A DNA stretch of 41,772 bases. It comes from a virus. Lineage: Duplodnaviria; Caudoviricetes. Shown piece after piece: positions 1 to 41,772 of the stretch (position 1 is its first letter; every line of letters begins with the position of its first letter). The notes under the pieces were generated by a model, which did no database searches, was not told where the DNA came from, and saw nothing but the letters and a program-made list of their open reading frames with translations. The DNA lies in IMG/VR virus record IMGVR_UViG_3300032225_002083, positions 1 to 41,772 of that record. One strand, 5' to 3'. The translations under genes and the position numbers were made by a program.

Positions 1-207
1 AATGACGACCATAACACATTTGATTGGGTTATTACTTGTTTAATGAAGATTTGTAAACATGAAAATGAACAAGCTACACAGTGTGCTCATATTGTTCATT
101 ATAATGGAAAATGTGACGTTAAATATGGTGACATTGAAACTATCGCAACGCTAAAAGATAAAATGAGAAGCGCTGGATTAAGTGCTACTATGGAAGCTAA
201 CAACTAA
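1..207 (+). CDS. clpS: ATP-dependent Clp protease adaptor ClpS, 5'-truncated by the window edge
   Basis: Not in the ORF track. Frame 1 reads NDDHNTFDWVITCLMKICKHENEQATQCAHIVHYNGKCDVKYG...LSATMEANN-stop (TAA 205-207). NDDxNTFDxVI and EQAxQCAxIVHxxGKC match the Bacteroidota-type ClpS signature. Confidence 0.85.
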   Translation, partial: NDDHNTFDWVITCLMKICKHENEQATQCAHIVHYNGKCDVKYGDIETIATLKDKMRSAGLSATMEANN

Positions 208-212
208 CTTAC

Positions 213-238
213 AAAAGACACAGAAATGTGTCTTTTTT
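213..238. terminator. Bidirectional intrinsic terminator between convergent clpS and terL
   Basis: AAAAGACACA-GAAA-TGTGTCTTTT hairpin with a GAAA loop, flanked by A and T tracts. Confidence 0.8.
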
Positions 239-2385
239 TATTTACCAAACCAGTTAGTACCGTTTCCACCAAACCCATTATTATTGGCTTTGAATCTATT
301 CATTTGTTGTTTTCTTATTTTTAGAACTTGACCATAGTCAACTCCCTCTACATAATCCATATTTTTTAAAGACTCATTGACATAAGCCATAAAGTCCTTA
401 TCAACAAATTTAGTTGACCATTCTTCAACCATTTCAGTAAAGTCATGTCTACCAAATACCGTAGTAGCATTGACAATAGTCATCACAGTATCATCATGAC
501 CAACATCTGCGGCATATCTTGTATTACCAGCTGATGTAGTGTGTTTAACAAATGTTGTTATTTCTCTAATATTATCCTCATTGTTTATGACAAAACCTTT
601 ACTTTGCATTAACTCTTGATAGTCTTTAACCATCATATTCTTATTCTCTCCAACTTTTAATCCTACTTTTTCTTCAGTAGCATCTGCTCTATGTTTATAT
701 CGAACAAATACAGAAGAACCATAATTATTATTACCATCAAAAACGTGTGGTAGCTCAGCAAATAAAGTATTACCATAATTATTTAACTCGACAACTACCT
801 TACAATTATCAGGATTCAAGTACTCGAATACAATCATATAAAGTAACTCAGCCAATTGCTTAACTGATATGTAGTTATTTCTATAAATACCAACTTGTTC
901 TAATCTAAAAAAGTCAACAACAGATTTATAATTATTTTTCTGTATCTCTATTAAATCTCTTGGTTTCTCAGAAACTCTAAATATATTAATAATAGAATAA
1001 TCCTGACCAAGACCTTCTGAAATATCGACTGATATAACATACTTGTAATCTTTTCTCATAAGAGGTAAGAAACTATCATCATCTTCAACCCACTTCAAAT
1101 CAGTATAACTAAATTTTAATCTTCTATCAAATTCAATAATAGGCTCATGAACATAATGTTTTTTATTTCTCAACAAATCATCAATAATAGCTTCATTCAA
1201 TAATGACTTAGAAGCATTGATAAACCTTAAACCATACTCTTGGTTAAAGGCATCTTCACCACCAATATCTTTAATAGCTTCTTCTTTCCAAGTTGTAACC
1301 TCAGCAATAGCCATAATAGGAACATCATAGCCATTTTTATCAATAAATGTTAATTTTTTAACATCTTCATCTGTACACTTATCATCATTAAAGACATTAA
1401 TAACATCTTTAAGTAAGTCCATATTATATTCCATAAAGACTTTTGTTTGACTACCCCAATTTTGATTAACTAAATCAAATATTTCCTCTTTAGTTACACC
1501 ATGTTCATATAGTTTATGAGCATTTAATCTAATATAGGTCACAAATCGACCCGGTACTTGATACCAATAAACTCTCATTGGTTTATAGTTATTCTTCATT
1601 GGATCACCCTCAGGTCTCTCAGCATCAGTTAATAATCTATGGAATAGATTCATACCATTTGGAGTAGAAGTAATAATAATCTTTGAGTTTTGAACAGCAG
1701 CAGTCGTTGGAAAAGCGGCAGTATAGTATGGTTCAATAATATTTGAAGGAATGTGAGCAAACTCATCTAAATAAAGTACGTCAATGGTAAAACCAATAGC
1801 TGGTGTCTTTGTTCTAGCAGATGTTTTAATTCTACACCCGTTCTCAAATGTTAGTGACTTTTGATTCCAAGTTTTAATACCTGGCTTTAAAAAGAAAGGT
1901 AATAGCGAGTAGATTGATTTAATCTTATCAACAATCTCAACAGCTGTATCACCTTTGTTGGCTACAATCATTATATTCCTATCATTATCAAATAAGATTT
2001 TATGTAACATGAAAATAGAAGATGAGATTGTTTTACCAACCTGACGAGATGCCATTAAAATACTAAATCTATTATTAACAAAACTATCAAGCATTTCTTT
2101 TTGATAATCTCTTAGCTTAATAGAACCAATAGAACCATCCTCTCTTTTTACTTTACAATATTTTTCTACAAAGTAATGAACATCTAAAGCACATCTAACA
2201 TATTCTTGTTGTTCATCAGCGGTCATCCTAAATGAAACACCGGCTCGTCTCAAGCCCACTTCACTCTTTAACCAAGGGTTTTGATATCTTTTAACGACTA
2301 TACCATCGTTAATTTTATCAGTAGCCTCGTCTACTAATTTGGTTGTAAAAACCATTTGTCTTTCTTGTTGTGGAGCAAATGCCAT
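238..2385 (-). CDS. terL: Terminase large subunit, T4 gp17-like
   Basis: Q motif LRDYQ, Walker A ASRQVGKT, Walker B VLYLDEFAH, coupling motif ITSTPNG, RNase H-like nuclease ISVDISEGLGQDYS, VELNNYG and GHDD. Confidence 0.95.
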   Translation of the reverse strand: MAFAPQQERQMVFTTKLVDEATDKINDGIVVKRYQNPWLKSEVGLRRAGVSFRMTADEQQEYVRCALDVHYFVEKYCKVKREDGSIGSIKLRDYQKEMLDSFVNNRFSILMASRQVGKTISSSIFMLHKILFDNDRNIMIVANKGDTAVEIVDKIKSIYSLLPFFLKPGIKTWNQKSLTFENGCRIKTSARTKTPAIGFTIDVLYLDEFAHIPSNIIEPYYTAAFPTTAAVQNSKIIITSTPNGMNLFHRLLTDAERPEGDPMKNNYKPMRVYWYQVPGRFVTYIRLNAHKLYEHGVTKEEIFDLVNQNWGSQTKVFMEYNMDLLKDVINVFNDDKCTDEDVKKLTFIDKNGYDVPIMAIAEVTTWKEEAIKDIGGEDAFNQEYGLRFINASKSLLNEAIIDDLLRNKKHYVHEPIIEFDRRLKFSYTDLKWVEDDDSFLPLMRKDYKYVISVDISEGLGQDYSIINIFRVSEKPRDLIEIQKNNYKSVVDFFRLEQVGIYRNNYISVKQLAELLYMIVFEYLNPDNCKVVVELNNYGNTLFAELPHVFDGNNNYGSSVFVRYKHRADATEEKVGLKVGENKNMMVKDYQELMQSKGFVINNEDNIREITTFVKHTTSAGNTRYAADVGHDDTVMTIVNATTVFGRHDFTEMVEEWSTKFVDKDFMAYVNESLKNMDYVEGVDYGQVLKIRKQQMNRFKANNNGFGGNGTNWFGK

Positions 2386-2404
2386 ATTTTAGGAAAAGAT
2401 AATT

Positions 2405-2418
2405 TTTAATATATATTG
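2405..2418. promoter_or_regulatory. Putative late-promoter motif, near-palindromic, serving the divergent terL/terS pair
   Basis: TTTAATATATATTG gives TTTAATATATA on + and CAATATATA on -. The same motif recurs before many genes. Confidence 0.5.
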
Positions 2419-2434
2419 TAAAAAACCGCCTTCT

Positions 2435-3073
2435 ATGTCAAAAACAGAGAATGAAAGAAATAGAATCAAAGATGAATTCGATGAAATCCAGTCGGAAAGT
2501 GGCGAATTTGATATCAGTAAACACCTTGCTAGACCTGAGGATCTACCAGATTTGGGTGAAATAGAAATATATGATTATGACTCAGATATGACAGTTGCAA
2601 GTCAACAGTCTATGGAAGTATTAGAATCACTTATTGATTTATATTTAAGTGATGTACCTCAATTAAAAGAACATCCTTATATAAGAAATAAAATGAGAGA
2701 AGATGCTAAGGTTTATGCCGAAACAATCTTCTTATCAAAAATGACTAGAAAGAACTTCTTATCACAATTAAGACAAGTTGATAATGGTGATAACTCAGCA
2801 AGAATGCATGAAGTTGTCAATCAAACTATTGGTCAAATTAGAGAAAACTCTAAATTTTCATCAACACAAAGAACTGAACTTGAAAAATTCTATAAAGGAT
2901 TAAGAAAAGATTTAGGTCTTAATGAAATTGAGAACCCAGAAGTTATCAAAGCTCAAAACATAGCGGCTGAGGAATCGGCAGGTGAGTCAATAGGTGGTGG
3001 AGAGATAATGGATAATAGGAAACTTAATGATTTAATTAAGAATGCTATGATTAATAAAGAAAAAGATAAGTAA
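2435..3073 (+). CDS. Probable terminase small subunit (gp16-like)
   Basis: Divergent from terL and helical. SARMHEVVNQTIGQI resembles the PRAYEVxxQLI core of T4-like TerS, and C-terminal NRKLNDLIK resembles the TerS tail. Weak similarity judged by eye. Confidence 0.5.
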   Translation: MSKTENERNRIKDEFDEIQSESGEFDISKHLARPEDLPDLGEIEIYDYDSDMTVASQQSMEVLESLIDLYLSDVPQLKEHPYIRNKMREDAKVYAETIFLSKMTRKNFLSQLRQVDNGDNSARMHEVVNQTIGQIRENSKFSSTQRTELEKFYKGLRKDLGLNEIENPEVIKAQNIAAEESAGESIGGGEIMDNRKLNDLIKNAMINKEKDK

Positions 3074-3919
3074 TTATTTCCACTTAAAGCTCTCAAATAC
3101 AGTTATTAAGTTACTAAATTGAATATCTACTTTTGTAGTTACAAATCTATTAACTTTATTACTACTAACATAGTTGACATATAGTGTGTGCTTTTTAGAT
3201 TTCAATTCTTCTTTAACTCTTTCTTTTATATCAGTATCTGTATTTGATGTAATAATAGTTAAAACTCTATTGGATTCTTTTGCCAACTTTATAGTATTTT
3301 CTTCATCATCATAAAAGAAAAGTTCATCATATTGTTCTAACTCCTCATCGGTGAATTTATCACCATCAGTTTTTAGACCAACAATGTGTTGTAATAACAA
3401 TCTAACTTTCTTATGTGATATATTATCTAAGTTTCTATTATAAAAAGTCTCAGATATATAATAAAACTTCTTAATAAATAGACCATTTTCTTTTAGTTTA
3501 TCTTCTATTTTAGAAACCATTAGCTCATAATTTGACTTATTATTCTTTGAACAGATAACATAAATATCATCATCAGTATTTTTAAGATGTAAAATATTTT
3601 CTAAATTAATAATATATTCTAAATTTTCTATTAATTCTTTATTCATAAACTCTTGCATTGAAAAAGCAAGATTTGAAATATCTGATTTATAGTTTTTAGC
3701 TTTAATTTTTAACTTTTCAAAAATTTCTGTAGACATCCAATAGATGTGTCCACCAAATTCAATAGAGTTACCTTGATTTCTATAAATACCATTTTTAATC
3801 AAATTAAAATCCGATTTTGATATTTTCATAATAGGTAGATTTGGTTTAGTTTTATCAACTATCCAAACCATACTATTAGTATTTAATATTGTGTCTAAAT
3901 CAAAAAAATGTGCTTTCAT
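3074..3919 (-). CDS. HAD-superfamily-like protein
   Basis: N-terminal HFFDLDT (motif I DxD), IYVICSK (motif II position), K, and LFFYDDEENTI (motif IV). Confidence 0.55.
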   Translation of the reverse strand: MKAHFFDLDTILNTNSMVWIVDKTKPNLPIMKISKSDFNLIKNGIYRNQGNSIEFGGHIYWMSTEIFEKLKIKAKNYKSDISNLAFSMQEFMNKELIENLEYIINLENILHLKNTDDDIYVICSKNNKSNYELMVSKIEDKLKENGLFIKKFYYISETFYNRNLDNISHKKVRLLLQHIVGLKTDGDKFTDEELEQYDELFFYDDEENTIKLAKESNRVLTIITSNTDTDIKERVKEELKSKKHTLYVNYVSSNKVNRFVTTKVDIQFSNLITVFESFKWK

Positions 3920-4200
3920 TATAATTTATAATTTGTTACTTTATATTTTATTTGATGAGACATGCCATCAAATCTACTACCCTCATAAGTTTTTTCTTTC
4001 CATTCAACACCACCGCTTAACTCAGTAGCAAAGCTTCTACATTTTGGACATTCAGATGGTGGTAATTTTTGCACTTCATTTAAAACATTATCAATCTTAG
4101 ATGTTCTTGGATCGGTTTTTAATTCAACCATATCAGCTTCCGTATAAAGAAAAGTTCCTTTACACCAAGGGTTACTACAAACTTTTTTCATTTGTTCCAT
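3919..4200 (-). CDS. Small Zn-ribbon-like hypothetical protein
   Basis: CSNPWC and CPKC pairs. Preceded by TTTAATATATA (4205-4215) and coupled to the next gene by a TAATG overlap. Confidence 0.65.
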   Translation of the reverse strand: MEQMKKVCSNPWCKGTFLYTEADMVELKTDPRTSKIDNVLNEVQKLPPSECPKCRSFATELSGGVEWKEKTYEGSRFDGMSHQIKYKVTNYKL

Positions 4201-4216
4201 AAAGTATATATTAAAT

Positions 4217-4247
4217 AAAAAATCCCGTCATTTCTAACGGGATTTTT
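4217..4247 (-). terminator. Intrinsic terminator
   Basis: AAAAATCCCGT-loop-ACGGGATTTTT inverted repeat downstream of 4262..4729. Confidence 0.75.
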
Positions 4248-4261
4248 AATATTTTATGTTT

Positions 4262-4729
4262 TTAGTATTTTACCATACTTCTACTTATTGCAAAATTATA
4301 AAGTGTTGGCAGGTTTAAGTATTTCATAAATCCTTCTCTTATATCTAAGAGTGTTTTTGACTTTTTAACTATATTAACTATCAAAAACCCAAATTCTTCT
4401 TGAAATTCTAAATAACAATCACACCAGGGTCGGTTATAGTGGTCTAATGAGTTCCATTCTTTGTATCCACCTGATAACCAATATAAAGCTTTTTCAGGGG
4501 TTATATTTTCATATATCATTTTTTTATCAATCACTGTATTCCAAATTGGATCGTTCCAGTCAGATTTTCTCATTAATATTGACACCGCTTCTGCTAAGTC
4601 TGATGTCATTTCTGGTCCAATCTCAAAGAAGTAATCATTTCCTTCTTTTGTAACTCTCAACTCCTTCTGATTCAAAATTTCATTAGCTTCTTGTTTTTTA
4701 ACTTCAAAAGCAATTCTTTTTCTCTTCAT
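4262..4729 (-). CDS. Hypothetical protein
   Basis: 155-aa ORF with ATG start and phage-typical composition; no motif recognised. Confidence 0.7.
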   Translation of the reverse strand: MKRKRIAFEVKKQEANEILNQKELRVTKEGNDYFFEIGPEMTSDLAEAVSILMRKSDWNDPIWNTVIDKKMIYENITPEKALYWLSGGYKEWNSLDHYNRPWCDCYLEFQEEFGFLIVNIVKKSKTLLDIREGFMKYLNLPTLYNFAISRSMVKY

Positions 4730-4747
4730 AATAATTTGTGTTAATTT

Positions 4748-5041
4748 TTATATCTGTGTAAGATTAATACCGCTTAGCCATTTCCCTTTGAAATTGCCGC
4801 TTTCCCATATACCATTTTCCCAGTTTCCATAAAAGTTTCCGTTTTTAAAAATACCGTAGTACCAGTCCCCTGTATAGAAACTACCATTATTCCATATAAG
4901 TGTGTTATTTTTTATTTCTAATTGAGCATTCTCAATTTCTGAGTCAATAAGCCAATAGAATTTCTCTTTAAGAAGAATATCGTGTATCTCATTAGCATTT
5001 GTGTATGTCTTTCCACGATAGTTTAGTTCTGAATATCTCAT
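4748..5041 (-). CDS. Hypothetical protein with (W/F)xxGx pentapeptide-like repeats (probable beta-solenoid)
   Basis: C-terminal half WNNGS FYTGD WYYGI FKNGN FYGN WENGI WESGN FKGK WLSG. Confidence 0.7.
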   Translation of the reverse strand: MRYSELNYRGKTYTNANEIHDILLKEKFYWLIDSEIENAQLEIKNNTLIWNNGSFYTGDWYYGIFKNGNFYGNWENGIWESGNFKGKWLSGINLTQI

Positions 5042-5154
5042 AATAAAATATGAATTTGTATGACTTATATATTCTATTTTTTTATTATCAAATAGACAAT
5101 CGTGGAATTTGTTAAAATTTTAAAGGTTGGTAAAAAAAAATATATTTTAAAATA

Positions 5155-5182
5155 AAAAAACCGGACATATGTCCGGTTTTTT
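5155..5182 (-). terminator. Intrinsic terminator (perfect palindrome)
   Basis: AAAAAACCGGACAT-ATGTCCGGTTTTTT downstream of 5209..5700. Confidence 0.8.
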
Positions 5183-5208
5183 AAGAATATGTAAAAAAGT
5201 AATTTTTT

Positions 5209-5700
5209 TTATTTACTAAGGTTGTTCAAAAATTCTACTTCTCTCTTAGTCAAAGAAGTCATACCAGTAGAAGAAATCTTATCAAGGATAGTATCTACAT
5301 CTAATTCTTCAACATTACCAATCAAGTCTTCGATAAAGATGTTACTAACTTCATTAGTTTTAACAACTTTAACTTTTTTAGTTTGAGCTGGAGTTTTTGG
5401 AACTTCTACTGAATCGATAGCTTTGATAACATCATAGTCAGCATCAGTTAAAGATTTGCTATATGGTTGAAAAACACATAAACCAATTTCACCAGTCTTA
5501 GCCATCACAAGGTTAGTATCACCACCATCATAAATAAACCAGATTGTTGTATATTCTTCAACTAAATTAGCTAAAAAGTCACCATCAAGTTTAAGATAGT
5601 CAGCAATAAATTTAATTCTTGTGTTAGAGAATTTTTTACCGTTTTTGTTTCTTAATTCTAAGTGAACAATTTTGTCGATGTCGATATTCATAGCTTTCAT
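5209..5700 (-). CDS. Putative early protein with a C-terminal DUF6576-like helical domain
   Basis: Start moved to ATG 5700 because the TTG at 5727 lies inside the -7 promoter box. C-terminus VDTILDKISSTGMTSLTKREVEFL resembles the IDxILDKIxxxGxxSLTxxExxFL domain found at the end of Bacteroidota rhomboid proteases. Confidence 0.65.
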   Translation of the reverse strand: MKAMNIDIDKIVHLELRNKNGKKFSNTRIKFIADYLKLDGDFLANLVEEYTTIWFIYDGGDTNLVMAKTGEIGLCVFQPYSKSLTDADYDVIKAIDSVEVPKTPAQTKKVKVVKTNEVSNIFIEDLIGNVEELDVDTILDKISSTGMTSLTKREVEFLNNLSK

Positions 5701-5724
5701 TTTTGTAGTGGTTAATTTGTTATA

Positions 5725-5756
5725 CAAATATAAGGATAAGTTTTCTATTTGTCAAA
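5725..5756 (-). promoter_or_regulatory. Bacteroidota primary-sigma promoter (proximal)
   Basis: Minus strand reads TTTG-acaaatagaaaacttatcct (20 nt)-TATATTTG, i.e. -33 TTTG and -7 TAnnTTTG. Confidence 0.8.
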
Positions 5757-5800
5757 TTTATTTTATTTTTTATTTGATTATCATATAAAACTTAACTATA

Positions 5801-5831
5801 CAAATATAACGATTATTATTGAATTGTCAAA
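5801..5831 (-). promoter_or_regulatory. Bacteroidota primary-sigma promoter (distal, tandem)
   Basis: Minus strand reads TTTG-acaattcaataataatcgt (19 nt)-TATATTTG. Both copies extend to TTTGACAA...TTATATTTGTATA. Confidence 0.8.
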
Positions 5832-5881
5832 ATTCAACAAAAGATATTTAATATATATTGTTGAAAAAATTATATTCATTC

Positions 5882-8494
5882 ATGAAATATCTAAGTAACA
5901 GAGATGAGTTTATAAAAAGAAGTATTGATAAAATCAACGAATACAAAAGCTATGATGCTTTAGAACCTCTAAATGAGGCAATAGAAAGTGGTCCATTTGC
6001 TAATGATATACCTTGGGGTAACTCCTTAGTAGGTAGATTAGTAAATCGTCTTATGAGAAATGCAAAAAAGGGCGCTAACTTAGTTAGAATTAAATCCGTT
6101 ATTAACAAACTTAAAGATGCAATGGATGATATATTAGATGGTCCAGCCAAAGAAGCATTATCGTCTAATGAAAATGAGAAAGAGTTACATCGTCTTATTG
6201 TTTTTTCATTTATTGATAACTTAGAAAAATCTGTAAAAGAAGGTGAAGAATTACAAATAATAATAAACTTAACTAAAAATGCAATTGATGACATTAAAAA
6301 GTATGATGATATTGATAATAAAGATTCTCTTATTAGTCAGTTGGAGGAATTTTTAAAATTCTTAGAAGGATTAAAAGAAAATAAAGATGAAAAACCTAAG
6401 GAAGAAAAAGACGAAGACTCTGGTGTTCGTGAATTATTTTATGATAATAGTGTTAAATTAATAAAGTCAACTCTATTAATATGTGATGTTATAAAAAATG
6501 AAAAAATAAAATATAATAAATCTTTAGTAGGTAATAAGAAGAAACAAACAACACCTCAGACTACACAACAACAAAAGACTACACAACCAACAAAGGTTGA
6601 GAATTCAGTTATGGCTGAAAGATTTTTCTATGAGAATGAATCTCTTCCAATATTTGAATCTGAATTAGGAGCAAACGAGACTAAAGTTATATATGCTTGG
6701 TCAAAAGTTGAGAATGCCTACAAAAATTCAGGAATTGCTAATATGGTTGCTAGAATGCAAGAACTTATTAAAAACTCAGAATCAGGTGAGAATGCCGAGT
6801 TATATAAAAAGACTATAAGTAAAATAGGCTACCAAGTAGTTATGAATGAACAAACTATTGGTAAAAATATGTTAAGTCTCGATGCTCTTGTTAAAGAAGA
6901 ATTAAATCCAGATTCGGAAAATGATATACCAAAGGCTATCTCACTATTAGGTAATGTTGTTTTAGCATTCAAAGATGATTTAGGTTTAGCATCTCAGTTA
7001 ATAGAGGCTAATCAACCTATTAAAGACTTTATTACTTCTTATGACAAATTAAAAGAACTTTTACCAAAATTAAAAACTTATCAAGATAAAGCTAAGGAAG
7101 TTAAGGAAGGAGAAAATAAAGAAGAAGTTAAAAAAGAATCAAGACTATTAAGATATAGTAACTTTATTTCTATAAACGAAGCTGATGAAGAAACTAAAGA
7201 CGAAGCTGATGAAGAAACTAAAGACGAAGAGGTAAGTGCACCTACAGTTATGACAACTACTCAAAAAATTCAAGATTATTGGGATAAAAAAATTGATGTC
7301 AAAGCATTTACTTTAGAAAAAACTGAAGTTATTAAAATGAAACAGAAGTTTGATAAAATATCTAAAGAAGAAGAAAATAAAGAAAAATTCTGGATTTATG
7401 ATATTGATCCAATTATCGAGATAGTTAAATGTTTTAATAGAGCTTATAAGTTACACACAACTCCGGTTATTCCTAATGTAGGAACAACTGATGGTCGTGT
7501 AAGTGCTTCTACTTTTGCACAATATACTCCTTTTGGTGGAGGTAATAAAATGAACGCTGGTTTATCTGGCGGACCTTATAGAAATAATGCCATTTTTGAC
7601 CAATGGGAAAATGCAGTAATGGACATCATAAAAGGAACTAAATATCAAAAAATATTTAGAAAAGAAGTTGTTATTAAAACAAAAGATGGTAATGAAATAA
7701 AAAATGCCGGACAAAATCTTCGTAAATTCATGACTGATATGTTAGATGGTGATTCTTTATATAAGTCAGGTGGACAAGGAAGACAGGCTAAGTTTCTTGA
7801 TGAATACTTTGGATGGAAGGGTGACCAAACTCAACTTGAAATCAAAGGCAGTGGTGATGGTAAAAATAACGAAAAGAACGCAGATGGTATAAAAACTAAA
7901 AAAATGAGATTTATCAACACACCATTAAAAATTGAAAAAAATGAAGATTTAAAAGAAACATTTTTTGCTGCTAATACAAACGATAGAAAACAATTATACT
8001 TTTACATACAGGATGTAAAAGGAACTGATTTATACATATCTTACTGTAGTAGTATGTACTTCTTCAAAAAATATATCGAAGAATCTGAAAAAATTGGAAC
8101 TGAACTAGATAAAGGTAAGTTAGACTTTGGAGTTAATACTGGAAAAGATAAACAAGGTGGTGAGGAATACAAAATATATGGATTTAAAGTACCGGTTGAC
8201 AAAGTTATTGATAAAGATGGTAATTTCCGTTTAAATGGTGAGCATGTTGCTAAAACTATATTAAAGTATCAAGAAGGTAAAAATAAAAGTGGCTCTACAA
8301 GTTTAACAGAACAAGAAATAAACTTTAAGTCATTATGTTCTTTAGGTGAGGTTTCAAAAGATGAAGATGATAAAGAAACAATTAAAAGATTTGCTCTAAA
8401 AAATACACCTACTGCTTCAATATCGAAAAATGGTGGGTTCGTAAATATTTCAGTTGAAAATGATATCAATAAAACATCATTAACTAAGAAGTAA
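5882..8494 (+). CDS. Large Lys/Glu-rich protein, possible internal virion protein
   Basis: Likely start ATG 5882 (MKYLSNRDEF), downstream of TTTAATATATA at 5847-5857. Contains an internal LLRYSNFISINE motif and acidic linkers; no enzyme motif recognised. Confidence 0.65.
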   Translation: MKYLSNRDEFIKRSIDKINEYKSYDALEPLNEAIESGPFANDIPWGNSLVGRLVNRLMRNAKKGANLVRIKSVINKLKDAMDDILDGPAKEALSSNENEKELHRLIVFSFIDNLEKSVKEGEELQIIINLTKNAIDDIKKYDDIDNKDSLISQLEEFLKFLEGLKENKDEKPKEEKDEDSGVRELFYDNSVKLIKSTLLICDVIKNEKIKYNKSLVGNKKKQTTPQTTQQQKTTQPTKVENSVMAERFFYENESLPIFESELGANETKVIYAWSKVENAYKNSGIANMVARMQELIKNSESGENAELYKKTISKIGYQVVMNEQTIGKNMLSLDALVKEELNPDSENDIPKAISLLGNVVLAFKDDLGLASQLIEANQPIKDFITSYDKLKELLPKLKTYQDKAKEVKEGENKEEVKKESRLLRYSNFISINEADEETKDEADEETKDEEVSAPTVMTTTQKIQDYWDKKIDVKAFTLEKTEVIKMKQKFDKISKEEENKEKFWIYDIDPIIEIVKCFNRAYKLHTTPVIPNVGTTDGRVSASTFAQYTPFGGGNKMNAGLSGGPYRNNAIFDQWENAVMDIIKGTKYQKIFRKEVVIKTKDGNEIKNAGQNLRKFMTDMLDGDSLYKSGGQGRQAKFLDEYFGWKGDQTQLEIKGSGDGKNNEKNADGIKTKKMRFINTPLKIEKNEDLKETFFAANTNDRKQLYFYIQDVKGTDLYISYCSSMYFFKKYIEESEKIGTELDKGKLDFGVNTGKDKQGGEEYKIYGFKVPVDKVIDKDGNFRLNGEHVAKTILKYQEGKNKSGSTSLTEQEINFKSLCSLGEVSKDEDDKETIKRFALKNTPTASISKNGGFVNISVENDINKTSLTKK
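7178..7225 (+). repeat. Exact 24-nt tandem duplication (EADEETKD x2)
   Basis: GAAGCTGATGAAGAAACTAAAGAC at 7178-7201 and 7202-7225. Confidence 0.9.
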
Positions 8495-9054
8495 TGAAAA
8501 CTCTTAAAACATATAAGCTTTTTATAGAAGAATCTGAATTTGATGCAAATATAACAGACGAGCCAGATATTAAAATGGCTAAAGACCAACTATCAGTTAC
8601 TAAAAATCAACTGTCTGAATACAAATCAAAGAAGACTCTAATAGACAACGCATATCTTAAAATAAAATCAGATGCTGATTTGAAAATAAAAGTAGACGAG
8701 ATTGTTGGTAAATCAGATGACAAAACTCCAAAAAATCCTTTTATAGTTGAATATTTACATATTGCAAATTTAAAAAGAAGATTGGATCATCTACAAAATG
8801 ATGTAACAAGTGATAAATTAAAAAAAGATGATTTTAGTGAAGAATTAAAATTATCTCCAGATGATAGTACTAAGCAGTCAGTTAGTGGTAAAATTACTGA
8901 TATTACTAATAGAATATCAACAAATACAGCTAATATAGCATCTTTAATAAAAGATGTGGCTGATGCTCAAAAAGCATTAGATAATAAAATGAAAGATATA
9001 GAAAAAAATATGATGGATAATATCAAAAAGTTGTCAAGTCAAACAACAAAATAG
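8494..9054 (+). CDS. Coiled-coil protein with capsid-targeting-like N-terminus
   Basis: Starts MKTLKTYKLFIEES, has heptad-rich helices, and overlaps the upstream gene by TAATG. Confidence 0.7.
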   Translation: MKTLKTYKLFIEESEFDANITDEPDIKMAKDQLSVTKNQLSEYKSKKTLIDNAYLKIKSDADLKIKVDEIVGKSDDKTPKNPFIVEYLHIANLKRRLDHLQNDVTSDKLKKDDFSEELKLSPDDSTKQSVSGKITDITNRISTNTANIASLIKDVADAQKALDNKMKDIEKNMMDNIKKLSSQTTK

Positions 9055-9115
9055 AAAAAATATCATTTTTTACATTTTATATATACTCTATAACATAAAA
9101 AAAAATATTAAAAAT

Positions 9116-12100
9116 ATGGCAATTCAAATTGGAAAATACAAAAGACCAGGAATCTTCATAGAAGAATTTGACAATTCAATTATAACAACTCCTGTGGTTG
9201 AGGGTATTACTAATATGGTTATTGGTGTTTCTAAAAAAGGACCAGTAAATACACCTATTAGACTTACAACTCTTAACGACTTAGAGTCGATATTTGGTCA
9301 ACTTGACAGAGGCCTGGAAAGAAAAGGTTCGTTTTTCCACAGAACTATCCAAAAAATGTTGGAATCAGCTCCAGTATATGCTATCAACTTATTAAGCACA
9401 GATGATACACTTGATACTATTGAGTATAAATCATTATCAGCTTCTTCTGGCTATATGAACGATGTCGAAAGATTAGGCGCGTATAGAAGATTCTTTGATA
9501 CAACAGGTTTCTGGAAAAGAGATACTGAATCTTTTATCAACTTAACTAAACACAATACTGGTTATACTGAAAGAGCTTTCAATATCACTAACCTTTCTGA
9601 TAAATACGTTACTGTATTTATTGTTAAGAGTGCAAGAACTGGTTTTGACAGAACTCTTATCGAATGGTACGGTTCTCAAGAAAAACTTCCGCCATATGTT
9701 AACGCTAATGATTGGGCATCTGACTATTTAGTTGATGTTGTAGTTGTAGGAGGAGATTGGACTGACTATCAAACTTTAGCAGTTGATACAAGATGGAGTG
9801 CTTACTTTAACACATCTGGTCTTGTTAAAGGACAGATTAGAAATTTTGCTAATGACAGAAATGTTACTTCATTAGCTTATTATGAAGGATTGTCTTTGAT
9901 TCCATATTTTAGAGATGCCAACGGTACTAATATTTTTATTGAAACAACAATTAACAGAGATACAGACAAAACAGGTTTATTCTGCTCATTCAACTCAGAT
10001 TTAGTTGAAACAGATTACTATAACGGTTTATTAGACTTAATAGGTCAAACAACTGCCGGTATTTTAGAATCTGAAATTGAATTCTTATCTTATAAAGAAA
10101 CAATATCTGAATCAGTTGAGATTGTATCAACTCCTCTTGACTTACCAGGTAACGTAACTGCTTTATTTGGTGGTGGATCATTCAGTTATATTGGACAAGC
10201 TACTCACGCATTTGGTTCACCAATGCAAACAGGGATTGTACAATATGGTGATAACAGAACTGCTTGGTTTGCTGAAGGTTCTACTTATGATATTACTTTA
10301 GATTCTATAGTTTCTACAACATCTGATATCACAGTTACTTACTTAGCACCAGATGGTTTTGCTGTAATGGCTGATACTTATGTTCCGGTTTCTGGTACAT
10401 TCTCTCTTACACTTAATGCAAGTGATTATACATCAACATACGGCACATTATCATATGTTTCAACATTTGTTTTAGACAACACAGGTACTATCAGTGTTCT
10501 TTCTAACAAAACTGGTTCATCTGCACAAGTAAATACAACAAACCCTTCTGTATCAACAGGAGATATAGTTTTAGGATATGTTAACTTTCAAATCTTCAAT
10601 GGTGACATCGCAACAAGTTCAGTTGCTCTTACAGATGTAAACGTAGATAGTGGTGGATTCATGGATTATCAATTTGGTGTTGATTATGACATAACATTAC
10701 CTACTTCAGGTTCAGGTTCTATTAAAGTAGAATTTTTGGATACTAATGCTACTCCTTCTACAAAGAACTATGAGCAATACAGAAGATTCAAATTATTCAA
10801 CAAATTAGTTGATTTAATTCACGGTGCTAATAAAAATAAAATGACTTTGTGTCTTGGTTCTTCAAATAACTTTGACAAGGTTAGTTTATCAGGAATGACA
10901 ATAACAAATATTGTTAGCTCAACTACATCTAATAAATCATTTATCTTAAATACTAACTTAACTGACAATCAATTATCAGATATAGTTAATCAAGGCTACT
11001 TTGTTGTTTATACAGTAGATAATGAATTAATCTTAGGAACTGATTCAATGACTACTAAGTCTGAAGTTTCAACTCCAACTGATGGTGTTATAGGTAAATA
11101 CTCTAAATTCTATACAAAATACTACGATGGTCTTGTAAATACAAGTGACTACTTCTATACTAATAGAGTACCATATAATATGATAACAGCTGGTGAAACA
11201 TATACAGTTGCATTCACAAATGGTGAGAACGCAGGTACTACATCATCATATGCTGGTAATAACTATGTTATATTTGAAGGTTCTACAAACCCTGACTTTC
11301 AACCATATGAACAATTTATTGTTCCAAGTTCTACTAAAAATACAGGCTCATTTACAATTAAATCAAACTTGAACCCAACAGTAGTAGCCGCAGCATTTGG
11401 TTTTACTATGTCTGCCTGGGGATATGAAATTAATGAAAATGTAACTGATGAGGATGTTTATAACGTATCGGAGGTATTTGATTACATAAACAAAAAATAT
11501 CTTAAAATGTATTTAGACAGTAGTAATGTTCTTTACACTACATTCTGGGATGATGCTTTATATACAGGAAATACAGCTCTTGATGTACTTGCTAATAATA
11601 CATTCTATATTCAATCAGAAAAATCAAACTTTACACAAACTGTTGAAATTGAAGTTCCTAATGGATATGTTCAAGTTCCTAATAAGATTCTTGTTAAAGC
11701 AAGTAGATATACTGAAGTAAAAGCTGGTGACTTCTTATTAGCTTACTATGACAATACTGCTCTTCAAGTTGGTGAAGCACCAAGAAAACTTACAAGAATT
11801 TTAAGTAAGAAAGCTTATGCTGGTGATTCAACATTAGCAGAAATTACTTGTGACTCAAGAATTGCAACATCATCATTCAATGGTGATTTACAAACTACAA
11901 GATATGCTTCTATTGATAATTACGCAACTACTTACAAAGGTATTGCTATGAAAGGATTTAGAGTTAGACAAGCTTCTTTACCCGATGGTACTGAGACAAG
12001 ACAAAATTCTATTCTGAATATTGTTGCTAAAGGAACTCCTTTATTCAAAGCAGTTACTAACAAAGAAGCAATTGACTTCAGATATTTAATTGACTCATTT

Positions 12101-12997
12101 GGTCTTGGTTTAACTGAAAGATCTAAACAACAATTAGTAGATATCTGTGGTGATAGATTAGATGCTCTTGGAATTATCAATATGCCTTCTATGAAGTCAT
12201 TCAAAAACTCATCATCTCCATCATTTATGGATAACAACCCAACATCACCTACATACGGATCTCTTAGACTTGATTTTGTAGCAAAAGGTGGTGACCCAGA
12301 AAGTTCTCCAGCATTCCTTTACTCATTTGGCGATGGTTTAGGTTCTACATCAGTAGGTTACTTCATGCCTTATGTATTAGTAAATGACAATGGTAGACCA
12401 ATAGATGTTCCACCAGCAGCATGGGTCGCTACAACTTATATGAGAAAACACATCTCTAATGTAAGCGGTGTAACTCCTTGGACAATCGCAGCAGGTGTCA
12501 CTAATGGTAGAGTAACAAACATCACATCAACTGAGATGGACTTTACACCTACTGACATTGAATACATAAATCAAGCTCAAATGAACCCAATCGTGTTCAA
12601 GAGAAATAGAGGAAATGTAATTGAGACTGAAAATACGGCTCAAACACTTTACAAATCAGCTCTTTCATATTTACATGTTAGAGAAGTTCTCATCGAACTT
12701 GAAAGAGAATTGTCAAGAATGTTATTAGACTTCCAATGGAAATTTAATACACCTGATATTAGAGCAGAAATTAAACTTAGAGCAGACGTTATCTGTGAAA
12801 CTTATGTAAGTAAGAATGGTTTATACAACTACTTTAATAAAATGGATGAAGAAAATAACACTAATGATATTATTGATAACCAAATAGGTGTTCTAGATAC
12901 ATATGTTGAACCAATCAAAGGTATGGGTATTATCGTAAACAATATTACTATCTTGAGAACTGGTGCTATCTCAGCGGGTGGATTCATCAACGGATAA
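9116..12997 (+). CDS. gp18: Contractile tail sheath protein (gp18-like) with a large central insertion
   Basis: N-terminal RPGIFIEEFD and GVSKKGPVNTP. C-terminal sheath domain VPPAAWV, PWTIAAGVTNG, QMNPI, SALSYLHVREVL, FNTPDIRAEI, MDEENNTNDIIDNQ, YVEPIKGM. Confidence 0.93.
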   Translation: MAIQIGKYKRPGIFIEEFDNSIITTPVVEGITNMVIGVSKKGPVNTPIRLTTLNDLESIFGQLDRGLERKGSFFHRTIQKMLESAPVYAINLLSTDDTLDTIEYKSLSASSGYMNDVERLGAYRRFFDTTGFWKRDTESFINLTKHNTGYTERAFNITNLSDKYVTVFIVKSARTGFDRTLIEWYGSQEKLPPYVNANDWASDYLVDVVVVGGDWTDYQTLAVDTRWSAYFNTSGLVKGQIRNFANDRNVTSLAYYEGLSLIPYFRDANGTNIFIETTINRDTDKTGLFCSFNSDLVETDYYNGLLDLIGQTTAGILESEIEFLSYKETISESVEIVSTPLDLPGNVTALFGGGSFSYIGQATHAFGSPMQTGIVQYGDNRTAWFAEGSTYDITLDSIVSTTSDITVTYLAPDGFAVMADTYVPVSGTFSLTLNASDYTSTYGTLSYVSTFVLDNTGTISVLSNKTGSSAQVNTTNPSVSTGDIVLGYVNFQIFNGDIATSSVALTDVNVDSGGFMDYQFGVDYDITLPTSGSGSIKVEFLDTNATPSTKNYEQYRRFKLFNKLVDLIHGANKNKMTLCLGSSNNFDKVSLSGMTITNIVSSTTSNKSFILNTNLTDNQLSDIVNQGYFVVYTVDNELILGTDSMTTKSEVSTPTDGVIGKYSKFYTKYYDGLVNTSDYFYTNRVPYNMITAGETYTVAFTNGENAGTTSSYAGNNYVIFEGSTNPDFQPYEQFIVPSSTKNTGSFTIKSNLNPTVVAAAFGFTMSAWGYEINENVTDEDVYNVSEVFDYINKKYLKMYLDSSNVLYTTFWDDALYTGNTALDVLANNTFYIQSEKSNFTQTVEIEVPNGYVQVPNKILVKASRYTEVKAGDFLLAYYDNTALQVGEAPRKLTRILSKKAYAGDSTLAEITCDSRIATSSFNGDLQTTRYASIDNYATTYKGIAMKGFRVRQASLPDGTETRQNSILNIVAKGTPLFKAVTNKEAIDFRYLIDSFGLGLTERSKQQLVDICGDRLDALGIINMPSMKSFKNSSSPSFMDNNPTSPTYGSLRLDFVAKGGDPESSPAFLYSFGDGLGSTSVGYFMPYVLVNDNGRPIDVPPAAWVATTYMRKHISNVSGVTPWTIAAGVTNGRVTNITSTEMDFTPTDIEYINQAQMNPIVFKRNRGNVIETENTAQTLYKSALSYLHVREVLIELERELSRMLLDFQWKFNTPDIRAEIKLRADVICETYVSKNGLYNYFNKMDEENNTNDIIDNQIGVLDTYVEPIKGMGIIVNNITILRTGAISAGGFING

Positions 12998-13017
12998 TAA
13001 TTAATAAAATTTATAAT

Positions 13018-13053
13018 AAAAAGAGGAAAGTGAAAACTTTCCTCTTTTTTTTT
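13018..13053 (+). terminator. Intrinsic terminator after the sheath gene
   Basis: AAAAAGAGGAAAGT-GAAA-ACTTTCCTCTTTTT followed by a T run. Confidence 0.88.
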
Positions 13054-13122
13054 GTTATAACAATAAGGTATTTTATAGGGATACTAATCCCATGAATATA
13101 TAATAAAAAATAAATAATTAAT

Positions 13123-14061
13123 ATGTCTGAACAAAATAATATGAGCGAAGAAGATTACTTAAAGAAACATCTTGGTAATTTAGAAACCTCTAAGATTCAA
13201 AGCAATTCTGATATTCCATTCGTGGAGCAACCAAAAATTGACAGTACAAGAACGACAGATCTTCAATTCTTTAACTTTGATATTAAAGAATTGCCTTGTG
13301 GTGCTTTTTATCCAACAGGTACAGTTTTTATGGTAAGACCTGCTCAAGTAAAAGAAATTCAATCATATTCAATGGTAGATGATAATAACTTCTATGATAT
13401 TGTTGAGAAAATGAATGATATTTTACAATCTTGTGTTAGAATTAAATACTCAGATGGTAAAGTAGGTTCATATCTTGAAATAAAAGACCAAGACAGATTA
13501 TTTTTAGTTTTCTTAATTAGAGAATTAACATTCCAACAAGGTAATTCATTATCAGTAACTACAAGATGTGGATGTGGTACTGATTTACAGTTAGAGTTAA
13601 AAAGAGAAAACTTTGCTTTTCATGAAGTAGATGAAAAACTTGATAGATACTTCAGTGCATCTTCAAGATCTTATCACTTCACAACGGTGAATAGCAAAGA
13701 GTTTGAACTAACTCCACCAAACATTGGCTTACAAAAAGCCTTTACTGATTATATCTTAAAAGAAAATAATGAGAAAAGAACTCCAAACTTATCTTTCTTG
13801 AAAATTATTCCTTTTATGTTATCAGGTAGATCTTCAATTACTTATGAAGGTATCAAATCTAAATTAAAAGAGTTTGAAGAAATTGATGATATTTCTTTCC
13901 AATTCTTAAATGCTGCTGTTAGCAAAATGACTTTTGGTATCAAGGAATTGAAGAAAACATGTTCGTGTGGTGAGGAGGTCCACACAGACATGCAATTTCC
14001 CAACGGAGCGTCAGGTATTTTCGTTATTCACGATGCCTTTGAAGCATATATTAAAGAATAA
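13123..14061 (+). CDS. T4 gp26-like baseplate hub / tail assembly protein
   Basis: ELPCGAFY, VRPAQVKE, DRLFLVFLIR and two CxCG Zn-knuckle motifs; located between sheath and tube genes. Confidence 0.65.
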   Translation: MSEQNNMSEEDYLKKHLGNLETSKIQSNSDIPFVEQPKIDSTRTTDLQFFNFDIKELPCGAFYPTGTVFMVRPAQVKEIQSYSMVDDNNFYDIVEKMNDILQSCVRIKYSDGKVGSYLEIKDQDRLFLVFLIRELTFQQGNSLSVTTRCGCGTDLQLELKRENFAFHEVDEKLDRYFSASSRSYHFTTVNSKEFELTPPNIGLQKAFTDYILKENNEKRTPNLSFLKIIPFMLSGRSSITYEGIKSKLKEFEEIDDISFQFLNAAVSKMTFGIKELKKTCSCGEEVHTDMQFPNGASGIFVIHDAFEAYIKE

Positions 14062-14284
14062 GCTTCTATTACAAAAGCACTTCCACACTCAAGAAATAGC
14101 AATGGATGAGTGGCCTTTCTGGATGTTTGAGGAAAACATTAAATTAGTTAATGAGATTGCTGAAGAAGAAGAAACAAGCAGAAAGAAACAGGAAAGTGAA
14201 CAACAAAAAGGAATGCCAAACTTTGATGCCAACTCAATGATGAGAAATGCTTCAAATATGACAAATAACATTCCTAAGTTCTAA
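14033..14284 (+). CDS. Small tail/baseplate assembly chaperone-like protein, possibly a frameshift extension of the upstream gene
   Basis: ATG 14033 overlaps the upstream gene in the +1 frame. LLQKHFHTQEIAMDEWPFW resembles the small ORFs (LMxHxxxSxxEIExMxPWE) that follow gp26-like genes. Confidence 0.55.
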   Translation: MPLKHILKNKLLLQKHFHTQEIAMDEWPFWMFEENIKLVNEIAEEEETSRKKQESEQQKGMPNFDANSMMRNASNMTNNIPKF

Positions 14285-14311
14285 TACTAGGACGCCAAAC
14301 TTAGAAATATT

Positions 14312-14373
14312 AAACCCACCAATTGGTGGGTTTTTTAGTGCATAAAAAAACCCATCTTAAAAGATGGGTTTTT
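14312..14373. terminator. Two adjacent intrinsic terminators between convergent operons
   Basis: AAACCCACC-AATT-GGTGGGTTTTTT (14312-14336) and AAAAACCCATCT-TAAA-AGATGGGTTTTT (14346-14373). Confidence 0.85.
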
Positions 14374-14389
14374 AATTTTAATATTATTC

Positions 14390-15010
14390 TTAGTATCCAG
14401 ATACAATTGGAGGATTGATAGTAAAGTTATTATCAATGTACTCATCAATGAAGTAATCATAAATAAAGTCAGCTTGAACAGATTCAATGATGTTGTTTTG
14501 AGCCCAGTCAAGTGAATAACCTTGTAGTTTACTAATTTGAACGTTTTGATAAGTAACACGTCTTAATACAACACCTTTTTTATCATGTTGGTTAACAATA
14601 ACTGTACCGATGATATCAGATTTATAGTGAAGTGTACCATTTTGTGAGTTGAATACTAAATCATACCAAGCCTTCATAGCATTCCAAGTCTCCATAGAAC
14701 CTTGCTGATTCACGTTAACATTGAATTTAATGTCAAATGCACCAGAAGTTTTTGTAGGAGTCGTTAAAAACGCTCTTGTTGAATACTTGAATCTTTGTTC
14801 TTTAACAGCAACGTCAAATTCTGTTAAGTTCATATTTATATTCAAAGCATTTTGAAGAAGTAAGATAGGGTTTCTACCTTGAGCCTGTAAAATTACAGGT
14901 AATACAAATGTTATCTCAAACAAGTTTGTATATACTACTTCATCAGGTAACGTACCAGGACCCCCTGGTGAGCCTGTATTTAAAAGTTGAGTGAAATGTG
15001 GTAATGGCAT
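14390..15010 (-). CDS. gp19: Tail tube protein (gp19-like)
   Basis: NLFEITF, WNAMKAWYDLV, YKSDIIGTVIVNQHDKKG and terminal ADFIYDYF; 206 aa and adjacent to the sheath module. Confidence 0.8.
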   Translation of the reverse strand: MPLPHFTQLLNTGSPGGPGTLPDEVVYTNLFEITFVLPVILQAQGRNPILLLQNALNINMNLTEFDVAVKEQRFKYSTRAFLTTPTKTSGAFDIKFNVNVNQQGSMETWNAMKAWYDLVFNSQNGTLHYKSDIIGTVIVNQHDKKGVVLRRVTYQNVQISKLQGYSLDWAQNNIIESVQADFIYDYFIDEYIDNNFTINPPIVSGY

Positions 15011-15125
15011 ATTTTTTTAAATTATTTTTTATAAATTATATATTTTTCTTCGTTATCTCTTTAGCTCTATTTTAAAATATTATGTTGATAAAAATGCCAT
15101 TTCCACTATTTAATAAATACAGTAT

Positions 15126-15473
15126 ATGAACTGTAATTATAGATATTGTAATAAAGAGATTGTTTGGGGTAGACCGGATAGAAAGTTTTGTAATAAAAAT
15201 TGCAAATCTAAAGAGAAAGCCATAGAAAAAGAGTTAAAAGCTCTTAATAGAAGAAGTAAAAAGAGTAAAGAATTTGTTGATAAGTCCAATGTTAAACACA
15301 ACTATAAGTATAACTATGACTTAGTACTTTATGAAAACTGTAGAACCAAGATCAAAATAATATGTCCTATACATGGAGAGTTTGAACAAACACCAAACGG
15401 TCATCTATACGCTGGTAGTGGTTGTGAAAAATGTGCCAGAGAAGCTAGAAGAAAAGAAACAATACCTGAATAA
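15126..15473 (+). CDS. Cys-rich Zn-binding protein with a DUF723-like, homing-endonuclease-associated repeat and no nuclease domain
   Basis: CxxxxC...FCxxxC N-terminus followed by KHNYKYNYDLVLY...KIKIICPIHGEFEQTP..H..GSGCEKC. Confidence 0.65.
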   Translation: MNCNYRYCNKEIVWGRPDRKFCNKNCKSKEKAIEKELKALNRRSKKSKEFVDKSNVKHNYKYNYDLVLYENCRTKIKIICPIHGEFEQTPNGHLYAGSGCEKCAREARRKETIPE

Positions 15474-15501
15474 TTTCATATAAAAAGAAAACAATTTTTT
15501 A

Positions 15502-16626
15502 ATGAAAGTTTTTATTACAACAGACTGGCACTTCGGAGTGTATCTTAATAACTTAGATAAGTGGTTAGATATGATGGAAGATTACTTCTACAACTCTTTT
15601 ATTCCCTATATAAAAGAAAATGCTAAACCAGGTGATATTCTTATTCACTGTGGTGATTTATATGACAATAGAACATCCATTCCTATTATTGCCTCATATA
15701 AAGCCGAAAAAATCCTTTTAGAACTATCTCAAATACTACCTTTACATATTATTGTTGGTAATCACGACTTATGGAACAAAGGATCAAATGATATTAATTC
15801 AGTTAGACTATTTAATCACGTTGATAATGTAAATGTTTATACTAATACAACTACAATTGAAATAGGTGGTCAGAAATTAGTCCTAATGCCTTGGGTTGAA
15901 AAAAGATTAGATATGATTAAAGAAATTACTAATAACCAAGGTAATTATTTGTTCTGTCACTCTGACTTAAATGGTTGCCGCATGCATTTAAATTCGGTAG
16001 CACATAGAAATGCTGATAAGATTGATGTTGATGAGTTTAAGAAATATAAACACGTTTTTAGTGGACATATTCATATTCGTCAAACAAATGAGAATTTCTC
16101 GTTTATAGGCTCACCATATCAAATGGATAGAAATGATATGGGAGACCAAAAAGGTATCACCATTCTCGACCTAAATAGTGATAAAATTGATTTTGTACCT
16201 AACACATACTCTCCAATTTTCAGAAAGTTTAGAGTTGTTAATGAAGAAGATATTGATAAGTTAGATGAGTTAAGAGGAACTAAAGATTATATTGATTTAG
16301 CCATTTCAAATAACCTTTTAATCAACAATAGAAAGCTTCGTAGAAAGTTAGAAGTTATGTTAGAAAAAGGTAATTTTGCTTCTGTAGAGTATATTGATGA
16401 TATCACTAAAGAGTTAGTAGATGGTGAAGAATTAAATGAATCTAATGAAGTTGAATTTGATGAGAACGGAATGGAGATATCAGTTCAATTAGAATATGAA
16501 GATTATATCAAAGAGTATATCTTAAAACAATCTTATGATAATGATAAGTTCAAATCAGGTATTGTAAATGAGTTTGATGAAGTCATTAGGATATACAATG
16601 AAAACTATAAAGTAAAAGCAGACTAA
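15502..16626 (+). CDS. gp47: Mre11/SbcD-like recombination endonuclease (T4 gp47-like)
   Basis: Metallophosphoesterase motifs TDWHFG, HCGDLYD, VGNHD, FCHSD, SGHIH, plus GSPYQ and MPWV typical of gp47. Confidence 0.9.
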   Translation: MKVFITTDWHFGVYLNNLDKWLDMMEDYFYNSFIPYIKENAKPGDILIHCGDLYDNRTSIPIIASYKAEKILLELSQILPLHIIVGNHDLWNKGSNDINSVRLFNHVDNVNVYTNTTTIEIGGQKLVLMPWVEKRLDMIKEITNNQGNYLFCHSDLNGCRMHLNSVAHRNADKIDVDEFKKYKHVFSGHIHIRQTNENFSFIGSPYQMDRNDMGDQKGITILDLNSDKIDFVPNTYSPIFRKFRVVNEEDIDKLDELRGTKDYIDLAISNNLLINNRKLRRKLEVMLEKGNFASVEYIDDITKELVDGEELNESNEVEFDENGMEISVQLEYEDYIKEYILKQSYDNDKFKSGIVNEFDEVIRIYNENYKVKAD

Positions 16627-16629
16627 AAC

Positions 16630-16657
16630 AAAAACTCATCTTTAAGATGAGTTTTTT
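16630..16657. terminator. Bidirectional intrinsic terminator
   Basis: AAAAACTCATCT-TTA-AGATGAGTTTTTT between convergent genes. Confidence 0.8.
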
Positions 16658-16662
16658 ATTTA

Positions 16663-17346
16663 TTAGGTCTTCTTATATACAATTGATGATGCGTCATTAA
16701 GTTTTGATTTATATTCATCAATCACTTTTAATGTTTTTTCATTTGATAGTTTCTGATCAGTCCATTCGTTTTTCCAATAAAAATTCTTATTAGGGAAAAA
16801 GGTTACAATCAAATGTGAGGCGGCATCTACAGCGGTTGAATATTTTTTAGAATCATAGTATTTATAGACAATGTTATACAAGTCATCCAATCTTTTAACA
16901 ATATCTTTATCCTTTAACAAAGAATAGTTCTTTTTACACTCATCTAAAAGACCTTTGAAATTTTCATCGAATGTTTTTTTTGCATAAGCTTGATTATTAC
17001 TTTCCAAATCAATTTTTTCTTTTTCTAATTCTGATATCTTTGCCTGAACCCATTCATCGTTTTGCTTGGTCGCAGATATTGTATTTTTAACACTATTTGA
17101 ATATGTTTTTAACATATTCAACGTATTGTCTAGCATACTATTTGCAGTTTCTTTATTTTTTTTATAAATAGTATTAAGATTGTTAAGTGTTTCAATTCCA
17201 CTTCTCTGCATTTCTTTCGTAAATATTTCATAACCTCTTGAGATCTCATGATTATGAAATAGTATATCACGAGCTACTTTTATTTTTTCTTCAAAGTTAT
17301 CTACCACTTCAGATTCAAATAACCTATATGTTAATAAATGTTTCAT
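16663..17346 (-). CDS. Helical hypothetical protein with capsid-targeting-like N-terminus
   Basis: Starts MKHLLTYRLFESE. Confidence 0.7.
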   Translation of the reverse strand: MKHLLTYRLFESEVVDNFEEKIKVARDILFHNHEISRGYEIFTKEMQRSGIETLNNLNTIYKKNKETANSMLDNTLNMLKTYSNSVKNTISATKQNDEWVQAKISELEKEKIDLESNNQAYAKKTFDENFKGLLDECKKNYSLLKDKDIVKRLDDLYNIVYKYYDSKKYSTAVDAASHLIVTFFPNKNFYWKNEWTDQKLSNEKTLKVIDEYKSKLNDASSIVYKKT

Positions 17347-17603
17347 AATTTTTTTAATTTTATTTTTAAATCACCTTTTCCCTTTATCAATCTATGATAA
17401 ACACCCATTGGTATAAATACTTTTTCATTTATTTCTTTAGGTAATTCGTTATCAATTTGAATCATCCAATCTGTTTTACCAATAGATTCAATTATTCTAT
17501 CTTCTCTATCACGATGCCACACAAACTCACCAGAGTCAGTATCATGACTGAACTCCCTGATAAATATATTATTTCCTAATTTAGTTTCTTGAAATGGCAA
17601 CAT
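17343..17603 (-). CDS. Small cupin-fold protein
   Basis: WHRDREDR (cupin motif 1) and FIPMGVYHRL (motif 2). Confidence 0.7.
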   Translation of the reverse strand: MLPFQETKLGNNIFIREFSHDTDSGEFVWHRDREDRIIESIGKTDWMIQIDNELPKEINEKVFIPMGVYHRLIKGKGDLKIKLKKL

Positions 17604-18190
17604 TATATAATTTTATTAAAATTTTCAATTGATGACTCATCAAATATTGCTACATTTTTCACACCTTTTTCTGTAACCTCAAATCCGCTATATCTTTTAT
17701 CTTTAATTGCTTTAATAATTGGATCACTCTCTATTATCTGCCAAGCACCATTCTTTATTAACCAAAGATAATTATATACACTCTGTGAGGTATCTTCTAA
17801 GTCAAATTCTTCTTCAGTATCATAATCAAATCCTTTAAATCCTTTACCTCTATTTGATTTGAATTTTTTACCATTTGTTGGATCTTCGTATTCACTATCT
17901 ATCATTTTTTGTAATATTGACTTCAAATCTAACTCTTTCATTGTTTCTACTTGTATAGGGTTACAAATTTTTAAATTTGGTTTTAATTTTACTTGCCAAA
18001 CTGCTCCTTCCGGAAATTCTTCTCTTTCATCAAATCCTGCAAAGTTTTTAGCAAAGTCTAGACTACTTGTTAAAAATATAGCACCTGCGAATCTTTTTCT
18101 TTTAGGTGGAAAATCACCCTTTCTATTACCGTGATATAACTTCTCATCAGTAATAGATTCAAATAATTTATATGTTTTTAAGTGTTTCAT
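17603..18190 (-). CDS. ADP-ribosyltransferase-like protein (H-Y/F-class, ART-PolyVal-like) with capsid-targeting-like N-terminus
   Basis: Likely start ATG 18190 (MKHLKTYKLFES). LYHG, GAIFLTSSLDFAKNFA, VWQVKL, YSGF and VAIFD follow the strand order of phage ART folds. Confidence 0.55.
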   Translation of the reverse strand: MKHLKTYKLFESITDEKLYHGNRKGDFPPKRKRFAGAIFLTSSLDFAKNFAGFDEREEFPEGAVWQVKLKPNLKICNPIQVETMKELDLKSILQKMIDSEYEDPTNGKKFKSNRGKGFKGFDYDTEEEFDLEDTSQSVYNYLWLIKNGAWQIIESDPIIKAIKDKRYSGFEVTEKGVKNVAIFDESSIENFNKII

Positions 18191-18191
18191 A

Positions 18192-18950
18192 TTACCAGTA
18201 ACCAGGATAAGTTTTCCCACCCCATAGGTGTCCATATTTGTTAATTCTACAAGCCCAATATCCAGCTTTAGTTTTATCTTTCTTCAAATGACACTGATGT
18301 CTAGCAGCAAATGATTTTCTTGCCTTAGGATTACTAACTTTAGCCGTTAATCCACCGTGTACATCACCAAATGAAATCTTTTTAACATTACCTTTTGCCG
18401 ACTTAACATAAACTTGATACTTTTTAGCACCACCACGCATTGGATAGTTTAATTTAACTTCTTTACCATGATATTTAGCTTCAAATACATAAGCATCTTG
18501 ACCATCATCATATTTACATTTACAAGGTTGACCATCAATTTCTCCTTCAAAAGACATACAAGCCGCCTCACCATTCTTAACCCAAGTTAAAGGTTTAATA
18601 TTTGTAACCATTTTACCCATAACATCATATTTGAAATCAGGGGTTACATCGTGTATAGAAAATGATGGTTGATTTGTCTCAACAAAAAATTCCATTGGTA
18701 AATCTAAAGGAACTAACTCACCATTGTACATTCCAAACTTACCGATATCAGTTGATTCATATAGTTCTTTATCAACATCACATAGATTAACCCTACCTAA
18801 TTCAAATAGTTCTCTTGCCTCTTTGATTACCTCATAAAAAGCTTCTGAACCTGGTCTGAATATATTTTCAGTAATAGGTTTATTATTCTCTAAGTGATAT
18901 TTAAGAGATTCTGATATATTTACAGATTCTGTGAATTTAATAATTTTCAT
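18192..18950 (-). CDS. Conserved phage protein with a basic C-terminal KKYxVYV...FG...RKSFxARHxC...GYWxC domain
   Basis: Starts MKIIKFTES. The C-terminal motif is one I recognise from hypothetical proteins of T4-like and large phages; function unknown. Confidence 0.7.
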   Translation of the reverse strand: MKIIKFTESVNISESLKYHLENNKPITENIFRPGSEAFYEVIKEARELFELGRVNLCDVDKELYESTDIGKFGMYNGELVPLDLPMEFFVETNQPSFSIHDVTPDFKYDVMGKMVTNIKPLTWVKNGEAACMSFEGEIDGQPCKCKYDDGQDAYVFEAKYHGKEVKLNYPMRGGAKKYQVYVKSAKGNVKKISFGDVHGGLTAKVSNPKARKSFAARHQCHLKKDKTKAGYWACRINKYGHLWGGKTYPGYW

Positions 18951-18965
18951 AAAATTATATTTTTT

Positions 18966-19427
18966 TTATTGACCAAGTGAGTTCATAAAGTCAGCCATAT
19001 TCATAACTTTAACCTCAGTCTCTGGATTTGTTTCTTCTTCAAATTCACAAGTACAGTCGTCACAACATTGGCAATCAGATTGTCCAGTACAATCATCACA
19101 ACATCCACATCCAACTTCTTCCTCACTATACATATTTCTCATATTATTGTCATGTAAAGTGTGTGTAGATTCAGGACCACCCAAAAGTGTTTGTTCTTCA
19201 GAGTCTTCTGTTTTTTTAACTTCAATCTCAATTGTAAAGTTTTCAAACTTTTTAACTTTTATTAGTTTATCAAATTCTTTTTTAACCTTTTCTTGGTCTT
19301 CTTCTACATCTGTTTTAAATGATGGTTTCTCATCTTTATCTACTAAAACTTCAGCATTAAAAAGAACTTCTTGGTCTTCAACCTTTTTGTCCTTTTTTGT
19401 TTCATTGAATTTTTTAATGTGTTTCAT
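18966..19427 (-). CDS. Acidic protein with a metallothionein-like Cys cluster and capsid-targeting-like N-terminus
   Basis: Starts MKHIKKFNE, has internal KVKKFENF and CGCCDDCTGQSDCQCCDDCTCE. Confidence 0.7.
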   Translation of the reverse strand: MKHIKKFNETKKDKKVEDQEVLFNAEVLVDKDEKPSFKTDVEEDQEKVKKEFDKLIKVKKFENFTIEIEVKKTEDSEEQTLLGGPESTHTLHDNNMRNMYSEEEVGCGCCDDCTGQSDCQCCDDCTCEFEEETNPETEVKVMNMADFMNSLGQ

Positions 19428-19452
19428 AATTTATTAGTTATTTTGATACTTG

Positions 19453-19496
19453 TATATATTAAATTCAACTACTAAGAAAAGATAAATTAATATATA
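19453..19496. promoter_or_regulatory. Divergent pair of putative late-promoter motifs
   Basis: TTTAATATATA on - (19453-19463) and ATTAATATATA on + (19486-19496), each just upstream of a start codon. Confidence 0.55.
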
Positions 19497-19517
19497 TGTA
19501 AAAGTTTATAATCATAG

Positions 19518-22500
19518 ATGTCAAATCACAAGAACTTACTATTTTTCAATAAAGAAGGAGATAATTTAAATTTTAACTATAGTGACGCAAATGATAGATT
19601 TGAAGGAACTATTCTTTTCCACGAAAACTCAAACGATACATTTAAGACTGCTGGTCTATATACATTAGAAAGAATTCCTTCTTTTGAATTTGAATATCCA
19701 GGTGAGATGACATTGAATAAATTTCAATTATTCAATGAATTTGGATTTGATTTTTATGCAGGTAACTATACTACACAATCTATTACTAAAATAGAACCGA
19801 TTAATAATGATCCTGGTTTTTATTCAAAATGGATATATGGTACTCTTTTAGACAAGTCTTTTCCAGTTGGAACGATTATTAGATTTGACTCACCACTATT
19901 AGAATTCACCAACCTTTCACAAACATATACAGTTGTAGGTACAAAAAAAGGCGCCATTATGATTATATCATCTGTTGATAATTCAACATTTGAAACTAAC
20001 TTTTATAATCAATACATATATGATACTAATTATGTAGGCAAATCTATATCAGGTGTAAATGCTATTGGTGTTTATAATTATATAAACGGATTATATCAAA
20101 ACAACTTATCAACTTGGAATGAGCCAAATTTCTATGATAAATTATATAAGAAAAAGAAATTAAATGTTATTAACAGCAAAAATAATAATAGCTCATTTAC
20201 TGTTAAAGAAGAAGAAATAACTGATACTAAATTTTTTGAATATTATACTTCAACATCTGATTTATCTACAAACATTGATCTAATAATAGAAGTATCAACT
20301 AAGACAGATTTGCCAAAAATATATGATGGCTCATTAACATTACAATATTCACCTGCGACATTTTCAAAACCTGAGTTAAATAGAATATCATTTGGTAGTT
20401 TAGCACCAGGTGTTTTAAAGCCGGGGACTGAGTTTAAGATAATTGGATCAAACAATAATCAAAACTTTTTTACAGTTGCTACTATTCCAACATTTAATGG
20501 AAACTCTCAGCAAACTTTTTATGCTACACAATCTCAAGTTTTATATAATAATAAAATTTATGAATGTATTCAAGCTTATACGCAAAGTTTTGCAAATTCG
20601 TCTACACAATTTATAACACCTAAAAATAGTACAACATATTGGACAGATATAATTTCACACATATTAGTTGATCAACATATAACATCTGAGTCTTTATCAA
20701 GTGCTCAATTGTATTTAACAACAGATAAATTATATTTTCAACAAGGTTGGACTCAGAGCAATGAAGTGACATTAGCTTCGGCGGCTCAAAAATATGAAAG
20801 TGATATAAAATCATTTAATGTTGAACTATACTATGAGAATAGTAAACTTAAAGCAGACTTAATGTATCCATCTAAGTATGTTGAAGTTAATTTTTATCAA
20901 GGTTCAATTGGAACAACATACTCAGTTAGTCATGTAAAAGAAACATATGAGAGACTTATACAAGTAGAAGAATCAGTAACAAAAGAATTAAATTATAATT
21001 TTTCATCTAACTTTTCACTGAATATTGTATTTACGGATTTAGATGAGTATGGTTTTAAAGTTAAATTAAATAAACAAGTATTTGAAGAAGAAATAGCTTG
21101 GATATATAGTGGTGCTTCACCAGATATGCAAAGAACTATTGATAGAACTTTAAGAGCTTGGTTAACAAGAAACTATGTAAGTCTTCAAAAGTTAGGTATT
21201 GTAGCAGAGTTACAATATGTTGGATCTTTTACTTCACCTTTTTATAACTCAATTAAATTAAGAACTGACTATCCAAACGTAGAGTTTAATTTAAATGAAG
21301 TTTTAGTTGGAACAACAGCCAACTATTATATTGAACACTCAAGAATTTTATTTAATGATATGGGTAGTTATCTATCATTTACAATAAACGGAGATACATA
21401 TGACCAAACAACAATTTATTTACCATCATCACAATATCCCGATATACCAGCCACTTTATCGGCTTGGGTAAACGAACATAGAGATTACTTAAACAACTAC
21501 GGAATTTTAGTATCAAGTATTAATAACTTATTAAAATTTGATGTAAAAAGAACTGATAGAAGATTAGATTATACAATAAGTACAGGTAAAAGTAATCTAC
21601 CAGGTATAAGTGATTATATTATAACTAAGAAAATTAAAGGAAATTTAGGTGTCTTAATAGCATCTAATGAAGTAAATTTATCATCAACCGCAACCGGTAC
21701 TTACTCATTTGAAGATGCTGGTTTTGCGACGGGTATGGCGTTCTCAGTAAATAACACTTTTCATACTTGGAACAATCAAGAGTATAATATAACTCATCTT
21801 GATCCAGGTGTTATGAATTTAAGTTATCAAGGTCCTTTCTGGGCTACAAATAATGAACTTTGTAACTCATCACCATTTATCACTTTAGCATTTGAGGTTG
21901 GATTTGGTCAAACGGGTTGTGGACCAATAGTTGGACCAACAGGAGGTAGTGCTTCTGGTGGACCATTTAATGTTAGTCAATTTAGTTCTGCATTTAGTTT
22001 AACCTATAATTTAAATAGCTATAATGTAAATACTTACACATTATCATCATTGAGTTCTAATAATTTAGTTGATATAATATATGTTCAGTTATCAAATTCA
22101 ATTTACGCATTTGGTGACGGTTTAACTGTATTAGACTCATACTTAGGTAATGAGATGGCAAGTATTACACTACCAGGAAATACTCAAAGTATAGCTATGA
22201 GATTTAACGGGATAAATAATTATTTATATTGTTTATCAAAAAATAAAGTGTATGTAGTTGATCCTTTATTAAATACTATTGTTACTGGGTGGCCTCTAAG
22301 TAACAATGCCAAAGATATCCAAATAAACACCGCAAATGGTGATATTTATATCTCATATAGTAATGTAGCCAGAGTTGAAATATACAATTCAAATAATAGT
22401 TTATCACAAACTCTAACAACATCATCTACTAGTTTCCCAGTAGATGCTACATCAACAGGAACTATGGTGTTTAATGAATTTGAAAGTAAAATGTATATTA

Positions 22501-25349
22501 TAACTAACTCAAACACGAGTTCTATTTTAAGGGTTTTAGGTTCAACAAGATCGATACAGTCAACATTTGGTATACCAGGCGCCACAGGTTCTATTTTCTA
22601 TGAGCCAGTTAATGAGGCTGTTTATGTATATGGTTCAGCATCTTTATGGAAAATAGATAACAGTATTAGTGTTGCTATTCCAAATGTATTAACATCTGGA
22701 TTTGAAGATATTATTTATAATAATCTATCAGGTGATGTGAATATATCTGACTCATCTACATCATTCAAATCTTTAGATTTAACAAACAATAACGTAGTAG
22801 CTGATGTCTCGGTTGGTAACTACGGTTATTTAGCATTAAATCAATTTGATGGCGCTGTTTATTTATCATCAAGATCTTCTAATGTAATACAAGTTATTAA
22901 TCCAGTAAACGGTAATGTTGTTCATACAGAATCTTTATCAGCTGGTTCAGACAGAATCATATATAATCCAGATAGAAAATCTATTTGGGTTATACAACCA
23001 TCTATAAACTCTGTATTAGAGGTTGAAGTAACACTAAATAGTGTAATTACACCAGAAGTTATAAACTCTCAAATAGCCGAGGATAATTTATATGGAACTT
23101 TGCACCCAGACTATGTACCACATATTGACTTATGGTTAAAAACTAAAGAATATTTAAGAAAACCAAGAGAAAATTTCAAAAATGATGTACCGGTAAGTTA
23201 TTACTTTAGATGGTATTCAGATGATGTACCTGAGTTTTTCATATATGATTTTTCAGGAACTCAATTACCAACAACAGGTAGTTATTCATATACTGGATCA
23301 AAACCATTACCTACTGTAGTATTAAACAATAAGCCAAATAAAGACTTAACTAAGTTAGATGCACCAGAATATCAACAAACTATTTTTGGAACAGTATCTT
23401 ATACATTAAGTTATATTGATGATGACACAGATATTTCAACTAAACCAGAGCCTTTAGAACTATTCTTAGGATTTAGATCAGATGAAGAAGGTGCTTTAAG
23501 ATCTATTTTACAACTTTATAAAAAAGAAGATATATCTTTAACATTTGAATCAACATCAACAAATTATTCAGTAGCTTCATTTGAAACTCTTGATGTATAT
23601 GGACCCGATAAAAGAGGTCTTATAAAGTTGAATACTAATTCTCCATATGATTTTACATCAAATGGTCTAAAAGAAGGCCAAATTATTGCTATTTATATAA
23701 AAGATACAACAAATAAGAAAAAACAATACATTTCTTCAAACAACGGAACAATTGTTAAAATAAGAAATGTTTTCTATAAGAGTATTATTGTAGATTTTTT
23801 AGGAAATGATGATTATCTATTTCAAGAAAGTACAGTTATAACAGATTATCCAACAACTGGAGATACAACTTATTGTAGATTTGATATTAAAGTAATTGAT
23901 AGAGAGATTGGTAGATTCATGACATATGGTCAAACCGAAATTGAAGATATCAGATTTAAAACCGAATTAGGAAATGTTGGTAAATTAATAGCACCTAATG
24001 AAGTTTTCATATTCAAAGAATATGATGTATTAGAAGGTGGTATTGATTGGACTTATCTTAACAAAAAGAGAAAAGAGATGTTGATGATGAAACACTTGAT
24101 ATATCCTTATATCGGTGCTTATAAATCAATTATTAATGCTATTAACTTCTTTGGTTATAATGATTTACAATTAAATGAATATTATAAAAATATAAATCCA
24201 CAATCTGAGAAATTTTTAAAACTATTCAAACAAGAAATTCCTGATATATTTGACAACACAGTTGAAGGCTGGACTGAAAGTGATTTTATTACTAACAATT
24301 TTCCTAATAATGACTATGATGCTACAAATATGTTTAATTTAACATATAATATTACTGACAAAGATGGTAATATTGTTTTAAATTATTCAATAGATGAGAT
24401 AATTATTAAATTACAAGGTCTTAAATACTGGTTGAAGAGAAATATTATTCCTTTAACTCATAAGATTCTTGATATTACAGGTAAGGCATATTTTAATGAT
24501 CAGACTCAAATACAACACACATCATATGATGTTCAGATATTTAATATTAAACAAAATATGACACCTATTTCATTTAAATTAAATGAAGCTTATCTAATGC
24601 CTATTAATAGCGGGTCAACTGTTTATAACTGTGTGATTGACTTTTATACAATATTAGATAAAATAGGTGCTGATAAGAATCCAACTGGTTTAACACCACC
24701 GCCTAAACCATTCAACGGTGTTAATATAGATTTACCTGATTATTTTGATATAACAGTAAGAACTTATAAAACATATAAAGAATGGTATCCATTTACTACT
24801 TATAATAAAGGTGATAAAATAAGTTACTATGGTAAAATATATGAGTCTCAAATTGATAGTAATAAAATTCATAATCCAAGAAAATATGAAAATATAGCTT
24901 CTTGGAAAGGCGGTGCTTCATATAGCGTTACAAGTACGGTTGAATATCTTAGAGATGTTTTTGTTTATAGTGGTTTAGGAACAGCCTCAACAGCTACAAG
25001 TTCAACACCACCAAATGTTGATGTTCAAAACTGGTTAAAAATAACTGAATGGAAAGAAATTAACTACGAACCAGTTCAAACTTTTAAAGAATTTAGACAA
25101 GTTCCTAAGATGACAACTCAATCAATAACATCTATGTTACCACCACCAAATCCTATATTACCTTTTAATTTTACAATTGATTCTAATATAGATCCATTCA
25201 TTGTTATTGAAGTAACAACTGATAATGGTTATGGTTTAATCTATAGAGATAAAAAGAACTATGAGATAAGAGGTCTTAAAGACTTGAGAGAACCCACATC
25301 ATATATTGATTTGATAGGTCCATTTCAACCAATTACTCCAGTTTATTAA
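19518..25349 (+). CDS. Very large virion structural protein, probable baseplate wedge component with beta-propeller and CBM5/12-like modules
   Basis: 1943 aa, beta-rich and rich in S/T/N/Y. YVTN-like repeats (YVVDP..N..V, IQVINP..GNVV, IYNPDRKSIWV). YIGAYKSIINAINFFGY resembles the baseplate wedge GTxxxI motif. W...TY..GD.I.Y.GKIY modules near the C-terminus. Confidence 0.6.
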   Translation: MSNHKNLLFFNKEGDNLNFNYSDANDRFEGTILFHENSNDTFKTAGLYTLERIPSFEFEYPGEMTLNKFQLFNEFGFDFYAGNYTTQSITKIEPINNDPGFYSKWIYGTLLDKSFPVGTIIRFDSPLLEFTNLSQTYTVVGTKKGAIMIISSVDNSTFETNFYNQYIYDTNYVGKSISGVNAIGVYNYINGLYQNNLSTWNEPNFYDKLYKKKKLNVINSKNNNSSFTVKEEEITDTKFFEYYTSTSDLSTNIDLIIEVSTKTDLPKIYDGSLTLQYSPATFSKPELNRISFGSLAPGVLKPGTEFKIIGSNNNQNFFTVATIPTFNGNSQQTFYATQSQVLYNNKIYECIQAYTQSFANSSTQFITPKNSTTYWTDIISHILVDQHITSESLSSAQLYLTTDKLYFQQGWTQSNEVTLASAAQKYESDIKSFNVELYYENSKLKADLMYPSKYVEVNFYQGSIGTTYSVSHVKETYERLIQVEESVTKELNYNFSSNFSLNIVFTDLDEYGFKVKLNKQVFEEEIAWIYSGASPDMQRTIDRTLRAWLTRNYVSLQKLGIVAELQYVGSFTSPFYNSIKLRTDYPNVEFNLNEVLVGTTANYYIEHSRILFNDMGSYLSFTINGDTYDQTTIYLPSSQYPDIPATLSAWVNEHRDYLNNYGILVSSINNLLKFDVKRTDRRLDYTISTGKSNLPGISDYIITKKIKGNLGVLIASNEVNLSSTATGTYSFEDAGFATGMAFSVNNTFHTWNNQEYNITHLDPGVMNLSYQGPFWATNNELCNSSPFITLAFEVGFGQTGCGPIVGPTGGSASGGPFNVSQFSSAFSLTYNLNSYNVNTYTLSSLSSNNLVDIIYVQLSNSIYAFGDGLTVLDSYLGNEMASITLPGNTQSIAMRFNGINNYLYCLSKNKVYVVDPLLNTIVTGWPLSNNAKDIQINTANGDIYISYSNVARVEIYNSNNSLSQTLTTSSTSFPVDATSTGTMVFNEFESKMYIITNSNTSSILRVLGSTRSIQSTFGIPGATGSIFYEPVNEAVYVYGSASLWKIDNSISVAIPNVLTSGFEDIIYNNLSGDVNISDSSTSFKSLDLTNNNVVADVSVGNYGYLALNQFDGAVYLSSRSSNVIQVINPVNGNVVHTESLSAGSDRIIYNPDRKSIWVIQPSINSVLEVEVTLNSVITPEVINSQIAEDNLYGTLHPDYVPHIDLWLKTKEYLRKPRENFKNDVPVSYYFRWYSDDVPEFFIYDFSGTQLPTTGSYSYTGSKPLPTVVLNNKPNKDLTKLDAPEYQQTIFGTVSYTLSYIDDDTDISTKPEPLELFLGFRSDEEGALRSILQLYKKEDISLTFESTSTNYSVASFETLDVYGPDKRGLIKLNTNSPYDFTSNGLKEGQIIAIYIKDTTNKKKQYISSNNGTIVKIRNVFYKSIIVDFLGNDDYLFQESTVITDYPTTGDTTYCRFDIKVIDREIGRFMTYGQTEIEDIRFKTELGNVGKLIAPNEVFIFKEYDVLEGGIDWTYLNKKRKEMLMMKHLIYPYIGAYKSIINAINFFGYNDLQLNEYYKNINPQSEKFLKLFKQEIPDIFDNTVEGWTESDFITNNFPNNDYDATNMFNLTYNITDKDGNIVLNYSIDEIIIKLQGLKYWLKRNIIPLTHKILDITGKAYFNDQTQIQHTSYDVQIFNIKQNMTPISFKLNEAYLMPINSGSTVYNCVIDFYTILDKIGADKNPTGLTPPPKPFNGVNIDLPDYFDITVRTYKTYKEWYPFTTYNKGDKISYYGKIYESQIDSNKIHNPRKYENIASWKGGASYSVTSTVEYLRDVFVYSGLGTASTATSSTPPNVDVQNWLKITEWKEINYEPVQTFKEFRQVPKMTTQSITSMLPPPNPILPFNFTIDSNIDPFIVIEVTTDNGYGLIYRDKKNYEIRGLKDLREPTSYIDLIGPFQPITPVY

Positions 25350-25352
25350 AAT

Positions 25353-25384
25353 AAAAAAACCTCTGTGAAAACAGAGGTTTTTTT
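25353..25384. terminator. Bidirectional intrinsic terminator
   Basis: AAAAAAACCTCTGT-GAAA-ACAGAGGTTTTTTT. Confidence 0.88.
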
Positions 25385-25399
25385 ATATTTAAGTGTTAT

Positions 25400-26059
25400 T
25401 TATTCAGTAACAGCTTTTTCTTTTTTAGACTTTTTAGATGTAGATTCCATTTCAACACCATCTTCAAAAGTAAGAACCCAGTTTTGGATATCACCTGAAA
25501 GATTTTTATGTGCAGCATCATAATAGTTAATCATTTTGCTAATTCTACCAATTCTATAAAGAATTTGAGAAAATAAGTAAGCATCTTTTGAAAGACCTTT
25601 TACTTTATGTTTAGAAATTAAATGATAGATATAAGTAATTTCAGTTGCATTTACAGAAAATGAAACTAACCCGTTATCATCTGTATATTTAGCACCTTTC
25701 ATATTACCCATCATATCTGTTAACTCAATAGCAAAGAATACAGTATTAACATCATATTCCATTTTAGTTAGAATTAAATCAGTTAAAAATTTATGTTGAG
25801 GTCTATTTAAATGGAAAGTATATTGAGCATTTTTAAGTGATGATGAATAACTATGCCATAAATTTTGAGCACTTTTATACAACTCATCTTTTTCTTGTTC
25901 AGACTTGCCTTTACCTGAATTATTTTTCATATAATCCTCAATATCTTTAATTTTAGAATCTAAAATAGATTCTTCTTGAGGCGTAATAATTAAATTATCT
26001 ACTTCATTTTCAAAAAATGATACAGCAGGTTTAACTACTCTTGTTTCAATTTGTTCCAT
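25400..26059 (-). CDS. Hypothetical protein
   Basis: 219-aa ORF, helical, no motif recognised. Confidence 0.7.
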   Translation of the reverse strand: MEQIETRVVKPAVSFFENEVDNLIITPQEESILDSKIKDIEDYMKNNSGKGKSEQEKDELYKSAQNLWHSYSSSLKNAQYTFHLNRPQHKFLTDLILTKMEYDVNTVFFAIELTDMMGNMKGAKYTDDNGLVSFSVNATEITYIYHLISKHKVKGLSKDAYLFSQILYRIGRISKMINYYDAAHKNLSGDIQNWVLTFEDGVEMESTSKKSKKEKAVTE

Positions 26060-26085
26060 ATTATTAATTTTTTATTTTTATTTTA

Positions 26086-26517
26086 TTAAGCTATAAATTC
26101 TTCGTCAGCTTTACCGTCTTTCTTTTGTTCGTTGTAAAGTTCTTCAACTTTATTAGCACGAGCTACTTTTTCAACACCATATTTATTTACAATAGCCGAG
26201 AAAGTGTTTAAGTCCGTTTTAATTAATTTGATTTTTCCAGTTTCAATGTTCATTGTTACTTTATCAATTTCTTGCTCAATTAAGATTTCAATTGATTCGT
26301 CATCAAAAACACTCATCAAGTCATCATTAATAGAAATTAAAATTTCTTTTTTAAGAAGAAATGCGTATTGGTCAGCAATCTTTGAAATCTTGATTAGTTC
26401 TTTTTGTTTTTCACATCCAATAAACTGAAAACCGATAGCTACTGGGAAAGTTTTTTTGTTAAAGACTTCATAAAATCTTGCGATTGCGTCTTCTGATACC
26501 TCATAAAATTTATCCAT
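26086..26517 (-). CDS. Hypothetical protein, possibly a degenerate phage metallopeptidase-like fold
   Basis: 143 aa. The ILISIN..L...FDDE..EILIEQEI layout resembles that family but HExxH is absent. Confidence 0.55.
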   Translation of the reverse strand: MDKFYEVSEDAIARFYEVFNKKTFPVAIGFQFIGCEKQKELIKISKIADQYAFLLKKEILISINDDLMSVFDDESIEILIEQEIDKVTMNIETGKIKLIKTDLNTFSAIVNKYGVEKVARANKVEELYNEQKKDGKADEEFIA

Positions 26518-26571
26518 GTTATTTTAGAATTTATATTTTTATTTATAAGTTCTGTAGTGGTGAAAGTTTAG

Positions 26572-27018
26572 TTAAAGAAGGAAAATTAATAATAAAATTA
26601 AAGATATAATAGAAGCTATAGGTATAACTCTATAATACAATCTATCATAATAAATATTACTTCTAAAAGGATTATTAGATAATGAAAAACCAATAACAAT
26701 TAAGTATGAGTATTTATCTACTTTTTTAATTTCATAGAAATCATACATTTCTTGAAGTCCTTTTGCATCTAAATATTTAGAAATACTTGAAGAATATTCC
26801 CTAACAGATTTCTCAGCAATTAAATCAATATCTGTCTTTCTTAAATTGTAAGGTTCGCCTATTTCCTCTGCAGGTATATTAATAACATTATAAATTCTAT
26901 AAGCATTATCAACTCTCGCACCAAATACTTCTTGTAATTCGGTTTTATTTAGTCTAAGAACTTTCTTAAAATCTCTAAAGATTTTTAGTTTTTTTAGAAG
27001 TGAAATTTTATTTGCCAT
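26572..27018 (-). CDS. Membrane-anchored hypothetical protein
   Basis: C-terminal hydrophobic helix VIPIASIISLILLLIFLL. Confidence 0.7.
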   Translation of the reverse strand: MANKISLLKKLKIFRDFKKVLRLNKTELQEVFGARVDNAYRIYNVINIPAEEIGEPYNLRKTDIDLIAEKSVREYSSSISKYLDAKGLQEMYDFYEIKKVDKYSYLIVIGFSLSNNPFRSNIYYDRLYYRVIPIASIISLILLLIFLL

Positions 27019-27047
27019 ATAAATTATATAATAATTATTTAAAATGT

Positions 27048-30000
27048 TTAATCATCACCTTTAGCACCTATATCTTCATTTTTCTTATCACCAGGTTTCT
27101 GAAGATGTTCATCAATACTTTTTGTATAACCAGTCATCTCCACCATTACTTTATAGATTTTATCAAGTTTTTGCAACTGAGTTTCACCTTTAGCATCTTT
27201 AAGCTGTTCATCTTTCTTAGACTGACTACCAACAGGACCACCACCTGGACCACCAACATTAACTCCAGGTCTTTTACCAAGCTCAGCACCTTGAACTTTT
27301 AGTAAATTAGCAAAAACGCCACTTCTGGATTCAATAACTCTCAACATGTTACTAAACATAGTTGAATCCATAGCTGATAATAAAGCTAAATTACCTGTCA
27401 ATCTTGTAAATGAATTAACTTTTACAGCATCCATACCATTTAAGGCTGTACTGAAGTTTCTAATAGCTCTAGCCAATCTATCATAAGCACCAGCAATCTT
27501 CACCATACCATTTGCGATATTTTCAACTGGATCCATACCTAATAAAGATTTAATAGAAGATGTTTTATATTTACTAAGTTTATCAACTAAGGTCATATAA
27601 TCAATAATATTACTACTAAGTTTTTTAACAAAATTTGGATCTATTGTAGTTTTAAAGAATCTTTCACCTCTTGCTAAAATTATAGCAGATCTAACAATAC
27701 CAGTAGATATTGAAGTAATACCATATAACATATTATCAATAACATCTTCACCCGAAGTAAACCAACCAGTATCCTTACTTAAAGCATTAAAGATAGGACT
27801 AAAAGCACCTAAGGCACCACCAACACCATCTGCCCATTCTTTAGATGGTACTCTACTAACATCAAAAACACCAGTATTATCAGGTGAGTTAAAGAAGGTA
27901 GCAGCATCAACTATACCTCTAGATATAGTCATAATGGCTTTTGCCATATCTTCAACTGAAACACCACTTGAAAACCAACCTGAGTTATCAGCTAAAACTT
28001 GATAAACAGGAGCAAAAGCACCAATAGCTTTACCAACACCTTCTGCCCATTCTTTTTTAGGACCACCAATGAAAGCCGCTTTTGCTTCTGGTCCGTTAAA
28101 GAAATTAGCCGCGTCAACTATACCCATAGAGATAGTTTTAATAGCTTTTGCAAAGTCATCAGGACCAACACCACCTCCACCAAATAAGCTAAGTATATTA
28201 TTAGCCATTAACATTCCATATATTGGTGAGAAAGCACCTAAAGCCAATGATATACCTTCAGCCCAATCTTTAGTAGGACCACCGGTATAACTACCTTTTT
28301 TCAAAACAAATGAAGTATCAACTATTGTTTGTGCGACCATTAATACAGCTTCACCACCAGCCGCAAGTGCAATAGCACCTAAACCGAAACTACCAACAAT
28401 CATACCACCAAGTAAAACCATACCTGCGGTGAATGTTGTTAAAGCCAAAGCCGTAGACATTGCCCACCAAACAGGAGGACCACCTGTATATTTACCACTA
28501 GCTAATATATGAGAAGCGGCACTAATTGTAGCTGAAATACCCAATACTGCAACAGCACCTGCTAATAATGCGAGAGCTCCAACACCTGACATAGATATTA
28601 AACCTAAAGCAAGAACAGCTGGTATGAAAGCTATCATTGATAAGCCTACACCCAGTACCCATGATGCTTTAGGATAGTTTTTATAACTACCAATTGATAA
28701 TAATAAAGATGCTGCCATTATGGCAGTAGCCATAATAACTATACCAAGACCACCTGTAAGTAAATTTTTAATACCAACTTTGCCTAAAATCACCATTGCT
28801 GGTGTAAAAGCGGTAGTAACAAGAGCTAAAATAAGACCTAAAGCCAATATTTTAAGTAAAGTCACAAACTTAATATCAGCTGTTTTTTCTAAAATATGAG
28901 AAGATAACATAATAGCCAATGATATAGCAACCATCACGAGAGGTATTAAAAATACCTTACCTTTACCCAATATCTTTTCAATTAAAACTATTCCAATAGC
29001 CAACTTATCCATAAAATAAGACATAACAGCAAATAAAATCACTATACCTAAAGCTGTTAAGAACTGCCATATACCAATAGGCATAACAAAACTTAATATC
29101 CAAGAAGAAGCAGTTATTGCTCCTGCAATACCAACAAGAACTAAAAGAAGATCTGTTGCTTTAACACCGGTTTTCTTAAATGCAACTACACCAATTGCTA
29201 TTTTCTCTAAATTGAATGATATCGCTAAGAACATCAATGATATCATAATACCAGTAACAGCCTGCCAGAATCCCATCGGTTTTATATAACTTAATATCCA
29301 AGAAGAAGCAGTTATTGCGGCAGCTATACCAACAAGAACTAAAAGAAGATCTGTTGTTTTAATATTTGCCAACTTAAAGGCGGCAACACCCATTGCAATT
29401 TTATGAAAGCTAAAACCAATAACAGCAAACATACCAGCAATTAAGATAGCAGTAACTGATTGACCAAGTGACATAGGTCTTATAAATGATAATATCCAAG
29501 ATGAGAAGGTTATTGCAGTGGCTATAGCAACCAATGAAGTAACAAGTTTGACCGGACTAACTCTCAATTTATCAAATGCGGCAACACCAATGAAAATATT
29601 TTCCATATGGTTGGCTATAACATAGAACATACCAGCTATTAATATACCAGTGACTGTTTGCATAAAACCAATTGGTTTAATCATACTAAGCACCCAAGAT
29701 GATGCGGTAACAGCAAGCGCCATAAGAACCATAGCAGCAGAAGCCAATGCGGCTTGTTTCAATGATAAATTTAGTTTGGCTACTTTTTCAAAAGCAACAG
29801 ATATAAGCATAATAGCCAAACCAAGACTTATAACAGATAAAAAGTCTATTTTACCAACTAATTTAAACGCTAAACCAATGGCTAAGACAGCTACAGCTAT
29901 TAACAATATTGTACCTAAACCTTTCTTTAAATTACTTTCTTGTTTCTTATCACCACCAATTTCTTCCATTGGAGTTTTTTTCTTATCTGCCGAACTTTTC

Positions 30001-30221
30001 TTAGACATTTCTAAGATAGTTTTTTGACTTTTAAGAATTTCTTGAGTGTCGGCTTTAATAGATTTTATACCAGCATCAATCTCTTTAAGATTCTTAGATA
30101 AGTCACCACTTTCTAAAGCGGCGCCGGTAGAACTTGTTGATTGTTTCTTAGCTAAAATATCAGCTATATCTTCAAGAGCTACAGATAAATTATTTAATGC
30201 GTCAAGTAATTTCTTATCCAT
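27048..30221 (-). CDS. Tape-measure-like protein with long hydrophobic helical repeats
   Basis: 1057 aa, Ala/Gly/Leu/Ile-rich. At least four 66-aa repeats (T(A/F)SSW(I/V)LS anchor, 198-nt period), three WAxGxxxAxGAFxP repeats and charged termini. Confidence 0.65.
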   Translation of the reverse strand: MDKKLLDALNNLSVALEDIADILAKKQSTSSTGAALESGDLSKNLKEIDAGIKSIKADTQEILKSQKTILEMSKKSSADKKKTPMEEIGGDKKQESNLKKGLGTILLIAVAVLAIGLAFKLVGKIDFLSVISLGLAIMLISVAFEKVAKLNLSLKQAALASAAMVLMALAVTASSWVLSMIKPIGFMQTVTGILIAGMFYVIANHMENIFIGVAAFDKLRVSPVKLVTSLVAIATAITFSSWILSFIRPMSLGQSVTAILIAGMFAVIGFSFHKIAMGVAAFKLANIKTTDLLLVLVGIAAAITASSWILSYIKPMGFWQAVTGIMISLMFLAISFNLEKIAIGVVAFKKTGVKATDLLLVLVGIAGAITASSWILSFVMPIGIWQFLTALGIVILFAVMSYFMDKLAIGIVLIEKILGKGKVFLIPLVMVAISLAIMLSSHILEKTADIKFVTLLKILALGLILALVTTAFTPAMVILGKVGIKNLLTGGLGIVIMATAIMAASLLLSIGSYKNYPKASWVLGVGLSMIAFIPAVLALGLISMSGVGALALLAGAVAVLGISATISAASHILASGKYTGGPPVWWAMSTALALTTFTAGMVLLGGMIVGSFGLGAIALAAGGEAVLMVAQTIVDTSFVLKKGSYTGGPTKDWAEGISLALGAFSPIYGMLMANNILSLFGGGGVGPDDFAKAIKTISMGIVDAANFFNGPEAKAAFIGGPKKEWAEGVGKAIGAFAPVYQVLADNSGWFSSGVSVEDMAKAIMTISRGIVDAATFFNSPDNTGVFDVSRVPSKEWADGVGGALGAFSPIFNALSKDTGWFTSGEDVIDNMLYGITSISTGIVRSAIILARGERFFKTTIDPNFVKKLSSNIIDYMTLVDKLSKYKTSSIKSLLGMDPVENIANGMVKIAGAYDRLARAIRNFSTALNGMDAVKVNSFTRLTGNLALLSAMDSTMFSNMLRVIESRSGVFANLLKVQGAELGKRPGVNVGGPGGGPVGSQSKKDEQLKDAKGETQLQKLDKIYKVMVEMTGYTKSIDEHLQKPGDKKNEDIGAKGDD
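29091..29720 (-). repeat. 198-nt (66-aa) degenerate tandem repeats within the tape-measure-like gene
   Basis: Anchor ACTTAATATCCAAGAAGAAGCAGTTATTGC at 29091 and 29289, with degenerate copies near 29487 and 29685. Confidence 0.8.
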
Positions 30222-30244
30222 CTATTTAGTGTAATTTTACAATG

Positions 30245-30279
30245 TATATATAAAATAAACAAATACTTCTTAATATATA
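30245..30279. promoter_or_regulatory. Divergent pair of putative late-promoter motifs
   Basis: TTTTATATATA on - (30245-30255) and CTTAATATATA on + (30269-30279). Confidence 0.55.
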
Positions 30280-30302
30280 AAACTATAAAGTAGTATATTT
30301 GA

Positions 30303-30761
30303 ATGAAGAAAATTGAAAGATTTATAAAATATTATTTATTAAACGAATCTGTTAAGGATATGGAATTAAATAAGATAAAGGTTAAAGTTTCTAAGAAGAA
30401 AGCTTTAACTAAAAGAGAACGTGATTTCTTAGAGTTGTACCAAGCTACAAACAAAGAAGATATGAAAGATTATTTATATCTTTCTAAGAATACTACTTTT
30501 TCTAAAATATTAGAATTACTTGAAAGTAAAGTAAAAGTTATTTGCAATTTACATGACAAAAATGGTAAATTTGGTATGGAAATTACTAAAATTGAAAATA
30601 ATTTTGAAGAAGAAACTTGTTTAGTAACTATGGTACACGATGAACATCACAAATTACATGATAAGTTTCTTTATAATTTAATATATAACATTAAGAGAAA
30701 TGAATATTCACTTGAAGAACAAGATGAGTATTTTGAAAAAATAGAATCAAAAAATGATTAA
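30303..30761 (+). CDS. Hypothetical protein with capsid-targeting-like N-terminus and a DUF6576-like helix pair
   Basis: MKKIERFIKYYLLNES followed by ELNKIKVKVSKKKALTKRERDFL. Confidence 0.65.
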   Translation: MKKIERFIKYYLLNESVKDMELNKIKVKVSKKKALTKRERDFLELYQATNKEDMKDYLYLSKNTTFSKILELLESKVKVICNLHDKNGKFGMEITKIENNFEEETCLVTMVHDEHHKLHDKFLYNLIYNIKRNEYSLEEQDEYFEKIESKND

Positions 30762-31029
30762 ATCATTCAATCAGTTTATCAATGAAGAGTTTTCAGGTAC
30801 CGAATTAATAGGCCCTATCGGACCAGCATATGGTGAAACCGGTCTACAAAATAAAACTGTGACCTTTCACGACACAAATGTAATATTATCAGAAATTGAT
30901 AATGGATTCTATACAATAGACGAATATAATAATATGTATAGTGATTATCTAAAACAAGGTGGAAGACCTTTACCCGATGGATTTAATAGAGAAAATTTAG
31001 ATACTGTTATTTCTTTTATGAATGATTAA
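30754..31029 (+). CDS. Small hypothetical protein with capsid-targeting-like N-terminus
   Basis: Starts MIKSFNQFINEE. Confidence 0.7.
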   Translation: MIKSFNQFINEEFSGTELIGPIGPAYGETGLQNKTVTFHDTNVILSEIDNGFYTIDEYNNMYSDYLKQGGRPLPDGFNRENLDTVISFMND

Positions 31030-32435
31030 GAGTTTGCATCAGTAACTACTAATACATCTGAAGAGTTATAATAAGATAATCTAACAAACCCTAAAGAGTT
31101 TGAGAATATATTACAATTATAATTACCATAAACATGACTTGCAGTTGAAAAATCATAACTGGAAACACCAGTCTGTATTATATTCCATTTAAAATTATCA
31201 CCAATTATATTAGAAGAGAAATTATCAACTGTAGTATTTCTTGAAAAGTTATCTCCAATAAAATTCTTACTAAAGTTATAACCAATATTATTATCAAAGA
31301 AGTTATCTCCAATATGATTATTGTAGAAATTATCCAATATTGAATTATTATTACAATTACTTCCAAATATATTATTAGGTAGTATGAATACATTATTGGC
31401 TCCACTCAAATAAACTTGTGAATAGTTTCCAATTTTATTATTAACTGAGCTTGCTATCTGAAATGGATAAACTTCTTTATTACAGTCATCAGCATCACCT
31501 TGACCAAAATAAACTTCTTTATATTGAGTATATTGACTAGTAGCATTTGTAGAATAAAAGTCATAACTTTTACTAGAAAAACTATAATCTTGAGGTGTAA
31601 TTGTTGTACCACTTCCTAAAACAACAGGCATTGGAACACCGCCACTATATAAACCATCAACTGTAGCTACAAAAGAACCATCTGAAATAACATTATGGAC
31701 TTTAAGACCTATATCATAACCTAAATCCGATTTAGAATCTATTATTATAATATCACCAATCATCAATTCTGTTGAAAAAGAAGCACCGTGAGCGGCTACA
31801 GTTCCATTTATACAATCATAATCAGTAATAATACCAGTAAGTTGAACATTTTTAGTATAGTCTTGATATCTTCTAAATCTTATAGATCTATGATCATAAT
31901 CAGTCCTGTTACCAAATTCATCTACTCTTTCGGTTATTCTACCTCTAGCATTATTACCAAATTCTGTTTGATTCCAAGTATAATCATATTTAATTTTATC
32001 AAGTGGAAATCCACTAAAACCAGCAGCAGGTGGTTGATAAGCATCAGGTGATAAGGTATTTTTAGATGTAGCCATTACTAAAATTGGCTGATAAGCCCAA
32101 CCCGAAGGTTTACCTTTACAATCTACAGATATTTTAGGAGTACCGTCACAATAAAAATCCGGTTGATTATAAACAGAGTCAAAATCAGTAATTAAATAAT
32201 AAGATGCCGTAGCAAATCCATTGCTCATGCCCAAGTTATATAAATCAGAATATATAATTTCTGTTACGGGATTATATGTAGTTCCACCGCCAGCACCAAC
32301 AGGTAAAGGATTACCTGAGTCATCCATATAATATAAAAGACCACCATCGTTAAAATTACTAAATAATTTAACATACGTTGCCGCAGGTGCCGTAATCGCT
32401 GAAGTTGGTACTTGTTTTAATAATATATGAGACAT
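31026..32435 (-). CDS. Probable tail fibre/spike-type protein with an Asn-rich beta-helix C-terminus
   Basis: YYLITDF and GRITERVDEFGNRTDYD, with about seven 9-residue NxIGDNFxx repeats. Preceded by TTTAATATATA (32460-32470). Confidence 0.55.
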   Translation of the reverse strand: MSHILLKQVPTSAITAPAATYVKLFSNFNDGGLLYYMDDSGNPLPVGAGGGTTYNPVTEIIYSDLYNLGMSNGFATASYYLITDFDSVYNQPDFYCDGTPKISVDCKGKPSGWAYQPILVMATSKNTLSPDAYQPPAAGFSGFPLDKIKYDYTWNQTEFGNNARGRITERVDEFGNRTDYDHRSIRFRRYQDYTKNVQLTGIITDYDCINGTVAAHGASFSTELMIGDIIIIDSKSDLGYDIGLKVHNVISDGSFVATVDGLYSGGVPMPVVLGSGTTITPQDYSFSSKSYDFYSTNATSQYTQYKEVYFGQGDADDCNKEVYPFQIASSVNNKIGNYSQVYLSGANNVFILPNNIFGSNCNNNSILDNFYNNHIGDNFFDNNIGYNFSKNFIGDNFSRNTTVDNFSSNIIGDNFKWNIIQTGVSSYDFSTASHVYGNYNCNIFSNSLGFVRLSYYNSSDVLVVTDANS

Positions 32436-32472
32436 TTTACTATAATATTTTTATTAACATATATATTAAATG

Positions 32473-33132
32473 TTATGATTCACTTTTAAGAGTAATTGTA
32501 ACAACAGCTGACTTACCACCAAATCTATCTTCTGTAATTTCTTTTTCGACATTAAATTTAGAAAAATCTATACCTCTAAAAAGACCATTCCACTTTCTAT
32601 CTGTATAATCAGAGGATCCAAAACCACCATTACATCTAACGGTGATTTTTAAATTTTTTTTATCTAAATTCTTAGTCATATTATTTGTAAAATCACTCTT
32701 TGAAGCATTAGTTCTTAAATTCATATCATTATACAACTTTTGTATTGTAAATAAATCACCCTCAACTTTAGCCTTTTGTATAAAAGTAACAATTATATGA
32801 TGTCTCCAGTTAGTACCAATAGAAACTTTAGCACTTTCTAAACGATTTTTAAGAGCTATTAACTCATCTAAGAAATCCCAGAATTTCTCATCAATAATTT
32901 GTTCAGTATAACCACCAGCAGGTCCCAATTGAAAAGAGTTTCTAAATTGTATATTCATTGATTTATATCCAGAAAACTCACCATCGGTAATAACTCTTGG
33001 TGTAGTAAAAGAATACTCAATACCTAAGTCAGTAATAGGAATAAGTAACTCATCTAACTCTTCTTTAGTTAAATCAGTTATATCCTCAGTTGATTCATTT
33101 AGATAATTAACAAATTTTTCAAGATATCTCAT
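32473..33132 (-). CDS. Hypothetical protein with capsid-targeting-like N-terminus
   Basis: Starts MRYLEKFVNYLNES. Confidence 0.7.
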   Translation of the reverse strand: MRYLEKFVNYLNESTEDITDLTKEELDELLIPITDLGIEYSFTTPRVITDGEFSGYKSMNIQFRNSFQLGPAGGYTEQIIDEKFWDFLDELIALKNRLESAKVSIGTNWRHHIIVTFIQKAKVEGDLFTIQKLYNDMNLRTNASKSDFTNNMTKNLDKKNLKITVRCNGGFGSSDYTDRKWNGLFRGIDFSKFNVEKEITEDRFGGKSAVVTITLKSES

Positions 33133-33827
33133 TACTTATTCTTTAATTTTCTGTCTAATATTTTAGCAATATGGTCTCCGATAAAAAAGTGAACGTTTTT
33201 AATTGTATCTGTTTCAAATGTTTTAATCTCATCCATAAATTTAAATTGAAACTTATAAGTATCTAACTCTTCCTCATCAACTCTATCTATTTTATGAATT
33301 GACATTTCCATATTGTAGTTATTGTTAATATTAATCTTAAAGTCAAATGTAGTTTTATCACAAGGAGTTGTTTTGAACTTAGGTTCATACTCAACATCAA
33401 AAATTGAATAATCGGTAATGTTGTCTCTTCTCATATAATAGTTTAAGAACATTGCTGGGGCTTCAATAAAGTCAGAAAGAATTTGTAAATCTTCACCAAA
33501 ATTTTTAGATTCAATAATATCTTCTATTTTTTTCTTCATATCAACCACATTTGTAAATTCAATTTTATGGTAGATACAGTTAATATCATATAAATAAATA
33601 AAAGAGTTATCAACTATGTGTCTTTTATCTAAATCTGTTTTAAAGATAAATTTAGTATGTATGATAGACGTATCTTGAGTAGATAAACCATGTATAGAGA
33701 TAACTAATTTATAGAAATCTTCATCTCTTGACATCTCATATACAGATTCAACTGTATTTACTACACCTTCTTCAGCAACAAATACATCTTTGAACACTTG
33801 TTCTATTTCTGATATTTTAATTTCCAT
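33132..33827 (-). CDS. Hypothetical protein
   Basis: 231-aa ORF tightly packed between its neighbours (1-nt overlap downstream, 1-nt gap upstream). Confidence 0.7.
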   Translation of the reverse strand: MEIKISEIEQVFKDVFVAEEGVVNTVESVYEMSRDEDFYKLVISIHGLSTQDTSIIHTKFIFKTDLDKRHIVDNSFIYLYDINCIYHKIEFTNVVDMKKKIEDIIESKNFGEDLQILSDFIEAPAMFLNYYMRRDNITDYSIFDVEYEPKFKTTPCDKTTFDFKININNNYNMEMSIHKIDRVDEEELDTYKFQFKFMDEIKTFETDTIKNVHFFIGDHIAKILDRKLKNK

Positions 33828-33828
33828 A

Positions 33829-34575
33829 TTATTTAAATTGATTATCGTATGATTTTCTTTTAAGATCTATTATTTTACCAACATACCCATTTCTTCTAAG
33901 AAACTTAAATACTAAATTACCCATTGATAACTCACCACCTTCAGAATCTAATCCACTTTTTCTGTAATTTTTAACCTTTTCCCAAACTTTTTGAATTTTT
34001 TCAATAAAGGAATCATATTTATCTTCATCTACTTGTTCTTCCAGTTCATCTACCATCATCATAACTGATTTACCTTTCTCAGCAATCATATCTTCGTCTG
34101 GTTCAAAATCAAACTCTTCAGGCTTAATATTCCATTTATTATTTAATAAAGAAAAAACACCTGTTGATTTATGTGGCTCTGATATATCTTGAATATAAAC
34201 TTCAACCTCATATCCTTTTATTTTAATATCATGTTCTTTATTCCAAACAGACTTAGCACTATCAACATACTTTTTAACTAAATCAATAGCATCATTTACT
34301 TTAGTAAAGTCTATTAATATATGTAAATCATAATCTGAATATTTTTCAGACCAGTTGTAGTTAGCCAAAGAGCCAGTTAAAACTATATCCTCAACATCTA
34401 CCTCTAAACCAGTAGAGGCATAAAAATCTTCAGCGATTTTTAACAAGTCTTCTCTAACTTCATCATCTATCTTAAAGTCATCCCATATTTTAGGATTTAA
34501 TTCATCCTTGACACGAAATGATTTAGATGCTTCCAAATCTTGTTGGTTGAATTCAAAATATTTTACAAGTTTCAT
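33829..34575 (-). CDS. Pol-beta superfamily nucleotidyltransferase
   Basis: hGS motif VLTGSLANYNW, DxD motif SDYDLHILID, and third acidic residue in YEVEVYIQD. Confidence 0.8.
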   Translation of the reverse strand: MKLVKYFEFNQQDLEASKSFRVKDELNPKIWDDFKIDDEVREDLLKIAEDFYASTGLEVDVEDIVLTGSLANYNWSEKYSDYDLHILIDFTKVNDAIDLVKKYVDSAKSVWNKEHDIKIKGYEVEVYIQDISEPHKSTGVFSLLNNKWNIKPEEFDFEPDEDMIAEKGKSVMMMVDELEEQVDEDKYDSFIEKIQKVWEKVKNYRKSGLDSEGGELSMGNLVFKFLRRNGYVGKIIDLKRKSYDNQFK

Positions 34576-34671
34576 ATTGTATATATTAAATTCTATAGGT
34601 ACTTTTTAATTATAGATTATAACTTTATTCTAATTTTTAATATAATCTATAAGAAAAATATAACTATAAAT

Positions 34672-36861
34672 ATGCAAGAAAAAATAAAGATATTGTTTTT
34701 AGCACCACATCTTTCTACAGGTGGTATGCCTTCATTCCTTTTAAAAAGAATACAAGCTTTAATTGATAATGAAGATTTTGAGTTATTCGTAGTAGAATAT
34801 GCTGATATTGGAGGATGGGCTTATGTGGTTCAAAAGAACGAAATCAAAAGAATAATAAAACCTGAAAACTTTACAACATTATACGAAGATAAATCTATTT
34901 TAATGGATATAATCCGTGATAATAAAATAGACATTGTACACGCAGATGAGATTTTAGAAGGATTTGATCATTCAAATAAAATACCAGATGTTATGTTAAA
35001 CGAATTATATGACAACAACAGAACCTGGAAGATGATTGAAACTTGTCATAATGTTTGGTTTAATCCAGCAACATCTAAAAGATTTAATCCTGATGGTTAT
35101 GCCTTTTGTACACCTTGGCATAAATCAAAAACATTTAGTATGATGCCATCATATAGTGAAGTGTTACAGTTTCCTATTGAGAATAAAGTACCAACAGACG
35201 ATGAAAAGCTAGAAGCTAAAATATCATTAGGGATGGATCCTAATAAAAAACATGTTATTAATGTTGGTTTATGGACATCAGGTAAAAATCAAAAAGAAGG
35301 TGTTGAAGTTGCTAAATCTTTAGAAGAATCTAACCCTGAAATACAATTTCATTTTATTGGAAATCAAGCTTCTAATTTTGAAGACTATTGGGGACCTGTT
35401 ATGGAAAATCTACCTTCAAATGTAACTATTTGGGGTGAAAGAGCTGATGTTGATACTTTTATGAAAGCGGCTGATTTGTTTATGTTTAATTCAACTTGGG
35501 AATGTAATCCTTTAGTTTTAAGAGAGGCTACTTCATATGGTTTGAAAATCTTAACTAGAAATCTAGAACAATATATGGATATGTTTACTCCTTATATAAC
35601 AGAAATAAATGGAGATGTAATATCAACTAAATATAAATTATTAGCTCTTCTTTATTCTGATAGAAAATATACAGTAGAAGACCAATTAGATTTGTTCAAA
35701 AATGGTTATGCTAATTTCTATAAAAAGGTTAACAGAATGCCAATAATGGAACAATCTAGATTTATACCTAAACCCATTATCAATCAGAACTTTATATCAA
35801 ATCCATTTATTGAAATAAATGGCTCATCTGAAAGTAAATTCAAAATTGAATTTTATGACGAAATTGGAAAATGTCATTATTCTGAAATTCTACCAATAAA
35901 TCACTGGGTTAAATTAAACCGTGAATATTTCACCAAGTGGACAACAAAAGTTTGGGAAGGTGGATCATTATTCTATGAATACACTTTAGACTTGAAAAAT
36001 AAAAGAGTTTTTATTGTTTTAGAAAGTAGTTCATTAGGTGACACTTTGGCTTGGGTTCCTTTTATTAGAGAATTTAAAGATAAACACGAATGTGAATTAA
36101 TAGTTTCAACATTCATGAATAATCTTTTTAGAGAAACTTATCCAGATATTGAATTTGTAGAACCAGGAAGTGTAGTGAATAATATTTATGCTATGTATAA
36201 ACTAGGTTGGTTTTATAAAGATGGTAAATATGACGAAGCAAGAAATCCAAACGATTTCAAACTACAACCTTTACAAAAAACCGCTTCAGATATTTTAGGA
36301 TTAGAATATAAAGAAACAAAATCTTTATTAAAAATTCCTAATGTTGAAAAGAAAAAGAAAGTTGGAATTGGTATACATTCAACATGTCAGGCTAAATATT
36401 GGAATAATGCAAATGGCTGGCAAGAAGTAGTTGATTATCTAAACTCTCTTGGATATGAAGTTGTTCTTTATTCAAAAGAAAATGATGGGTATATGGGTAA
36501 CTTCCAACCACAAGGTATAACTAAATTTGAAGCTGGTTCAATTGAAAGGCTAATAGAAGAAATGACTTCTTGTGAGTTCTTTGTTGGTTTAGGTTCTGGT
36601 TTAAGTTGGTTATCTTGGACAATTGGTCTTCCAACAGTTCTTATATCAGGGTTTAGCGAAGAATATAGTGAAACAGTATCTAATACATATCGTGTTATAA
36701 ATAAAAATGTTTGTACAGGTTGTTTTAATAGACATAGATTAGATGGTGGTGATTGGAACTGGTGTCCAGATCATAAAAATACTGATAGAATGTTTGAATG
36801 TACTAAACAAATCACTTCTCAAATGGTGATTGAAAAAATAAATCAAGTTATAAATGGATAA
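34672..36861 (+). CDS. GT4-family glycosyltransferase fused to an Aah/TibC-like (BAHT) protein O-heptosyltransferase
   Basis: Likely start ATG 34672. N-half GT-B/GT4: PHLSTGGMP, NVGLWTSGKNQ, ADLFMFNSTWECNPLVLREA. C-half matches recalled TibC/Aah motifs: SLGDTLAW (catalytic Asp), STCQAKYWNNxxGW, GLxSGLSWLxW, LISGFS and the iron finger CTGC...WCPDHKNTDRMFECT. Confidence 0.88.
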   Translation: MQEKIKILFLAPHLSTGGMPSFLLKRIQALIDNEDFELFVVEYADIGGWAYVVQKNEIKRIIKPENFTTLYEDKSILMDIIRDNKIDIVHADEILEGFDHSNKIPDVMLNELYDNNRTWKMIETCHNVWFNPATSKRFNPDGYAFCTPWHKSKTFSMMPSYSEVLQFPIENKVPTDDEKLEAKISLGMDPNKKHVINVGLWTSGKNQKEGVEVAKSLEESNPEIQFHFIGNQASNFEDYWGPVMENLPSNVTIWGERADVDTFMKAADLFMFNSTWECNPLVLREATSYGLKILTRNLEQYMDMFTPYITEINGDVISTKYKLLALLYSDRKYTVEDQLDLFKNGYANFYKKVNRMPIMEQSRFIPKPIINQNFISNPFIEINGSSESKFKIEFYDEIGKCHYSEILPINHWVKLNREYFTKWTTKVWEGGSLFYEYTLDLKNKRVFIVLESSSLGDTLAWVPFIREFKDKHECELIVSTFMNNLFRETYPDIEFVEPGSVVNNIYAMYKLGWFYKDGKYDEARNPNDFKLQPLQKTASDILGLEYKETKSLLKIPNVEKKKKVGIGIHSTCQAKYWNNANGWQEVVDYLNSLGYEVVLYSKENDGYMGNFQPQGITKFEAGSIERLIEEMTSCEFFVGLGSGLSWLSWTIGLPTVLISGFSEEYSETVSNTYRVINKNVCTGCFNRHRLDGGDWNWCPDHKNTDRMFECTKQITSQMVIEKINQVING

Positions 36862-37240
36862 ACCAGTAGTTATAAACGCTCTTCATACAGAAGGATGTTG
36901 TGTTCCAAAAGGATGGGGCAAAGAAGTTATTATAGAAAACAATGAACTTTACTGTGGTAAGTTACTTTGTTTTAATAAAGGTGCTAAGTTTTCAATGCAC
37001 TATCATATGATTAAAGATGAAACTTGGTATGTTGATAAAGGAGAATTCTTATATCGATGGATAGATACTGAAACCGCTGATGTTATAGAACAAAAATTAG
37101 TTGTTGGTGATACTGTAAGACAAAGACCTGGTCAACCTCATCAGTTAGAGGCTTTAACAGATGGTGTTATCTTTGAGGTATCAACAACACATTCAGATTC
37201 AGATTCATATAGAGTATGGAAGGGAGATTCTCAGAAATAA
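36854..37240 (+). CDS. Cupin-fold sugar isomerase (type II phosphomannose isomerase / D-lyxose isomerase-like)
   Basis: VPKGWGKE, FSMHYHMIKDETWYV, PGQPHQL, EVST..SDSDSYR; overlaps both neighbours. Confidence 0.75.
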   Translation: MDKPVVINALHTEGCCVPKGWGKEVIIENNELYCGKLLCFNKGAKFSMHYHMIKDETWYVDKGEFLYRWIDTETADVIEQKLVVGDTVRQRPGQPHQLEALTDGVIFEVSTTHSDSDSYRVWKGDSQK

Positions 37241-37620
37241 AGGTTTGGGTTAATGGAACCTTTGATGTTTTACACATAGGTCATATTAAACTATTAGAAT
37301 TTGCTAATCAGTTTGGTGAAGTACGAGTTGGAATTGACACAGATGAAAGAGTAAAACAATTCAAAGGAGAATTAAGACCTATAAATAATATTAAAGATAG
37401 AATTTATTTTATGAATTCTATTAAATATGTAAATAGTTCTGTTAGTTTTTCAACTGACGAAGAACTTTGTAATAGAATAAAAGAGTGGGAAGCTGATATT
37501 ATTATAGTAGGAAATGACTATAAAGATAAAAAGGTAATAGGTTCTCACTTAGTTAAAGAGGTTATATTCTTTGATAAAATAGATGGTTATTCATCTACAA
37601 AAATTATAGAAAGTAAATGA
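37216..37620 (+). CDS. rfaE2: Heptose-1-phosphate nucleotidyltransferase (HldE/RfaE domain II, HldC-like)
   Basis: NGTFDVLHIGH (HIGH), VGIDTDERVKQFKGELRPIN, GNDY and GYSSTKII; adjacent to the RfaE kinase half. Confidence 0.8.
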   Translation: MEGRFSEIKVWVNGTFDVLHIGHIKLLEFANQFGEVRVGIDTDERVKQFKGELRPINNIKDRIYFMNSIKYVNSSVSFSTDEELCNRIKEWEADIIIVGNDYKDKKVIGSHLVKEVIFFDKIDGYSSTKIIESK

Positions 37621-38348
37621 TTAAGATTTTAGTAGTAGGAGAAAAGTGTATTGATAGATTCATGTATTGTGATGTTTCAAGATTCAGTCCAGAAGCACCA
37701 GTACCAGTATTAAACCCTATGGAAATAGTTGAAAATGATGGAATGGCTGGTAATGTTGTTAGAAACTTAAAAGCTATGAATAAAGATGTGATTATAGAAC
37801 ATTGGCACCAGGATGAGATTATTACAAAAACAAGATTTGTTGAAAAGAAAAGTAATCATATGTTTTTAAGATTAGATGAAGGTGAGACTAATATTTCTAA
37901 ATTAGAACTTAAATCAAATTTACTATCTGAATATCACATAGTAATTGTAAGTGACTACTATAAAGGCTTTATTAGCGATAATGATCTTATTAAAATTGGA
38001 AAGAACTCTAAGATATCTATCTTAGATTCAAAAAGAAAACTTACTAAAGAAATAGTAAGTAGTTTTACTTTTGTAAAATTGAATGAAAAAGAATCTTTAC
38101 AAAACTCTGAGTTATTAGAATGTAATAATATATTAATAACTTTAGGTAGTAGAGGTACAAAGTTCAAAGATGAAATATATCCAAGTCCCAATCCTCAAGA
38201 AACTATTGATGTTAGTGGTGCTGGTGACACCTTTACCTCAGCATTTATCTTAAAGTACATACAAACAGATGATATTAAATCATCTATAGTTTGGGCAAAT
38301 GAAATGGCTTCTATAGTTGTCTCAAAAAGAGGTGTAGCAACGCCTTAA
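37617..38348 (+). CDS. rfaE1: Heptose-7-phosphate kinase (HldE/RfaE domain I, PfkB family, HldA-like)
   Basis: RFSPEAPVPV, GMAGNV, TKTRF, LRLD, SDYYKG, DSK, ITLGSRG, DVSGAGDTF and VVSKRG are RfaE-kinase motifs. Confidence 0.9.
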   Translation: MIKILVVGEKCIDRFMYCDVSRFSPEAPVPVLNPMEIVENDGMAGNVVRNLKAMNKDVIIEHWHQDEIITKTRFVEKKSNHMFLRLDEGETNISKLELKSNLLSEYHIVIVSDYYKGFISDNDLIKIGKNSKISILDSKRKLTKEIVSSFTFVKLNEKESLQNSELLECNNILITLGSRGTKFKDEIYPSPNPQETIDVSGAGDTFTSAFILKYIQTDDIKSSIVWANEMASIVVSKRGVATP

Positions 38349-38368
38349 ATAGAAATATATTTAAAATG

Positions 38369-38399
38369 AAAAGACCCGTTAATTACAACGGGTCTTTTT
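38369..38399. terminator. Bidirectional intrinsic terminator between the heptose operon and the fibre gene
   Basis: AAAAGACCCGTT-AATTAC-AACGGGTCTTTTT. Confidence 0.85.
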
Positions 38400-41300
38400 T
38401 TATTTATTTAGATTTTTAATCTCTTCTTTTAATTGGTCTATTTGAATTTGTTGTTCTTTAATAGCTTCAATTAAGACAGATACAATGTTTGGATAAGCAA
38501 CAGCTTTTGTACCATCTGGGTTATCAAATACCACTTCTGGGAAAGCTTGAGCCATTTCTTGAGCAATAACCCCAGCATGAACTCTTTCTTTATCTTCGTG
38601 GTCATTTCTCGTAAAGGTAACACCTCTCATTTGTTTTACTTTCTCAATCGCATTTGTAATTGTTTTTACATTATCTTTTACTGATTGATCTGAGTATGCT
38701 ATAATGTTACCAGCAGCATAAATATCACCAGAACCACCACCAATAGTACCAACTTGTAAAGTATAAGTTGGAGCATTACCAGCATTTACACTCAATCGAG
38801 AAGTTGTATTGTCCCAATACAACTGATTCGCATCATCAACAGTCGTACCAGTTGATGGATAATAAGCTACATAACTAGCGGTACCACTATTTACAGTACC
38901 ACTACCACCACCACCACCACTACTTGGTGTAACCCATTGAGTATTATAGTTAGTCGAGTTAATTTTAGCCAATACTTGACCCGAAGTACCACCCACAGGA
39001 ACACCAGCACCTGAAGTACCGGATGAGCCTGAAGTACCTGATGAGCCACTTGATCCGGATGTACCTGATGAACCACTTGATCCGGATGTGCCTGATGAAC
39101 CACTTGATCCGGATGTGCCTGATGAACCACTTGATCCAGACGATCCACTTGATCCAGAACTTCCAGTTGGTCCACTTACTCCACTTGCTCCTACTATAAC
39201 AATTCCTATACAAGGACTAGTAAATGTAGAAATACCTGAACCGCCTAAATATGTTAGTCTTGTAAAATAAGCATCAGTATTATTTGGAGGTGTTGTTACA
39301 TAATCCAATAATGTATATGAATAGTAGTTAACTTTACTACTATCAGATTTCTCAAATATTCTTATTTGATGTCCTAATGCGCCATTGTTTGCAACAGCAA
39401 TTAATTTATCTAAAACTGTATTACCACCTGCTGATTGCAAAGAATTGCCTAATCCATCAGTACCGGAAATCCATAAATTACCATTTGAGGCGGTTAAAGA
39501 AGATAAGCTATAAACTATTCTTCCTGAACTAGCACCGGAACTACTTAGAACGGTAGAATTATAAGATATTGTGTATCCACCAACCACACCTTGTGATCCA
39601 CTTGTTCCAGACGAACCAGATGTACCTGATGAACCACTTGAGCCTGAGCTACCACTTGATCCCGAGCTACCACTTGATCCCGAGCTACCTGAAGATCCAC
39701 TTGTTCCAGATGAACCATCAACACCAGAATAACCTGATGTACCACTTGATCCGGAAGACCCGGAAGACCCGGATGTACCACTTGAACCGGCTGATCCTCT
39801 TGTTCCTGATGTACCTGATGAACCACTTGATCCAGATGTACCTGAGCTACCGGATGTACCTGATGATCCTGAAGATCCACTTGAACCGGATGTACCTGAA
39901 CTACCGGATGTACCTGATGAACCACTTGATCCAGATGTACCTGAGCTACCACTTGATCCTGAAAGACCTGATGTACCGGAAGCACCACTAACACCAGATG
40001 TACCACTTGATCCGGATGTTCCTGATGAGCCACTTGTACCAGCAGATCCGCTTGATCCTGATGTACCACTTGAGCCTGAGCTACCTGAAGTACCACTTGA
40101 GCCTGAACTACCTGATGAACCACTTGAGCCTGAGCTACCGGATGAGCCGCTTGTTCCACTTGATCCTGAACTTCCACTTGTACCTGATGATCCTGAAGAA
40201 CCATTCACACCACTTGAGCCTGAACTACCACTTGAGCCGCTTGTTCCAGCAGATCCGCTTGATCCTGATGTACCACTTGATCCTGATGATCCAGAAACTC
40301 CACTTGAGCCTGAACTACCTGATGTACCAGAAGATCCTGAAGAACCACTTGAGCCTGAACTACCTGATGTACCAGAAGATCCTGAAGACCCAGATGATCC
40401 ACTTGATCCTGATGTACCACTTGATCCTGATGATCCAGAAACTCCACTTGAGCCTGAACTACCTGATGTACCAGAAGATCCTGAAGAACCACTCGATCCT
40501 GAACTACCTGATGTACCAGAAGATCCTGAAGACCCAGATGATCCACTTGATCCTGATGTTCCTGAAGACCCAGATGATCCGCTTACACCACTAGATCCAG
40601 ATGAACCACTTGTTCCAGCAGATCCTGAAGATCCACTACTTCCGCTCGATCCAGATGAACCACTTGTACCACTTGAGCCTGATGAGCCGCTTACACCGCT
40701 AGATCCGGATGATCCACTAGATCCACTTGTTCCTGAGGAACCGCTTGTTCCACTTGATCCTGAGCTTCCACTTGTACCTGAGCTACCAGATGTACCTGAT
40801 GATCCTGAAGAACCACTAGATCCACTTGAGCCTGAACTTCCACTTGTACCTGATGATCCTGAAGAACCACTAGATCCACTTGAGCCTGAACTTCCACTTG
40901 TACCTGATGATCCGCTTGTGCCACTTGATCCTGATGAACCAGAAACTCCACTTGATCCTGAACTACCCGATGTTCCAGATGAACCACTTGAGCCTGATGT
41001 ACCGCTTGATCCTGATGAGCCACTTGAACCTGAACTTCCACTTGTCCCTGAGCTACCAGATGTACCCGATGAGCCTGAAGATCCACTAACACCACTTGAT
41101 CCTGAAGAACCACTTGATCCTGAACTACCAGATGTACCTGATGATCCGCTTGTACCGCTTGATCCTGATGATCCAGAAACTCCACTCGATCCTGAGCTAC
41201 CTGATGTACCTGATGATCCGCTTGTACCGCTTGATCCTGATGATCCACTTGATCCTGACGTTCCACTTGATCCTGAACTACCGGATGATCCTGAAGATCC

Positions 41301-41771
41301 ACTTGATCCTGATGTTCCACTTGATCCTGAACTACCAGATGATCCTGAAGATCCACTTGATCCATGAGATCCTGATGTTCCACTTGATCCACTTGATCCT
41401 GAGCTACCTGATGTACCAGCAGAACCACTTGTACCCGAAGATCCTGAAGATCCACTTGTACCAGCAGATCCACTTGAACCGGATGTACCACTCGATCCAC
41501 TTGTACCTGAAGATCCTGAAGATCCACTACTTCCACTTGATCCTGAGCTACCCGATGTTCCAGCAGAGCCACTTGTTCCAGCAGATCCTGAAGATCCACT
41601 ACTTCCACTTGATCCTGAGCTACCCGATGTTCCTGAAGATCCACTTGTACCAGCAGATCCTGAAGATCCACTACTTCCACTTGATCCTGAGCTACCCGAT
41701 GTTCCAGCAGAGCCACTTGTTCCAGCAGATCCTGAAGATCCACTACTTCCACTCGATCCTGAACTACCCGA
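38400..41771 (-). CDS. Giant Gly-Ser/Thr-repeat (collagen-like) tail fibre with C-terminal Peptidase_S74 intramolecular chaperone, 5'-truncated by the window edge
   Basis: The GTG at 40208 is an internal Val. The Gly codon phase is the same at the points checked (40208, 41363, 41768) and I saw no in-frame stop, giving at least 1123 aa. C-terminus AYSDQSVKDNV...GVTF...AGVIAQE...FPEVV...LIEAIKEQQ matches S74. GGTSGQVLAK...YNTQW is a common fibre linker. Confidence 0.88.
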   Translation of the reverse strand, partial: SGSSGSSGSSGSSGSAGTSGSAGTSGSSGSSGSSGSSGSAGTSGSSGTSGSSGSSGSSGSSGSAGTSGSAGTSGSSGSSGSSGSSGSSGTSGSSGTSGSSGSAGTSGSSGSSGTSGSAGTSGSSGSSGSSGTSGSHGSSGSSGSSGSSGSSGTSGSSGSSGSSGSSGSSGTSGSSGSSGSSGTSGSSGTSGSSGSSGVSGSSGSSGTSGSSGTSGSSGSSGSSGSSGVSGSSGSSGTSGSSGTSGSSGSSGSSGSSGTSGSSGSSGTSGSSGSSGVSGSSGSSGTSGSSGTSGSSGSSGSSGSSGSSGTSGSSGSSGSSGSSGSSGTSGSSGTSGSSGSSGTSGSSGTSGSSGSSGSSGVSGSSGSSGTSGSSGSSGSSGSSGSAGTSGSSGSSGVSGSSGSSGTSGSSGSSGSSGSSGTSGSSGSSGSSGSSGTSGSSGSSGVSGSSGSSGTSGSSGSSGSSGSSGTSGSSGSSGSSGSSGTSGSSGSSGVSGSSGSSGTSGSSGSAGTSGSSGSSGSSGVNGSSGSSGTSGSSGSSGTSGSSGSSGSSGSSGSSGSSGTSGSSGSSGTSGSSGSAGTSGSSGTSGSSGTSGVSGASGTSGLSGSSGSSGTSGSSGSSGTSGSSGTSGSSGSSGSSGTSGSSGTSGSSGSSGTSGTRGSAGSSGTSGSSGSSGSSGTSGYSGVDGSSGTSGSSGSSGSSGSSGSSGSSGSSGSSGTSGSSGTSGSQGVVGGYTISYNSTVLSSSGASSGRIVYSLSSLTASNGNLWISGTDGLGNSLQSAGGNTVLDKLIAVANNGALGHQIRIFEKSDSSKVNYYSYTLLDYVTTPPNNTDAYFTRLTYLGGSGISTFTSPCIGIVIVGASGVSGPTGSSGSSGSSGSSGSSGTSGSSGSSGTSGSSGSSGTSGSSGSSGTSGSSGTSGAGVPVGGTSGQVLAKINSTNYNTQWVTPSSGGGGGSGTVNSGTASYVAYYPSTGTTVDDANQLYWDNTTSRLSVNAGNAPTYTLQVGTIGGGSGDIYAAGNIIAYSDQSVKDNVKTITNAIEKVKQMRGVTFTRNDHEDKERVHAGVIAQEMAQAFPEVVFDNPDGTKAVAYPNIVSVLIEAIKEQQIQIDQLKEEIKNLNK
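39005..39192 (-). repeat. Second, shorter Gly-(Ser/Thr)-Ser triplet run in the fibre
   Basis: GASGVSGPTGSSGSS...GTSGAG, separated from the long run by a globular segment of about 130 aa. Confidence 0.9.
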
Positions 41772-41772
41772 T
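39593..41772 (-). repeat. About 2.2 kb of 9-nt-period Gly-(Ser/Thr)-Ser repeats with nested 54-, 72- and 144-nt duplications
   Basis: Gly every third codon. 144-nt unit at 40258 and 40402; 54-nt unit at 40791 and 40845; 72-nt unit at 41511, 41583, 41655 and 41727. Confidence 0.92.

Follow-up and report, generated by a model that had tools for sequence, protein, structure and literature searches.

A TibC/Aah-family transferase gene facing a serine-packed tail-fibre gene suggests fibre heptosylation in a very large uncultured phage

Introduction

The closest described counterparts of the locus reported here are TibC–TibA and Aah–AIDA-I (TIGR04414; PDB 4RAP/4RB4; PMC4358343), in which a transferase of the BAHT family adjoins the gene for its Ser-rich partner. 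BAHTs have so far been described as adhesin-modifying enzymes in a few pathogens. The characterised members act on protein Ser, TibC modifies Ser and not Thr, and the adenine contact Arg286 is required in TibC (PMC4358343). The phage locus shares with these systems the family HMM, the fold, the catalytic Asp, the Thr and Lys phosphate contacts, the Trp, the four-Cys iron finger, a predicted hydrophobic thumb, and the adjoining Ser-rich partner gene. It differs in that the enzyme is viral, fused to a GT4 domain, without Arg286, placed beyond the classic clade, and accompanied by donor genes in its own operon. The partners differ as well: that of the phage is a Gly-X-Ser tail fibre with an S74 chaperone, whereas TibA and AIDA-I are autotransporter beta-helices. 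TibC recognises a beta-helix loop, an architecture unlike a Gly-X-Y repeat, which is a point against fibre heptosylation.

Three other kinds of system bear comparison. In mycobacteriophages, decoration of virion proteins by glycosyltransferases has been shown (Freeman et al. 2023, cited in PMC12619734), whereas here it is predicted; the glycans there are on the capsid and tail-tube C-termini, whereas here a BAHT-family enzyme would serve hundreds of fibre repeat serines. Gly-X-Y repeats with a hydroxy residue at Y are shared by Bacillus BclA, vent-worm cuticle collagen, and (Gly-Pro-Thr)10, the last of which is converted from coil to triple helix by glycosylation; these have Pro at X and use Thr, while the phage fibre has no Pro, is nearly chargeless, and has Ser at Y (PMC11923368). 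The cyanophages P-SSM2, S-CAM1, and S-SM2 share the split RfaE-I and RfaE-II and the same cupin (31-49% identity); they have an extra epimerase and HAD-like protein, whereas the operon here holds a candidate heptose consumer. No BAHT match was found in these three cyanophages, and the presence of the heptose cassette there is a second point against fibre heptosylation. Viral NDP-heptose enzymes were reported by Tang et al. 2024 (via PMC11461863 and PMC11573728), and their discoverers call the question of why viruses make manno-heptose unsolved (PMC11573728). Our literature search found no description of a phage transferase-fibre system of the present kind.

Results and discussion

Locus layout

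The window analysed here is the whole stretch of 41,772 nt, positions 1 to 41,772 of IMGVR_UViG_3300032225_002083, and represents about 7% of the genome of its source, a very large uncultured phage; no tRNAs were found within it. Four overlapping + strand ORFs encode a GT4-BAHT fusion (34672-36861, 729 aa from ATG), a cupin (36854-37240, 128 aa), an RfaE-II-like heptose-1-phosphate nucleotidyltransferase (37216-37620), and a short phage form of an RfaE-I-like heptose-7-phosphate kinase (37617-38348). In that order, this operon converges on a - strand tail-fibre gene (38400..41771), the 5' end of which is cut by the contig end. The gap holds a bidirectional intrinsic-terminator-like hairpin (38368-38399; 13 bp, T runs on both strands, -17.7 kcal/mol, z -5.84) that 0 of 200 shuffles matched in folding. 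The ORF coordinates and the both-strand hairpin bear out the preliminary description, which had four overlapping + strand genes converging through a terminator on a fibre.

Together, a TibC relative, heptose genes, and a facing Ser-packed fibre gene make a heptose-coated fibre likely. Our preferred reading, on sequence grounds, is that the TibC/Aah-family enzyme probably attaches heptose to serines of the phage's own Gly-(Ser/Thr)-Ser tail fibre; that it O-glycosylates the fibre with a sugar of any kind is still more likely.

The transferase

The BAHT half of the fusion (35833..36861) scores 277.5 bits against TIGR04414 (curated cut-off 200) and matches TibC 4RAP at E 1.6e-58. The AlphaFold model (pLDDT 91.5) has the features of the TibC fold, an N-terminal beta-barrel and a GT-B core, and Foldseek aligns it with 4RAP at E 6e-34, TMt 0.85, and 33% identity. 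The preliminary description had called this half a BAHT and proposed an HMM search and a structural comparison with TibC as checks; both were run, and both agree with it. The Asp of the LGD motif at codon 36040-36042 (residue 457), which it had proposed to mutate, is the predicted catalytic residue, aligning with the TibC catalytic base Asp110. The TibC donor contacts Thr226, Lys230, and Trp305 are kept as Thr571, Lys575, and Trp646, as are the cysteines of the iron finger (Cys681/684/698/710; iron binding predicted). None of these eight positions (D110, T226, K230, W305, and the four Cys) varies among the 44 phage enzymes left after dereplication. As to the beta-hairpin thumb and dodecamer ring of TibC, alignment of the single chain pairs the thumb residues Tyr607-Met608 with TibC Phe265-Val266, and Phe708 with Phe368. 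Judged by sequence and predicted fold, the C-terminal half of ORF 34672-36861 is a GT4-fused member of the TibC/Aah family.

The GT4 (GT-B) half (34672..35736) matches PF00534 (E 1e-12), has an E-x7-E motif at residue 277, and yields a model resembling GT4 folds of the BshA/MshA/WaaG type. At most related loci, the GT4 is either fused to the BAHT or encoded directly upstream. The fused GT4 is predicted to be a second, chain-extending transferase.

The donor pocket is where the phage enzymes depart from TibC. The adenine contact Arg286 is Leu627 here, and the P300 position is Gly641. All 25 classic BAHTs examined keep this Arg, while the 44 phage rows mostly have Val (23), Leu (12), Ala (4), or Ile (3), and neighbouring pocket residues are also unlike those of classic BAHTs. 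This loss lowers certainty about the nucleotide, not about descent; because Arg286 is replaced, heptose on ADP is a presumptive donor. The same substitutions favour an alternative that we consider unlikely, in which the fibre serines are glycosylated with another nucleotide-sugar, or with heptose on another nucleotide, and the RfaE-like genes act towards some other product, being only neighbours within one sugar island. Against it stands the invariance of Trp305, Lys230, and Thr226, which are heptose- and phosphate-contact residues.

Heptose-nucleotide genes

The donor genes bear on that alternative from both sides. For the RfaE-II-like ORF (phrog_7878, E 5e-36), the best NCBIfam match is TIGR02199 (89.9 bits, under the cut-off of 181.5), followed among single-domain rivals by TagD (58.3 bits); it has no Arg at the position of the STTR5 motif (PMC11461863). 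The RfaE-I-like ORF best matches TIGR02198 (124 bits, under the cut-off of 345), and its best solved relative is the heptose-7-phosphate kinase 4E84 (HldA kinase), with SPEAPVPV common to both. The four-gene operon includes neither GmhA nor GmhB. Among 19 large BAHT records, eight have a strong kinase match, six a strong nucleotidyltransferase match, and 11, including the cultured phage Mel-JY01 (PP395634), are without a strong kinase. A GmhA-like SIS_2 protein is present in one of the 19 and in none of the eight with a kinase, and a GmhB-type phosphatase (TIGR01656) in none of five records tested. The cassette also varies among close relatives: L001 is without the cupin, L004, L527, and L528 are without RfaE-II, and the nearest near-complete relative, G163, has lost the nucleotidyltransferase. 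Donor synthesis by BAHT phages is partial and labile.

The earlier proposal that the phage makes its own nucleotide-heptose is therefore supported only in part: RfaE-like kinase and nucleotidyltransferase genes are in the operon, at scores below cut-off, whereas the searches for GmhA in kinase-bearing records and for a GmhB-type phosphatase found none, and G163 has lost the nucleotidyltransferase. It had also suggested testing whether BAHT and rfaE1/2 co-occur; a strong kinase accompanies BAHT in 8/19 and a strong nucleotidyltransferase in 6/19 large BAHT phages. The sub-threshold RfaE halves, the 11 phages without a strong kinase, and the variable cassette are all consistent with another donor. 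In contrast, two separate phage groups have the kinase and nucleotidyltransferase genes next to BAHT, and the two genes share its operon both here and in the large L040 group, which argues for heptose. So does the HldE kinase, found over the cut-off in five of five bacteria with a repeat-linked enzyme, although this is weak support, because HldE kinase is common in Proteobacteria.

The fibre

The 1123-aa open frame of the fibre gene contains 463 Ser, 97 Thr, and 302 Gly, in line with the several hundred Ser claimed before. It matches tail-fibre PHROGs (E 6e-34) and has a Peptidase_S74 chaperone at its C-terminal end (residues 1027-1081). Two in-register Gly-X-Y runs, of 244 (39573..41768) and 21 (39003..39191) triplets on the - strand, add up to 265; the earlier figure of roughly 260 fits this total, but the Gly-(S/T)-S pattern to which it referred accounts for 233. 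The main run (GSS 157, GTS 58) is uninterrupted, with no Pro and two charged residues among 732. Over both runs, Y is Ser in 92% and Thr in 0%, and X is Ser in 69% and Thr in 24%; Ser at Y is encoded by both TCN and AGY codons. As a collagen-like repeat, the fibre has, in its primary sequence, Gly at every third residue, with no Pro and almost no charged stabilisers. Frames that overlap the repeat on the other strand or in a shifted register were rejected as shadow ORFs because only the GSS frame continues into the S74 domain.

BAHT and Gly-X-Ser repeats across phages and bacteria

A second alternative is that the products of the transferase and heptose genes alter the surface of the host, at the LPS core or on outer-membrane proteins, so as to exclude superinfecting phages or avoid grazers, with proximity to the fibre reflecting a shared variable island. 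Phage rfaE/glycosyltransferase islands near tail-fibre genes are usually read in this way (PMC7029224, PMC12801897), and a weak GT9 match of the BAHT half is consistent with it. The preliminary description had named the lack of any association between BAHT genes and Ser-rich fibres as a refutation of fibre heptosylation; the association was found. Of 60 viral contigs picked by GSS repeats, 19 have BAHT (17 over the cut-off), against 0 of 71 picked by GPQ collagen (Fisher p 6e-8, with contigs that are kin and a GPQ control that is not matched by lineage); among contigs of at least 30 kb, the counts are 15/35 and 0/28. Of ten contigs of at least 85 kb, seven have BAHT no more than 15 kb from the repeat by which they were selected, against 1.75 expected. 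The 41 of 60 GSS contigs without BAHT are mostly fragments, and of the 11 GSS contigs at least 90% complete, five have it. Conversely, when the enzymes are clustered at 70% identity, a Ser-rich Gly-X-Y run is present in the flank examined for 19 of the 26 clusters, and six of seven BAHT records at least 90% complete, searched whole, have a five-triplet G[ST][ST] match. Ser is favoured over Thr at Y in every one of the 23 phage loci counted.

Some relatives have BAHT and no nearby repeat, which counts against fibre heptosylation and favours the host-surface reading: none was found in the flanks of the close relatives L011/L013 and G174/G175. Also against fibre heptosylation, the repeat search matched nothing in the BAHT-bearing LR756504 (636 kb). 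In terminase relatives fetched as a lineage-matched comparison, 11 of 25 contigs >33 kb have BAHT (2/2 near-complete), and two of five BAHT genes in four records have a flanking Gly-X-Y run, with repeats counted in BAHT flanks only. One close-relative scan found the family in 296 viral stretches, and the transferase-fibre pair is present in Mel-JY01.

The association is also seen in bacterial members of the branch. In a quick tree with a midpoint root, the phage enzyme falls outside the classic BAHT clade (25 rows, SH-aLRT 100); given this kind of tree, we claim no direction of transfer. Bacterial loci beyond the classic clade have a Gly-X-Ser run within 6 kb in 23 of 37 cases, compared to 0 of 25 classic BAHT loci, and their chromosomal contexts are unrelated. 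In the two loci fully inspected, the run is in an adjacent signal-peptide protein. The recurrence of such runs in unrelated contexts, the absence of BAHT from the 71 GPQ contigs, and the action of characterised BAHTs on protein Ser (PMC4358343) argue against host-surface remodelling, which we regard as improbable. Modification of phage DNA (hypermodified bases) against restriction is very improbable: phage glycosyltransferases often modify DNA (PMC12619734), and some relatives' GT4 halves match the GT4-conflict family, but the locus is in a structural region, it is statistically tied to Ser repeats, and none of the four operon genes was recognised as coding for an enzyme that modifies bases.

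Potential mechanism and implications

Under the preferred reading, heptosylation of the fibre, the acceptor would be Ser at the Y position and the first sugar a D,D- or L,D-manno-heptose. The nucleotide-heptose donor would be made partly by the phage's RfaE-like kinase and nucleotidyltransferase, with the cupin standing in for GmhA on sedoheptulose-7-phosphate and the GmhB step left to a host phosphatase. The fused GT4 would then extend the glycan, and the GT2 and FkbM-type methylases of relatives may extend and cap it, giving a sugar coat that could stabilise or shield the fibre. More tentatively, a hitherto undescribed BAHT branch with a Gly-X-Ser substrate may be common to large phages of aquatic habitats and certain environmental bacteria. 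Heptose on Y-Ser would there take over from proline/hydroxyproline in stabilising a collagen triple helix that extends over hundreds of triplets, and the cupin would replace GmhA in the phage donor pathway; TibC/Aah would then be a specialised minority.

BAHT is common in large aquatic phages, where it is associated with a predicted substrate of another type than the adhesins of pathogens. Fibre heptosylation, if true, would be a widespread way of glycosylating virions in which enzyme, donor, and acceptor are all defined, and would offer an answer to why viruses make manno-heptose (PMC11573728). The fibre would then be a test, provided by nature, of how a collagen repeat with neither proline nor charge folds, and heptose on virions would bear on how the phages adsorb and how long they persist in water.

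The cupin

The cupin (PF07883, phrog_7851) is a separate lead. By its co-occurrence with heptose genes, and by that evidence alone, it may be a candidate non-orthologous sedoheptulose-7-phosphate isomerase that would act in place of GmhA. Its model (pLDDT 87.9) retrieves generic cupins with no single best class, matching oxalate decarboxylase, quercetinase, CapF, FdtA, D-lyxose isomerase, and archaeal phosphomannose isomerase about equally, and searching the PDB by sequence was no more informative. Gene context lends no support to "cysteine dioxygenase", the label of its PHROG. The "phosphoheptose isomerase" of P-SSM2 was rejected as counter-evidence, being a 114-aa HAD-like protein (weak Pfam matches); SIS_2 has no match in P-SSM2. 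Near 80 viral cupin loci, there is no GmhA-like SIS protein, while RfaE-I or RfaE-II is within 6 kb in 69 and BAHT alongside in only eight, the last count being a point against fibre heptosylation. In favour of heptose, 9/17 large cupin-selected contigs carry BAHT over the cut-off. Cupin presence tracks kinase presence.

Gene organization and phage context

The four + strand genes of the window overlap and run through a bidirectional hairpin toward a convergent − strand fibre gene, as claimed in the preliminary description, and this arrangement is real. The genes encode a GT4-BAHT fusion (34672-36861), a cupin (36854-37240), an RfaE-II-like nucleotidyltransferase (37216-37620), and an RfaE-I-like kinase (37617-38348). 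The fibre gene (38400-41771) is 5'-truncated; its product of 1123 aa includes 463 Ser and a C-terminal S74 chaperone. The roughly 260 Gly-(S/T)-S triplets initially reported agree with the count of Gly-X-Y triplets (244 plus 21 in register); only 233 are G[ST]S.

The window is an entire 41.8-kb viral contig, with an estimated completeness of ~7%, and domain or family matches identify genes for terminase, tail sheath, tail tube, and an SbcD-like protein. Since terminase relatives at 77-89% identity lie on contigs of up to 436-476 kb, the window is a fragment of a phage with a contractile tail and a very large genome. The tail-sheath protein (9116-12997) is unusually long (1293 aa), with family matches confined to beyond residue 790. 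A tape-measure-like protein of 1057 aa (27048-30221) has many hydrophobic repeats and no family match, and an unannotated ORF of 1943 aa (19518-25349) has a weak CBM_5_12 hit as its sole match. The DUF6576 domain at the end of another ORF (5209-5727) is a possible host clue.

A TibC-family transferase

Residues 388-726 of the fusion match TIGR04414 at 277.5 bits (cut-off 200), and this half aligns with the TibC sequence at E 1.6e-58. Its AlphaFold model (pLDDT 91.5) superimposes on TibC with a TM of 0.85, so HMM and structure comparisons both bear out the proposed BAHT/TibC identity of the C-terminal half. The family-defining residues, taken from excerpts of the TibC structure paper (PMC4358343), are kept in the window enzyme and in 44/44 phage enzymes (84 loci dereplicated at 90%): Asp110, Thr226, Lys230, Trp305, Phe368, and four iron cysteines. 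Arg286, described in the same excerpts as adenine-binding and required in TibC (PMC4358343), is Arg in all 25 classic BAHTs; the window enzyme has Leu there, and most phage enzymes have Val, Leu, Ala, or Ile. At position 300, which selects between D,D and L,D, the window enzyme has Gly. Judged from sequence and model, the window system descends from the same family and would work like TibC-TibA; however, it lacks the autotransporter partner and Arg286, two defining features whose absence sets it apart as a variant.

The N-terminal half belongs to the GT4 family. Related loci have a GT4 either within the BAHT protein or in the gene immediately before it, and FkbM-type methyltransferase or GT2 domains often accompany it, which suggests that these enzymes may extend and cap the glycan.

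Association of BAHT with Ser-rich repeats

Scanning a viral collection with the BAHT half recovered at least 296 viral stretches; 80 were fetched and three GenBank phages added, giving 83 loci. A Ser-rich Gly-X-Y run lies near the BAHT in 39 of these loci, and when the enzymes are clustered at 70% identity, 19 of the 26 clusters have one. The flanks covered extend to at most 10 kb, or 20 kb at the GenBank loci. Whole records were searched for 38 of 46 loci picked chiefly because no run was nearby, and 14 of the 38 contain a five-triplet match, including six of the seven records ≥90% complete. Conversely, among the matches listed, BAHT occurs in 19 of 60 contigs picked for GSS repeats (17 above cut-off; 66 chosen) versus 0 of 71 GPQ-collagen contigs (74 chosen; p 6e-8), and in 15/35 versus 0/28 at ≥30 kb, although these statistics ignore kinship among mutually related contigs and the GPQ control comes from other phage lineages. 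In seven of ten positive contigs ≥85 kb, the BAHT is ≤15 kb from the selected repeat (expected 1.75). The suggested link between BAHT and Ser-rich fibres across phages is supported. Counter-examples are L011/L013 and G174/G175, where no repeat was found in the BAHT flank, and LR756504, whose BAHT is divergent and whose 636 kb contain no repeat match.

LR756504 also has a GmhA-like SIS gene (L605:6072-6650) ~27 kb from its BAHT, with no kinase match in the record. Four fetched loci (L006, L010, L014, L015) contain fibre genes with 570-750 Gly-X-Ser triplets inside the fetched 10 kb, their frames open at the locus edge. In the L040 group, the gene before the BAHT-RfaE operon (L040:2-6916) encodes a large protein that resembles tail fibres and contains a Hint/intein domain, and longer records place the Gly-Ser-Ser fibre tens of kb away.

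The best independent argument for the repeat itself as acceptor comes from bacteria, where BAHTs also lie near Gly-X-Ser runs (61 loci from a scan of species genomes plus four plasmid loci). A quick tree covering 106 rows, from which two low-scoring split loci were excluded, unites the classic BAHTs of enterobacteria, Burkholderia, Acetobacteraceae, and Selenomonadaceae in one clade (25 rows, SH-aLRT 100), and the phage enzymes fall outside it with those of Methylobacter, Methylomicrobium, Polaromonas, Arenicellales, and others. A Ser-rich Gly-X-Y run lies within 6 kb in 23 of 37 non-classic bacterial rows, which probably include a few phage contigs in bins, versus 0 of 25 classic rows; some of the flanks are short. 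At two bacterial loci examined in full, the neighbouring gene encodes a small protein that has a signal peptide and a run of (GTS)n or (GTA/GTS)n. Altogether, it is likely that the TibC-family enzyme glycosylates the phage fibre, and we lean toward heptose as the sugar.

In methanotrophs, Polaromonas, and Arenicellales, the BAHT adjoins genes for small proteins that combine a signal peptide with (GTS)n or (GSS)n runs (L465:5031-5894, L473:7160-8041, and related loci); BAHT and repeat protein are a candidate bacterial O-glycosylation pair, probably not described before. Tandem BAHT pairs in Anaerovibrio, Selenomonadaceae, and related genomes have no Gly-X-Ser run nearby (L490, L495, L496, L505, L506, L508-L510, L512, L513, L517).

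Heptose donor and cupin

RfaE models are the best matches to the kinase and nucleotidyltransferase, both below cut-off, and the closest solved structure to the kinase is a heptose-7-phosphate kinase. PMC11461863 reports that viral enzymes of the pathway produce ADP-heptose and that viruses lack the phosphatase, and why viruses carry the pathway is called unsolved in a section of PMC11573728. Among 19 large BAHT records, eight have a strong kinase, six a strong nucleotidyltransferase, and six a strong cupin, all within the kinase-bearing eight; the single SIS/GmhA protein is outside them. The nearest near-complete relative encodes both a cupin and a kinase; no nucleotidyltransferase was found in it. 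This patchiness suggests that donor supply is optional and labile; most BAHT phages would rely on the host or another donor. The idea that the phage makes its own nucleotide-heptose is borne out in part.

The cupin accompanies RfaE genes in 69 of 80 loci, with GmhA in the flank of none of the 80, and cyanophage P-SSM2 encodes a nucleotidyltransferase, kinase, HAD-like protein, cupin, and epimerase with no SIS_2 match. Thus, from co-occurrence, the cupin (compare L522:8652-9333) is predicted to fill the isomerase slot of GmhA-less viral heptose cassettes. Cupins are known to isomerise ketoses to manno-aldoses, and a fold search returned ketose/manno-aldose-type isomerases among its matches, none singled out. 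We rejected the "phosphoheptose isomerase" label (phrog_1238) in P-SSM2, as the gene encodes a HAD-like protein of 114 aa that is probably a phosphatase.

Repeat composition and structure

Ser exceeds Thr at Y in all 23 phage loci tallied, mostly by a wide margin, and X accepts either. In the window repeat, Ser at Y is encoded by TCN as well as AGY codons; no Thr codon occurs at Y, and X has 58. TibC acts on Ser, not Thr (excerpts of PMC4358343). The repeat could alternatively form a polyglycine-II bundle or a flexible tether. A sugar-stabilised triple helix is plausible by analogy, because (Gly-Pro-Thr)10 passes from coil to triple helix upon glycosylation and, unlike other collagen-like proteins, which depend on Pro or salt bridges (both from portions of PMC11923368), the long Gly-X-Y run has neither (0 Pro, 2 charged residues).

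Relation to described systems

Full-text literature searches (subscription papers beyond reach) turned up no account of either a phage BAHT or a heptosylated fibre, consistent with the earlier statement that no experimental account of such a phage system was known. The nearest described systems include the reported glycosylation of mycobacteriophage virions. A large aquatic phage lineage has four core glycosyltransferases, with target unstated and neither heptose nor collagen mentioned in the main text (PMC12619734), and phage rfaE islands are interpreted as LPS modification in parts of PMC7029224 and PMC12801897.

Microcystis phage Mel-JY01 (PP395634) offers a cultured, testable isolate for the transferase-fibre pair. 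Its GT4-BAHT fusion (L081:4750-8430; 317 bits) is annotated "methyltransferase FkbM" and lies 1.7 kb beyond a frame on the + strand (2-3049) that has ~200 Ser/Thr-rich triplets and is largely annotated as opposite-strand hypotheticals. Kinase, nucleotidyltransferase, cupin, and SIS matches were not found in this phage. Another Mel-JY01 gene product is annotated as ribosomal protein S21, a protein typical of Bacteroidota phages, which conflicts with Microcystis as the recorded host.
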